DNA of 64,000 nt from Schizochytrium sp. TIO01 (taxonomy: Eukaryota; Protista; Bigyra: Labyrinthulomycetes): contig SMSO01000014.1 of NCBI GenBank assembly GCA_004764695.1, forward strand, positions 5,404,845-5,468,844, in the 5' to 3' direction. Below are positions 1 through 64,000 of the stretch, piece after piece (positions within the stretch are counted from its first letter, which is position 1; every line of letters begins with the position of its first letter). The translations under genes were made by a program, and so were the position numbers. The notes below the pieces were generated by a model, which did no database searches, was not told where the DNA came from, and was given only the letters and a program-made list of their open reading frames with translations.

Positions 1-51
1 CAGAGATCTCGCTTGCCTCCAGCGGAGAAGACTCTAGCTAGAGACGCCTGC

Positions 52-131
52 GCAGAGCAGCAGAGCAGAGCAGAGCAGAGCAGAGCATGACATGTAATGG
101 CATAGCAAGGCATGGCATGGCATAGCATGGC
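52..131. repeat. (GCAGA)n and (GGCAT)n pentanucleotide microsatellites
   Basis: Direct reading: cagagcagagcagag... followed by ggcatggcatggcatagcatgg. Confidence 0.85.
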
Positions 132-167
132 GTGGCGCGGCATGGACGACTGCGAAGGTGTATCTAG

Positions 168-509
168 ATCTTGGATTTGTGTCTAGATCTCTTGAATTTG
201 CAGAGCATGTACGGGCGAATGCGTGACGTTTCATTCCTCAAGCATGAACTTGACTATTCACAGAGCTCAGGCCAAAGACCACACACATACACGGCGCCCG
301 CCTCCTCAAAGGTCGCTCGCCTCTTCGCACGAGCTCGTGAAATGAAGCAGCGCAACGACCGTCTGGTAGCTAGCTTGTTAGCTAGCGATGGCGAACTTGC
401 TCTGGGTGGCCTCGCTACGCCAAGAAGGCCGGTCAACGCCAAGCTATCCTCTCCACATCTGACGGAGCCGCCGACGCCTCCGGAGTCGATCTCGAGCCTT
501 CGTGCCTAG
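168..509 (+). CDS. Possible terminal exon or small ORF of unknown function
   Basis: Open frame with protein-like composition (KHELDYSQ...ARLFARAREMKQRNDRLVASLL). Candidate acceptor AGs at 166-167 and 202-203. No recognisable domain. Confidence 0.3.
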   Translation: MLDLCLDLLNLQSMYGRMRDVSFLKHELDYSQSSGQRPHTYTAPASSKVARLFARAREMKQRNDRLVASLLASDGELALGGLATPRRPVNAKLSSPHLTEPPTPPESISSLRA

Positions 510-2491
510 CAGAGTGGCAGCCAAAGTGGCAGCCAAAGTGGCAGCCAAAGTGGACTGGATGGACTCGGGTTCGACACCTGCTCGTAGGGTGCAAGCGCAT
601 TCAGACCAAAGAGCCCGCGAAGAGCAAGCAGCTCTGACACTTGATGCTCGGACGAACCTCAAGGTTGGCCTTTGCTGTGGCTCAGTTCGCTCGGGATTCC
701 ACGCCCAACTTGGAGCCACAAAAATCGCTGTTCGTCAGAGCAATCCATCCTCCTTCAGAGAGACAGCGAGCGGCGAGACCGACTCAGATCCCAGGCTTCC
801 TGGCCCCGCTCCCGCGGCACAGGCGGCGATGCGAGTGAAGACAGTCTGCATGCATGCACGCCGCCTCGCCTGCGTGAGGGCCGACCCCGGCGCAGCTCGA
901 GGCCCTCGAGCATGCGCGAGCGGCGATCGATCATCGAGACCCACCTCGAAATAAATCGAATCGAATTTGAACGAACGGATAGACCTTTCCTTCTGCAGCT
1001 CTGCATGGTCCTCTCCACTCACTCGCTCGCTCGCTCGCTCGCTCTGCCACTGCCGCGCCCGGCCAGTAGCTCGCACGGAGACGCCTTCTCCAGGGCGCCC
1101 TCCGCAGCACCGCCCACGCGACGGCCGTGGCAGTCTCGATGCGACGGTGGTGGTGATAGCTGTATGGGATCGATTGCACAGCGGTTCTTCGATTGCACAG
1201 CGGTTCCATGGATCCATCTGAAAGCAAGGCACGCCAAGCGGAGCGATAAGAGTTACATAATCACCAATAGGGACCCTCTGGATAGGTCCCTAGCTGGCTA
1301 AAAGTGCTGAGGAAGAGGAGGGAAGTTTACTGTTATAGTATTGGGTAGATGGTGCTAGCGGTGCGAGGGAGCGAGCTGCGTTCTTTGTGTTCTGTTCTGC
1401 GGTGGGCGTTCAGCTCCTAGCCGGGCATAGGAGTGGCTAGGGCTTCGAGAGGAGTGAATTGCAAACAAAGAAAGAAACAAAGAAACAAAGAAAGAAACAA
1501 AGAAGAGAGAAACAATCAAACTCATTCGAGGCTGAGTCGAAGTTGAGAGTTGATGACTCCAATCAAGAACGGGGCGCCCATGCTCGAAGAAGGAGGCGTC
1601 GAGGCCTCGGAGCAAGCAAGGTGGCTTGATCAGAGCAGAGCAGCGCAGCGCAGCGCCTGTGATCACTTCACTGTTTGTTGGTTTCTTTTCCAAGTGGACC
1701 AAGAGGAAGTGAGTGATTGATTAATTGATTGATTGATTCATCGATTGATTGACCAATTGACTAACTAATTGATCATAGGCACGCACTAGGAGGTCGCTAG
1801 GTGATGCCTACGCGCTTCATTCATTGAAGGAAGTGCACGGGTGCCGGCGGAGGGGACACGCCTGAAGCGACCCCAAGACTTGGGCGCAGAGTTTGCTTCA
1901 CTTGTGAAGCGCGTGCAAAGGGCGGTTTCTGTGCTGGCAAGTGAAGTATAGGCGGGCCGCAAGTGAAGTATAGCGCGGCATAAGGCGGGTATTCACGATT
2001 TCACTCGGCCTAGTTGTAGTACCGAACGAACGAACGAATGAATGAAGGAGGCCTGAAGGGTTCAGGACAGGTGACGAACAAACCTCAATCGGACGCCACC
2101 GAGGCCACTGAGTGGTCAGTCACCCTACCTGAGCTCGGCAGCAGCGACAACGGGGAAGACGGTGGGCCCAGAAACAAAGCCGGCGCCGGAACCTACTTGA
2201 GAGCCTCGGCAGCAGCGTGTAGACTGAGACCAGGGGAGGTCTTGGGTCTGCAATTCTTCTTGTTCCTCATCGTTGTTCTCTCCGTGGTGAGCTTGCTCTA
2301 GCTCTAACCAGGAGATAGCTAGCAGTAGGTACCGAGCACTACCACTACTCCGTGAGTGAAAAGCTACCGAGTAGCAAAGACTCCTTGACTGCGTGGGCTT
2401 TGAAGACAGGCACCACAAAGGAAAACCTCTGGTCAAGGCAGGTGAAGTCAAGAGGCACATAGAGACAGAACTCTTGAGCACACAAGTCACA

Positions 2492-4561
2492 ATGCTTAGT
2501 ATGAGAGGCATGGGGGATCCCCCCATCAAAATTGATATAAACGTGCCCGGCAGTCCAGCCAGCTCCAATATGGAGGATGGACTCTCAGATCACTTTAGCG
2601 AAGATGAAGAAGTCGCGCGATGCCTTGACTGGAAGAGTCAATTCACCGTCCGTGGCGTTCTTGTAGGCACTATTGTTGGTTTTGCAATGACAATTATTAG
2701 CCTAAAGCTCAGCCTTACAACTGGTGTGATCCCTTCTTTGAATATCTGCGCTGGCCTCCTTGGGTTTGTAGGTGTTCGCTCGTGGGTAACATTGATTTCA
2801 AAGTGGGTATCTTCTACGTACACATTTACGCGACAGGAGAACACTGTGATTCAAACCCTGGCTGTTGCTCAATACAGCACAGCTTGGATCTTGGGTTTTG
2901 GTTCCTACTATATTGCAATGGACGAATCTTCCTGGGAGAAAACTGGAGCCAATGTAAATCAGAAGAGTGAAATTGTGAACCCGGATTACAAAAATATCAT
3001 CCCCTTCTCGATACTTGTCTGCTTTACTGGTATTTTTGTACTCAACACTCTTCGTAAGAACTTTATCGTCGATATGAGGCTAACATACCCTTCTGGTACA
3101 GCAACTGCCGTGATGATTAACCAGTTCTTTACTGATGATGGACAGGCTTTGGCACACAAGCAATTCATTGTATTTGGCCGCTGGTTCGGCATTTCTTTTT
3201 TCAAAGACTTTTTCTTCTGGTTCTTCGAAGGCGATGGGTCTTGTGGAATCAGCAACTTCCCCACCTTTGGCATGAAGGCGTTCAAGTGGACGTGGAGCTT
3301 TGACTTTGCAATCAACTATGTTGGTGTTGGAATGCTTTGTGGCCATGCCGTTAACTATTCTATGATGGTAGGTGCCGTTATTGGTTGGGGTATTATGTGG
3401 CCCATATTTACGGAGAAAGCTGGTGACTGGTACCCGGCTGACGCTGGAAGCACTAGTTTAAATGGGATTTTGGGTTATAAAGTGTTCCTTGCTATTGCGT
3501 TAATCATTGGTGACGGTGCGTACAACATTGTCAAGATGTGCATTATCTCCTACAAGACGTTCAAAAACCAGCGTCGAGACAGACCACTGGAAGCAGAGTA
3601 TGCCAACGAAGAGGAGGAACGTGAAGATCGTCTTCGCCATCGTGTCTTCCTTACTGACTCAGTCCCATGGTGGGTTTCTCTTGTTGGTTATTGTGTCTTT
3701 CTGATTCTCGGCTGCTCGATTATGCCTGTCATCTTCCCTAGCACGCATTGGTTCATCCTCTTTGTGGCATATTTATTGATTCCAGTCTTTGCACCGGCAA
3801 ATGCTTACATTTGTGGTCTCACCGATTGGGATATGTCCTCCACCTTTGGCAAGCTAGTTATCTTTATTTTCGCTATTTGGGCTTCACGCATTAACTCCAG
3901 CACTGGTATCATCTCAGGTCTTGCAACTTGCGGTATCGTTCTTGCTGGAACCTCTCAAGCTGCAACTTTGATTCAGGATTACAAAACTGGTTTCCTGACC
4001 CGTAGCAGTCCCCGAGCAATGTTTTTTGCCCAAGTGCTTGGCACGTTTTTGGGTTGCTTTCTTTCCCCTGCTGCATTTTTCATTTTCTACAATGCCTTTG
4101 ATGTTGGAAACGCTGACGGTGCGTATCCTGCTCCATATGGAGAAATTTACCGTGCCATGGCTATTCTCGGTACAGAAGGATTTGGTTCAATGCCAAAGAA
4201 CTGCCCGGCCCTCATGCTTGGGTTCTTCTTGGCTTCAATGGTCATGAACCTTGCACGCGACTTGGCGCCTCTGTGCATGGGTGAACGCACTGCTGCAATT
4301 GTTCAATTCGCCATCCCTATCCCTGGTGTGATGTCTATTCCATTCTATATCTCTGCCTCCCTTGCTATTGATATGGGTGTTGGAAGCCTTGTTAACCTCA
4401 TCTGGAGGTACTATTCCCCGGACGGATTTCTGACTTACTATATTCCGGTGGCATCTGGCCTCATTGCTGGCGATGGTATCTGGGCCCTTCCCAGTGCGAT
4501 TCTTTCGCTCGCAGGCGCAACCAGCCCGATCTGTATGTCATTTACTTCAAACTGGAACTAA
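2492..4561 (+). CDS. YSL: OPT-family transporter, Yellow-Stripe-like (YSL) clade
   Basis: Motifs QFTVRGVLVG, KLSLTTGVIPSLN, FTRQENTVIQT, LTYPSGTATA, NAYICGLTDW, DYKTGFLT, YPAPY and ASGLIAGDGIW, plus many TM helices. First ATG at 2492 (acaATG); the ORF track starts at GTG 2393. Confidence 0.93.
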   Translation: MLSMRGMGDPPIKIDINVPGSPASSNMEDGLSDHFSEDEEVARCLDWKSQFTVRGVLVGTIVGFAMTIISLKLSLTTGVIPSLNICAGLLGFVGVRSWVTLISKWVSSTYTFTRQENTVIQTLAVAQYSTAWILGFGSYYIAMDESSWEKTGANVNQKSEIVNPDYKNIIPFSILVCFTGIFVLNTLRKNFIVDMRLTYPSGTATAVMINQFFTDDGQALAHKQFIVFGRWFGISFFKDFFFWFFEGDGSCGISNFPTFGMKAFKWTWSFDFAINYVGVGMLCGHAVNYSMMVGAVIGWGIMWPIFTEKAGDWYPADAGSTSLNGILGYKVFLAIALIIGDGAYNIVKMCIISYKTFKNQRRDRPLEAEYANEEEEREDRLRHRVFLTDSVPWWVSLVGYCVFLILGCSIMPVIFPSTHWFILFVAYLLIPVFAPANAYICGLTDWDMSSTFGKLVIFIFAIWASRINSSTGIISGLATCGIVLAGTSQAATLIQDYKTGFLTRSSPRAMFFAQVLGTFLGCFLSPAAFFIFYNAFDVGNADGAYPAPYGEIYRAMAILGTEGFGSMPKNCPALMLGFFLASMVMNLARDLAPLCMGERTAAIVQFAIPIPGVMSIPFYISASLAIDMGVGSLVNLIWRYYSPDGFLTYYIPVASGLIAGDGIWALPSAILSLAGATSPICMSFTSNWN

Positions 4562-5280
4562 ACCATAGTTGCTCATGTGAGATATGCCCCATCAGGGACT
4601 ACTATTATGATCCAGCATCTGCCATTCCCATGCCTTGACCTTGGGGCAGAAATAATCGTGCAACGAGTGATCGTAAATCAAGCAATTGTTAAGCTCTTGC
4701 ACGAAATTGTATCAAGAATTCCTTTTTCTTCCCACGAACTCATGGTCAAGGTCGCCCCCCTACCTCCCAAGACCGTGCACCTTTGTTTGACAAAATTGGA
4801 ATATCAACCATTTTGTCTATTGAGACCATCCCACTGCACTTATGTCTTTGGTGGCCTCCACTTTGATCCAAATCTTTGTTGTTAACCTAGTATCATCCAT
4901 ATTCCTTTTCTTTAGTTCCGCTTTGATTCCCAAGTGCCGAAAGAGCAACGAAAGTATATTTTCTAGATTTCTAAAATTGTTTCTTTTTTAGCAAACGTGC
5001 TTTACTCCTACGAGGCCTCTTTAACAGAAGCATCAAAATTATACGAACACGTTACTCGGTGATCCAGTTGAAGCTGATGTATTCGTAAGAATATGTATGC
5101 ATGCCTAGCGAGTCTTCAGGGTGCAGGTATCTTCGAGAATTCCGTTACTCATACACCAATGCCAGGCTCGATGCATGAATAAGCCAGGAATCATCCGTAC
5201 CTTTCTGATTTGAGTGAGTGTTGAGAGAACTGGGGGTGAGAACCCATTATAAAGGTCACATCCACCTTTTAGATCAATTT

Positions 5281-6717
5281 TCAGAGAGACTCACGGCGCA
5301 CTCGAATCTTTGGAGGACTGTTCAAAGGATTCGCCTGATTCGTTGAACGACGACTGTTCAAAGGATTCGGGGCGAAGCGACCATTTTGGGGATCGCCGAT
5401 ATCCTTTTGATCAATGTTATAGAAATCGGATTGCTTCATTGAACGAGCCTCATTGCGCACTTGATTCGTTGAACGACGACTGTTCAAAGGATTGGGGGTG
5501 AAGCGACCATTTTGGGGATCGCCGATATCCTTTTGATCAATGTTATAGAAATCGGATTGCTTCATTGAACGAGCCTCATTGCGCACTTGATTCGTTGAAC
5601 GACGACTGTTCAAAGGATTCGGGGTGAAGCGACCATTTTGGGGATCGCCGATATCCTTTAGATCAATGTTATAGAAATCGGATTGCTTCATTGAACGAGC
5701 CTCATTGCGCACTTGTTTCGTTGAACGACGACTGTTCAAAGGATTCGGGGTGAAGCGACCATTTTGGGGATCGCCGATATCATTTAGATCAATGTTATAG
5801 AAATCGGATTGCTTTATAGAACGAGCCTCATTGCGCACTTGTTTCGTTGAACGACGACTGTTCAAAGGATTCGGGGTGAAGCGACCATTTTGGGGATCGC
5901 CGATATCATTTAGATCAATGTTATAGAAATCGGATTGCTTTATAGAACGAGCCTCATTGCGCACTTGATTCGTTGAACGACGACTGTTCAAAGGATTCGG
6001 GGTGAAGTGACCATTTTGGGGATCGCCGATATCCTTTAGATCAATGTTATAGAAATCGGATTGCTTTCTTGAACGAGCCTCATTGCGCACTTGATTCGTT
6101 GAACGTCGTTTGTTCAAAGGATTCGGGGTGAAGCGGCCATTTTGGGGATCGCCGATATCCTTTAGATCAAAGTTAAGAAAATTAGGTTCCTGCTTTGAAA
6201 GAGAATCCAATTTGCTTTTTTCAGCTCGAGCGTGGAGCTTCTTCGTAACTTTCCCTTGACGAGATCTCTCTTTAGTGATTTTGCGAATTACTTTTCTTTG
6301 CATGTGTTGTTCTGCTTTCTGCAGCAGTTTCTCAAAATCTTCCTCTTTTAGCTGACGCTGTTTCTGTACTTGGTCTTCTCGAGGGTGTCTTACATCCCAC
6401 TGTTTCAGCATAACTTTCTTGGGCTTAGCATTCGATGCTTCTAGTTTTGCCGCGGTTCTAGGTACAGGTATGGTGGTACTTTTGAAATTGGCTACCCGCA
6501 CAAGTGTTGGCGATACAAACTCTTCTTGAATGTTGTTGTCATACAAGATATCATATGAAGCCGGATGCACGCGGGTAATCGTGCCAGGGAAGTATTTGTC
6601 CCCACCATTCAATCGAGCCTCGACTCGGTCTCCCACTTTGAATTCAAGATAAGAACAACGATATCTTTGGTCTTGTAAACGTCTGTTGCGTTGTTGTCTC
6701 GACGGCTTAGATCCCAT
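5281..6717 (-). CDS. Putatively N-myristoylated protein with a Tudor/Agenet-like domain and seven 42-aa repeats
   Basis: aacATG GGA start (MGSKPS). Tudor-like FKVGDRVEARLNGGDKYFPGTITRVH...YDILYD, a coiled region, then DIGDPQNGRFTPNPLNSRRSTNQVRNEARS repeats. Confidence 0.75.
   Translation of the reverse strand: MGSKPSRQQRNRRLQDQRYRCSYLEFKVGDRVEARLNGGDKYFPGTITRVHPASYDILYDNNIQEEFVSPTLVRVANFKSTTIPVPRTAAKLEASNAKPKKVMLKQWDVRHPREDQVQKQRQLKEEDFEKLLQKAEQHMQRKVIRKITKERSRQGKVTKKLHARAEKSKLDSLSKQEPNFLNFDLKDIGDPQNGRFTPNPLNKRRSTNQVRNEARSRKQSDFYNIDLKDIGDPQNGHFTPNPLNSRRSTNQVRNEARSIKQSDFYNIDLNDIGDPQNGRFTPNPLNSRRSTKQVRNEARSIKQSDFYNIDLNDIGDPQNGRFTPNPLNSRRSTKQVRNEARSMKQSDFYNIDLKDIGDPQNGRFTPNPLNSRRSTNQVRNEARSMKQSDFYNIDQKDIGDPQNGRFTPNPLNSRRSTNQVRNEARSMKQSDFYNIDQKDIGDPQNGRFAPNPLNSRRSTNQANPLNSPPKIRVRRESL
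5320..6170 (-). repeat. 126-bp coding tandem repeat, about 7 copies
   Basis: gatcgccgatatc recurs at 5391, 5517, 5643, 5769, 5895, 6021 and 6147 (period 126). Confidence 0.95.
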
Positions 6718-7507
6718 GTTGATGGTAAGCAAAGGAGGCAGAAGGGCAGCACGTTAAAGGTAGGCTTCTCTCAGGACGCTTTCGTTATTCTGGTTTTGGT
6801 GATCTGGATTTGCTGAGTGAAAAGGTCTCGAGTTGATTTGGCCATGGTCTTGGCCATCTTCAGGTTCCTGTTCGCTCCTAAGCTAGGCCTTTCTGGTCTG
6901 AGGCTACGACTGCACCTTTAGTAGCAGCTCCTTTAGTTCAACTGGAGAAACTCGAAGCTCTATGGTTCTCTCGGGAGCACTCCTACTGGCCACTAGCCAG
7001 GTCCTACGTAACTTCGCACTGTGGGAGAACATCCCCCACAACTTTTACGTTCTGCGGTCCAATATACCAACTCGAGACCTTCCAAACCCTCGGTAGAAAA
7101 CCAATGCTCTTTGCGGCTGCGTTCGCTCCAGCTCAACCTAAACTCTGCTCAGAAAGTCATCGTTTCAGATCGATAGGGCCCTCCGCCCCAACCGCGATTC
7201 GATCGCTCAGGCCGGCTTGTAGGGATGGGATGCAGATACTCTGCAGGTTCCCATGCATGCATGTACGTAGTTACTACGCTGCTGCGTACCAAATCGACCA
7301 TCTTCCTTCCCAGATCAGCTGGGATGGCGGAGAGCTGTCCCCTCTGAGCTCCAGGACGGCAGCGGGGACTAAGGTTCCCGCTAAGAACCCTGTCAGCACA
7401 TTCCGGATACACAGCCATGTGGTGCGAACGTACCGGAATGTTGGATGTCGACTCGTGTACAGACAGACAGGCTAACGTCAGCGTCCTCAAAAGTGTCAGG
7501 AATCAAC

Positions 7508-8123
<616 letters not shown>

Positions 8124-9208
8124 GTCGATAGCACTTTCGTTCAGAGGAGAACGAACACAGGTGTCCTCAGGAGAGCTTCTGTGAGCGGATAAGTCGGAAA
8201 GAGCCCCGGCTCGCTAGTGCTAAGGTTAACGGTATGCGGCCGCTACGCGAGAATTTGGATTCTTCAAAGCCCACGACCGCTTGATCGATCGATCGATCGG
8301 CGATGCTCGAGCCGCGTCGAAGCTGGCCTGCGGATTGCGACGCAAAGAACTGACGCCTTGCTCTCCGGCAGCTGCGGCTTGTCGAAGCGGCCAGCAGTCA
8401 TCGACCGCACCGACGCGGCTTTGGGCGAGCAAGCCAGGGAGAACTGGAAAGCCTGAGCTACTTGGGTTCTGCCGGAGAACTCTGCGACTAGGATCGAAGT
8501 AAGTGAGTGGTAAGTGAGTAAGTAGTAACAACTTGGAAGGCGCAGGTGAGGATGTGTCCCCTCTGGCGGAGAGGAGAGAAACTGCGCTTGAGACTTCCTT
8601 TAGCGGTCTCGACGAGGGGGTGCTACCATGGAGCTAGCTAGTTGTAGGGATCTGTACAAGGATCTGGGGCTCACTCTCAGTAGTTAAAAGGAATATGTTA
8701 CGATTGTGTGTGAAACTTTCGAGGGAGATTAACTTGAATCGCAGCCGATTGCATGCCTGGTAGGCGATGAGGCCTTGAGCCGTGTCCGAGAAAGCTCATT
8801 CTATCTGGTGTCTGGGTGGAGAAGGAGAGCGGGTCTTCACTACGAGTATGCGATTGGCTCTCTCTCAGCTAGCCTAGCTACCTTAGGATTGGTTGTGGCA
8901 GAGTTTTCTTTGGTAGTGCTGCTTCGGTTTGAGTGAGAGAGACATTGTCGTCGACGTCGAAGACGCAATCGATGGGCCAAACTCGAAATTGGAGAGTGAA
9001 GAGAAAATGCATTGTTTCCGGAACTTGCCTCCGGAGTCAACCCGAAGAATATGATCGACCATATAGTTCTGTAGTATCTCAGAATCGCCGCTCCGAGCAG
9101 CCCAGCAAACCACTAACTCGAAAGCCAAAGCAAACACCATTCAAGAAAACCCATCTGATACTTTGATCCTAGCACGAAGAAAAGCTTACCCTTTGCTTGT
9201 TTATCAAC

Positions 9209-9457
9209 ATGGGAAACGGGGCTTCTAGACGGCCTCCTAAGAAGAAAGGTGGCAAGGGGAAGAAGCTAAGGTTGAGTGAGATCGGTGATCCGACGAATAT
9301 CGTAAAGGTCCCGAATAAGGATCACCCACCGACGAGTATCGAAAAGGTCCCGAACAAGGTTCCCCAACAGGTGATCAAGAATCCCACTCCTCGTCCTTCT
9401 ACTCTTCCTACTCCTCCTCCTAAGAAGAACTCTTACACCAATAAAGGGTATATATAA
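9209..9457 (+). CDS. Small basic/Pro-rich, putatively N-myristoylated protein (82 aa) with an IGDP motif
   Basis: atcaacATGGGA start. MGNGAS followed by polybasic KKKGGKGKK, EIGDPTNIVKVP and an internal KVPNK repeat. Confidence 0.55.
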   Translation: MGNGASRRPPKKKGGKGKKLRLSEIGDPTNIVKVPNKDHPPTSIEKVPNKVPQQVIKNPTPRPSTLPTPPPKKNSYTNKGYI

Positions 9458-10413
9458 ATCAACCAAAGGAACTTAACGCAAATGAAGCACTTCCCCTAAA
9501 TAGATACAACCTAAACTTAAGAAGGCCAATGTCAATACATTCTCGTTTGTTGAAGTGCGATTACTTAACTCTAACTCTTTGTTGATTGCTGCATTACAGT
9601 ACAACGCTCTATGGCAATTGTTTGCAGTGGCCTTGGTGGACTCCAGCGGAGACAACCGTTATCCACTTTCACTTTGATGCTTCTGAAGCACCGCAATTTG
9701 CACGGCACCCTCCAAGTAGGTGTAGTGAGGGGCTGGCGTGGGTCGTAGCTACGCAACAACTGCAAACGAGAACCCAGAAACTTAGCTCCAAGGCTTCGCA
9801 ACCATACTTTGTACATCTAGCCCTTGTAGACTTGACTCGAGTGTTTCTAAACGCCATGTACAATTACCCCTTGTTTTACTATGTATACTTTGTGTTTGAC
9901 TATGCCCATATTCGGGCCAACCTCAAGCCCATGAGATCATAGGCAAGCATCACAATTTTCATCTGTACGCCCACTAGAGCCTATTACAAGGAGTTATCAG
10001 GATCTCCAAGCACCGTGAAGTTCTTTTACTTTTACTTTTTCTTTCTTTCTTTTTTTTCCCACCCTTATTTTGGAGAGGCGTGCCGCTGCAATTAATTCAG
10101 TCTCGAAATCTTGCCAAGGCCTCTCCAAGCACTTGACTCGTGTCAATCTTGGAGCGGTACGGAGCGATCTCAGCTTTAAACACAACTATCTGCAGACTCC
10201 GAAACATTCTTGGACGTGCAAGTTGCTCCGTTCGTAAATGCGTTGTGCTAAAATGCGTTGTGCTAAAATGCGTTGTGCAATGGAGTAGGTAGGAGGTCTC
10301 TATGGTACTAATAGATAGGTAGGTGTGTTTGCTAGAAAACCGAGCAGATTAAAAAAGGAGCGCTCACTTCGCGAGACCCTCCAGCAGCGCAATTCCCGTG
10401 CAAGCCGACAGCG

Positions 10414-13400
10414 ATGAGTGCGGCGCCGGGACCCGAGGGTCCAGAGCCACCTCCTCCTAGCTCCACCCCGCCGGTATGGGCCTTCCGTGGCCAGCACTCG
10501 GACCGCAGTCTGAACGCAGGCGGCCACGATGACGCTGGCGACCAGCTTCTCCCCAGTGTCAGCGGCCTCTCTAACACCAACGCTACAACGGATGAGCGAG
10601 AACCTTCATCTGCCGCATCAGTATCTTCGACATCCTCCTGGCAGGCCGTAGTCGCTGCCAGGGCTGCCTCCCTACGCGAGGGGCGGCCTTCGCCTACTTC
10701 GTCCACATCACCTCGTTCGGCCTCATCCGTGGCTTCCAATGCAAACATCTCTACGACATCAAAATCGTCTACAACGAATATACATAGAACCTCACGAACA
10801 GGATCTGGTTCTTTGAATTCAAAATATTCCCAGTCTAGCTCAAACTCAAACCTAAATCTGAAGCCTCAAACATCCGGAATTCCAAGACCGCCTATGCCTT
10901 CTTCATCTTCAACTCCTGCAAAACAGATATCTACCGCGAATGATATGTCACCGCCGACTGTGCCTTCGCCACCTCCGTCGCCAGAGTTCTCGTCGGCGTC
11001 ATCCGAATCCTCTAGCTGTGCCGATGTTGATCGCATCAAGGCTCAAGAAGATACAATGCCACTCCCTGTGATCTTTACACCACCAGCACCTCCCGCGACG
11101 TCTCGTAAACCAAGATCACTTTCATCACGATCTGAAAGGAGCTATGAAAGTGGGAGCGAACCCGGAGCAGGTCGTCGAAGAGTTCCACTACCTCAGGGTC
11201 CTCCTCCGCCGCAGGACCCGCCCCCTGCTGCTGCGGGACTTAAGTTCATACCACCGCCGCCACCTCCGCCACCAACGTCTGCATCTTTAGCAAAGACGGC
11301 AGTGAGACACAAACCGCACATCCCACTGCCACAAGGGCCACCACCACCGTTGGCTGACGCAAATAAATCTGGAAGCAGTGCTGGAAGTCGGCATCAACAA
11401 CAGCATCAAGATCAAGATGAAGATTACGAGACAAGCGCATCAAGTTCTGCAGGTGACGACTTTGCGGAACGTGCGGACCATCGTGGGGTAAGTCTGCGGG
11501 AGAGACTTGAGGCCATTCGAAGGCAGACAATTGAAGCGTGGATGGATGACTCCGATCATTCGATGAGGGAAGATCCAATTTTGGAGGAAACTGATGCAGA
11601 TATTGAGTATGAGAATGAACACGTTGAGAGGCGAAGCTTAGTAGGAACAAGCCGGAGATCGAGCATCAATTCAACAAAGTCGGCGGCATCAAAAGAGAAT
11701 GATGTAAAGGTATCGTCGTCGCCTCGAGGATCTTTCTCGACCGGTGCGAGGCCAGCAGATTTGGACGAAAACAATCCTGAGCGTAAGCATCAAGAGCAAG
11801 ATAAAGAACCGTCTCACCTGGAGGACCGAGAGGGCCATAACATAGAGAATTTTCAGAGAGAAGAGGCAGGAAGAGCTACGCATTTACCACCGCTCAAAGT
11901 TGTAGCAACACAATCATCAAGTGCCGTCACAACGGCGCCCGCAGGTGGCGCGAGCCGAAGGCTAAGCCAGAAGGCATCTGAGGGGTCAGAACCATCATCC
12001 ACGGCCAGTCAAAGCTACTTGGGGCAGGAATCAGTTGATTCAGACCTCATACACTTCATGCGCGCACCAGACTACCCGCCTCCGCCATCGAGCGAGGACG
12101 GCAGCACAACTGCAAAGGTCTTCTTCCCGTATGAATATCCTGAGAGCATGCAAGAGAATCCAATCGAGCGTCAGTCAGATCATTCGCTACAACAGTGGGT
12201 TCACCAAAGTGCAAGTGGTCCTTTCAAAACATCGTTGCCGCCACCACCTTCTCACCTTCCCTCTTCGCGAACGACGTTCTCGAAACCGATACAACACAGC
12301 GATTTGATATCACAACCAAACCTTTCAGCAGAACATAGGTCTCAAGAAAGTCATAGTTTCCACGTTCAGGGCGAACAACATAGTGAAGTATACTTTGCAG
12401 ATGGTAGTCCTGGTGTTAATAAACAAGGAGATGATTCTCTTAACAGAGAAAATCAACGAGATGTTGTGCAACATCAAAAGTTGCATCAACAAGCAAATGA
12501 AAATACCACCCATGTTCGACGACAGTCCACCTTGGATAATGATAGCTATGACGATGATGAGAGCAGCTTCGGAGGCTTTATTGTTCCACCACCACAAGCG
12601 TTGACTGAACATCAAGCGCTTGATGCAATTTTGGCTATTCTCAAAGAGTCTTTGGAAGACTTTGAATCACGAGGATACAAAGTCGTGCCTCGTCGACGTG
12701 TACACGAGGTAGTAATGTGGTTTGACGAGCGAGGCGATGGAGAAATCGCTAAAAATGACCTTGCTCCTCTGCTTGTAGAGAGTTTGGGGCTCCCTATTGA
12801 GGATGAAGCCCAAATATCAAAACTAGCGAGGGCTATGAACCGGGGTGTTCCCGCAGATTACAAAGTACCGTATATGCTTCTCATGCAGGCTGCCGACGAG
12901 TTTGCATTGCAAATGCACAAGAGACGTTCAACATTCCGCTCAAAATCTACACCTTTCCCATTGGCTATTCTCAGCTCCGCAGTGCGAGCCTCAAGCTCGC
13001 CCTGCCCACCGAATGGAGCAGAGATGCCAGCCCCAACTCCACGGTCTGCCGAAGCGTATCGCCGTCTTGCTCGTTATGCTCTTTGGATCAACGAGCTGCG
13101 CATCTGGCCTGAGCACGTAGACGTTGAGGTTTTACAAATGAACTTCCAAAACGGAACGTTATTTTGCAAACTTGTAGACGTCCTCATGACACAATGGAAT
13201 TCACGTGGCCAAGTCTCTTCCGGGCCGTCTGATCTTTTTCGTGGAGTACACTGGAATATCCGAGGACTCACTCGCTCACCTTGTCTCAAGAACATTGAGA
13301 CTGGTCTCTCTGTGGTATGGAAGCAGCGCGGCATTACTGCGCGCAATATGCCAACCGCCGTTCAGGTTTATAGTGGCGATCCTCGCGCGATTTGCTCCCT

Positions 13401-14961
13401 CCTGCGCGAAATCATTGCCAGCGTTGTCTTTGGAGGTAGTATCTCTACTTCTTCGCGTGTACAAACTGTGCTCAATTGGTTCGACCGAATTCTCACGACG
13501 GCTGGTCGATCGTTGCCCCGAACTGTTGTGCGCCCGCCCCATCACAGTCTGTGGTTGACTTTTCAAAAGGGAGATGCTCTTCTAACTGTTCTGCATCAGT
13601 ACTTTCCTGATGCAGTTCGCCTTGATGCAGTTTTTGATGAACCCAAAGACAGCGATGAGATACGATCTAATGCAGAAGAATTGCTGGGTCACCTTAAGAT
13701 GCTTGCTGTACCTAGTGGCCTTGTAGTTGACGACTTTGAAGAACCCCACGCCGATTCTCTTGAGTTTCTCGTTTTGCTTCTCTTTGCCATTCGAAGCCGT
13801 CTACGGGCTGAGCGTGCTGTACGGGGGGGCGGGACGGGTGGTTTGGTGTTTCGTAATCGTACATTCTCAGAAGCATCCACAGCTGAACATGGGTCTATGT
13901 TGGAGGCTTCTGAAGCTGACGAGCACCGGCCAGAATCTGCTACGCAACACCTTCCGTGGCGAAGCTATAGTAATCAAGAATCTGCTTTGGGTGAGACTTA
14001 TTCTTCTTTTTACTCTCCCCATTCGAATGTATCATCTCAGCCCTCGCCACCACCCCCTCCTCTTCCAGGACACTCTCCGCCACCTCCGCCGCCGTTTTCA
14101 TCACCGTTGGGATCGCCAGGATTTGGAGTGTCACCGCAAATGAAATCTCATGCTGGCTGGGATAATTCTGATGAATCTCCGTCTTCAGATGACCAAAGTG
14201 GCTCTGTAGAACGCCCAGTCCAGCCTATAGCGGACAACCGTCGTTACCAGGGTGAAAATGAAAACTTTAGCGCAAATGCAGACATGGGCTGGGACAAGGA
14301 AATGCAGCCTCAAGAGGACGACGTTGCTGATGCATATGAAAAGAACAATCGTGATCCCAGGCCCAGGAGTTCTCCGAGGGAAAAACTCTCAGATCGTCAG
14401 CAAATTGATTTTCAATCTTCAAGCACTGGAGATTCAGCTCTCTTCGAGCAAGAAATTGCCTTGCATGAGCGCAGGCTCATGCGCGAACACGAGGAACGTT
14501 TCCGCGCTCGCATTGCACAGCGCAAAAAACAGATTCAAGAGCATGGCCAACAGCAGGTTGCTGCGTCTCGCTCCACCAGTACCTCTCAAGAAAAACTACG
14601 TGCTGGTGAGTTTGACCACCAGGAAAAACTTGAGGTTGCCCGTTCATTCTTTCATCGGCGACAGGTCATCATATATAAACGTGATTTGTGTGCACGCTGT
14701 GAATTGAGCCTCTCAGGCTCTCAGCTTGAGTGGAAATCGTTGCCAAGTGAACCCCGCACTGTCGGGTATCTTCTTTTGGGTGATATTGATTCCGTTAATC
14801 TCAATAATGCTGCAGACCTCCGTGTGGAGGTGACTCTCCAGCGGGCGCATCACAAAACGCGCTTACATTTGCAAGGCCTAACTGAAAAGGATACGCTCAC
14901 GCTTTTTGCAAATCTTAATGCCCTCCTTCTTCCACATCTCCATCATCCACGTTACTCGTAA
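10414..14961 (+). CDS. Large Ser/Pro-rich protein with an EF-hand-like segment, two calponin-homology-like domains and a C-terminal PH-like domain
   Basis: 1515-aa ORF. CH-like LWINEL...FQNGTLFCKLVDVL and VLNWFDRIL...FQKGDALLTVLHQYFPDAV. EF-like FDERGDGEIAKNDL. Poly-Pro tracts. Confidence 0.75.
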   Translation: MSAAPGPEGPEPPPPSSTPPVWAFRGQHSDRSLNAGGHDDAGDQLLPSVSGLSNTNATTDEREPSSAASVSSTSSWQAVVAARAASLREGRPSPTSSTSPRSASSVASNANISTTSKSSTTNIHRTSRTGSGSLNSKYSQSSSNSNLNLKPQTSGIPRPPMPSSSSTPAKQISTANDMSPPTVPSPPPSPEFSSASSESSSCADVDRIKAQEDTMPLPVIFTPPAPPATSRKPRSLSSRSERSYESGSEPGAGRRRVPLPQGPPPPQDPPPAAAGLKFIPPPPPPPPTSASLAKTAVRHKPHIPLPQGPPPPLADANKSGSSAGSRHQQQHQDQDEDYETSASSSAGDDFAERADHRGVSLRERLEAIRRQTIEAWMDDSDHSMREDPILEETDADIEYENEHVERRSLVGTSRRSSINSTKSAASKENDVKVSSSPRGSFSTGARPADLDENNPERKHQEQDKEPSHLEDREGHNIENFQREEAGRATHLPPLKVVATQSSSAVTTAPAGGASRRLSQKASEGSEPSSTASQSYLGQESVDSDLIHFMRAPDYPPPPSSEDGSTTAKVFFPYEYPESMQENPIERQSDHSLQQWVHQSASGPFKTSLPPPPSHLPSSRTTFSKPIQHSDLISQPNLSAEHRSQESHSFHVQGEQHSEVYFADGSPGVNKQGDDSLNRENQRDVVQHQKLHQQANENTTHVRRQSTLDNDSYDDDESSFGGFIVPPPQALTEHQALDAILAILKESLEDFESRGYKVVPRRRVHEVVMWFDERGDGEIAKNDLAPLLVESLGLPIEDEAQISKLARAMNRGVPADYKVPYMLLMQAADEFALQMHKRRSTFRSKSTPFPLAILSSAVRASSSPCPPNGAEMPAPTPRSAEAYRRLARYALWINELRIWPEHVDVEVLQMNFQNGTLFCKLVDVLMTQWNSRGQVSSGPSDLFRGVHWNIRGLTRSPCLKNIETGLSVVWKQRGITARNMPTAVQVYSGDPRAICSLLREIIASVVFGGSISTSSRVQTVLNWFDRILTTAGRSLPRTVVRPPHHSLWLTFQKGDALLTVLHQYFPDAVRLDAVFDEPKDSDEIRSNAEELLGHLKMLAVPSGLVVDDFEEPHADSLEFLVLLLFAIRSRLRAERAVRGGGTGGLVFRNRTFSEASTAEHGSMLEASEADEHRPESATQHLPWRSYSNQESALGETYSSFYSPHSNVSSQPSPPPPPLPGHSPPPPPPFSSPLGSPGFGVSPQMKSHAGWDNSDESPSSDDQSGSVERPVQPIADNRRYQGENENFSANADMGWDKEMQPQEDDVADAYEKNNRDPRPRSSPREKLSDRQQIDFQSSSTGDSALFEQEIALHERRLMREHEERFRARIAQRKKQIQEHGQQQVAASRSTSTSQEKLRAGEFDHQEKLEVARSFFHRRQVIIYKRDLCARCELSLSGSQLEWKSLPSEPRTVGYLLLGDIDSVNLNNAADLRVEVTLQRAHHKTRLHLQGLTEKDTLTLFANLNALLLPHLHHPRYS

Positions 14962-16512
14962 TTAAATGTAGTAAATACTTTGTATGAATGGGCTTCTTCT
15001 AGCGCAATATTATCTGCCTAGCTGTTGCTCAACCTGTTCCTTTAAGGTTTGTTTCAATGTCATGATATCATTTGTAGTACTTCCTACCTGCTAGGTACGA
15101 CTCCACATGAATTCCCCAAAACGAGAGAATTCTACCAATAGTGGTCAATCGTGCCACTGAAGTAAATGAACAAGTTTCTTCCTTCGTTTCCACCAGGAGT
15201 GTGTATTGGAATCCGCACCATCCAAATATAGATAGTCAGCGCAGTAATTTATTCACCCCCATTTGCCCTAGTATAATGTATATATTTTAAAAAATAAATT
15301 AATAATTGTTTTTTAAAAGCCTAGTAGACACATTGCACAGGAGGCGTCGTTGTTGATTGAGATCTTCTGTCTTCACTGTTGCCAGTTCAGTCAGAATGAG
15401 GCTATTCCAGACAATTTTCTTAGTGAGGTTTCAGGGCAATCAAAGTGTTAAGTGTTCGAAACAATCATAGCTACTTTATGCAAGGCAAGCTCATCGTGCC
15501 TTTGTGAGTTGCTGGGCTAATACATCCTAATTTCTGTCTTGACATTATCATGTCTGCCTTGCCTCGTGCTACAGCGTGTATTAAATAACATCATCCTCCA
15601 CGATTAAGATGATACAGCTTATTCTCATTTATTTATTTGTTTGCTTTTTAAACCCAACCCTTCATACGTTCCTGTGCATTTGCGAAGAGTTTGCACAGAA
15701 TGTACAAATAAGTCAAAACCTCAACGCAAACGCCCAAGTCAACAACAGTTCCTCACAATTTAAAACTACTAAGTAGGTACCACTATAATTATGATTATTT
15801 AGAAAATGCAAAAAATGCAAACTACAACAACAACAATACAAATGATACTATACTGAGGGTGTAAATATATTACAGTTTATTTTGATATTGGGCGCCTTGA
15901 GTTTTAAAGATGTGGTTAATAAAAAATAAAAAAATAAATAAAAAGACATCTGTGTTGAATAGCATAATAAATAATAAATAATAATAATAATACTAAATGG
16001 CAATTTACCCCTCACTGTTTTATGTTGTTCATTAGGCATGCACATGCTTATTTCTCCATGAAAACGTCCCAGCCTTTCCTCAATAATTCAATATACTCTG
16101 AACAAGCTTGATATCCATACGCTTTAACCCGAGGAACGTCTATCGTGTGGCCTCTTTGCTCTAGCTGGAGATGCTTTCACGGGTGTAACGAATTAATAAA
16201 GGTGAATGAAACGAATTAATAAAGGTGAATGAATACACATGCAGCCGCCAGCTTCACATAATCCAGTCAGACCCTATGAAAAGTGGCATTCTGTGGGTTT
16301 ATTACCTAACTACGTTTCCACTGCTGACGATCATCTCTACATAGTTCTTGATCCCTCTGCCGCATGCAAGATGTGTTGCACGGACCACTCCGCAGCCAAT
16401 ACAGCCTGCAACGCGCTCTCGGACCCACTCTCGCCCTCGGTTCGTTTCTTTAAGCACAGCTGTCTTCGGTAGCTCAGGAGTGCCTCCACCTACACGCGAG
16501 GAGCCTCCTTTC

Positions 16513-16607
16513 TTCCCAGTCGTGCTCATTCTCTAGCTCTAGAGAGCAGCAGCAGCAGCAGCAGCGTCTTCCCAGTCGTGCTCATTCGCTAGCTAGAGCA
16601 GCGGCAG

Positions 16608-16646
<39 letters not shown>
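16513..16646. repeat. Short duplication (cccagtcgtgctcatt) with (CAG)n tracts
   Basis: Two copies of ttcccagtcgtgctcatt, each followed by agc repeats. Confidence 0.8.
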
Positions 16647-16647
<1 letters not shown>

Positions 16648-18222
16648 TCAACCAAATGACCCCGCTTACTACTACTTCCCAGGAGCCGAAGCAAACGGCC
16701 CGCTCAGCCCCCTTCCAAAGGCAGCTTCCGCTTGCCAGCTAGCCAGCTAGCCCCCTCGCCAGCCACGAGCCCTCGAGGCCTCCATCGCAAGCTCTGCCGC
16801 GGCCCTCAATTGCTTTTCGAGCTTTGCTCAATCCTCCGTTCTCAGAATCCCTTTAATTCCTATCTTCGGGGACTCCTACCGCCACATAGTTGAGTCCTAT
16901 GGGACCCGAATACGCTGCTCTGCGCCATCACCTCTTATTGGTAGGAGTGTCTAATGGTCAGTAGGAGTGCTCTCTATTCTTCGCAGTGCTCATTTCATTT
17001 CGTTTCGTTTGTTTGTTTATTACGTATCGTTCCATTGCGCGTTCTTTTATTGATTGATTCATTCAAAGTGATTGAGTGATGGATTGAGTGATTGATTTCG
17101 TCTGTTTGAAGGTGAATGAGCTGAAGGTTGGAGAGTGGGGTTGGGCGCCAGAAGAAGCTGCCGTCTTCGAAGGGACGCCGCTGCAGGAGGCGAGCAGAAG
17201 GCGCAGCTCCAAAGAGCGGCCTCTCACAGATGAGAAGCGAAGACTTTTCATGAAATTCATTTCTACGCCTTACTCACCCACTTACTTATTTACTTATTTA
17301 TACTTACTTTGAAGATTGATGTCTTTATTAATTTATTAATTTAATTATTTAATTATGAAATGTTATTTACATATGTAAACTTATAAAACAGAATCTCAAA
17401 GCAAAAACTATGGATATGATATGGATATGTATGATACCATACATATTAAGGCCTCGAAAGAGATGCGGAGTTCTACGAAGAGGGAGATCCTCTTGAGAAC
17501 AACTCGCGCAGAAGACCAAGAGAGCAGAAGGCCGCAGAGACACGCAAGCACGCACGGAGGCCTGCGAAGAGGGCGCGGGAGACAGTGCCGCGGCCTGCAA
17601 AAGAGGGAGGGTTTGGGCGCTTTCATCGATTGGTCCCATTCCTCATTTAGGAATGAAAGTAAACAGAGAAGTAAACAAATTTTAAAGCAAATACATAGGA
17701 CACATAGTACACATGGTACACAACGCAACAACTCGACAACTCAACAAATTGACATCTCAACAAATGTACAAATCAACAAATGTACAAATCAACGCGGGGG
17801 AATCTGATGCTGGTCTGTTGGTTCGTGTGTTTGCTTGTGTGTTTGCTTGTTCGCAGCTTGGAATGGGAAACGAATTTCGTTTAGTCTTACTTCCTTTCGC
17901 TTTCCCTGGTTTCAAGGTTTTCGACCCTGTCAACTCGTACGAGTAGGACTCTACTATCGGTAACTGTAGGAGGTGCGGTCCCTGCTGTCGCTGTCTTTGT
18001 TGAGCGAACTTATTGAGGAAACCATCGTCCTCTCCGTATGATTCGTCGGCGAGGAAGCTGTGAGAGCGGCACTGCAGAGGACGCAAACGAGGAGGGGTGG
18101 CTTAGCATGGCCCAAGCAGAGGACAGCCAGCCCGCACCCAAGAGCGTAGGGAGAAGAGGGTTTGCGGAGTGCCGTGAAGTGGAGTGACCTCTCCTTCTGT
18201 CGTTTGCTTATTTGTTTCAAGT

Positions 18223-18270
<48 letters not shown>
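18223..18270. repeat. (TTTC)n microsatellite
   Basis: Direct reading. Confidence 0.9.
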
Positions 18271-18599
18271 TTAGGTGAGTCAGTCATAATGAATGATTGT
18301 TCTTTGGTTCACTTATTGTAAGAGTGAGTGACGATGAGCGATGATCAATCAATCAATGAATCAATGAATGTCATGAAATGCAATTCCGTGGGCAGAGCAG
18401 ATGGGCGGACACGAGTCGAGCTTTCTATGTTGGACCGCAAGCTGGGCGTGGACAGGGTGTGGGGATGCGTGCAGCAGAGCAGCACCTGTCCACGCAGAAG
18501 GGCGGGGTTCTTCTGCTCGTCTTCTTTTGGAAAAGGAAGAGTTCCTACCTATCATCACGAGTTTTAGTGTTCGTTTTGTTGTTATGGTTTGTTTTAATG

Positions 18600-18602
18600 T
18601 AA

Positions 18603-18661
<59 letters not shown>

Positions 18662-18695
18662 ATTGATTGATTGATCGATTGATTGATTGATTGAT
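18600..18695. repeat. (TAAA)n followed by (TTGA)n microsatellite
   Basis: Direct reading. Confidence 0.9.
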
Positions 18696-19079
18696 TTATC
18701 TGTTTATTCGTAGTGATGAAATCAGATAACTTCCTTCTGATAAGGGTGAATACTGCTCATGTAAGCATACAGATAGATAGATTACTATGGGTCGTAAACG
18801 ATATTCCTGAAGAAGCTAATCAGAGAATCGTAGTACATAATAGATAGATAGATGGCATGATAGATAGATACCCCAGCACCTACGTAGTACGTACATACCT
18901 AGGTAGGTAGCTGCTGCAAGAGCAGTCCCGCAACTTGCAGCAGACCCGCAATAGAAGTCGTGGCTGTGCCCAGCGCCTCTTCTCTTGTCTTGTCTTGCGT
19001 TGTCTCGCTTGTTTCCGCTGTTTCTCAGACAGACCTTGAGAGCACGTTTCTTTACTCGGCAACTTTCTAAGTCCTCAAC

Positions 19080-20530
19080 ATGGCACTCTTTGGCGGCAGC
19101 ACCATGGCTGCTCTGCGCAGCGCAGCTCGCCTCCAGACCAAGCTCTCCGTGCGCGGCCTGAGCACCAAGACTGAGCTCTCCCCTGGCGCCAAGGTTGGCG
19201 TTGTGGGCCTTGGCCTCATGGGTCACGGTATCGCCCAGCTTGCCGCGGATAAGGCCGGATTCCAGGTCGTGGCACTCGACACCAACCCTCAGGCGATGGA
19301 GAAGGGACTCAAGGCAATTGAGAACTCCCTGGGCAAGGTCTACGCCAAGAAGCTCAAGGATGCTGACAGCAGCGAGGTCGAGAAGAAGGTCAAGAGCGTG
19401 ATGAGCCAGATTCACGGCACATCTGACGTCAACGACCTCAAGGGCTGCGAGATCGTCGTCGAGGCCATTATCGAAAACCTTGAGATCAAGAAGAAATTCT
19501 ACAAACAGCTTGGCGAGGTCTGCGACAAAGACACCATCCTTGCCTCCAACACCTCCTCTTTCCCCATCGGACACCTTGCGGACGCCTCTGGCCGCCCGGA
19601 CAAGGTCGTCGGCGTAAGTTACCCTGCTTTTTGCAATACAACCATGCCTTTCTCCTTTTCCCTAGCTAAAGACACTGGCTGCAGCAACCTATGACTATGA
19701 TGACATTGGCATTCAAGCAGATGCATCTGGCTTCGTGCCCTGAAGATCTATCCAGGCAATTGTGTTTAGATGCAAGCGACTTCGTATAGGTTTCATGTTT
19801 CATATCCTTATGTCCAATGATTGCAATGGAACACTACAGGGGTCATGAACTGTCTTGACTCAAGGTTCAAAGGGAGATGGTAATGGCGAGGGAAATCGTT
19901 TGAAAGGGACCATGAAATATGAAAACTAACTTGATTGCATTGCTTGTGCCGAATGTGTTTCGACATCTCCACTCTTCCTTCGCTTGCTTGCACCCATGCA
20001 ACTTGCGGCGACCGTTCATGATTGGATCAATGAATATATGGCACCTAACGATACATCTGTATGAATAGCTTCACTTTTTCAACCCCGTGCAAATGATGAA
20101 CCTCTGTGAGGTTGTGGATGCCAAGGGCACCAGTGATGAGACCCTCAAGGTTGCCATGGACTTTGCAAACAAGGTTCAGCGCTACCCCGTTGTGTGCCAG
20201 GATACCCCCGGTTTTGTTGTCAACCGTCTTCTCGTCCCCTACATTGCCCAGGCCCTTGCCATGTACGACCGCGGTGTTGCTTCCACCAAGGATATTGATG
20301 AGGCTATGATGCGTGGTGCTGGCCACCCGATGGGCCCCTTCCACCTTGCTGACTACATTGGACACGACACCATCTACTCCATCATTGATGGCTGGAAGAC
20401 TATGTTCCCGGATGAGCCCGCCTTCATCATGCCCAAGTGCCTCGAGGAGCTTGTGGCTGCCGGCAAGCTCGGACGCAAGTCTGGCCAGGGCTTTTACAAG
20501 TGGGAGGGCAACAAGTGCATCAAGGAGTAA
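19080..20530 (+). CDS. HADH: Mitochondrial 3-hydroxyacyl-CoA (3-hydroxybutyryl-CoA) dehydrogenase; exons 19080-19613 and 20069-20530
   Basis: GLGLMGHGIAQ Rossmann motif, VEAIIENL and ASNTSS. Splicing GTAAGT (19614) to AG (20067-20068) restores VVG|LHFFNPV. Also DTPGFVVNRLL, GHPMGPF and GKLGRKSGQGFY. Arg/Ser-rich presequence. Confidence 0.95.
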
Positions 20531-21503
20531 AGAGTATAACCTTCTGTGTTTAACTTATGGTTCTTGCCTACTCTCGTATTCGACACAGCTCTTCCTTCTG
20601 CAAGCGCCATGATATTTGACCTCATTGATTGAGGCGTCGCTGGCCGGTGGTGTGACGCTCGCCGTATGAACACTGTTCTGTAATGCCTTAAGACTTAGTG
20701 TACTTCGGTAAACTCCTCTTTAGATTTTTATTTTTTTTTAAACTATGGTGATGGGTTTTGCTCTTTGTAAATGACACAGAAAACAGACTTTAGGTTATAT
20801 GTATAATCTACATAGGCTTTGATCCCATCGACAATACTGAAAGGCATCTATTATACATCGAGCGTGCGTTCCGGTTCTTGATTCACCAAGGTCAAAGATT
20901 CTGCCCTAGTTCGTGTCAACTTGTATAGATAACATAGATGTTCTCTCAAGCCTTATGCTGGTTGCATGATACTCATTTCTCTGCTCAGGTCCGTTGCTGG
21001 GATCTCTCTTTGCTTTGGGGCTAAAATGAAGAGTGCGTTTAAAAAAAAAAATGAAATTGAGTTCTCGTTGTGAATGAAAACAAAAAAAATACAAGAACAA
21101 GAACAAGATAAGCAGAGACGCTATAGAAACTCGGAGTGGAAAGCGCAAACAAACATGTGGTGAGCACTGTGTGCAAAATCCCACTTTTATCCCCTGCAGG
21201 TCAGACCTGTGTGCGAGTGAATGATCAAAGTTGTTCATATATATATATATATATAAATAAACACGCACGATACTAGACCACATCCCCACCGTCTCTCTCT
21301 CTCTCTCTCTTTGTATGAACGAAGCGGATTGTTCTCTTACTATTATTATATCTTCTGTATTCAATCATTGGCTCAAATCAGGTGCGAAGTCCAAACGAAA
21401 ATAAGAGGTGCAAGAAGAAACCGCCTATTGTAATTTGTCTTGATCATCAGGTCATGGGCTAACTAGCTAACAAGCAGCTAGCTAACTAGCATCAAATGTC
21501 TGC

Positions 21504-23888
21504 TTATCTCGAGCTTTTGGGCAACTGCTGGAATGCAGTTTGCCAACGCTTAGCTTGGGACATCAGGTCCGTTATATGGTACGTGCGTTTGGGTGTAACA
21601 ATATCAAAAGTTTTGCTGTTCTTGACATGGATGAAAACGTGACTATCAATCGGGATTTCGCCTTTCAAAACGACCTTAACTGGATCAACGTATAAGAACC
21701 GAGGTAGATCAGTGAGAATTAAGTGTCGTGTGTTGGTATGAAAGAGGCTCTTGCGCTTAACCACAAGGCCATCCAGCACAACATGCTCATTTGCCTTGAG
21801 AAACTGTGACAGCTCACCGACAACTGTGCGTCCACCACTAGAAGGACTGCTCAGAACACTTGGGTTGGAGGGCATGCCCGACTCGGGTGACACCTTACCT
21901 ACAGGTGAATCATTGATAATTCCAATCTCACCAGGAGGAGGGGGAGTAAGAGGAGAACTGATAATGTTCAACGGGCTATCTAACACTGGGGATGGGGTCT
22001 GGGAAACCTCAAGCGATGCCGCCATCTCTAACTCTGTAATATCTCCGGCCATCATCCAGTCATCAGACGCACCATCGAAAGTAGGTTCCGGAATATCGAT
22101 ACTGTATGGTAACGGAGGGGCCTCCTGGTTCGGCAAGTCATCCCAGTTCACTTGCTCAAAAAAGGGGTGAGACCGGAGCGCCTGCGGCCCGTTCGCTGAG
22201 TTCGCGTCGTACATGGGATTATGTGGAGTACAATTGTTGCCAGCACCCAAGCGCACCAAAGGGTTGGGTTGTAGCAAGGCATTGACGAGAGTTTGAGCAT
22301 CCTCAAGCTCAGCTTTTGCGAGCGGGGCCGGACCTGAGCTTGCAGAGAGAGTATTGGGAGATTCCATGTCGTATTCAATATTTGGAAAGGCTAAGAGTTC
22401 GTCACGGTTTCCATGGTTCATGATGAGTTGGAAAGTAAAGTACTCTGACCCTCCACGAAACGGAGGGCGACCAATTAACATCTGGTATACCATACACCCA
22501 ATCGCCCAAAGATCTGCGGCAACAGAAGGGTCCTGGTCCTGTAGAACTTCAGGGGAAACGTACTCTGCAGTGCCGCAGAAAGTGCCACGACGAGCACCAG
22601 GAGTTCGTCCAGACTCAGAAGAAGCTTGCACCGGGGTCTGCCGCGTGTTTTGTTCGCGTTCGTCCTTGACGGTTCCAAAGTCTGTCAACTTAATGTGCCG
22701 CGACTCGGTAATGAGAATGTTATCTGGCTTTACATCTCGGTGAATAAAACCTAGAGAGTGTAGGTGCTGCAAAGCAGCAATTGTTTCTGAAACGTAAAAC
22801 CTTGTCTCATCGAGTGAGCAAGCTCGATTCGTGATACCGAAACGAGTAAGCTGTTCGTCAGCTCGATGCCGGATATATTTCTGCAGTTCCCCACCCTTGC
22901 AAAGGTCCATCACAAGATACAGGTAACGAGAGTCGTGAAATGAGAAGTACAGTTTGGCGATCAGTGGGTGATCAACAAGACTGAGAACCTTCTTTTCCAT
23001 GTTCACAAAATTGACCTTACCCTCCTTAACAATAAAACGCTTCTCCATAACCTTGACAGCGTATAATTCGCCAGAGTTCTTCAATTTGCAGACATGAACT
23101 CGAGCGTATGCGCCTTCACCAAGAAGCTTACCCACCATGAAATTCGCGATGCACTTTCTCGGAGGTCCTACGCCGCTGCCTCCATTACCGCCGCCGCCGC
23201 CAGGAGCACCAGAACTACCTCCACTACCCCCACCTCCACGTAAGGATGGACTACGTCCACTGCGTGAAACGGACTTGCGGTGGTGATGAGATCTGCCATT
23301 CTTGGACGAGGACGGTGGCGTGAACGGAGGCAAATCGGGGGCTGCTGTTACCGAGGTTGACGATGCACGTCCTTGATGTGGCTGCGGCACTTTTGGGCTC
23401 TCTCCAGGCCCCTTAGCGGTGTCTCCCACTAAGTAGCTCTCTCCCCCCTCGCTATTCATCCGGCCAGACTCGTCGTCCCGATGTTGAATCTGCTCGAATT
23501 TATCCTTCTGTTCTTCCTCCTGGCCGCTGCTGTTTGTTTCCACGACACCTCGAGCGTCGACCTTTACAAAATCCGTCACTACTCTTTCGCCAGGCTCAGG
23601 AGCAAGTTCTGACAGTACTCTAGCCTCTTTTTGACCTCCTTCCATGTCGCTTGACTCTTGCTCTTGAATTTGGTCATGGAGTTGCTGTTCTTGTTGTTGA
23701 CCGAGCCGGAATCCATCTGGCTCTACCCCTTCCTCCTTGCTATCCTGATGTTGGGTCCGCTGCACCTCCATCTGATGCTGACTGGCCCCGATCTGATTAT
23801 CTCCATCAGCACCAAGAGCGACAGCATCGGTAGCGTCAGCGTCAGCGGCGTCAGCGGCAGAGCTCTTCGCGCCACCTTCCTCGGCCAT
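21504..23888 (-). CDS. PDPK1: 3-phosphoinositide-dependent protein kinase 1 (AGC kinase with C-terminal PH domain)
   Basis: LGEGAYARV, YAVKVMEK, HRDVKPDN, DFG and TFCGTAEYVSPEVL. PDK1-type PH (RHLILTDLPRFLYVDP...LKGEIP...TPKRTYHI). First ATG at 23888; the frame stays open to 23960. Confidence 0.93.
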   Translation of the reverse strand: MAEEGGAKSSAADAADADATDAVALGADGDNQIGASQHQMEVQRTQHQDSKEEGVEPDGFRLGQQQEQQLHDQIQEQESSDMEGGQKEARVLSELAPEPGERVVTDFVKVDARGVVETNSSGQEEEQKDKFEQIQHRDDESGRMNSEGGESYLVGDTAKGPGESPKVPQPHQGRASSTSVTAAPDLPPFTPPSSSKNGRSHHHRKSVSRSGRSPSLRGGGGSGGSSGAPGGGGGNGGSGVGPPRKCIANFMVGKLLGEGAYARVHVCKLKNSGELYAVKVMEKRFIVKEGKVNFVNMEKKVLSLVDHPLIAKLYFSFHDSRYLYLVMDLCKGGELQKYIRHRADEQLTRFGITNRACSLDETRFYVSETIAALQHLHSLGFIHRDVKPDNILITESRHIKLTDFGTVKDEREQNTRQTPVQASSESGRTPGARRGTFCGTAEYVSPEVLQDQDPSVAADLWAIGCMVYQMLIGRPPFRGGSEYFTFQLIMNHGNRDELLAFPNIEYDMESPNTLSASSGPAPLAKAELEDAQTLVNALLQPNPLVRLGAGNNCTPHNPMYDANSANGPQALRSHPFFEQVNWDDLPNQEAPPLPYSIDIPEPTFDGASDDWMMAGDITELEMAASLEVSQTPSPVLDSPLNIISSPLTPPPPGEIGIINDSPVGKVSPESGMPSNPSVLSSPSSGGRTVVGELSQFLKANEHVVLDGLVVKRKSLFHTNTRHLILTDLPRFLYVDPVKVVLKGEIPIDSHVFIHVKNSKTFDIVTPKRTYHITDLMSQAKRWQTAFQQLPKSSR

Positions 23889-26396
23889 CGCAGCGAATCC
23901 TCCGCGGCCGGCCTCAAGGCGGCCAACGGCAGCGACTATAATGTGTTCGCGGTCTGCCACTTCTTCCCAGTTATTCTCCCCGTGTCCTTATCGCCGTCGC
24001 CGGACCCTGCGTCTTCGCCGTATTCACTGCCGTCCTCGCCAAAGCTGCTTTGAGCGCCCTTCTGTGCGCCCTTTTGGGTTTGACGATTCTGCACTTGCGT
24101 CGCTATATTCCACTTTATGATGTCTATATTTCATTTATTCTTGGAATAACTCACTTTAGGGCCGCCTTTGTAACGCGCTATAACCCACTTGTGTGACAGG
24201 ACCGCCGTGTCGCCGCCGTTGGGCTTCGCTGTCTTCGATTTCTTGCGCCAGCTACTTGGTAACCTAGTAAATCTGCAGGCTGAGACGATACAAAAACATG
24301 TACAGCACTCTTGGGAGGGCCCCATACAGGCAGAGGAAGCTGGCATTCCAACATCGTCGAGTGGAAGCGCTGGAGGCGAAGACGAAGATGGAGAGGCTAG
24401 TGAGCTAATTAATTAGGTCCTGGTCGCGTGTGCCGAGAACCGTGCGCTAGTCAACGCGTAGGAAGTTCTAGGGCTGGGCTTGCTGGGGAGAACTGGAAAT
24501 GGAAAAAGGAATCGCAGCGAAGTTGAGAAAAGAACTTCGATGTTGCAAGTTCAAGAAGAGAACTTGAAGCAGAACTTGAAGAACTCGAGCTGGTGCGGAA
24601 GAACATCGAGGCAATAGAGCCTTGGAGGAGACTAGTTGTTCAGGGGAATGAGAGGCGAGGCACAAGCGAGCGACGAGGTCGATAGTCAAGGCCTGGCGTG
24701 CTGGCGTGAATACTTATAAAACTTATTTAATTAAGAAGAAGCGCATATGAATAACAAATGAAAGAGTGAGGAATAAAATGAATGAATGAAAAAGAGATTG
24801 CAATTGCACTAATTTGGTATTGTGCATCGCAGATGTGGATGCCGTGAATGTGTCGTTCGACGATACAAAGATGGACATCGACATGGGCCATGGTGTCCGA
24901 GGTAGAAGACTAGAGTGGCGTCGATGCAAGAAAAACTAATTATGCTCTTGGCTGAGAAGGGATCCAGAATTCATGCTGGACCACCCTCGAGATTAAGTGA
25001 TAAGAAGTTTGGAGAGTCTAAGGTGGAATCAAGGTAGCACCTCGTGTGGGGCGGGGGGGGGGGGGAATCATGGCACAAGGATTTAGCTCGGATGAAACCT
25101 CAAGTCAGAACACGGATCTCAGCGCTGTCCTCGTTGATTTATTCCAATCTCAAGAGTAAATAGATACATATCAACTAGTTGTCATGACGGTCGGTCATCA
25201 TCTACCGTGTGCCTGCCATATATACATCCAGTGGCTGAATTAGAAATCCAGAGAATTGCAATTTTGATTCGCCCCGTACAACCAACTCTCGTAACTGCGC
25301 AGAAGGAATTGGTAGCGATCGATGAACCCTTCCATGCTATATGTTGTAGCAGAAGTTGCCATACTGGGCAAATACAAAAAAAAAAAGCTTGGCTTGAGTT
25401 TCTACCCAGATAAATAATTACTAAGAGTAGTAGCTCTGTTTGTTTGTTTATTTGCTTTTGCTTGTTTTTGCTTTTGTTTTTTGATAAATCCCATAAGGGG
25501 GAGTGATTTTTTATATAAAGGTTAATATTATTTGCGATATTTTAAACGGTGTGAGAAAGTATGGAGAGGGAGAGAATATCTAAACTTGAGGGTTCATGTT
25601 TTGGTGCTGGACTGAAAAGAAATTGGATCTCGAAAGACCATCGAAGCTCATCCATATACTTTTACTGTGTCTTGGTTCATCTTTAAATTTGAAAAAGGGT
25701 GATAAGTCTCATTGTCAAGGACCTGTACGTAGGTGTAAAGACTATACATCATTGAAACACGAAGAAGTTTTTTCATAGACCAGATGAAACTATTTCAAAA
25801 CGACCATTGCAGAAGATTGATCTACAATTACGCAAACATGCAAATCCGCCAGCTCTACAGATAGTCTAAGAAGAACAATCTGCATTGAGAGAAACGTCGG
25901 AACGTGAAATTACCATATTTTAAATGGTACGTAGAATCATCTCTGGATTCATCCGAAAGTCTGAATGTTTCTTAGATATTTAAAATATTTTGAGAACTGG
26001 GACGAGCTGAAGGTCCTTTAGTACCACGGGTCAAAGCTTTGGCAACGCGTAACCCCCCCCCCCACACACACACAAATTTTCTAAAGACCCTATCTAAAAG
26101 TCCCTGGATCATTTCATGTAGAAATGTGTGCATCATTTGTAGATTAGGTCTGCGGCACCGTCATATAGATCAAGCCACCCTCATTTTCTGTGGAGAAGTA
26201 AGCAATCTGTAGAATTCATAATTCGAGTCAAGTCTACGAATATGCACGGGCTCGCAAGAATTGGCGTAACTTCCTGGATTAACGAAGTCAAAATACGTAA
26301 ACAATAATCTTGAATACTTCCACCTTAAAGCGGTCTGCCTCACGATATCCACAGAATCTGTACCTACCAAGTGTCGTAGCCTTGTTGCGGTTTTTC

Positions 26397-26819
26397 TCAG
26401 TCAACCAAATTCTCCCGAATCATAGCGATTTGAGCTCGAAACACAGCTCTGGTCACACGGAGGTCTTCGCTGAACTCTTTGATTTCCTCATGAAGAGCAC
26501 TCGTTGCTCTGGCTACTTTAGACGCCTCGCGATGAACCTCCTTCGCTTGCACAGTAGACAGTCTCTCACCTGCATAACGAACAGGCTCCGACATGCCTCG
26601 GGTCACGACCTGAGATACTCTCTGAGCAGTTTCGCTCGTCCCAGCAACACGAGTTCCACTCCCGACAGGCTTCCAAAGAGGTTTTTGCGGCTGCTTAGGA
26701 TGCCTTTGTTGTTGTTGGTGTTGGTGCTGCTGCTGCCCACCATCCTCTCCGCGCATGAGCACTCTCGGCGCCTGGTCCAGGAAGGCCTGAGCAGACTCCA
26801 TGTAGAATGGCGCAGGCAT
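26397..26819 (-). CDS. Hypothetical protein with a Gln-rich stretch and C-terminal coiled coil, within the accessory island
   Basis: Protein-like ORF starting MPAPFYME. Preceded by the 38-bp repeat shared with 30227-30264. Confidence 0.4.
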   Translation of the reverse strand: MPAPFYMESAQAFLDQAPRVLMRGEDGGQQQHQHQQQQRHPKQPQKPLWKPVGSGTRVAGTSETAQRVSQVVTRGMSEPVRYAGERLSTVQAKEVHREASKVARATSALHEEIKEFSEDLRVTRAVFRAQIAMIRENLVD

Positions 26820-26880
26820 CTTTAAGTCCAGCGCAGAGAGCACGCCCTCGAGCCACCTTTCCGCTTCGAAGCAATTTCAT

Positions 26881-26918
26881 CAAAGAGTTCCCGATTTCTG
26901 ACTTGAGACCAGGAGGAG
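26881..26918. repeat. 38-bp direct repeat, copy 1 (copy 2 at 30227-30264)
   Basis: caaagagttcccgatttctgacttgagaccaggaggag is identical at both sites. Confidence 0.95.
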
Positions 26919-27000
26919 GAAAAAAGCAAGGCTAGAGTTTTACAATTTCTTTTAAAATTAAGTTTGTTGAATGAGCTTGTTTTTGTGTTTTATACTTCGC

Positions 27001-27261
27001 TCATTTTAACAGAGTAGATATACCTTCATGGTTCTTGTACTGCTCTTTGAGTTGTTCTAGCTTGCGAGGAATCTTGGCGTGTTCTCCGTTATTATCAAAG
27101 ATGACGTCGCACAACTCAGCGCGGGCCTCGGGTGTGCACGCAAGTCGCTCTGTAGCATGGGCGTCTTCGGGCAGAGCGCCAAGTCGCTTATCAGCATCAA
27201 TGTACCAACCAAAGCTCTGCACCGATTTCTTTCGCAAATGCACGTTTAGGAGTGTTTTTGC
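27001..27261 (-). pseudogene. 5'-truncated gene fragment of unknown family
   Basis: Protein-like frame (FGWYIDADKRLG...LCDVIFDNNGEHAKIPRKLEQLKEQY) with no ATG before an upstream TAA. Confidence 0.4.
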
Positions 27262-27353
27262 TTAATAGACCCTATTACGGTGTTTTCAATAGCGGAAACG
27301 GGAGAAATCATAAAAAGAACTTTACAAAGGGAAATAGAATTTTGTTTTCTTCT

Positions 27354-27448
27354 TTATATACCCTGATGAATGCCTTGCTCAAGAAGGTGAATGTCCTTAG
27401 TAGTATAAGAATCGACTTGGCGAGACGGACTGTCTGCAAAACTGGTTG
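27354..27448 (-). pseudogene. 3' fragment paralogous to the C-terminus of the 29219-30114 gene
   Basis: Encodes NQF/ADSPSRQVDSYTTKDIHLLEQGIHQGI*, versus NQFAPRQVDSYATKDLDLLEQGIHQCIQ*. Confidence 0.85.
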
Positions 27449-27488
27449 AGAATATAGACGGTCCGGAGACATTCTGCCTTAGTGGTAA

Positions 27489-28937
27489 TTAATTTTCATT
27501 TTTAAAGTTCAGATCAAATCCCCTTTCCTCCCATGTTTCCCTCGTGCGTTTTGCTTTCCAATCAACACTCTTCATAAACTGATCTTTATCAAGAACGTGA
27601 ACAAAAGTGTAGACAACCCAATACTGCGACTCTAGGTCCTCCTCGGGATCAACGATGCTACCAAATTTGAGTAGATTCCCAAAAAGAATGAAGTCTTCTT
27701 TGAAAGGAAAGCTCACTTTGAGCCACACCAAAGCACGTTCCTGTAGTTGGTCATCGGTGAATCCAGGGTTTTCAATTACCCCCGGAGCGGTAACAATGAG
27801 GCCCTCTCGCGGCCCTATAACGGGCTCGATCAGTATGTCAGGGGGGGATGAATATCCGTGCCTGTTCCGATCCCCATCGAACTTCGCGTGAAGAGTCGGG
27901 GTTAAGCATAGCTTATTGTTGTCATCATCAGAGAAACCTTCGATGCTTCCAACGTGACTCTTATCCACAAGGTGACAGACTTGTGCTTTACCACGCGCCA
28001 CTAAATCAGAACGTTCAATGGATTGAAATTTGGCCAGGTTACTCGACAAGTCGGCCAAAGTCTTGCTAGAGATTGAAGATGCGTGGGAGGTGCCAGGCGA
28101 GTCTGGTTCATCCGTAGTATCATAATCGTCGTAAAGAATGTTACGGAGGTCTTGGGGGAATATCTTTTCCTCCAAATTAGATATCGTCGTGTTCACTCGC
28201 TGACTCCGGCCGTTGGAAATCAAGACTGTAAATTTTCTGGCCGCTTTTTCGTCACAAAAGAAAAGCTGAAAATTCAGGTCTTCTCCATTATAGTATATAG
28301 CATTTCGATGAGCATCGTGAGGCGCTTCATCGACCGAGGCGAGGTACATTCCACCTGTATCAGCTGCGGCATAGTAGACGCTCTGACGAACGCCAGTACT
28401 ATGCTTTGATCCGTCGATCCAACCAGTGACCTCAACATAGCGCTTATCACCGTGTGTGATCAGTCTGAGTGCTGCCCTAAGGTCTTGGACCTCCTGAGTG
28501 GCCGCCTTCAATACTTCGCCTTGAACTTCTCTTTCATGTCTGTGACCCGCTCGTTCCTCAAGTAAATACTTTAAGTAACCATCAACATTTCCAAAACGGC
28601 GTTGATTAAATTTGGACAGTTGGTCGAAAATCTCCTGTTCGTTGTCCTCATCGGCCGCCTCTTCAAATTGCTCGATCTTCTCCTCTATCTTTTGGAGCTC
28701 ATCGATTGTATCATCATATTCTCGTTGGGCTGTGCGGCGCCTGCTCTCGGCATCGTCCAAAGCGCCTTGATTCTCCATCGCGTTATTCTCAGGGACGGGA
28801 TCTAAACGCCCAATACCGACCTTCCGGAACGGCACACCCACGCGACTGCCTGACGCTTTGGCTCCTGTCGCGCCCTTGTTCGTCGTCGCACTGTCGTCAC
28901 CGCGTTTGCGGCTTTGGCGGCGATTGCCCTTTCCCAT
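27489..28937 (-). CDS. Crinkler (CRN13-like) HNH-type nuclease effector with an N-terminal basic/coiled-coil region
   Basis: VTGWI...GVRQSVY...AIYYNGEDL...LF, then YD.TDEPDSP, FQSIE...GKAQVCHLVDKSH, DDDNNKLCLTPTLHAKFDG and TFVHVLD...W. This matches the oomycete/chytrid CRN C-terminal HNH module as I recall it. No LFLAK or HVLV motif seen. Confidence 0.75.
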   Translation of the reverse strand: MGKGNRRQSRKRGDDSATTNKGATGAKASGSRVGVPFRKVGIGRLDPVPENNAMENQGALDDAESRRRTAQREYDDTIDELQKIEEKIEQFEEAADEDNEQEIFDQLSKFNQRRFGNVDGYLKYLLEERAGHRHEREVQGEVLKAATQEVQDLRAALRLITHGDKRYVEVTGWIDGSKHSTGVRQSVYYAAADTGGMYLASVDEAPHDAHRNAIYYNGEDLNFQLFFCDEKAARKFTVLISNGRSQRVNTTISNLEEKIFPQDLRNILYDDYDTTDEPDSPGTSHASSISSKTLADLSSNLAKFQSIERSDLVARGKAQVCHLVDKSHVGSIEGFSDDDNNKLCLTPTLHAKFDGDRNRHGYSSPPDILIEPVIGPREGLIVTAPGVIENPGFTDDQLQERALVWLKVSFPFKEDFILFGNLLKFGSIVDPEEDLESQYWVVYTFVHVLDKDQFMKSVDWKAKRTRETWEERGFDLNFKNEN

Positions 28938-29218
28938 TTTCTCTCCCTCCTCTTCTTTCACACTCTCACCTTCGTATCTATAAAAGAGATTTTAAGCTTT
29001 CTTAGTCAGCGGTGACCGTCTGCTTTTGGGAGGAATGAGGAACTAAATAAAAGGGTACCTACGAAAAACCAAAGGTGGAAAGAGGATTTTGATGACGCAT
29101 GGATGACTCATCACTCTCCCCCAATTCAATTTTGTGTGCAGGAAGATCTAGAGGTACTACATTTTCGTTTTATTTGAGTGTTTAGAAAGTTTCCATCGAT
29201 TTCTCTACTAGTAGAGTT

Positions 29219-30114
29219 TTATTGGATACACTGATGAATGCCTTGCTCAAGAAGGTCAAGATCCTTAGTAGCATAAGAATCGACTTGGCGAGGCGCGAAC
29301 TGGTTGCGCTTGGGAGGCTTGGTGCCGTACTTAGCAAAATAGAGTTTGCTCACAGCCATTCCAAACTTGGGAAGTTCCTTGTCGCGTGCAGGGCGTCCCA
29401 GCAATCGCAAAGCAACTTCGGAAATGGTAATTTCTCTTTGTGCAGGCTCAGCGTCCATAATGGTGTGCACAGGCTGGCCACTCTGCATTTGTGAGTGGTC
29501 TCCCCTGATATCCTGAAGCAAGGAATCAGCAATGAAAACGATATTGCGCCGGTAATCCAGGTGGATCTTGTCACGGTCAGACTCGCCACCTCCATAGGCA
29601 GCCATCATTTTGAAGAAATTCTCCGCCTGAATCTGCCTCAACTGGGCTTCTTCGGCATCTCGACGAGCTTTCTTTAATTTGAGCTCCTCTATGCGCTCCT
29701 TCTGAAAAAGTAGAAACTTCTCATACTCCAGTTCCTCCTGCCAGGTCATAGGACGTTTAGTACCTCGGTTCTGTTGCTCCTCCTGCTGATCCTGCTGTTC
29801 TCCCGGATTGCACGTACTGACCAGTAGCAACCTTCACCACAATATCATTCATGGCAAGGAGGAACTCAGCACAGTCCTTATCTAAAATCACGCATATCAT
29901 CAGAAAGTCCGCACATGCGTGCTACTTGGGCTGCGTGGTAGACAAAGCCTGTCGCTCCGATGAAGCGATTCGTATAATGCCAGATGTCCAGCAGGCTGGG
30001 CGAAGCGTTCTTCACCGCGGGATCGTTGAGCGCCGCAGCGCGCATGGCAAGAGAGGGGTTTCCATACTTGGAGTAAACCTGCTGCACTTGCTCAATGTCT
30101 TGATCTCCGCTCAT
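29219..30114 (-). pseudogene. Frameshifted virus-like (BRO/KilA-associated type) DNA-binding protein gene
   Basis: Three frames join: MSGDQDIE...MRDFR, KDCAEFLLAMNDIVVKVATGQYVQ and NPGEQQ...coiled coil...ITISEVALRLLG...FGMAVSKLYFAKYGTKPPKRNQF...VDSY..KDLDLL. The last part resembles a C-terminal domain of giant-virus BRO/KilA-N proteins. Confidence 0.55.
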
Positions 30115-30226
30115 TGTTCTTAGCTAAGTACCTACTACTTTTTCCCTTCTTACTCTGACTATCCTTTAGTTTTCTCAAAAGGCAAAAACCAACCTTTTGA
30201 AGATGCTTTAAAAGAAGAAAAAATGG

Positions 30227-30264
30227 CAAAGAGTTCCCGATTTCTGACTTGAGACCAGGAGGAG
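30227..30264. repeat. 38-bp direct repeat, copy 2
   Basis: Identical to 26881-26918. Confidence 0.95.
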
Positions 30265-31613
30265 AAAAAACTCAGATAATTTTATTCTTCTTTCTTTATC
30301 TTTTCGTTCATTTACCAAAGGGAGAAGCACGGAGTTGGGTAAACACAAATGCTGACTGGCAATTCTGTCAAGACAGTGGGAGCTTTCCACCAAACAAGGA
30401 GATAATTGAGACCTACAACAAGAGCAAAACCAAGGAAGTGTAATAATGCTACCCTATAGGCTCCTACTATCAACTGTGGTAGTCCAAACCATTGATACTG
30501 TAAAACAGAAAGAATCGCGACAACTTGAAGTACCTTGGTAGCCTGCATTTAGGACTATAATAATAAAAGAAACCAAAAGGGGGGTTTCTGTTTTTACTTT
30601 CTTATTTGTGGTTGATTGAAATTAAAAAAAACTTGAAAACGTTTTGAAGTTTACAAAAGAATGAACTACAAAGAAAGAATTTGGTTTCACTCGGAAGACG
30701 ACGATAACGAAGCTAACTAACAATGGGAGATCATCACATGGGGTGTACGCGACAAGTCCCCGGGTACCCCATATGTGTACTTTTGGGCTGTTCCCAGAGG
30801 GGTGTGCACAGAGGGTGCGCACCATCGGGTTGGGGAGAGAAACCGAAACCTGAAAGGCCTCCTTCCCCAAGCACGCCTGGGCTCGAGTTTGGGGAGGGAG
30901 GGACAGCCAGCAAGAGGTGAGCTGGCGGAGGCCGTCGAACGGTACTCCGGCCAGCAGAGATCTTCAGAAGCACCGCCGCTGCCGGTTTGCACCGCGACCT
31001 GGGCGAGAAAGGACTTGCTTGGCTTGGTGAAAGACCCGGTCGCGTCCGACTGCCTTGGTTCTGTTGCTCTTAGAAGGTGTCTTGCTCGCTTTCACCGCTT
31101 GTAATTCCTTCTCAGGCTTTATTCTGGCTGCGAGCCCACCAAGAAAAGGGCTGCTGGGCTCCTTCGCTTTAGTTCCTAAATCTATTGCTGGCGCAACGCC
31201 TCTTGAGCAAGAGCAAGGCGACAACCATTCTTGTATTGCGATACTGCGGAAACGAGCCGCAGCGAGTCGTTGCCTCGATATTTCCGATCGATCGGCGCCA
31301 GTCACCATCTCCACAGCGGCAACCAAGCGGCCGGGTCCTCACGAGTGGAAGAACGTGAGACCCCCCTCGCCTTAAGGCCCAAACCCAAGACGAAGCTTGA
31401 GTTCAAGCAAGCCTAGTCTTGAACTCGATCTTTGCAAGCGAGTCCCAGTAATCAGGAACGAGACCCACTTCGGTGTACACGACCTTGCTGCTCTTAAGAC
31501 CGACCACGGCCGCCTCGCGCCGCTGCTGCTAGCGGCGCGAATAACTTTGCTGCAGTCGGCCTTTGCCGACTCCAGCAGAGTCTCTGCCGCTCGGTTGAGA
31601 CGGCAACAAACCC

Positions 31614-34600
31614 ATGTCAAGAGTGCCATCGCTGTCCTCACTCTGGTCAGCGGCTCACCGTGCGCTGGGCGAAAGGTCTATCGAAGAGGATTCGGAGGAC
31701 GTCAGCAGCGAAGAAGAGGAGGACTTGGATTTGAGTGAGGACGAAGACTTGAAGCAACAAGGGAGTGGGAGCGGGAACGAAAACGTCGAAGGCCTGAGCA
31801 GAGGAATCGCAAGCTCTCAGAGCTTGGATCAAAAGGGAATTGATCAAGAGGCTCCAGAACCTGGCCAAGGGGTATTTGGCCAGCGAGTTCTGGGCCAGGG
31901 GATTCTAGGTCAGACTTTCTTAAGTAGGGGGTTATTTGGGGCATTTCGACGAAAGGAAGAGAGTCCAGAGGTATTAGCTCAAGAAACACTTGGCCAAGGA
32001 GTATTGAATATCGGGGCGCTTGGAAGTGAAGCTTCGAAGCAAATAGGAGAGGAGCAAGAGGAAGAACTGGAACTTGAACTTGAACTTGAAGAAGGAGGAG
32101 AGGACATTGAGCTTGAAGAAGAGCTTGAGGAAGAGGAAGAACTAAGGCTTGAAGAGGAATCAGAAGGCGAAGAAGAGCTAGAACTTGAAGAGGAGCAAGA
32201 CGAACGAGTAGCACTTGCTGCCTGGCGATTGCAAGAAACACGTAGCCAGCTAGAGAGTTTAACTTCTGAAGGTAAACAAGGAGAAAGCGAAGAGTCAGAA
32301 GACGAAAAGGAGTTCTTTTCTGGACAAGAAGAGGAAAGCTATTCTCTCGAGGAAGAAGAAGATCTCTCTGAAAACGAGCGAGAAAGCGAACCCTTAATTC
32401 AAGAATATAGGGGAAACGTAGCTCTTAACGAAGAGGAGTCAGAGGGTGATAGTGACTTTTTTTCCGTGCAAGAAGAAGGAAGCCGTGTGCACGAGGGAGT
32501 AGAGGATCTATCTGAAGAAGAGCAAGAACAGGAGCTTTTAGTTCAGACACTTGGGGGGGTGAACCTAGAGGAAGGCGAAAAGCTCGAAAACCAAGGCCGA
32601 GAGCAAGAACTAGATCAGTCCTTAAACCTTGCAAACTTACAAGACCAAGACAAACAAGAGCTTTTTGACAGCCAACGGCAAGAGCAAGAAGGAGCAGAGC
32701 TAGAAAGCGAGAAAGACCAGTTTTCTGAGCAAGAGGAGGAAAGTTTATCGGACAGGAAAGACACAGGTCTCTCTTCTGGAGAAGAATCTGAAGAAGCAGC
32801 TCAAATATACCAACAAAAAGAAATACTTGAGGTTGATCAACGGCAAGAACTTTCATTCTTCCAGCAGACACAACTTCAAGAGGAGCTTACTTCTAGCAAA
32901 AAGGACCCACAGGAGGAGGTAGAGGAAGGCACTCCAGAGCAACCAAACGAGGATCTCCTTGAGCAAAAGGAGGAAAAGGAGCCCTTCGCACAATCATTTT
33001 GTCACGGCACATCTACTGGACAGGAGGAATATTCTATAGACGAACTCGAGGAAGGCCAAAAGCAACAACTCGGTCAACTGCACAAACTCTATAACTTTGG
33101 GCAAAACCAACACCATATTCAAGAAGACCTTGTCTCAGGCGACGAGGAATCAGAGGAGGAAGAAGGACTTCTTTTCAAGCACGGTCTCTCTGACGACGAA
33201 GAAGAGGTCTCATCTGAGATTGACCAAGAACAAGAAGAGAGACAAGGACCACTACCAAAGGCATATCAAAACTGCATAGCTCCTGAAGACGAAGACAGGG
33301 AAACCCTTATCAAAGACAATCTTGACGAAAATCTTGAGGACGACGACCAAGAGCGAGAACTTGTAAACTTCTCGCAAAACCAAAGTAAAGAGCAGCTCAT
33401 TTCTAGAGACAAAGAGGTACAAGAGCAAGAGAAGAAAACACAGTATTTTTCTCAGGAGCAGGAAAAGGAAAGTATCTTGAACTTGTTCGAGCAAACACAG
33501 GAAGGGAAGTTCCTAGCACAGTCATTTCAGCTCAGTACAACTTTTAGGCAAGGCCAAGAACAGGAAAGCCTCCTACCACTGCAACTCACAGAAAGTGCAG
33601 TTCTAGGCCAGCAAGAACACACAGATTCAGATCTAGAACAAGAAGAGTCTGAGTCAGAGGAAGAGAAAGACTGTGACATTAAAGCTAAAGCAGATCTAGA
33701 CCAAGACTTAGCCTCAAAGTTAGAGGAAGACGAAGGCCTCGACGACAAAGTCCAAACAAACCTAGGCCAAGACCTAGAGCAGGAACAGTCAGAGTCAGAG
33801 CCAGAGGAAGGCATAGACCAAGACCTAGAGGAAGAACTAGAACAGAAACAGGAACAGTCGCACTCAGAGTCAGAGGAGGAAGAAGAAGAAGATCTTGAGC
33901 AACACCTTAACTCAGTGTCAGAAGAAGGATCAGACTACAAAGTTCAAGCAGTTTTAGACCAAGACCTGAACCAAGACCTAAACCAGTTACAGCCGGAGTC
34001 AGAGGAGGAGTCAGAGGAGGAGTCAGAGGAGGAGTCAGAGGAGGAGGAAGAAGAAGATCTCGACAGAAAAGTCCAAGCAGACCTAGACCAAGACCTTAAC
34101 TCAGTGTCAGAGGGAGAAGAAGGACTGGACTACAAAGTTCAAGGAGACTTAGACCAAGACCTAGACCTAGAACAGGAACAGTCACAGTCAGACTCTTTGG
34201 AGGAGGAAGAAGAGGAAGAAGACCTCCACAACAAAGTCCAATCAGACCTAGACCAAACCCAAGACCTAGAACAGGAACAGTCACCGTCAGAGTCAGAAGA
34301 GGAGGAAGAAGAAGACCTAGACATCAAAATCCAAGCAGGCCTTGAGCAAAGCCTAGACTCAGAGGAAGAAAAAGGACTAGATTACAAAGTTCAAGCAGAC
34401 TTAGACCTAGAACAGGAACAGTCAAAGTCACAGTCAGAGTCAGAGTCAGAGGAGGAAGAAGAAGAAGAGGAAGAAGACCTCGACAACAAAGTTCAAGTAG
34501 ACTTAGACCCAGAACAGGAACAGTCAAAGTCACAGTCAGAGTCAGAGTCAGAGTCAGAGGAGGAAGAAGAAGAAGAGGAAGAAGACCTCGAAAACAAAGT

Positions 34601-37600
34601 CCAATCAGACCTTGAGCAAGACCTTATCTCAGCGTCAGAGGAAGAAACAGGACTGAACTACAGCGCTCAAGCAGACCTAGATCAAGACTTAGAAGAGTCA
34701 CAGGAACAGTCACAGTCAGAGGAAGAAGAAGACCTCGACAACAAAGTCCAATCAGACCTTGAGCAAGACCTTAACTCAGTGTCAGAGGAGGAAGAAGACT
34801 ACAAAGTTCAAGCAGACCTAGACCAAGACCTAGAAGAGTCACAGGGACAGTCACAGTCACAGTCAGAGGAGGAAGAGGAAGAAGAGGAAGAAGAGGAAGA
34901 AGACCTCGACAACAAAGTCCAAGCAGACCTTGAGCAAGACCTTAACTCGGTGTCAGAGGAAGGAGAAGACTACAAAGTTCAAGCAGACCTAGACCAAGAC
35001 CTAGAAGAGTCACAGGAACCGTCACAGTCAAAGTCAGAGTCGGAGTCTGAAGAGGAGGAAGAGGAGGAAGACCTCAACACCAAAGGCCACGCAGAACTAG
35101 ACCAAGACCTTAACTCAGTGTCAGAGGAAGGAGAGGGACTAGATTACAAAGTTCAAGCAGACCTAGACCTAGAACAGGAACAGTCAGAGTCAGAGTCAGA
35201 GGAGGAGGAGGAGGAAGAAGAAGACCTTGACAACAAGGTCCGAGCAGACCTTAAGCAAGACCTTAGCTCATTGCCAGAGGAAGAACTAGACAACAAGGTA
35301 CAAGCAGGCCTAGACCAAGACCTAGTCCAAGACCTAGGACAAGAACAGTCGCAGTCAGAGTTGGAGTCAGAGTCAGAGTCAGAGGAAGAGGAAGACCTTG
35401 ACAACAAAGATCTTGAGCAGGAGCAAGAACAGTCAGAGGAAAACCTTGGCGACAAAGATCCAGCAGATCAAGACCTACACTCAGAGCTTGAGAAAGAGGA
35501 AGACCTAGATAACAAAGTCGAAACAAACTTAGATCAAGACATAGAACAGTCACAGTCAGAGTCAAAGTCAGAAGAGGAGCAAGACCTTGGCAACAAAGAC
35601 CTAGCAGATCAACACCTAGAGTTAGAGCAAGAACAGGAACAGCCACAGCCACAGTCAGAGGAGGAGGAGGAGGAAGAAGAAGAAGAAGAAGAGGACCTCG
35701 ACAACAAAGTCCAAGCAGACCTTGAGCAAGACCTTAACTCAGTTTCAGAGGAAGAAGAAGGACTAGACGACAAAGTTCAAGCAGACCTAGAACAGGAGCA
35801 GGAAGAGGAACAATCAGAGTCAGAGTCAGAAGAAGATCTCGGCGAAAACGACCAAGTAGATCAAGACCTAGACTCAGAGCTAGAAAAAGACCAAGGCTTA
35901 GACGACAAAGTCCAAACGAACCTAGATCAAGACCTAGAACAGTCAGAGTCAGAGTTAGAGTCAGAGTCAGAGGAAGACCTCGGCGTCAAAGACCACGCAG
36001 ACCAAGACCGAAACCTAGACTCAGAGTTAGATTTAGAGGAAGACCTAGACGACAAAGTACAAACAAACCTAGACCAAGACCTAACTCAAGAACAGTTAGA
36101 GTCAGAGAAAGAAACAGAGGCCCCCCTTGAGCAAGAGAAGGAAACTTTCTCAATCGATAAAGATAAAACTTTTTCTGAACAGAAACGAGGAGAGCTAGAC
36201 CCTCTATTGCATACATTCCAGCACCAAATTATTCTTGGACAGAGGCAAGAGGAGACGCTTGACAACAAAGTCCAGGTAGATTCAAATCAAGACCGAGACC
36301 TAGACTCAGATCAAGTAGACTCAGAGGAAGAGGAGTCAGAAGAAGAAGAAAGTACCTTGGGCGAAGAACGCGAGGATAATCTCTCTGACCAAGAACAAAG
36401 GAAAGTAGAACCCTGCACACAAGCACTTCAGTGGAAATTAGCTCTTGAGCAAGACCAAGACCAATACCAAGAGGAGTCAGAAAAAGCAGTAGTTCTTTCT
36501 GAGCAAGAAAAGCAGAGCCTTTCGAGTGACGAAGAAGAGGAGCAAGAACTTCAATCAAAACAGCCTTTAGTGCAGTTAGTTTTTGAGGAAGAGGAAGACC
36601 GCAGTACCAAAGTCGAAGGAGACAAAGACCAAAAGGACTCAGAGGAGGAAGAAGAGTTTCTTTCTGAACAAGAAAGACATAGCTTCTCAAGTAGTGAAGA
36701 AAACAACCTTTCTGAACAAGAACAAGACGAGCTAGATTTTCTAGCACAAACCCTTCAGCACCAACTAGCACTTGGACAATATCAAGAAGGGCTCGACAAA
36801 AAATTTGAGGACAGCCAAAGCCAAGACCAAGAGGGATTAGAAGAGGAGCAGGATTCTTTTTCTGAGCCGGGAAGAGAAGAACTAAGTAACCTTGTGCAAG
36901 CGCTCGGTCAGAACGCAGTTCCTGAGGAAGGCCAAGACCAAGACCAAGACCAAGACCAAGACCAAGAGGAATCAGTAAAAGAAGAGTATTTTAGGAATCA
37001 GGGAAAACAAAGTTTCCTGGGTGAAGAAGAGAAAACTTTCTCAGATCAAGAACAGGAAAAAGTAGACCCCCTCGCGCAAGTACTTCAGCACAGAGCATTT
37101 CTTGAGCAAAAAAAGCAGAGTCTTTCAAGTGACGAAGTAGAAGGAGAAGCTCTTTCTGAGCAAGAAGAACAGAGTCTTTCGAGCGACGAAGAGGAAGAGG
37201 AGGTTCTTTCTGAGCAAGAAGAACAGAGTCTTTCACGTGGCGAAGTAGAAGAAGAAGTTCTTTCTGAGCAAGAAGAACAGGGTCTTTCACGTGGCGAAGT
37301 AGAAGAAGAAGTTCTTTCTGAGCAAGAAGAACAGGGTCTTTCGAGCGACGAAGAAGAAGAGGAGGTTCTTTCTGAGCAAGAAAAACCGAGCCTTTCGAGT
37401 GACGAAGTAGAAGAAGAAGTTCTTTCTGAGCAAGAAGAACAGAGTCTTTCGAGTAACGAAGAAGAAGAGGAGGTTCTTTCTAAGCAAGAAAAACCGAGCC
37501 TTTCGGGTAACGAAGTAGAAGGAGAAGCTCTTTCTGAGCAAGAAGAACAGAGTCTTTCGAGTAACGAAGAAGAAGAGGAGGTTCTTTCTAAGCAAGAAAA

Positions 37601-40600
37601 ACCGAGCCTTTCGGGTAACGAAGTAGAAGGAGAAGCTCTTTCTGAGCAAGAAAGACAGAGTCTTTCGAGCGACGAAGAAGAAGAGGAGGTTCTTTCTGAG
37701 CAAGAAGAGCAGAGTCTTTCGAGCGACGAAGAAGAAGAGGAGGTTCTTTCTGAGCAAGAAAGACAGAGTCTTTCGAGTGACGAAGAGGAAGAGGAGGTTC
37801 TTTCTGAGCAAGAAGAACAGAGTCTTTCGAGCGACGAAGAAGAAGAGGAGGTTCTTTCTGAGCAAGAAAAACCGAGCCTTTCGAGTGACGAAGTAGAAGG
37901 AGAAGCTCTTTCTGAGCAAGAAAAACAGAGTCTTTCGAGCGACGAAGAAGAAGAGGAGGTTCTTTCTGAGCAAGACGAACAGAGTCTTTCACGTGTCGAA
38001 GTAGTAGAAGGAGTTCTTTCTGAACAAGAAGAACAGAGTCTTTCACGTGTCGAAGTAGTAGAAGAGGAGGTTCTTTCTGAGCAAGAAGAACAGAGTCTTT
38101 CGAGCGACGAAGAAGAAGAGGAGGTTCTTTCTGAGCAAGAAAAGCCAAGTCTTTCGAGTGACGAAGTAGAAGAGGAAGCTCTTTCTGAGCAAGAAGAACA
38201 GAGTCTTTCGAGCGACGACGAAGAAGAGGAGGTTCTTTCTGAGCAAGAAAAGCCAAGTCTTTCGAGTGACGAAGTAGAAGAGGAAGCTCTTTCTGAGCAA
38301 GAAGAACAGAGTCTTTCGAGCGACGAAGAGGAAGAGGAGGTTCTTTCTGAGCAAGAAGAACAGAGTCTTTCACGTGGCGAAGTAGAAGAGGAAGCCCTTT
38401 CTGAGCAAGAAGAACAGAGTCTTTCGAGCGACGAAGAAGAAGAGGAGGTTCTTTCTGAGCAAGAAAAGCCAAGTCTTTCGAGTGACGAAGTAGAAGAGGA
38501 AGTTCTTTCTGAGCAAGAAGAACAGGGTCTTTTGAGCGACGAAGAAGAAGAGGAGGTTCTTTCTGAGCAAGAAGAACAGAGTCTTTCACGTGGCGAAGTA
38601 GAAGAGGAAGTTCTTTCTGAGCAAGAAGAACAGAGTCTTTCGAGCGACGAAGAGGAAGAGGAGGTTCTTTCTGAGCAAGAAAAGCCAAGTCTTTCACGTG
38701 TCGAAGTAGTAGAAGAAGTTCTTTCTGAGCAAGAAGAACAGAGTCTTTCACGTGTCGAAGTAGTAGAAGAGGAGGTTCTTTCTGAGCAAGAAGAACAGAG
38801 TCTTTCGAGCGACGAAGAAGAAGAGGAGGTTCTTTCTGAGCAAGAAAAGCCAAGTCTTTCGAGTGACGAAGTAGAAGAGGAAGCTCTTTCTGAGCAAGAA
38901 GAGCAGAGTCTTTCGAGCGACGAAGAGGAAGAGGAGGTTCTTTCTGAGCAAGAAAAGCCGAGGCTTTCACGTGACGAAGTAGAAGAGGAAGCTCTTTCTG
39001 AGCAAGGAGAACAGAGTCTTTCGAGCGACGAAGAGGAAGAGGAGGTTCTTTCTGAGCAAGAAGAACAGAGTCTTTCACGTGGCGAAAAAGAGAATCTCTC
39101 TGAGCACGAAGAAGAGCAAGAAGTTCAATCGAAAGAACCTTTAGTTTTCGAACAAGAAGAAAACCTCAGTAAGAGAGTCGAAGCAGACAAGGACCAAAAA
39201 GACTCAGAGGAGGAAGAGGAGCTTCTTTCTGAACAGGAAAGACATAGTTTCTCGAGCGGCGAGGAAGAGGATACCTCTGACCAAGACCAAGGTGAAGAAG
39301 AGGTTGAAGAAGACCAAACCCTTGGATACGAGCATTTGGACTTAAATCAGCAAAGAAGCCTCGGACTCTCCCTTTGGGAACAGGAACACAAGGAGGAAAA
39401 TCTTCTAGCCGAAGAGACACATCAAGCCCTTGATAGAAAGGAAGAGCAAGAATTTCTAGCACAGGTAGTTCAACCCCAGACCTTTCTTAAACAAGAAGAA
39501 AGAGAGGTTCCCGAATTGGGCAAAGCACGAGAAATCGCAAGTTACGAACACGATCAGCAGCTCGTCTTATCTGAAGCCGAAGGAAAAGGTCTGAAGCAAC
39601 AAATCAAATACTTCTCTCAAGACCAAGAGCAAGAGGATCTTGCGTACGAAGAAGTAGAAGAAAAGGTCTTGTTCGCTCATACACTTCTGCAAACCGAAGA
39701 AAGCCACGCTCAGCAGTTTTCAAAACAGCAAAGAGGATTGGATTTTCCTTTCCAACAAAAAAGGCAAGAGCAGTTTTCGAGTCAGCTTCTTAATCATAGA
39801 TCACCGTTAGAAGAAGCTTTCCGCCAACAGCGAGAAGAGGAGGCTGAACTAAAGTCCTCAGAGCTCGAGGAGAAGGAAGAGGAAGAAGAAGGCAAAGTCG
39901 AAGACAAGGGTCGTTTCATCCAAGGCCCCTCCGCGCTAGCGTTTCCCTCTCACCGAGCACAGGAGCAGCCAGTACAGGTCTCAGACCGCTTCTTTCAGCC
40001 CGAGCCTCAGAGCTTTTCTTCCTCCAGCCCCGGGCCCCAGACCCAGCAAGAGTCTTTCCCGACACCTTCGCAAGCCTCTTCCACCCCCCTCCTTGACGCA
40101 GACCTACGCACAGATCCTCCAAAGGACCTCGGCCTCGAGAAGACAGCCTTCGCCCAAGTCACTTCATCCGAGATCGCTGAGGAGCTCCAGGAAGAAGTGA
40201 CCCCACAGCAGGAGCGAAACGATCACAGCGAAGTGTGCGATTGGGAAGACCTCGCCGGAAAAGAACGGGAACAGGAACAAGAACAGCTCACGAGAGAGCT
40301 CGACGAGCACGAGGACTCGGTTTTGGAGGAGAGAGGGATTAGTAGCAGCATGCAGAGGCAGAGATCAAACCTCGAAGGCGGTCCGCTGGCAGCGGCGTTT
40401 GCGGCGAGCCAGGGAACAGCGGGAGAGAGCGTTTCGTCATCGAGGGAGATAGGGCAAAACCTCTTGCGGCAGAGGCAACAGCAATTCATGCAGCAGAGGC
40501 AGCAACGAGGAGACAAAGAGCACTTTGGCAGAGCAACGAATGCAGTATCGGCGGCCTTTGCCTTTAGCAAAGCAGGGGCAGCAGCTAGAGATCAGGAGCG

Positions 40601-43600
40601 CGTGAATAGGCCGGCGCCGGCGTCGACGACGTCGGCGGCGAGCAACACCGCGCAGGGACTCCCGTGGGGGAAACAAAAGTCCAGCGGAGCAACGTCCAAT
40701 AATCAGAACTCCCGAAGCGCTTCTGCGAGGGAACTGAGAAGCCAGGCGGTACCACAAGACGACGAAATCGAGCTTGAACGCGAAGAAGAGGCTCGAGCAA
40801 AGGCAGGTCCACAGCTCACTCCATTGGCACAGGCGTGGCAAGAAGTCGCACAGAAACCATCTACAGGATCTTCTCAGTTCTCGGCAGGTAGAGAATCCAA
40901 GTTTCTGGACCACGTAACACCTCTAAAAGCCGCACCACCATCGCTTACAAGTAGAAGCGGAGCAGAAAAGTCATCTACTAGTGTTACCAAGAGCAGCGAA
41001 CGCCTCGGCAGGCCAGTGTTGCCAAAGGTCATCTCAGGTTCAGCAGCAGACACTACCAAACTCGCCAGCGGTACTCTCCGGGGCAAGAACAAGCCATCTG
41101 CTTCAGAAAGGTGGCTTCAAAATCTTACGGCCAAGCCTTCTTCAGCTGCCACCGACAGGTGGCTTGAGAACCTATCAGCATCTACTCGTCCGAAACCTGT
41201 TCAGACCGAGTCAGCTTCGCCGGAACCATTAGCACAAGCGATTGTACATCACGAAGAGAAGCACCAAACTTCTACAAACCTTAACGCTGTATTGTTGCCT
41301 CGATTCATACCAGCTGCGAGCCCTGTACCAGAGAAGGGTGCCTACACTCCCTCCCCGATACCTGTGGATACACCCCCAGCTATCCCAACTGCTCTAGCAG
41401 CAACTCACGGAAGACTCGAAGCCAGAACTCCATCTCCAGAACCTGACGACGTTCCTGCTGCAACTTACGCTCTAGAAGAAGAATTGTACGCTAGGGACGT
41501 TGAACGGGCACCATCGCCAGATCCCAACTCACTTCCAGCAAAGGTTGTCCCAACACTTGCTCCTGCTCCCACTCGAGCTCCTACAGGAGCGTTGACTGCA
41601 AGAGGAAGGCCAGAGAATCCTTCACACGCAATCAAAGAGCGTCCTGTATTTGGCACTCTTCCTGACGCAGCGATGTTGGGCCCAATTAGCCCTGGAGTGC
41701 AGGAACAGACACGACTTCTTTTGCAGCAACAAAAGGCCAAGGCAGTCTCTGCAATTCGTGCACAACGTGAGCGCGATCCCAGGTCAGAACTTGGTAGCGT
41801 TGGCGCCAATGTACGTATTGTCTGCCATACACGCGAGTATGCACGTCTTCACTTTGCTGCTATTCATGTACCGTGGAGCTGTGTCCGTCTCTTGCGCGAT
41901 GCAGCCGAAAAGGCCGGTGAAGGTCGAGGTGAGCAGGAGATGATGACTGTAGACCTTGGTCGATTGCTCTTAAAGCCAGCGAGTGAGTTGGAGGTTCCTA
42001 AGCCGGTTTTTCAAGAAAACTTTGAGGCCGTCTTTGGCAATACTTTCCGTAATTATTTTATTCCGCTCCTTCACGCTAAGTTTCACAGGAGAGGAGACCT
42101 CACTGGCGATGACATTCCTGATGACATTCGGGCATGCTACAAGTTGTTGGTATTAGCAGAGCGCCTGGGTGCGGAATTGATGCATGATTTGTTCGACCAT
42201 CTGACAACACTTATCAACTCTAGCGTACTTAATGCCATGGCACCTACCAGTACAACAGAAGACATTGTCTCTAGCTCAACTATTCCGTTCCAGCTTGTAA
42301 GTACAAGTCTCAGCTTTGATGTGGCGCCACCTAAAGGTTCACTACTTGAGAAAATTGTGGAGTTGGCGATTGAAACCCTGGTAAAGGGTATACCAACAAG
42401 CCTTGCAGCCCTCCAAGGTCTTGTAGAAATAAGCTGTGAACGCGGCCGGACTGATATGGCCACCACACTTTTTTACCGCTCCATGCAGCAGTGTCTAGGA
42501 TATGCTTCTAAGGCACAAAAGTCTTCAAGGAGTGATGCTGAAACTCTGCTACGCGAGATGGGTGAACAAATGTCCTGGGGACGTCGTGAGGAATCACAAC
42601 TTACAACATTCTTGCACGCACTATCAGGCGCAACCGAAGGTTTTAAAGAGAGCGTTGAGTCTAACGCGACAGCACAAGCTGATGCTGCGACAGATGCGTG
42701 CTTCAGGCAAGGTATCGCTGTGCACAAGATCGGGATGGGGCCGAGTGCTGGCCTCCGGCTACTTCGAACAACAGAAAATGAGATCGAGTGGGTTCGACCT
42801 GGTCGGCGCGAAGTTAAGTCTATCCACCGGAAAGAGATCGTGCAAATTGCAATCGTTCAAACTGACACTAAAGGACGCACCTTTGGAATTGCGCGAAAGA
42901 ATGCTAAGATTGTTACCTTCCGTGTTGATAACTCTCAGGTGCGTGACCAATGTGTTCATGTACTACAGCGATGGTGGCACCCTAATCAACTCTTGGAGCA
43001 GCGCCGAGCTATGTCATATCGTATGCATGACTTGAAAATGAAGACTGGAGGGTTTGCCGCAGAAGCACCAATAGATGAAGACGAAGCTACAGTCACGAGA
43101 CAACCTAGTAGCCAAAGTCTAGTGAGTAATGCTACATCAAGAAGCCTCAGCGTTAACATTGCATCTACCTCTCAGCGTGGTTCGCATCTTGAATCACAGG
43201 CACCTGTAGCTTCCCCAATAACACTTCCCAAAAACAAGAATGCAGAGCAACCCCAACATCAAGAGCAAAGGATGCGCACGAGCCAACAACATCATGTTGA
43301 AACCGAGCATCATGAGCGCGCTATAGAAGAAGAGGAAGAGGAGCACAGCTTTTCTGATGGCAGCCCATACTCCTCCGAAGGTAGCGAGTTCGATGATGAA
43401 GATACAGAAGAGGATGACGGATTTGGTTCTGAGCGTGAACCTGAGCCCCCCGGAACGCCGGTGTCAGAGGCCTTTCACCAAGGAGGCGTCGAAGAGGAGA
43501 AAGAGGATCAAATGGGTTACGCAACGCCCGTGCAAGGTAATCGCATCCCGACAGCAAGCACCACGCCTGGAACTCCAGGCCAGTATGGTCAGAGTCCCAT

Positions 43601-44018
43601 GGTTGGGGCCTTGCCACCACCTCCGGGCGCTCAAGCAAAGACGCTTCCTGCGCGTACTCCAACGCAATTTACTCCTCAAGGTCAAGGATATATGCCGCAA
43701 CAAACATTCACACCCAACCCTGGGATGACACATGTTCAAAACTTCAGTAATTCTATGCATGCACAACCGCAAATGCACAGCGTTAACCCTCATTCCAATC
43801 ATAACCCCAGTCACACGCGAAGCTCCGACGCAGCAGGACTTGGTCTTTTTCAGAAGGGCCAGAGTGCTCGAGAGCTTGGTTCTCATTCAACTCCTCAGCG
43901 TGGCCATGGGTTCTTTTCCAAGATTAACAAGAGTTTTAGGCTTGGGTCCAAGCGTAACCTGATGCCACCTGATCATGGCAATAATGACGGCGGCCATCAG
44001 CGTAGTGACATGCTTTAA
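31614..44018 (+). CDS. Giant acidic repeat protein (4134 aa) with a C-terminal helical region and PH-like domain; alternative start at ATG 40350 (1222 aa)
   Basis: Uninterrupted 12.4-kb frame. The E/D/S/Q-rich N-terminal 2912 aa contain no internal Met. PH-like FRQGIAVHKIG...EIEWVRP...RTFGI...VTFRVDNSQVRDQCVHVLQ at about 42700-42980. Confidence 0.8.
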   Translation: MSRVPSLSSLWSAAHRALGERSIEEDSEDVSSEEEEDLDLSEDEDLKQQGSGSGNENVEGLSRGIASSQSLDQKGIDQEAPEPGQGVFGQRVLGQGILGQTFLSRGLFGAFRRKEESPEVLAQETLGQGVLNIGALGSEASKQIGEEQEEELELELELEEGGEDIELEEELEEEEELRLEEESEGEEELELEEEQDERVALAAWRLQETRSQLESLTSEGKQGESEESEDEKEFFSGQEEESYSLEEEEDLSENERESEPLIQEYRGNVALNEEESEGDSDFFSVQEEGSRVHEGVEDLSEEEQEQELLVQTLGGVNLEEGEKLENQGREQELDQSLNLANLQDQDKQELFDSQRQEQEGAELESEKDQFSEQEEESLSDRKDTGLSSGEESEEAAQIYQQKEILEVDQRQELSFFQQTQLQEELTSSKKDPQEEVEEGTPEQPNEDLLEQKEEKEPFAQSFCHGTSTGQEEYSIDELEEGQKQQLGQLHKLYNFGQNQHHIQEDLVSGDEESEEEEGLLFKHGLSDDEEEVSSEIDQEQEERQGPLPKAYQNCIAPEDEDRETLIKDNLDENLEDDDQERELVNFSQNQSKEQLISRDKEVQEQEKKTQYFSQEQEKESILNLFEQTQEGKFLAQSFQLSTTFRQGQEQESLLPLQLTESAVLGQQEHTDSDLEQEESESEEEKDCDIKAKADLDQDLASKLEEDEGLDDKVQTNLGQDLEQEQSESEPEEGIDQDLEEELEQKQEQSHSESEEEEEEDLEQHLNSVSEEGSDYKVQAVLDQDLNQDLNQLQPESEEESEEESEEESEEEEEEDLDRKVQADLDQDLNSVSEGEEGLDYKVQGDLDQDLDLEQEQSQSDSLEEEEEEEDLHNKVQSDLDQTQDLEQEQSPSESEEEEEEDLDIKIQAGLEQSLDSEEEKGLDYKVQADLDLEQEQSKSQSESESEEEEEEEEEDLDNKVQVDLDPEQEQSKSQSESESESEEEEEEEEEDLENKVQSDLEQDLISASEEETGLNYSAQADLDQDLEESQEQSQSEEEEDLDNKVQSDLEQDLNSVSEEEEDYKVQADLDQDLEESQGQSQSQSEEEEEEEEEEEEDLDNKVQADLEQDLNSVSEEGEDYKVQADLDQDLEESQEPSQSKSESESEEEEEEEDLNTKGHAELDQDLNSVSEEGEGLDYKVQADLDLEQEQSESESEEEEEEEEDLDNKVRADLKQDLSSLPEEELDNKVQAGLDQDLVQDLGQEQSQSELESESESEEEEDLDNKDLEQEQEQSEENLGDKDPADQDLHSELEKEEDLDNKVETNLDQDIEQSQSESKSEEEQDLGNKDLADQHLELEQEQEQPQPQSEEEEEEEEEEEEDLDNKVQADLEQDLNSVSEEEEGLDDKVQADLEQEQEEEQSESESEEDLGENDQVDQDLDSELEKDQGLDDKVQTNLDQDLEQSESELESESEEDLGVKDHADQDRNLDSELDLEEDLDDKVQTNLDQDLTQEQLESEKETEAPLEQEKETFSIDKDKTFSEQKRGELDPLLHTFQHQIILGQRQEETLDNKVQVDSNQDRDLDSDQVDSEEEESEEEESTLGEEREDNLSDQEQRKVEPCTQALQWKLALEQDQDQYQEESEKAVVLSEQEKQSLSSDEEEEQELQSKQPLVQLVFEEEEDRSTKVEGDKDQKDSEEEEEFLSEQERHSFSSSEENNLSEQEQDELDFLAQTLQHQLALGQYQEGLDKKFEDSQSQDQEGLEEEQDSFSEPGREELSNLVQALGQNAVPEEGQDQDQDQDQDQEESVKEEYFRNQGKQSFLGEEEKTFSDQEQEKVDPLAQVLQHRAFLEQKKQSLSSDEVEGEALSEQEEQSLSSDEEEEEVLSEQEEQSLSRGEVEEEVLSEQEEQGLSRGEVEEEVLSEQEEQGLSSDEEEEEVLSEQEKPSLSSDEVEEEVLSEQEEQSLSSNEEEEEVLSKQEKPSLSGNEVEGEALSEQEEQSLSSNEEEEEVLSKQEKPSLSGNEVEGEALSEQERQSLSSDEEEEEVLSEQEEQSLSSDEEEEEVLSEQERQSLSSDEEEEEVLSEQEEQSLSSDEEEEEVLSEQEKPSLSSDEVEGEALSEQEKQSLSSDEEEEEVLSEQDEQSLSRVEVVEGVLSEQEEQSLSRVEVVEEEVLSEQEEQSLSSDEEEEEVLSEQEKPSLSSDEVEEEALSEQEEQSLSSDDEEEEVLSEQEKPSLSSDEVEEEALSEQEEQSLSSDEEEEEVLSEQEEQSLSRGEVEEEALSEQEEQSLSSDEEEEEVLSEQEKPSLSSDEVEEEVLSEQEEQGLLSDEEEEEVLSEQEEQSLSRGEVEEEVLSEQEEQSLSSDEEEEEVLSEQEKPSLSRVEVVEEVLSEQEEQSLSRVEVVEEEVLSEQEEQSLSSDEEEEEVLSEQEKPSLSSDEVEEEALSEQEEQSLSSDEEEEEVLSEQEKPRLSRDEVEEEALSEQGEQSLSSDEEEEEVLSEQEEQSLSRGEKENLSEHEEEQEVQSKEPLVFEQEENLSKRVEADKDQKDSEEEEELLSEQERHSFSSGEEEDTSDQDQGEEEVEEDQTLGYEHLDLNQQRSLGLSLWEQEHKEENLLAEETHQALDRKEEQEFLAQVVQPQTFLKQEEREVPELGKAREIASYEHDQQLVLSEAEGKGLKQQIKYFSQDQEQEDLAYEEVEEKVLFAHTLLQTEESHAQQFSKQQRGLDFPFQQKRQEQFSSQLLNHRSPLEEAFRQQREEEAELKSSELEEKEEEEEGKVEDKGRFIQGPSALAFPSHRAQEQPVQVSDRFFQPEPQSFSSSSPGPQTQQESFPTPSQASSTPLLDADLRTDPPKDLGLEKTAFAQVTSSEIAEELQEEVTPQQERNDHSEVCDWEDLAGKEREQEQEQLTRELDEHEDSVLEERGISSSMQRQRSNLEGGPLAAAFAASQGTAGESVSSSREIGQNLLRQRQQQFMQQRQQRGDKEHFGRATNAVSAAFAFSKAGAAARDQERVNRPAPASTTSAASNTAQGLPWGKQKSSGATSNNQNSRSASARELRSQAVPQDDEIELEREEEARAKAGPQLTPLAQAWQEVAQKPSTGSSQFSAGRESKFLDHVTPLKAAPPSLTSRSGAEKSSTSVTKSSERLGRPVLPKVISGSAADTTKLASGTLRGKNKPSASERWLQNLTAKPSSAATDRWLENLSASTRPKPVQTESASPEPLAQAIVHHEEKHQTSTNLNAVLLPRFIPAASPVPEKGAYTPSPIPVDTPPAIPTALAATHGRLEARTPSPEPDDVPAATYALEEELYARDVERAPSPDPNSLPAKVVPTLAPAPTRAPTGALTARGRPENPSHAIKERPVFGTLPDAAMLGPISPGVQEQTRLLLQQQKAKAVSAIRAQRERDPRSELGSVGANVRIVCHTREYARLHFAAIHVPWSCVRLLRDAAEKAGEGRGEQEMMTVDLGRLLLKPASELEVPKPVFQENFEAVFGNTFRNYFIPLLHAKFHRRGDLTGDDIPDDIRACYKLLVLAERLGAELMHDLFDHLTTLINSSVLNAMAPTSTTEDIVSSSTIPFQLVSTSLSFDVAPPKGSLLEKIVELAIETLVKGIPTSLAALQGLVEISCERGRTDMATTLFYRSMQQCLGYASKAQKSSRSDAETLLREMGEQMSWGRREESQLTTFLHALSGATEGFKESVESNATAQADAATDACFRQGIAVHKIGMGPSAGLRLLRTTENEIEWVRPGRREVKSIHRKEIVQIAIVQTDTKGRTFGIARKNAKIVTFRVDNSQVRDQCVHVLQRWWHPNQLLEQRRAMSYRMHDLKMKTGGFAAEAPIDEDEATVTRQPSSQSLVSNATSRSLSVNIASTSQRGSHLESQAPVASPITLPKNKNAEQPQHQEQRMRTSQQHHVETEHHERAIEEEEEEHSFSDGSPYSSEGSEFDDEDTEEDDGFGSEREPEPPGTPVSEAFHQGGVEEEKEDQMGYATPVQGNRIPTASTTPGTPGQYGQSPMVGALPPPPGAQAKTLPARTPTQFTPQGQGYMPQQTFTPNPGMTHVQNFSNSMHAQPQMHSVNPHSNHNPSHTRSSDAAGLGLFQKGQSARELGSHSTPQRGHGFFSKINKSFRLGSKRNLMPPDHGNNDGGHQRSDML
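33640..36110 (+). repeat. Degenerate coding repeat block A (DLDNKVQADLEQDLNSVSEEE / QSESESEEEE units)
   Basis: Recurrent gacaacaaagtccaagcagacct and tcagagtcagag motifs; reading frame preserved throughout. Confidence 0.9.
37115..39080 (+). repeat. 54-bp (18-aa, VLSEQEEQSLSSDEEEEE) coding tandem array, about 36 copies
   Basis: ctttctgagcaagaa recurs at 37152, 37206, 37260 and onward (period 54, occasionally 57). Confidence 0.95.
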
Positions 44019-44506
44019 GAGTCCCAACAATGCTGACTAAAAGCGATTATTGACACAACTGCTTCTCTAAATTCCCTCTCTTTTTATTATTTCATCAAAA
44101 TATTTTGTCTCTATCGTTTAACACCCAACAGTGTTAATTTAATGATATTATACCTTCATCAAAGCTTGCTTTAGAAGATGGTAGCTAGCATATTAGTAGT
44201 CTATCGATCAATTCCTATTTCGCTGGTTTTCCTGTGTATGTCTAACTACAAACAGACAAATTAGGACATGTATTAAGAATACGGCTATGGCAGAAAGTTC
44301 AACTTTTATCTGAGACTGTGTAGATTAGAGGATCCACTGCTTGTAACACAAGAGAAGAATCATCAAATGGCAATTTATAATTTTGTGGATTAGATTGGAA
44401 AGCAGAGCAATGCTCGTAAGAACCATACAAATAGTGAGTTTGTAAGGGACGTCGATGTATTATTATTAAGTCTGACAGCGAGTAGTATGAATAAATGTTT
44501 GCGGAA

Positions 44507-47500
44507 TTACTGATTGACCGCAATATTCTGATTAGCGCGAGCGCGTTTCTTACCCTTTTCGGCCTTTTCTGCAAGCTTGCTGGCGGCGGCCCGCTCCTCA
44601 TTCTTGAGGCGTTTGATATGATCTTTGTTGGAGGTCCGTGCAACCGTCGAAACACCCTCAACAAACTTTGTGCGGAAGATAACATTGGCATTGTTGAACA
44701 TACCCTCCTTGAGCGAAACAACGATGAACTGAGACTGCGCAAAGTGAGTACGCAACATCTGGCCAATGTTCTGGGTGTGAGAGAGATCCAAGGCGGCATC
44801 GACCTCATCGAGAATGTACATTGGTGCTGGTTTGAAGAGGAGGAGTGCAAGAATAAGGGAGAGAGCAAGAAGTGAGCGCTGGCCACCACTGAGCTCAGAA
44901 AGGGATTTCTTCCATGTCTGGCCAAATGCCACACGGACCTCGAGACCGTCACGAATCGTGCCACCTTCTGGGGGCTCGAGCTTGGCCTGGGTACCTGGAA
45001 GCAGAGTAGAAAAGATGGAGCCAAAGTCAGCATTGACCTTTTCCCAAGAACTGCGAAGTGCTTGCTCTGCCTTGGTATCCAAATCCTTAATCACACGTTC
45101 AATAGTCTTGCGATCTTTCTCAATGATGGAGCGTTTGCGGTTAAGGTCTTCGTACTCTTGTTCGGCCTTGTCGATCATACCCATAACCTTCTTGTTAACG
45201 TTACGTGAGATCTTTGATTGTGCAGCCTCGAGCTCGTTCAAGCGCTTCTTCGCCTGGTCAGGGTTCTTCGCGCTAAAGTCGTAGTCAGTGTGCGGCTTGC
45301 CAAAAAACTGTTCTTCAGACTTGATCCATGGATGCTGCTCCTTGAGGGCCTGAGCCTTCTTGGCAGCATCGCTGCTGCCATGGTGGATGTTCTTGAGCTC
45401 CATGTTAAGCTCCTTGAGTTTGAGTTCAATCTCGTGTACCTGAGTTTTAAGCTTTTTCTGCGCACTCTGGATCTCTCCAAGTTCCGCATGGCACGCCTCA
45501 AGCTCACCTCTGCACTCTTCAGCTGAGGTTGCAGCTGTGCTGTGTGCCATACGGTGCTGCTGCACCTCCTCTTCTAAAGTCTCTAGCTCTTCCTGTGCAG
45601 TACTGTTCTGAGTTTGAGATGCTTGAAGGTTTTCCTCAGTAGAGGCCTCCTCTTGGTCCAGTTCCTCAAGGGCAAGTTCCGCACTATCAGCGCGGTCTTG
45701 TACCTCCTTATAACGGGCCTCTGCTTCTGCAAACAAGTTTTTGGCACCTTGGAGAGACTCCTGAGCTTTTGCTACAAGGTTGTTTCTTGCAGCCTCCATA
45801 TCCTTCATTTCATCTTCCATGGCTGCAGCATCTGCTAAAGCCTTTTCGCGGCGTTGTTCAGCCATCGTGATACCTTCCGTAAGCTCTCCGATGCTCTTCT
45901 CAAGTTGTTCCTCCTTTTGCATCAGCTGTGCGAACGGTGTGGATCCGATGCGTTCTTTCACGAGCCCTAGTTCATGTTTTGCGAGGTCAAGTTTCTCCGA
46001 GACCTTGCTGTACATTTTTGCTGCTTGGTCCCATCCCGCAAGTTTCTTCTTTCCCTCACTGATCGATTGCGAAAGTTCATCAACCTTCATCCTCAATTCT
46101 CTCAGTTTCGAGAGTTGCAAGAGCACAGACCCTCTGTTTGATCGAGAACCACCTGAGAGAGTTCCCTGGGGGTCGAAGGCGTCACCGTCGAGAGTGACAC
46201 TCTTGACCATAACCTTCTTATTGAAAGTAACAGTTCGAGCAGTCGCAAGGCTGTCACAAACGAGAGTTGTACCAAAAACATACTCCATAGCACGTGCAAC
46301 TTCATCTTCATAGCCTACAAGGGATAGTGCAGACACCGCTGTACCGTTGCAATCGGCTGCGATCTGAGAGGCCGCTTTAATCTTGGCATCCGGGAGAACG
46401 CGGCTGTTCACCTTGTCAAGAGGGATGATCGTCACACGGTGCTTGAGCTTTCCCTTGTCCAAGAGAGCCTTACCAGTACTCACCGCATCCACCACTACCT
46501 GGTACAGCTTACCTCCAGCAACAACCTCGAGAGCCGAGGCATTCTTGGTTTCAAGCACATCTACCAGGCTGGCCACAGTGCCCTTGACTTTCGAGCGATC
46601 GAAGTTCGGGCTCGGGTCACTATAGGCAAAGTCAATTGCTGCCAATTGTGCTGCGAGTTGCTCTGCATTGTCCTTCGCGTCCACGAGCTCAGAGGTCATT
46701 TCATCAAGCCGCTCCTCGAGCTCCGCCGCTGCTTCAGGATTGTAATCAATCTCGGAGACCTGAGCTTCGAGGGATGTTACGGCTTCTGTGTACTTTTCGA
46801 GTTCTTTCTCCGCCTTGGAGTTGGACGACTTTGCCTTTTTAACCTGAGCGGACACGGTCTTGAGCTCCTTCTCGGCGTGTTTGAGCTTCATCTGCTGCCG
46901 AGTGACATCTGTGGCCGCTTCTTCGGCAGCGTTGCGGAGTCCAACAAGCTTTTCAGCCATAGTAAGCTGCTGCGCATCTCCTTCACCATCCTCCCCAGTG
47001 CTGTTTGCGAGACCTGCGTTAGCTGCTTGCAGTGCGACTTGAGCATTGCTGAGTGCCTTCTTCGCAGCAGAGTACTTGACATCTTCAGCTTGAAGCGCCT
47101 CTTTGGCCTGCGCAACACGATCTTCGGCAGCCTTGCGCTGCTCTCCGAATGATGCCCGCTGCTCTACCAACGCTTGCTGTTTGGCTTTGAGTTTGTCAAA
47201 AGATGACTTGAGGTTGTCGAGCTTTGAAGTGCTCTTTGCGAGGACCTTGGCCGTTTTGTCTTCACGTTCGCCGAGCTCTTTGGCACGTTTCTGAAGCTTT
47301 TGAATGTGCTCACTGCTCAGCTGCTCAGCGTTTTCGACCATTGACGCAAGGCTTCCTTTGGCAGTTTCCTGTTGGGCGGTGAGAGCCTCGATTTGCTCGG
47401 TCTTCTCAGTCTTCTTTGCGTCGGTGTCGAGGACGAGCTTGTACAATTTGTGGTAACGATGGGCAGTGCAGAAGCGCTGGAGACGCTCCATCTCTGTGTT

Positions 47501-48169
47501 CTGGCTGGACCATTTCAGATAGGCTTGCTTCTCAGCGCGGAGCTTATCAAGTTTTGGTGTAATTTCCTCAGCAAGGAGGTTTTCGATTTCGTCAACCTTG
47601 CTCTGCTTCTGTTCCATCTTGCGTTGTGCGTCCGCCTTTTTTGACTCATACATGCGAGTTCCGACAGCTTCCTCAATCATACCAAGAATCTCAGGCGGTT
47701 TCATGTTAAGAACCTTGGTGATACGACCCTGCATAATGAGAAAGTGCGGGTTGTTGACATTGAGTTGTACAGAGTGGAAAAGGTTTTGGACCTCTTTGGC
47801 CTGGACGCTGCGTCCATTGATGAGGTACTTGTTGCGACCTCCGATGACGATCTGACGGGTTACAGTGATCTCCTCGTCGTTTTCATACCCGACAGGAGCC
47901 CGCTCGCGATCAGAGTTGTCAAAGACGATGGAAACGCTGGCCTTGGTAACACCTGATTGACCCTGCTTGTAGACAAGACCTTGGAGGTTGGCCACGCGGA
48001 CATGGCTGAGCTGTGTAATGCCGAGCACGAAGCAAATGGCATCGAGAATATTGGATTTACCACTGCCATTTAGGCCTGTGATGGCGTTAAATTGAGGGTC
48101 AAAGTCCGGCACGACGGTACGGTTGGCGTACGACTTGAAGCCGTCGATGATAATCTGCTTGATGAACAT
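44507..48169 (-). CDS. SMC2: Structural maintenance of chromosomes protein 2 (condensin)
   Basis: IIIDGFKSYA, FNAITGLNGSGKSNILDAICFVLG, VQLNVNNPHFLIMQGRITKVLNMKP, hinge GTLSGGS, LSELSGGQRSL and KPAPMYILDEVDAALDLSHTQNIG. Confidence 0.98.
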   Translation of the reverse strand: MFIKQIIIDGFKSYANRTVVPDFDPQFNAITGLNGSGKSNILDAICFVLGITQLSHVRVANLQGLVYKQGQSGVTKASVSIVFDNSDRERAPVGYENDEEITVTRQIVIGGRNKYLINGRSVQAKEVQNLFHSVQLNVNNPHFLIMQGRITKVLNMKPPEILGMIEEAVGTRMYESKKADAQRKMEQKQSKVDEIENLLAEEITPKLDKLRAEKQAYLKWSSQNTEMERLQRFCTAHRYHKLYKLVLDTDAKKTEKTEQIEALTAQQETAKGSLASMVENAEQLSSEHIQKLQKRAKELGEREDKTAKVLAKSTSKLDNLKSSFDKLKAKQQALVEQRASFGEQRKAAEDRVAQAKEALQAEDVKYSAAKKALSNAQVALQAANAGLANSTGEDGEGDAQQLTMAEKLVGLRNAAEEAATDVTRQQMKLKHAEKELKTVSAQVKKAKSSNSKAEKELEKYTEAVTSLEAQVSEIDYNPEAAAELEERLDEMTSELVDAKDNAEQLAAQLAAIDFAYSDPSPNFDRSKVKGTVASLVDVLETKNASALEVVAGGKLYQVVVDAVSTGKALLDKGKLKHRVTIIPLDKVNSRVLPDAKIKAASQIAADCNGTAVSALSLVGYEDEVARAMEYVFGTTLVCDSLATARTVTFNKKVMVKSVTLDGDAFDPQGTLSGGSRSNRGSVLLQLSKLRELRMKVDELSQSISEGKKKLAGWDQAAKMYSKVSEKLDLAKHELGLVKERIGSTPFAQLMQKEEQLEKSIGELTEGITMAEQRREKALADAAAMEDEMKDMEAARNNLVAKAQESLQGAKNLFAEAEARYKEVQDRADSAELALEELDQEEASTEENLQASQTQNSTAQEELETLEEEVQQHRMAHSTAATSAEECRGELEACHAELGEIQSAQKKLKTQVHEIELKLKELNMELKNIHHGSSDAAKKAQALKEQHPWIKSEEQFFGKPHTDYDFSAKNPDQAKKRLNELEAAQSKISRNVNKKVMGMIDKAEQEYEDLNRKRSIIEKDRKTIERVIKDLDTKAEQALRSSWEKVNADFGSIFSTLLPGTQAKLEPPEGGTIRDGLEVRVAFGQTWKKSLSELSGGQRSLLALSLILALLLFKPAPMYILDEVDAALDLSHTQNIGQMLRTHFAQSQFIVVSLKEGMFNNANVIFRTKFVEGVSTVARTSNKDHIKRLKNEERAAASKLAEKAEKGKKRARANQNIAVNQ

Positions 48170-48794
48170 GGCGGCTTTGTGGTGATACTTGCTCTTCCCG
48201 CAGAGTCTTTATCTATTGCACGCAAGCCTGTCTCAATGGGTCTTCAGACCCAAAGCGCAAAGGCAAAACTGTTTTGCTTTTGCTTCGTTACACCTTTTCA
48301 CCAAAGGATCGCGGCGGTTTGCAGAATTGGGTCTTGCCAAGCAAAGCACAGTACAACAAACGTTTCCACAGTCGCGGCACAACGCCAGCGACAACTGTTA
48401 CGCCTCAAGAGGCGCAGACAAGCCTACGACAAGAGTCGGTGATCGGATGCCGTTGCGCAGCTTGCGCAGACGGTTTCCTTTATGGAGTTGCAGATCTGTT
48501 GATGCTTTCGATGCATGGAATCTCTCTCAAAAGAATTGCACGTGGCGGTTGCACTGTATTCCCACTGGGCACGGTACCTCTGCTTATCCATTATCGGAAT
48601 TTCCAAAAACTTGTTCAATTACACCCCCCTCACATGTTATAAGGCCGAGGAGCACCTTAATTTATCCGATTCCCCGACGCGGTTGAAATGTCAGAAAATA
48701 AAATGAGATGAGGGATTCCTTCAAGATCAAAACCAGAATATTAAGCGGATCTGCGCGGGCTTTGGCAAAGCCTGTAGCCTAGCGCCACGAGCAA

Positions 48795-49578
48795 ATGCCC
48801 TCAATGGAGGATAATGCAGCAAAACCGGCGAGCTCTTTTGGCGAAGGGACTGCTAGTGATAAGCATCAAGGCCCCGATGATGGCGCAAAGGAGCAGCTGC
48901 AGGAGACCACCAAGAGCGGTGCGGAAGAGCAGAACACAGAGGATGCAAACAAAATTGCAGATGCTGAGCTTGAGCAGGAGTTCGTAGCAGTAAGTCTTGA
49001 TTAATTTAAATTAATGAAATTCCTTTCATTAGGAACAGATGTGTAATATGTGTTCATAGGAATCTACTTGTCAGGCTCGACTCCTTGCAAACATTACACA
49101 ACACCGCTCCAAAATGTTTGTTTAGGTTTACTTATATCGTGACCTGGGTAGTGAAGCACTTTGTTTAGAAGAGCTCTGCTGATAGAACTCGTTCATGAGA
49201 TTGAAAAGACTTGGGGACTAACAATCTAACTATGATGCATTGTACATTTCGATTCGTCATGACTCCTGTCTCAATGTAACGCGATTGGTTGTTGCTGCAC
49301 AGGGCATGGTGACACGATTTCTCCCTATGGTGGAAGCTTGTGATAAGCAGGCATACGCAGTGGCTGCTAGCCAAAATGCTTTATTGAGCCGGATACAGGA
49401 GGTCGAGCGCCTTCTGCATGCATTTGCTGAAGCCGATTCCTCTATTGCGCCAAGCTTGGAGGAGCGCACAGAGAAACTCAAGGATACCCGTGCGCGTCTT
49501 GGTCGCTTGAATGAACGCCTTCGCCTCGTTCAACGCCGCCTTTTGTCAGTTACTACACAACTGCAGGCGAAGTCATGA
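48795..49578 (+). CDS. SNAPIN: Snapin (BLOC-1/BORC subunit); exons 48795-48989 and 49303-49578
   Basis: GTAAGT donor at 48990 and CAG acceptor ending at 49302 give a phase-0 join: EFVAGMVTRFLPMVEACDKQAYAVAASQNALLSRI...EKLKDTRARLGRLNERLRLVQRRL. This fits the Snapin two-helix pattern. Confidence 0.75.
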
Positions 49579-51410
49579 AGATAATCAGAGTGCCTATGGA
49601 TTAATCCAAGACTTCGCCTACTCTTTTTGTTCGTTGTATTATAAATTTAAATCTTTACCGCATCTTCATTTTGTTGTCCCGAAGTTTTGGTAATGTAAGG
49701 GGTTTCTACTTCCACAAGATTGGTTATTTTATCAAAGATCGTTTTCCTTTGTCAAAAGCAAGATTGCTGTATATGGCGGTACAGCTAATTATATTACGAG
49801 GGTATCAAGCTATTCAAAACAACAAGGGCTAAAATATACAATTGCGTCAGCGAACTAAATAATGAATAATACAGGTGGTGGTGTCTATAAATCTTTGAGG
49901 ATATCAGATAATTCATTTAGGATAAGTTCTTTGCATTGTCATGCGTTTCTCGGCTTCTAATGGCACTGATTTAGCCTTTTATATTTGCTAGTTTCACTAT
50001 TCAAGAGACTTACACACATCTTCTAGACCATATTTTCTTTTCCGATGCAGCTAAGCTCCTGATAGACAACTTGGAGCAGCTACATTGCATCCCTCGCCTA
50101 TGCCTATTGCGGCTGAGTTGCAAGGGCTCGGAATCAAATATGAAGAGTTGGTGTTCTCTCATGCATTTTGCTCGATGCAATGTCCTGGCTTCGAGCCCTC
50201 AAGATAATTCTGAAACTTTCGAAAGAGCGTTCAGCGCACGCGAATTTGCTCTGTTCACTGATTTAACAGCATTTCGATAAAGGGTTAATTGCGATCTTCA
50301 AGAATCTGTCAAATTTCCCCCCTTGAATTGTATATTGCCCGGAGAGCATAATTAAGAGAGAAAGTTCTGTTTGTAACTTATCCCAAAGGATTATGAGGAA
50401 ATCGAGATTGACACTGTGTTAAAATCCCCTAACATGCTTTCATGTATTAAGTATCTGGCACCCCCTACTTGGAATTAAGCCCATGAAACCCTGGGCCTCC
50501 AAGAACTAGGATCTCAAGAAGTGAAACCTGAAAAGGACACTACCTTTCAGATAGAATTAATTTTCGCAGGTTCAACTCGAAGTCCTACAGTTGTTTTCTT
50601 AGCACAACGCGAAGTGGATCCAACTTGGGTATAATAAAATAACACCAACTACGTGAGAGAAAATAATACTATTTCAAGAGGATCCAACGCGACCTAACTC
50701 TAGCTGTATGCCCTGAGATACCACAAATTTGGATTATTCTAGCTCATGTATAGGCGGCGCCGCTCCAGTTCCCTCAATTTAATTGATTTATCGAATTTCG
50801 TTTTTCTCTTGGCAATTTTTAACTTTTCAGTCAAAAAAGAAAAGGGAAGACTGAGTACCATGTAACACTTTTTTTTTAAAGAAAAAGAAAAAGACTAAGT
50901 AAGCAGTGAAGCGAAAAAGGACAGTAGGGTCAAAAAACGTAAAAGTTCGATAACTTATATTTCGATGTGATTGTTTCATATTAACCATATATTATGTTTA
51001 GTTAGATTATTAATAAGAAGTAGAGGTTAGATAAGAAAATGGGGAGGCCGAGGAACCGACAAGCTCCAAACACTGCAAGTGGAGCAAACCTCGAATACAA
51101 ACCAGCAAAGTTCTTTCACCATCTCATTGGAAACACGCTAGTCGCTTACTTGATGCTTCAGGTGCTGACGCGTGATTTGCGGGGGAGTATTGAAGTAATA
51201 TACAGCTACTGTCTAACCTTACCTAACCTAACCTAACCAAGCCCTCATGTCCGACACATCCTGTGTATCGGACTGACATCATACATTCATTCCTGCCTGT
51301 ATCCAGACCTGAAACCCCAATAACTCATATATCATCCTCTTTCTCTTTCTCCTGAGTTCGTCATCCTTGTCAGACTACCTCTCCACGCTTCACAGCTCAG
51401 GCTACTCTGC

Positions 51411-51950
51411 AATAGGAAGTTTGGGGTCTCAGCAAGCGCCCTTCGGGGCTGGGCCGACGGCGGACGCGTGCGCTTCGCGCGCTTCCCCGGAGGCAAGCGC
51501 ATCTATGCCAGCGACGATGTTGAGCGCATCTTTGATTGCGGTTCCACCGGCCGCGAGCAACGCAGCTCTGGATGTACCGTTATCTACGCCAGAGTGTCCT
51601 CGGTCAAGCAAAAGGAGGACCTCGAACGCCAGGTTGGCGATCTCCAGCGCGCCTACCCAGATGCTTCCGCCGTCTACAAAGACATCGGTAGCGGGGTCAA
51701 TTTCAAACGCCAAGGTCTGTGCTCCCTACTGGACGCCTGTGACCGCGGCGGAATCGGCCAAGTTGTGGTCATGCACCGCGACCGACTTGCGCGAATCGCA
51801 GTCGACCTCTTGGAACACCTTTTCGAAAGATAAAATGTCAAACTCGTGGTACACGGCCAAGATGCACATGCCGGAGACTCAGACACCTTCACCAAAGACC
51901 TCCTCGGAATCATCACCGTCTTTGTGGCATCGCATCACGTAGTCGAATGA
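51411..51950 (+). pseudogene. tnpA: IS607 TnpA serine recombinase with in-frame TAA at 51831 and a damaged start
   Basis: MerR-like HTH KFGVSASALRGWADGGRVRFARFPGGKRIY, catalytic IYARVSS..QKEDLERQ, DIGSGVNFKRQGL and VVVMHRDRLAR. Homology continues past the stop (NVKLVV...DLLGIITVF). Confidence 0.9.
51505..51942 (+). pseudogene. N-terminal fragment of Fanzor2/TnpB, overprinted on tnpA in another frame
   Basis: Stop-free alternative frame (51367-51942) with PYWT...SAKLW...TDL...SNSWY, the pattern I recall for the N-terminal domain of IS607-associated Fanzor2 proteins. Confidence 0.6.
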
Positions 51951-54717
51951 AGATTCGATAAAATCATGATATCAAACACAAGCTAATCCGAAGAGAGGTA
52001 CTGCAATAATATATGTAATTACATATATTTAAACCAATGTGAACAAGAGATAATTTACTTTGCCACTGTTTTAATGTTGAATGGGTTTGCGGCTACATGT
52101 ACTGAAGAGACTATTGCATGCATAGTTAGTTTTAAAGCTGATATTGCAAATAACAATGGGTGAGCATCCATACGCATCTTGAAACGCCATGATCCCAGGT
52201 TTAGTTTTTCAAAAGATAATCCCAAACTGTTAGTTATGGAGGCATGTGTATTTGCTACTAGCTGAGACCAATTGCGATAAACTCATATCGTCAATGCATA
52301 AACATGACAGTCCATTTCTCCTGACCTCGATTGAATGGCAGCAAAAACTAAAAATATGCAAGATTGCAATCACTTATCTGAAAACGATTCTGACTGCGTT
52401 GCAGATACGTAAATTCTCTTCATAATTTCAATTACAACTCATTATGGCTATCCTCTACTTAACATGTAGCGATCGTACATCTAAATGAAGAAAAACTGAC
52501 CATCTATTGAATCTCATTTTTATGAAGATCGACAAAATTATTCAGCTCAGTTTTTAACTTTCTATAGTTGTAAGAGAGCTGCACATCTCTTGCAACCAGC
52601 GCCAAATAAGCAAGCTTTTCTCTTTTCAGAAAGGGAATATCTTACCGGCTGTGACAAGTTTTGACCAACCTCGAGAAAGTGAAACTCATAAAATGGAGTG
52701 GGTTTTTCTCTTTTCTCTTCAAAGAGAAGAGATAGACGCAAAAAGAAAATTAGGCGTTTCTCATCATTTCCTGATTCACCCGCTTCCACTAACTAACATT
52801 ATCTTTTGCATCAAGAATACTATCCCAGAGGCATAGCAACGCTTGCGAGAGCCATGAACTCAACGGCAAAGAAGGAGTAGGCCTCAGAGCTTGTCTCCAA
52901 GTTGCTACATTAATTAGCACAGCACAGAATTATGAGTTTCGCTTCTACTTGAAGTTACTACGCTTTCAATTTTAAGTTCTTGAAGTGTGACTTCAATTTA
53001 TTCATCAAAATCAAACCCAGCGCGAGTGCATGATAGGGAGGCCCTAGCACGTATCAAGGCCAAGCGCAGGAATCTATCCGGCCCAGCGCCCTTCGCAAAG
53101 CACTGAGTAGCAACATCGTTCTGATCCCATGGACTCTTGCCTAAATTGTGCATTGCATCAATCAAACTATTAAGCTTTTCCTTAGGTATTTTTTACCATA
53201 ACCGATGTGAGTACTAACTCGATCATACCTACCATATAAGAACTCATCCTTTTTCATAAAAATTGCACTTGTTACTGTTCAATTTGTTGCTCGCAAGACC
53301 ACAAACGGAAAAAGCTCATACAATTCCGTATATACAACCAGACATTAGTATCAAATTGGTACTGACACGTTCCGTTCGTGTTTACTATAAAAAGGAACTC
53401 TTACTTGGGAGGCGCTCACTCAGGCTCACTTCGACCGCTTGCTCTACCTAGCTAGCACTCTTGGGAGCCGCACGCTGCGTCGCCGGCGCAGGAAGCTCTG
53501 GGCGTCGCGTGCAGTGCAGAGCAGAGGGCTGGCCAGAAGGGACCGGAGCGTGGCCAGGACATCAGTTGCAGCTTTCGCACTGAGCAGTCAGAGCTTGCAG
53601 AAGATCCCCTTCACATCGATGAGTTCGCTTCATGAAAAAGCCAAACTAAGAATCGCCAGATTGAATAAAATATGCAGCAGAAATAAAATACGCGGCTACT
53701 GTATATCAATAGGTAACGATAGTGTCCGAAATGGAACTGTCGGATATGCCTAATGGGGTACCTACGTCTAACTATAGGGTGAAAATTCATTCCCACACGC
53801 TGTCCTTAAAGAAAGCACGTATAATAGTGCGGAAATAGAAGAAAAAGGGGTGTTATTGGAATGCAAGAATTTACAATTTTGCTATTTCGTCGATCTCTGT
53901 GAGCAATGAAGCTCGCTTCCGCTGGGTACTTCGAGCTCAGGCCCGCCACTGCAGAGCGAGAAGAGGCACCGGCGACACTGGAGGGTCTCCGGCGCGGCCT
54001 GCGGAGAGGCCCAGGTCCAATCGATATCGGGTTGGCGAAGAGAATAGTAGTCGAAAGTGAGAAGAGATTCATTCAATAGTAGATAGGCCTACCTACCTAC
54101 GTACCTACTGCTCTTCACTTCATTGCTGTTATGAGTATGATGTGTATTCTTCAGTAATAGAGGTTACATATCCGATACCATAGCAGTGCCCAATTGCCAG
54201 ATCTGGAACGAGAGAAGAAAAAGATCAATTGGAAATCAAAGTTTTTCTTCCTCGAGCTATTCTTCTTTTCTTTCTTCTTCTTTCATTTCGTTTCTAAGTT
54301 AATTGTTTTCTTTTTTTGAACTTGTCATCAAGGCACATAATGCTTGGCTAGTACTGTTAGCCACTGCAAAGGTGATTGAAGATCGTCGAAGAACTGAAAA
54401 GGATTCAAAACTTCAATTTTTATTTGTTTGTTCCTGATTCTCATGATATGCGAAAGAAGCAGAAGAAGGTGCAGGAAACTCTCTCTTTCCTGAGCAAACA
54501 AAAGCAACGAAAGCAAACGAAGGAAGCCGCGACTCGTGTTCATCGCTGAGACGAAGCCCCTCCTCGCAGCGGCTGGCTGCCCTCTCCTCCTCGTCAGCAT
54601 CTCTGGCTTCGCGCTGTCTCTCTGCGGCGCCTCTCCCGAAAGTTTGGAAACCTGCAATATCATCATCGTGTTCAAGTTCTGTTGAAATAGAAACGACTCT
54701 GAGCGCATGAATGATAT

Positions 54718-54822
54718 TTGGATTCGAATTCGAATTTAAATTTGGATTTGGATTTGAAATTTGAATTTGAATTTGAATTTGAATTTGAATTTGAATTCTT
54801 GAATATTTGAATACTTGAATAT
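54718..54822. repeat. (TTTGAA)n-type hexamer microsatellite upstream of the Yak1 gene
   Basis: Direct reading. Confidence 0.85.
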
Positions 54823-55540
54823 TGATGAACAAAGGAAGAAAAAGCCAAAAGGAGAAGAAGGAGAAGAAGTTTCGAATCCGAATCAAAGTTGGACTTGAGC
54901 TTGCTGTCGTTCTCTCTCGTAAACAGAACGCGACACTATAACCGCATTACCGCTGCGGCTCCTCCCAGAACGGTTTTTGCGGCTGACCATACAGTGCGCT
55001 GGTCTCGTGCTGCTCCTTGGGAATGCTTCAAGGAGAAAGAATTCGCTGCTCAGAAGGAGATACGAGTTTTACCAGAGAACCGGCCTAGATACCAATCTCG
55101 GGAACGCGGGGAATCCAGGAGGCTCCAGTTCACGTCCCGCAGAGCCCGAACAGGCGAGGGAAGGCAAGGCGAGCACGGGCCCGGCGCGAGAAAGCGCTGC
55201 AGTGCGGCTCAGCGAGGAGAGCCGGCGGGATACTAGAGCCTTGAGGGAACCCCTCTGGGCAGGCCCTTACACTGCTCCGGCCGGATCGCCGCTTCACGCG
55301 ATCTAGCCTTGATTTCGTGATATTGTCTAAATTATATTTTCGCCTGATTTTTGAACAAAGCAGATCAAGGTTTGCCAACGCGGACTCAAAGCCCACTCCG
55401 CTCCGCAGACAGACTTCGCTGCGAAGGCACAGGTGAAGAGGAAGAAGTGGGAAACAAGTTCCCTTGGCAGGGCCGAACGCGGTTTAGGCGACGTGGAGGT
55501 TCTCCAGCAAAGGAAAGGTATTTTGGAAAAACCCCACTTG

Positions 55541-58500
55541 ATGCAGCACAGCGCCATGACGGCGAGGCTCGCGCACGACGATGGCCTCGCGGGGTTTCGG
55601 CCTCCCAAGCAAATTTTCCAGGCATCTCAGCGAGGTTCTACGGCGCTTGAGGTAGCCAGGTCGCTTCAGATCAGGCAGCAGCTTGAAAGCGGCGGTGGCC
55701 AGCTTCAACAGCTCCAGCAGGAGCACCAGGACCATCTTCAACTCAACGCAGAGGCTGTCGGGAGCAAGCATCGTAGGGATGCTGTCGTGCGTAAGGTCAC
55801 AGTGGGACTTCCTCAGACATATAAGCAGTGCTCACCAGAATTTAAATACCTGAAAAGCCTCAATCCACGGAGAGCTCTCACAAAAGACTGTAAAGGCCGT
55901 AAAAATGGCGGCTTCGATAATGAGGCGAATGACCTCATCTTGATTGTCAATGATGTTATTGCAGGGAGGTCTGAGATGAGGTACTCTATTGTAGATATGC
56001 TCGGCCAAGGATCATTTGGGCAGGTTGCAAAATGCCGCGTGCGTTGGTCGAGGGCTAAGGTTGCTGCTGCTCGGGCTCAGAACCTTGCTCAAGACGACCT
56101 GGAAGGCGACGACTACGAGGACGAGGAGGAAAACAATAGCAATAATAACAGCAACCAAGTCAAGGGGCCTGAGGATGATTCATCGTCAGCATCGCCTGCA
56201 TCGGCGTCCACAACAGCTAACAATGACCCGGCACAAGAAAGTTGTCGCGAAGAGGCTTGTGGAGATGCCAAGACTGGAGGCGAGGACGACCGTAAACATC
56301 ATGGACACCATCACCACCACCACCATCATCATCATCACGACCAGAAGGAAGGGGAATTTGCAGAGGGAGACAAGCACAAGCATAAACACCACCATAAGCA
56401 CAGCCATCATCATCGCGAGCTCGAGCTAAATGAGGGCGACTACGTTGCTGTTAAGGTGATCAAGAATAAACCAGCGTACCATAACCAGGCTCTTGTAGAG
56501 ACACGTATTCTCCGTATGCTTAACGCCGAGGAGACTGCAATTCGTGGCAATGGCCGTCGTCGCATTGTGGAGCTGCTTGAGTCCTTTGAGCACAAAAACC
56601 ACCTGTGCCTTGTCTTCGAGATGCTCTCCATGAATCTTTATGAACTCATCAAGCTGAACAAATTTCGCGGACTTCCCATGGGTTTTATTCGCTCGTGCAC
56701 TCAACAGATCCTCGATGCCCTCCTTGTACTGGCACGAGCCGATGTTGTCCACTGTGACCTTAAACCAGAAAATATTCTCTTGGAAAGCGTGGGCAGGCCT
56801 CATGTGAAGCTCATTGACTTCGGCTCCTCGTGCTTTTCTGATCAAACTGTGTATACCTATATTCAATCCCGTTTCTACCGCGCACCTGAGGTTCTCGTAG
56901 GCATGTCCTATGGACCGGCCATTGATCTGTGGTCACTGGGATGCGTGGCCGCCGAGCTATACATTGGTCTTCCAATCTTCCCCGGTGTGTCTGAACACAA
57001 CCAGCTTAGCCGAATCCAGGAGACTGTCGGGGACATTCCTGACAGTCTCCTGGACAAATCCAAGGAAACTCGTAAGTTTTATCTTCGCTCCTCAGACCCG
57101 GCTTCAGGAAAAGCCTGGCGTCTCAAGTCCCCCAAGGTTTGGGCCCTCGAGCAACGTCTGGATCGTCCTGAGAAAACAAAACGCTACGTGCGACAGATCC
57201 TTCTCAAGGACATTGTTTATAAATGCTCTTCTCGTGCGGATGCCGATGATCCTCAACGTCCAAACCGTGGCGAGCGACTGTCCCGCGTCCTTGTGCCCTG
57301 GGACAAGGAAGCTCCACTTCCTACCACGGACGAGACCAAGCGCATGAAAACCCGTGAATCTTTCCTCGACCTTCTGGCGGGCCTCTTGCAACTTGACCCG
57401 CGTAAGCGTTGGACTGCAGCACAAGCAAGCGAACACCCCTTTATACTCAACGAGAATCTCCGCGAGCCATTTCGCCCTGACAGGATCCCATCTGCCCCCC
57501 CTCCTTCCTCCAAGCCACTCACGCCTATACCTGCACCTTCCATGGTATCGAATCCCGCATCTTCCGCAACTGGCCTTTCCACACCTATGCAAGATGGCGT
57601 GCGCATGCTCACACCGGCAGCTGTAACAGCTCCCCAAATGGCCCCTCCCCCTGTTCCCGTTGTTGTTTCAGCTGCCAGTACTGTAGTGCCTGTCTCTGCT
57701 ACTGATAATACAACAGTCAATCAACAGCAGCAGCAGCATCAGCAGCAGGAACAACAACAACAACAACAAATGTATCATGCTTCCAAGAGTGGCATGATCA
57801 TGAATTCGAGGGCATCTGGTAGCAGCTCCTTGACAGAACAAACGAAGGGCAAAATTTTGGATAGCCTTGAGCAAAGTGAGCAGGCGATTCTTGATCATGA
57901 AGCCATGCGCTCACCTCACTCCGGTAATGAGGACGATGCTGATCGTTCTTTGGCAAGCCCGAACTCTCAACAGTCGCACCCGCAGGGAGGCTCCTCTTCA
58001 TCAAGCCCAACCCTGGCCTCGGTTGACTCTGTGTCAATGAAGGTCTTACCCTTGAACGGTCCCGAAGATCACACTATCAACCCTACTACTACTGCTACTG
58101 TAGCAGCTGCTGCTTCAACTTCAGGAACACAGGCTATGGTGGCGCCTGACAACGTCATTCCACCTTCCGTTGGAGGGCGTGGACCTGCGCCCTTGGATCT
58201 TTCCGACGTATCTTTTCACACCAACAATACGAACAATGGCAGCACCAATGCAAATACGCCACATTCTGTGCATTTGTCGGGTATAATTAGCGGAAACAGC
58301 AGTGCAAGCAATAGCACTAGAAGTAGCCGTTCGATGGCTATGGCTACACCTCGTCATGCAGCAAGTAGTTATTCGAGTGCACATGCCTCTCCTTACATGA
58401 CATCATCCAGACAAACGTCCCCAGCCGGTGCTGCTCACTCTTACTCTTCGACAAGCGGTATGCACTCTTACTCTCCATCATCTACAGCTTCTTCGAGCTT

Positions 58501-59656
58501 TACTACGCCGTCCAGTATGTCGAATCACTACGTGGGTAATCGCGGCCGCCTTGATTCTGACGCCAGTTCGACACCGCGCTCTCCGTACTCCATGCTGTCC
58601 CCATTGAGCCGACCGAGCCACCCATACCCTCTCGGTCACCAAGCCTCTTGGGATGCTATGGCGTCTGGATATCTGGGTGTCGATATGCGTCTCGCCAACC
58701 ATCACAACGGTAATTCCCATGGAGCTGCGATGCCCATCTTACCGCCAAACGCTTCCATCGGTTCGCACGTGTCTAGTCGGGCACCCAACTCACCCTCGTA
58801 CGCCCACAGCCTCTCGCAGAGCCAATTTATTCCTGCTCGTGCAGCTCCGCCTTTCAGCCTTGGAGGTAGCAACCCAAATGGATCAGGGAACCGCCACCGC
58901 TCGCACAGCATGATGGACCCGAGACACTCTTCGTACCGGTGGTATCCAACATCCCCCTTTTTCACCAGTGGAATGCCGGCCCCACATCAACAGGTCGTGG
59001 CACAACACGGTTTCTGGGCGGGAAGTCCGCCTGCTTTGAGCCATGGTATTCAGGGGTCGGAAGCGGTCTTTGCAATGGCCCAGGTGCAAGCTCAGGCACA
59101 AGCACAGGCTCAGGCACAGATACAGGCACAACTTCATGCTCAGGCACAAATGCGCTACATGAATCAGCCGCAGCAGATGGCACCTCCACTACAAACAATG
59201 GAAAGCTACCCGCAACATCACGCTCGTCACGGTTCACAAGGCTCACAAGGCTCCATGATGGGTCAAAGTTATGAAGAGGAACATAGATCTTCTTATGGAA
59301 GCTTCAATGAACAAGGTAGCTATATTAAAGCACCAAACCACGTCAATTCAAACCAGCAGCCACATCATCATCAACAACAAGAACAACAGTATGCTCACTC
59401 CCACTCGCTACAACATCGGGATAACGAGAATTTCAACGCAAAGGAGGCAAACTCGCCATCATTAAGATATGCCCATGACGAAAACCATCAAGATAACCGG
59501 AACCGGGACATGAGAGATGCGCAACCTAGGGTTAGTAAACTCCAACCACAATCCTCAGAGGCCTCGCAAGAGGTTGAGATGAAACTTGGTGCACAACAAC
59601 CAGACGATGAGGCCACGCTCTTCAAACTCAGTCCCGAGCTTCCTTTGGAACCCTGA
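55541..59656 (+). CDS. YAK1: Yak1/YakA-type DYRK-family dual-specificity kinase
   Basis: NPRRALTK...NGGFDNEANDLILIVND, LGQGSFGQVAKC, VAVKVIKNKPAYHNQA, HCDLKPENILL and YTYIQSRFYRAPE. First ATG at 55541; the frame is open from 55433. Confidence 0.92.
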   Translation: MQHSAMTARLAHDDGLAGFRPPKQIFQASQRGSTALEVARSLQIRQQLESGGGQLQQLQQEHQDHLQLNAEAVGSKHRRDAVVRKVTVGLPQTYKQCSPEFKYLKSLNPRRALTKDCKGRKNGGFDNEANDLILIVNDVIAGRSEMRYSIVDMLGQGSFGQVAKCRVRWSRAKVAAARAQNLAQDDLEGDDYEDEEENNSNNNSNQVKGPEDDSSSASPASASTTANNDPAQESCREEACGDAKTGGEDDRKHHGHHHHHHHHHHHDQKEGEFAEGDKHKHKHHHKHSHHHRELELNEGDYVAVKVIKNKPAYHNQALVETRILRMLNAEETAIRGNGRRRIVELLESFEHKNHLCLVFEMLSMNLYELIKLNKFRGLPMGFIRSCTQQILDALLVLARADVVHCDLKPENILLESVGRPHVKLIDFGSSCFSDQTVYTYIQSRFYRAPEVLVGMSYGPAIDLWSLGCVAAELYIGLPIFPGVSEHNQLSRIQETVGDIPDSLLDKSKETRKFYLRSSDPASGKAWRLKSPKVWALEQRLDRPEKTKRYVRQILLKDIVYKCSSRADADDPQRPNRGERLSRVLVPWDKEAPLPTTDETKRMKTRESFLDLLAGLLQLDPRKRWTAAQASEHPFILNENLREPFRPDRIPSAPPPSSKPLTPIPAPSMVSNPASSATGLSTPMQDGVRMLTPAAVTAPQMAPPPVPVVVSAASTVVPVSATDNTTVNQQQQQHQQQEQQQQQQMYHASKSGMIMNSRASGSSSLTEQTKGKILDSLEQSEQAILDHEAMRSPHSGNEDDADRSLASPNSQQSHPQGGSSSSSPTLASVDSVSMKVLPLNGPEDHTINPTTTATVAAAASTSGTQAMVAPDNVIPPSVGGRGPAPLDLSDVSFHTNNTNNGSTNANTPHSVHLSGIISGNSSASNSTRSSRSMAMATPRHAASSYSSAHASPYMTSSRQTSPAGAAHSYSSTSGMHSYSPSSTASSSFTTPSSMSNHYVGNRGRLDSDASSTPRSPYSMLSPLSRPSHPYPLGHQASWDAMASGYLGVDMRLANHHNGNSHGAAMPILPPNASIGSHVSSRAPNSPSYAHSLSQSQFIPARAAPPFSLGGSNPNGSGNRHRSHSMMDPRHSSYRWYPTSPFFTSGMPAPHQQVVAQHGFWAGSPPALSHGIQGSEAVFAMAQVQAQAQAQAQAQIQAQLHAQAQMRYMNQPQQMAPPLQTMESYPQHHARHGSQGSQGSMMGQSYEEEHRSSYGSFNEQGSYIKAPNHVNSNQQPHHHQQQEQQYAHSHSLQHRDNENFNAKEANSPSLRYAHDENHQDNRNRDMRDAQPRVSKLQPQSSEASQEVEMKLGAQQPDDEATLFKLSPELPLEP

Positions 59657-61053
59657 ATTATTGCAAATACAAGTCTTTCTTCCTATTGAACATCATCTTT
59701 TATTCACATCCCTCTTCCTGATGAACCATCATATATATAAAGAAATAAGTCTATGACTTGATGTTTTTCTTCTTCCGTTATCTATTATCATTCTATTGTA
59801 ATATTCTATTGTATTTGGTCACGATAGAATTGACATCTCTCGGTTACTTGCTTTATCTTCCAGCTTCTTAGGAAAGAGTGCGCTTGTAAACTGAAGCTCG
59901 ATCCAATAAACTCCATATAGTATAACCTAGTACTACTACTGCTACTACGTGAGTACGGATTGTCAAACAACAGCAATAGGTTCATATATTGTTCCACATG
60001 ATAAAAATGCAGTATTCTCACTTCAGCTGCTCCAACTTGGTAGCAATCTCAAGAAGTCCTTCGAGAGCAGTGCATTAGTTAAGGCAACCATGAGCTTCTC
60101 TAGTTCTTTATTTTTGTTTAAGCATTACACAAACACTACTTTTTCCATATGACATGGCTAAGTCCGGCCACTATTCTACAGCCGCCATCTACTCTTGTCT
60201 CACTTTTCCCGTGCTACGTGAACAGGAAGTCGCTTCAATCGGCTGCATACACGATCGAACATGCCAATCCAGACGTATTCATTTTCTGCGTCACTGCAGC
60301 TCACAACGCGGTAAAATAGCTGCGCACAAAATCGATCGCATCTGAGAAACGAGAAGTCCATCAATTGAACAGAAAGAAAAGTTAATGAGACAGATCAGCC
60401 TTTATTCCACCGCTGCTCCTGCCTTAGCCCTGCTCCGCCTAGCTTTTAAAACTTTTTTTTGTGAGCCCATAATCCTTTCACCAAACGCCCAGACTGTCTC
60501 GGGCTTCTTCTAAACCACGAACTGCTCACTCTTGAAGGCTTCTTCGTGTGGAGTTACCAGAGGGCTAGGAATTGCAATCGCTTTCACTCGCTCTTTTCAC
60601 TTTCAACAAATTCAAGTTCTTGAGCACGGCAGTCCGCGATTTCCCGTCCCAACGGCAGTCTACGCGTCCAGGGAAGTGTTGAGCCTGCTAAAGGACTGGG
60701 ATACCTGGCTGTTCGTCCTACAGAGCCTCTCAAGGCGCTGCGCAGAGCTAAATTCCCTATCGTGCTCGCTCTCGCTGTGCTCAACATCCATTGATCGCCT
60801 GCTTGACAGCTCAAAACGTATTTTATATATAATAAATCAACGACAGTCGGTGAACCCTGGAGGCCCCCTCTCTTGCGACGATCTAGAGTTGAGTCTAAGG
60901 ATCGTCTGAAATTCTCCGTTAGTCTAGTTTTGCGTTGTGTTTAGCGTCGTCATCGTTGATCCGGAAATCGCGACACGATTCTGGCGCGACTTTATATTAC
61001 TGTGTTGAACTTGACGAAAATTTGTTTCGATTGACAGTACCACGTCGATAGTC

Positions 61054-62094
61054 ATGTCTTCTCAAGGTGGGGTAGAACAAGCTCACAAAAGGCACCTCCC
61101 GACAGCGGTGAGCGTCATTGCTGCTGGGAGTGTTTCAGGCGTGGCGTCGACTCTCGTATGTCACCCTCTAGACACAATTCGCACACGACTGCAAACTGAA
61201 GACTTCATCCGACATCGATCAAAAGCGAATGCCTCGGTGGACCTTAAGACTAATATCGATGCCAATCTTTCGACGAGAAAATATCGTGGCGCTGTGGATT
61301 GCTTCTCGCAGACTGTGCGTCGCGAGGGAGTTTCTGCTTTATACAAAGGCCTTTCTGGACCTCTGGCAGCTCAGGCAATTTACAAGGCAGTAATGTTCGG
61401 CGCCTTCGGGCTAGCCAGTCGCGAGCTCAATTTGAACACCTTTCGTGAGGCCCACGACCACCGCCAGGTGCTCTTACGAGCGTTCCTGTGCGGAGGTTTT
61501 GCAGGTTCTGTCAATGCCTTCGTTGTCTGCCCTGTCGAGCTCGTGCGTAACAGGCTTATGGTGCAACAAGAATATGGCGTGCATACTCCACAGAATCGTG
61601 ATTTAGGTAACGATCCACCTAAAACCACCGTACATAACCGCAGACCTTTGTACAATGGAGCCCTTGATTGTGTGCGAAAGACTGTGGCCTCAGAGCCGGG
61701 TGGAATTTTTGCTCTTTGGCGTGGGTTGTCAAGTACCATTATGAGGGACGGACCTGGCGTGGGTATGTGGTTCTGCAGCTTTGAAGCCACGAAGATTGCT
61801 CTTGTTCAAGGCGCAGGCTGGGCGCCGGCGTCTAACGCGACTCTCCTGGCCAGTGGAGCTATGGGCGGTGTTGGTTTCTGGCTTGTGGCGTTGCCATTTG
61901 ATACTATCAAGTCTAACATTCAGACCTCACATGCAACAGAGAGTGTTTCTATTAGATCCGTCGTGAGCCGACTTGGCATTCGGGGACTCTACACAGGATT
62001 AGGTGTTGCGCTTGTACGTGGAATTCCTGGTGCTGGTATGGTATTCTTCGTTCAAAAACGAGCGCTTGACTTTTTTAACGACCTGACTTATTGA
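61054..62094 (+). CDS. Mitochondrial carrier (SLC25; carnitine/basic amino acid carrier-like)
   Basis: Three Px[DE]xx[KR] signatures (HPLDTIRTRLQ, CPVELVRNRL, LPFDTIKSNIQ), plus YRGAVDCF...EGVSALYKG and RDGPG. Confidence 0.93.
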   Translation: MSSQGGVEQAHKRHLPTAVSVIAAGSVSGVASTLVCHPLDTIRTRLQTEDFIRHRSKANASVDLKTNIDANLSTRKYRGAVDCFSQTVRREGVSALYKGLSGPLAAQAIYKAVMFGAFGLASRELNLNTFREAHDHRQVLLRAFLCGGFAGSVNAFVVCPVELVRNRLMVQQEYGVHTPQNRDLGNDPPKTTVHNRRPLYNGALDCVRKTVASEPGGIFALWRGLSSTIMRDGPGVGMWFCSFEATKIALVQGAGWAPASNATLLASGAMGGVGFWLVALPFDTIKSNIQTSHATESVSIRSVVSRLGIRGLYTGLGVALVRGIPGAGMVFFVQKRALDFFNDLTY

Positions 62095-63099
62095 GGTTGA
62101 AGTACCGTTGCATTGAGACTTAGTGCCTTTCATTTATAGTTGTGTTTTTGTATGCTCATTTCTCAAGGTAGCCAATGTCTAGATAGAACTTCAAGCCCGA
62201 CTTTCATTCTCTTGCTCCTTTTGTGGTGTTTTCTTCGTCAAGATGGCGTTTTACCTCCTTCTATAGTTTAATTCGCCCAATTTTTTAATTTTTTCAAACA
62301 TTATAAGCGAAGATAAATGGTATGTATCGCTTGCAAATAATCTGTACTGCTCTTGTGGTAAAATGAGGACTCTTGTCTGAAGTTGAGATTTAGATAACAG
62401 TAATTCCAGCTCTGCCAATTGACGAATTAGCTCACCCATTTCCAGGTACATTTGGCTAGGTTTTTAGTATTTTTTTTCTTAATTATAAGACAAAAATAGA
62501 ACTAAGCTGTCCGTATTATCTACCGCTATACGAGCATCAATGTTTATCTTCAAAGAAGTGATGGCATTGATTACATCATCCGAGGCATGAATATATGTAA
62601 TATACTTACTGCACAAAGGTAATAGTTGACTTAGCTTGCATGCATGGCGTCAATCTCTGCTGATTCAAGAACTTTAACATCTCTATGGACAGAGTGCAAT
62701 CGTGCTGGAGTGGCGGATAGCAAGGATCGTTTGCAGTTACAGATACAAGAAAGAAAAAAGCCCAGCTAAGCTTTGGATGATTCTCCTTTCTACATAGCCT
62801 AGAAATGGGCGAATGCTATAGGTCCTACAGTATTGGTCGTCGTACTTTGTTGCTATACCGATCACGAATGGGAGAAAACTGGGAAAGCAGAGCTAGGGAT
62901 AAGTAGAAAAGAAGCGATAATAATTTGGGTAGGTCATCTTTTATATTTTTCGAGGTCGTCGCAACAATAATCTGCTAACCTTAAGCATGGCAGTACCTGA
63001 TGATGTGACAAGTGCGTGGTGTTTGTTAAGGTGTTTAAGCAGACATGGCGAAGGTCTACACTAGAGTTGCAAATGATCTGCCGAGGCCCTTCAAGCTGA

Positions 63100-63711
63100 T
63101 CAGAACGGCGAGAGGATGTCCACAAGAGTGGGCTTGGGCTCAGACACGCGGATGCCGAGGAGGATCACAGCCGGGACGAAGGCCCAGAAGGTCTGTAAAT
63201 TTACAAAAATCAATAAAATAATCCATCATTGATGGCATTTATTTAACGCCAGTCGAGCCACATGGAGATCCAGAGTATAAATCAAACCACAGAAGTCGAA
63301 TTTCAATATTGATGATGGAAAGCAAGCACATGCCAAAGCAACCGAGAACCATAAACAATTTGTCAGTCTCCAAAGAACCCTCCTGTAACGCAGCACTTTT
63401 CCACAATCCTATCTCAATCATGACCATTCCTGGGCAATTCTCCTCCTCTAGTTTAAGCAAAGCTTTATCAGGTTCCCATTGGTTTCGTCATCATTGAGAT
63501 GATGCCAAAGTTGACGCCGAGGTTGACGCTGAGAAAAAAGAAAACCAAGAGCCACAGAGAGAAGAGAGGAACAGAAACAAGACAACCAAGGCTAAGTACG
63601 ACTTCATGACCAACTTACGATCTGCTTGAAGAGGTTGAGGCCAGAGGTGCAGGCGGACTCAACCTTAGGGTAGGCAGCCACAAGGGCCGAGGCGGCGTCG
63701 TTGGCGGCCAT
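63100..63711 (-). CDS. TOM7: Mitochondrial import receptor subunit TOM7 (61 aa); exons 63711-63619 and 63192-63100
   Basis: Spliced product MAANDAASALVAAYPKVESACTSGLNLFKQI|TFWAFVPAVILLGIRVSEPKPTLVDILSPF. GTAAGT donor and TTTACAG acceptor. The W.F.P..I.LG...EP.P.L...LSP pattern is typical of Tom7. Confidence 0.88.
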
Positions 63712-64000
63712 CTTGGTTATGCGAGCGGCAGCGGTGTCGTGCGGGAGCAGGCAGCGTCAATTCGCGAATGGGTTTGAAGAAGTCTTTTCTTGCCTTGCAA
63801 TGCATCCTTTTCCATCTCTAGCACTACTTATCCATTGACTAGAACCTCCCGCCCCTCTTTCTCTCTCACTCCATCCAGTCCTTCGGAGAATTAAGGGGCC
63901 CCTGCGTGATGCCGAACTGAGGGTCCCTAAAGTGACAATGAGTGGGAAATTAAGCTTCTTTGGGAAAGACAGGATGAGCTAATAGAATTGGCGAGCGATA

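Follow-up and report, generated by a model that had tools for sequence, protein, structure and literature searches.

A locus of Schizochytrium sp. TIO01 contains no ATG in any frame over 8.7 kb of its sense strand, and selection against AUG across this stretch is well supported: it is not an artefact of repeats or composition. The stretch lies in a single-exon open reading frame (ORF) of 4,134 amino acids, at positions 31614-44018 (+ strand) of the window, i.e. of the whole 64,000-nucleotide piece of DNA that was analysed. We infer leaky scanning over the 8.7 kb to be the best reading: the avoided event would be initiation by scanning subunits, these would arrive from the cap by leaky scanning, and shorter forms of the protein would exist. 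We therefore put forward, tentatively, a model with one transcription unit, purged of AUG for the scanning 40S subunits, and with nested short forms made from later in-frame AUGs.

Extent of the ATG-free stretch and its reading frame

Around the locus, ATG occurs on the + strand at 30773, 31614, 40350, 40488, 40540 and 41673, and its density is normal past 41673. Only four ATGs thus lie between 30773 and 41673 (10.9 kb), against about 186 at the genome's density: 31614, 40350 and 40488 are in frame, 40540 is not. The longest interval, 31617-40349 (+ strand), has none in any frame, which leaves a gap of 8,736 nt; its 2,911 codons are rich in E, S, Q, L and D and include no Met. It is preceded by an ATG-free 5' leader of 838 nt (30776-31613, + strand; gap of 841 nt, P ~6e-7 at 17 ATG per kb). 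A second ATG-free coding stretch, rich in A, S and P, follows at 40543-41672 (+ strand; gap of 1,133 nt, P ~4e-9 at the genome's density).

These counts agree with a previous, sequence-only reading of the window, which had reported no ATG in 30776-31613 or 31617-40349, no Met from residue 2 to 2912, and sparse ATGs until about 41670 with normal density thereafter. The computed scan found none that had been missed, the translation of 31614-44018 has a single Met in its first 2,912 codons, and the ATG that follows 40540 is that at 41673. In total, the stretch lacks about 42 ATGs out of frame and some 45 Met codons. The same reading had called CAT, the reverse complement, common there. CAT is indeed present and the asymmetry is strand-specific, but with 28 occurrences in 8.7 kb (3.2 per kb, against ~14 per kb across the window) it is depleted 4-fold, and one CAT-free gap of 2.1 kb spans a 54-nt tandem array. 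The asymmetry is therefore one of 28 to 0, not of normal to 0. Avoidance of the motif at the level of DNA is nonetheless rejected, because CAT does occur those 28 times.

The reading frame itself is continuous. Frame 0 runs through 2,912 codons without a stop, while the other two + frames have 163 and 174 (over 30414-41672), and an in-frame TGA at 31596 stands upstream of the first ATG. Tandem arrays make up ~45% of the ATG-free stretch. Those at 33995-36088 (+ strand) all have periods that are multiples of 3, from 6 to 486 nt; in the 54-nt (18-aa) array at 37098-39091 (+ strand), with ~37 copies of the unit LSEQEEQSLSSDEEEEEV, the register shifts by whole codons only. Insertions that distinguish strains, 24 and 6 nt long, keep to multiples of 3 as well. 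Without stops, and with array periods and strain insertions that all preserve the frame, the acidic frame is under coding constraint. The acidic part cannot be read as an intron, since the frame stays open throughout.

Codon choice and the case against chance

The absence of ATG is written into synonymous codon choice. In the acidic stretch GAT is followed by T 11 times, by C 26 times, by A 7 times and never by G, while GAC is followed by G 47 times: the earlier remark that GAT is used solely before codons starting with A, C or T is exact. More broadly, NAT stands before G in 0 of 70 cases and NAC in 72 of 290 (Fisher p = 5e-8), and T-ending codons without a central A precede G normally in the same region (145/451). 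Elsewhere the preference is the opposite, with T used in 60% of NAY|G sites (192/322) in six other ORFs of the genome; GAT accounts for 18% of Asp codons in the stretch and for 59% genome-wide. Codons starting with TG follow an A-ending codon in 0 of 10 cases, though 41% of codons end in A (P = 0.005). In the second ATG-free stretch, 40543-41672, NAT precedes G in 1 of 14 cases and NAC in 9 of 24 (p = 0.06). The choice between T and C thus tracks the next base just where an ATG would arise.

Could the gap be a mere by-product of acidic low complexity, of strong codon bias and of repeat units without ATG being copied? The share of tandem arrays is large, AT-containing trinucleotides are all depleted together with CAT, and when the region's own codons are shuffled synonymously ATG reaches just z = -4.9, with many trinucleotides at |z| 5-9. 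It is the repeats that push them so far; we thus set the shuffle z-score aside and took Fisher tests on repeat-collapsed and on non-array sequence as the main statistic. The depletion survives both. Collapsing the repeats gives p = 4e-7 to 5e-9, and aggressive collapsing to 118 clusters p = 1e-7; in non-array sequence alone, NAT precedes G in 0 of 36 cases and NAC in 56 of 156 (p = 1e-6).

Absolute counts point the same way. The same protein re-encoded with the genome's codon usage has 42.4 ± 4.3 out-of-frame ATGs (minimum 26 in 2,000 trials), and the synonymous shuffle leaves 16.4 ± 3.2 (minimum 6 in 5,000 trials). ATG is the sole trinucleotide at zero, whereas the other depleted ones remain at 40-50% of expectation; the longest gap of every other trinucleotide is at most 2.7 kb and falls within a single array, the 54-nt one. 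Nor does an acidic composition exclude methionine, as E/D/S/Q-rich windows in other ORFs keep 1.6% Met (8/500). Nine other ORFs of at least 1,000 aa have 14-24 ATG per kb and ATG gaps of at most 378 nt. A search of the acidic part against its own genome matched only itself. Strain SNPs create an ATG in 0 of 24 cases, with just ~1 expected, so that this comparison is without power. Altogether, an origin without selection on AUG is largely refuted, and we give it hardly any credence. All of this supports the selection that had been inferred earlier, on the RNA and against AUG whatever its frame: it acts at synonymous sites, on ATG specifically and not on T|G junctions in general, and outlasts the collapsing of repeats.

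Start codons, leaders and the conserved module

The ATG that opens the ORF (31614-31616, + strand) has the weak context cccATGt, with C at -3 and T at +4. At 35 other likely starts of the genome the -3 base is A in 24 and C in just 4, which upholds the earlier description of this start as weak; as those 4 are ordinary starts, the weak context is not special in itself. The second ATG (40350-40352, + strand) is in frame and would give a form of 1,222 aa. Its context, cagcATGc, has the A at -3 that had been pointed out, together with C at -4 and C at -1, and matches the local consensus. A third, also in frame, stands at 40488-40490 (+ strand); T at -3 makes its context weak. Just one ATG in the 10.9 kb is out of frame; its context is weak too, and it opens an ORF of 21 codons (40540-40605, + strand). 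Finally, the in-frame ATG at 41673-41675 (+ strand), with G at -3, lies 41 residues ahead of a conserved domain, and a homolog-like form of 781 aa would start here. The locus combines several features that leaky scanning calls for: a suboptimal first AUG, no AUG between the starts, and a downstream AUG in frame and in good context.

The module conserved in labyrinthulomycete and other protist homologs extends over 41787-43034 (+ strand): a helical domain comes first, then a PH-like one (about 42684-42992). The homologs are 450-717 aa long, one of them a 717-aa protein of Mucochytrium quahogii (E = 1.7e-93). Their own starts lie 15 to 190 residues ahead of this block, and the alignment opens just past the ATG at 41673, which makes the acidic part an extension specific to the lineage. 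A single, distant relative from one metagenome scan, with normal ATG density and in-frame stops upstream, tells nothing more of the extension than that it is lineage-specific. The 1,222-aa form had been proposed as the target of downstream initiation. Its start is in frame and in consensus context, as claimed, but the ATG-poor zone continues to 41673, 41 residues before the part that the homologs conserve; the 781-aa form is therefore as likely a target.

A structure model of the conserved module, at pLDDT 70-93, supports the PH domain proposed for the C-terminal part, at least as a PH-like fold. It predicts a seven-stranded β sandwich and a C-terminal helix (strands 348-417 and helix 421-435 in the numbering of the 781-aa form; pLDDT 81-91), which PH domains match with Z of 12-13 and rmsd of 2.2-2.9 Å over 91-97 residues, at a Foldseek probability of 1.0. 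Chains with DH-PH domains head the Foldseek list, yet at TM 0.1-0.27 and rmsd of ~20 Å, and realignment took their PH part only. Pfam searches with three pieces of the protein gave no family at E <= 0.01, the PH profile included, and no RhoGEF match. Leads to melted/VEPH1-like proteins in the Atlas score 0.79, below trust level. A protein search with the 1,222-aa form, limited to candidates of 0.55-1.75 times its length, had no match at E <= 0.001, and an Rfam search of 30000-44500 returned no family.

It is conceivable, though improbable in our view, that the 4,134-aa protein is the sole functional product, with AUGs purged against harmful out-of-frame peptides or truncated acidic fragments and with the in-frame ATGs at 40350, 40488 and 41673 being incidental. 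AUG avoidance as such is what this would produce, no short form has been seen so far, and a frame kept open for 2,912 codons means that the long form matters. However, a better context at 31614 would be far cheaper than the loss of ~90 ATGs, and ordinary genes, among them an ORF of 4,831 aa, tolerate 14-24 ATG per kb straight after their start. In-frame Met codons, which would merely yield shortened copies, are absent too. The three later in-frame ATGs are joined by just one out of frame (40540), the first of the three has a consensus context, and 41673 coincides with the start region of the homologs.

Long ATG-free leaders are found across the genome. In a 200-kb sample, most gaps of 600-1,300 nt without an ATG run up to the ATG with which a long ORF starts, and the gap before likely starts has a median of 254 nt, against a mean ATG spacing of 58 nt; long scanned leaders are therefore normal here. 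The 8.7-kb gap is unmatched in the nine ORFs of at least 1,000 aa, but ATG-free leaders of 0.6-1.3 kb are ordinary. The locus thus marks the far end of a habit seen across the genome and does not stand alone. With the other kilobase leaders it has in common that one strand is devoid of ATG between the 5' end of the RNA and a start codon; those leaders are mostly non-coding, whereas its own track runs on through 8.7 kb of open frame. A smaller parallel, at C13:3049882-3051061, is an open ATG-free extension of 392 codons.

Transcription appears to take in the leader and the beginning of the acidic ORF, judging from runs that we guess to be RNA: they are assembled contigs, in which true 5' ends and continuity across the arrays are not visible. 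Three of them start at 30750 (X7), 31044 (X6) and 31116 (X1), bridge 31614 and continue into the ORF. Together, the RNA-like runs cover 30750-33990, so that coverage starts where the ATG-free zone starts, and they skip the intergenic DNA upstream (28990-29657 and 29992-30492, both covered by a DNA run, X19). Of the words sampled from 39200-44000, a share of 0.79-0.89 is found in such runs as well.

Proposed mechanism and its relation to known systems

In the model that we favour, the locus would be a single transcription unit, AUG-free but for the few starts above from its 5' end (about 30.75-30.8 kb) to 41673; the transcribed part would be kept so because scanning 40S subunits pass through it. 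The genome's rule of AUG-free kilobase leaders would here have come to govern 2,912 translated codons as well, an N-terminal extension that is an acidic, largely repetitive and lineage-specific addition to a conserved helical-plus-PH protein. A fraction of the subunits would initiate at the weak AUG 31614 and yield the 4,134-aa protein. Those that bypass it would meet as their next AUG the in-frame consensus one at 40350, and beyond it the weak in-frame 40488, the out-of-frame mini-ORF at 40540 and the in-frame 41673. The nested short forms, of 1,222, 1,176 and 781 aa, would consist of the conserved module freed of the acidic rod. Each ATG placed after 31614 would intercept passing subunits equally, and the total absence of ATG from the leader onward fits passage from the 5' end.

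That 40S subunits routinely travel ~9-11 kb from the cap, through a translated ORF of 2,912 codons, to in-frame AUGs is possible, if rather doubtful. They would need to queue behind elongating ribosomes, and cap-tethered scanning models predict long blockage of the mRNA at such a distance. The range of 43S scanning, cap tethering and the sharing of an mRNA with elongating ribosomes are all debated. Natural test cases, to our knowledge, extend over hundreds of bases, ~2.5 kb at most, and we know of no documented natural scanning distance that 8.7 kb does not exceed several-fold.

The same selection against AUG could be served by another route, which we consider unlikely. Subunits would load on 5'-truncated mRNAs, which dispersed internal transcription starts or the recapping of decay products would supply, or enter the purine-rich RNA directly, and use the first AUG downstream (40350, 40488 or 41673), the full 8.7 kb never being scanned. 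This would dispense with a distance far outside known scanning tracks. The ATG-free region is 64% purine, and its predicted structure per 120 nt, -19 to -28 kcal/mol against -27 to -28 in other coding sequence, makes the RNA only slightly less structured, a faint hint of an exceptionally unstructured track. The sparseness of ATG past 40350, to 41673, would also suit scattered starts, and the contigs are compatible with shorter RNAs. Yet with scattered entry each ATG would intercept few subunits and be weakly selected against, whereas ~42 out-of-frame ATGs and all Met codons are gone. Moreover, the ATG-free zone opens with the leader, where RNA-like coverage opens, as passage from the 5' end predicts, and the genome demonstrably keeps kilobase leaders ATG-free.

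Dicistronic mRNAs of Drosophila offer a precedent for scanning from the cap. In stoned (stoned A/stoned B) and Snapin, the first AUG is suboptimal, the upstream ORF has no internal AUG, and leaky scanning that depends on context gives access to the downstream start (PMC2978622, PMC11892635). The locus resembles them in its weak first AUG and AUG-free upstream coding sequence, but those mRNAs have two cistrons for different proteins, whereas the locus is one uninterrupted ORF with nested candidate starts in frame. The two separate ORFs of a dicistronic gene are not found: 31614-44018 is a single ORF, and all candidate starts but one are in frame. The AUG-free cistron of stoned A is reportedly ~2.5 kb long, against 8.7 kb here, or 10.9 kb with just four ATGs.

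At bicistronic loci of green algae (Chlamydomonas, Auxenochlorella), AUG is depleted in ORF 1 and between the ORFs, ORF 1 has a weak Kozak-like context and ORF 2 a strong one, and reporters show leaky scanning (PMC11892635). In that other lineage, ORF 1 is typically short and two distinct proteins are made; at the locus AUG is missing altogether across thousands of codons, and it is synonymous sites that give the evidence. Genes with in-frame alternative initiation, making extended and short isoforms, share with the locus a weak upstream start, an AUG-free interval and a stronger downstream start in frame, on one mRNA (at the locus a predicted one). Known intervals between such starts measure tens or hundreds of nucleotides; at the locus 2,912 codons, most of the gene, lie between them.

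Plant pararetroviruses of the rice tungro bacilliform virus type have consecutive ORFs nearly without internal AUGs, which let scanning subunits reach downstream starts. Their RNAs are viral, with separate ORFs and a span of ~1 kb, and use both leaky scanning and shunting. Both these and the locus are AUG-poor translated tracks, but the latter is cellular, a single ORF, and 8.7 kb long. Polycistronic RNAs of this type are among the subjects of a review (PMC5902531). Our literature search turned up no multi-kilobase coding sequence reported to be free of ATG.

If the proposed mechanism is true, this scanning track would be several-fold longer than any other known in nature, and a giant coding sequence would be shaped at every synonymous site by initiation far downstream. 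The signature, missing ATGs and codons that flip where an ATG would arise, means that something reads 8.7-10.9 kb of RNA for AUGs. A long coding sequence can then be constrained as a leader, for which gene finders and dN/dS analyses have no model. The locus also suggests that very long AUG-free leaders are a habit of the whole genome in this lineage; thraustochytrids can be cultivated and transformed, hence the mechanism is open to direct test.

Count and coding status of the ATG-free stretch

By direct count, + strand ATGs around the locus fall at 30773, 31614, 40350, 40488, 40540 and 41673, and normal density resumes past the last of these. The gaps between them measure 841 nt (30773-31614), 8,736 nt (31614-40350) and 1,133 nt (40540-41673); the claim of the sequence-only reading that no + strand ATG lies in 30776-31613 or 31617-40349 is borne out. 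At the genome density of 17 ATGs per kb per strand, ~186 would be expected in 30776-41672, where four are found. Three share the frame of the 4,134-aa ORF (31614-44018, +); the exception, at 40540, opens a 21-codon ORF. Codons 1-2,912 of the giant ORF hold a single Met, the initiator. The reported rule that GAC is used before G, and GAT before A, C or T only, is exact: none of the 44 GAT codons stands before G, the next base being A, C or T each time, while GAC precedes G 47 times. Calling CAT common in the same stretch is an overstatement: its 28 copies amount to 3.2 per kb, against ~14 elsewhere, and a CAT-free gap of 2.1 kb spans the large array of 54-nt units.

The ATG-free stretch is coding. 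From 31614 onward, frame 0 contains no stop, and the other two + frames contain 163 and 174 over 30414-41672. An in-frame TGA at 31596 places the ORF start at or adjoining 31614. Tandem arrays occupy ~45% of the stretch: several with periods from 6 to 486 nt (33995-36088, +) and one with ~37 copies of the 54-nt unit (37098-39091, +). Every array period is a multiple of three, and register shifts within the 54-nt array are whole codons. A contig of X7, an RNA-like run with another strain label, has insertions at 33885 and 33919, where the arrays begin, of 24 and 6 nt, both in frame; repeat copy number differs among strains with the frame intact. Ten of the 19 strain SNPs listed within the ORF fall at third codon positions. 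Two ORFs of 496 and 228 aa lie antisense to the 54-nt array (37588-39078 and 37287-37973, −); these by-products of a repeat unit without stops in those frames do not count as evidence of genes.

Selection against AUG

Plain synonymous shuffling yielded 16.4 ± 3.2 out-of-frame ATGs, with a minimum of 6 in 5,000 trials, but this test is spoiled by the repeats: many other trinucleotides also reach |z| of 5-9. We therefore rely on tests free of the assumption that codon pairs are independent. As an internal control within the ATG-free coding stretch, 0 of 70 NAT codons stand before G, against 72 of 290 NAC codons. Where the middle base is not A, NNT and NNC precede G equally often (145/451 and 92/248), so it is ATG that is avoided and not T before G. 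All 360 sites of either codon type (NAY) were then clustered on their 33-nt context at three stringencies, giving 260, 170 and 118 clusters. The depletion persisted in this check, which had been named beforehand together with the codon shuffles: NAT and NAC preceded G in 0/46 versus 68/218, 0/40 versus 60/137 and 0/31 versus 43/91 cases (p = 4e-7 to 5e-9). Non-array sequence alone (31617-33992, 36090-37097 and 39093-40349) gave 0/36 versus 56/156 (p = 1e-6). In the third phase, A-ending codons, which make up 41% of all codons, never occur at the 10 positions before a TG-starting codon (P = 0.005).

External comparisons were made as well. In six other ORFs, T is the third base at 192 of 322 NAY sites before G (60%), and GAT accounts for 18% of Asp codons in the stretch versus 59% genome-wide. 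Written with genome codon usage, the same protein would contain 42.4 ± 4.3 out-of-frame ATGs, and none of 2,000 such encodings had fewer than 26. Met makes up 1.6% of E/D/S/Q-rich windows of other ORFs (8/500, a small sample), from which ~45 Met codons would be expected in the stretch. For other trinucleotides in the window, the longest gaps never exceed 2.7 kb and are all located on the 54-nt array. Nine other ORFs of at least 1,000 aa, one of them of 4,831 aa, contain 14-24 ATGs per kb, and their longest gaps are 167-378 nt. That the absence of ATG is an artefact of composition, codon bias or repeats is rejected by the internal control and by the collapsed, non-array and external-ORF tests, and we consider it highly improbable; selection against AUG at the locus is close to certain.

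Start codons, RNA-like coverage and candidate isoforms

Over 28990-33990 we compared one DNA run (X19) with three RNA-like runs (X1, X6 and X7), the latter being assembled contigs whose RNA nature is guessed and from which 5' ends and continuity across arrays are not readable. The DNA run covers 29 of 30 bins; the RNA-like runs leave 28990-29657 and 29992-30492 uncovered. Their coverage starts at 30750 (X7), 31044 (X6) and 31116 (X1), close to the onset of the ATG-free zone at 30776, and extends to 32312, 33417 and 33990, with contigs bridging ATG 31614. Of the words sampled from 39200-44000, a fraction of 0.79-0.89 is found in the RNA-like runs, from which it can be calculated that they contain no less than about half of the 1.15 kb directly upstream of 40350. 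X6 and X19, both from other strains, share a joint at 29852-30528 where 277 other letters replace 675 nt: a structural strain difference in an island upstream of the giant gene.

ATG 31614 has C at -3, found in 4 of 35 likely starts, and ATG 40350 has C at -4, A at -3 and C at -1, the local consensus. The earlier description of a weak first start and a downstream one with A at -3 agrees with this comparison. In the shortest account, scanning 40S subunits would read the RNA from its 5' end to 41673, and any AUG there would be used. Subunits bypassing 31614 would start at 40350, 8.7 kb downstream; some would continue to 40488, or reach 41673 by passing the 21-codon mini-ORF or resuming after it. 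The products, alongside the 4,134-aa form, would be short forms of 1,222, 1,176 and 781 aa. Nested isoforms fed by cap-dependent leaky scanning are our favoured but tentative reading of the locus. Against it, the distance is without precedent, subunits scanning the RNA would need to follow behind elongating ribosomes, and the RNA of the stretch is just slightly less structured than ordinary coding sequence.

The same AUG selection could instead be served by truncated mRNAs or internal loading, which we find rather doubtful: with scattered entry, each ATG would be under weak selection only, and a total absence that begins at the leader is better accounted for by passage from the 5' end. A purely protective avoidance of AUG accounts for it less well, too: improving the context of 31614 would cost less, and Met codons in frame would do no harm, making protection alone improbable.

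A search with the last 1,199 residues against 1.84 billion representative proteins found 15 relatives, all aligning to 41787-43034 and onward and all without the acidic part. Of the informative ones, the best is a Mucochytrium quahogii protein of 717 aa (45% identity), also from a thraustochytrid; apart from it and a 168-aa fragment 99% identical to the query, the relatives are unnamed and 224-606 aa long. Several relatives start just ~15 residues ahead of the conserved block, and the in-frame ATG 41673 lies 41 residues ahead of it. From this alignment, the ancestral protein appears to be the 781-aa form, and all that lies upstream a lineage-specific addition. Residues 45-460 of the 781-aa form are confidently modelled, from an alignment of 8 sequences, as a helical domain with a PH-like domain after it. 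The matches to PH domains have Z ~13, rmsd of 2.2-2.9 Å over 91-97 residues and a Foldseek probability of 1.0, in keeping with the PH domain originally assigned to this part. A DH-PH (RhoGEF) identity of the helical part is not established, and Atlas leads to melted/VEPH1-type PH proteins score 0.79 only.

Known systems and long leaders elsewhere in the genome

A weak first start, an upstream ORF depleted of AUG and a stronger start downstream occur together in Drosophila stoned and Snapin and in green-algal bicistronic genes (PMC2978622, PMC11892635), and likewise in plant pararetroviruses (reviewed in PMC5902531). The giant gene follows the same logic. As a single ORF whose starts share one frame, it falls outside the dicistronic class; by its sequence features it belongs with leaky-scanning in-frame isoform genes. 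The AUG-free stretch of stoned A is reportedly ~2.5 kb, versus 8.7 kb here, or 10.9 kb with four ATGs. New here are this scale, the clean proof from synonymous sites and the proposed use of a translated giant extension as the scanning track. Literature text searches for multi-kilobase ATG-free coding sequence found no report.

Further + strand ATG-free gaps in the window measure 789 nt (7445-8234), 518 nt (55023-55541) and 669 nt (60385-61054). The last two end at start ATGs of 1,371- and 346-aa ORFs, respectively, and are likely long ATG-free leaders. At 46001-47000, antisense to a 1,220-aa ORF (44507-48169, −), the + strand has 2 ATG versus 21 CAT, a local antisense depletion of ATG.

In the source thraustochytrid assembly (64 Mb, 37 contigs), we examined 200 kb of the same chromosome (G000:C13:3000001-3200000), both strands, or 400 kb of strand. 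At C13:3049882-3051061, the frame of a C2-FKBP-SAM gene is open for 392 codons before its first ATG, within an ATG-free gap of 1,321 nt; stops number 12 and 22 in the other frames, and NAT precedes G in 0/8 cases versus 19/49 for NAC. It is a smaller relative of the giant-gene case, and because its extension lacks an ATG, it points to initiation at a non-AUG codon or to an exon further upstream. The sample contains 16 ATG-free gaps of 560-1,321 nt, against ~0.4 by chance, and in seven cases the gap closes with the initial ATG of an ORF (362-4,831 aa). Ahead of 36 likely start codons, the stretch without ATG has a median length of 254 nt, versus a mean ATG spacing of 58 nt. This excess of long gaps, together with the median before starts, indicates that the organism strictly excludes upstream AUGs from its long leaders.
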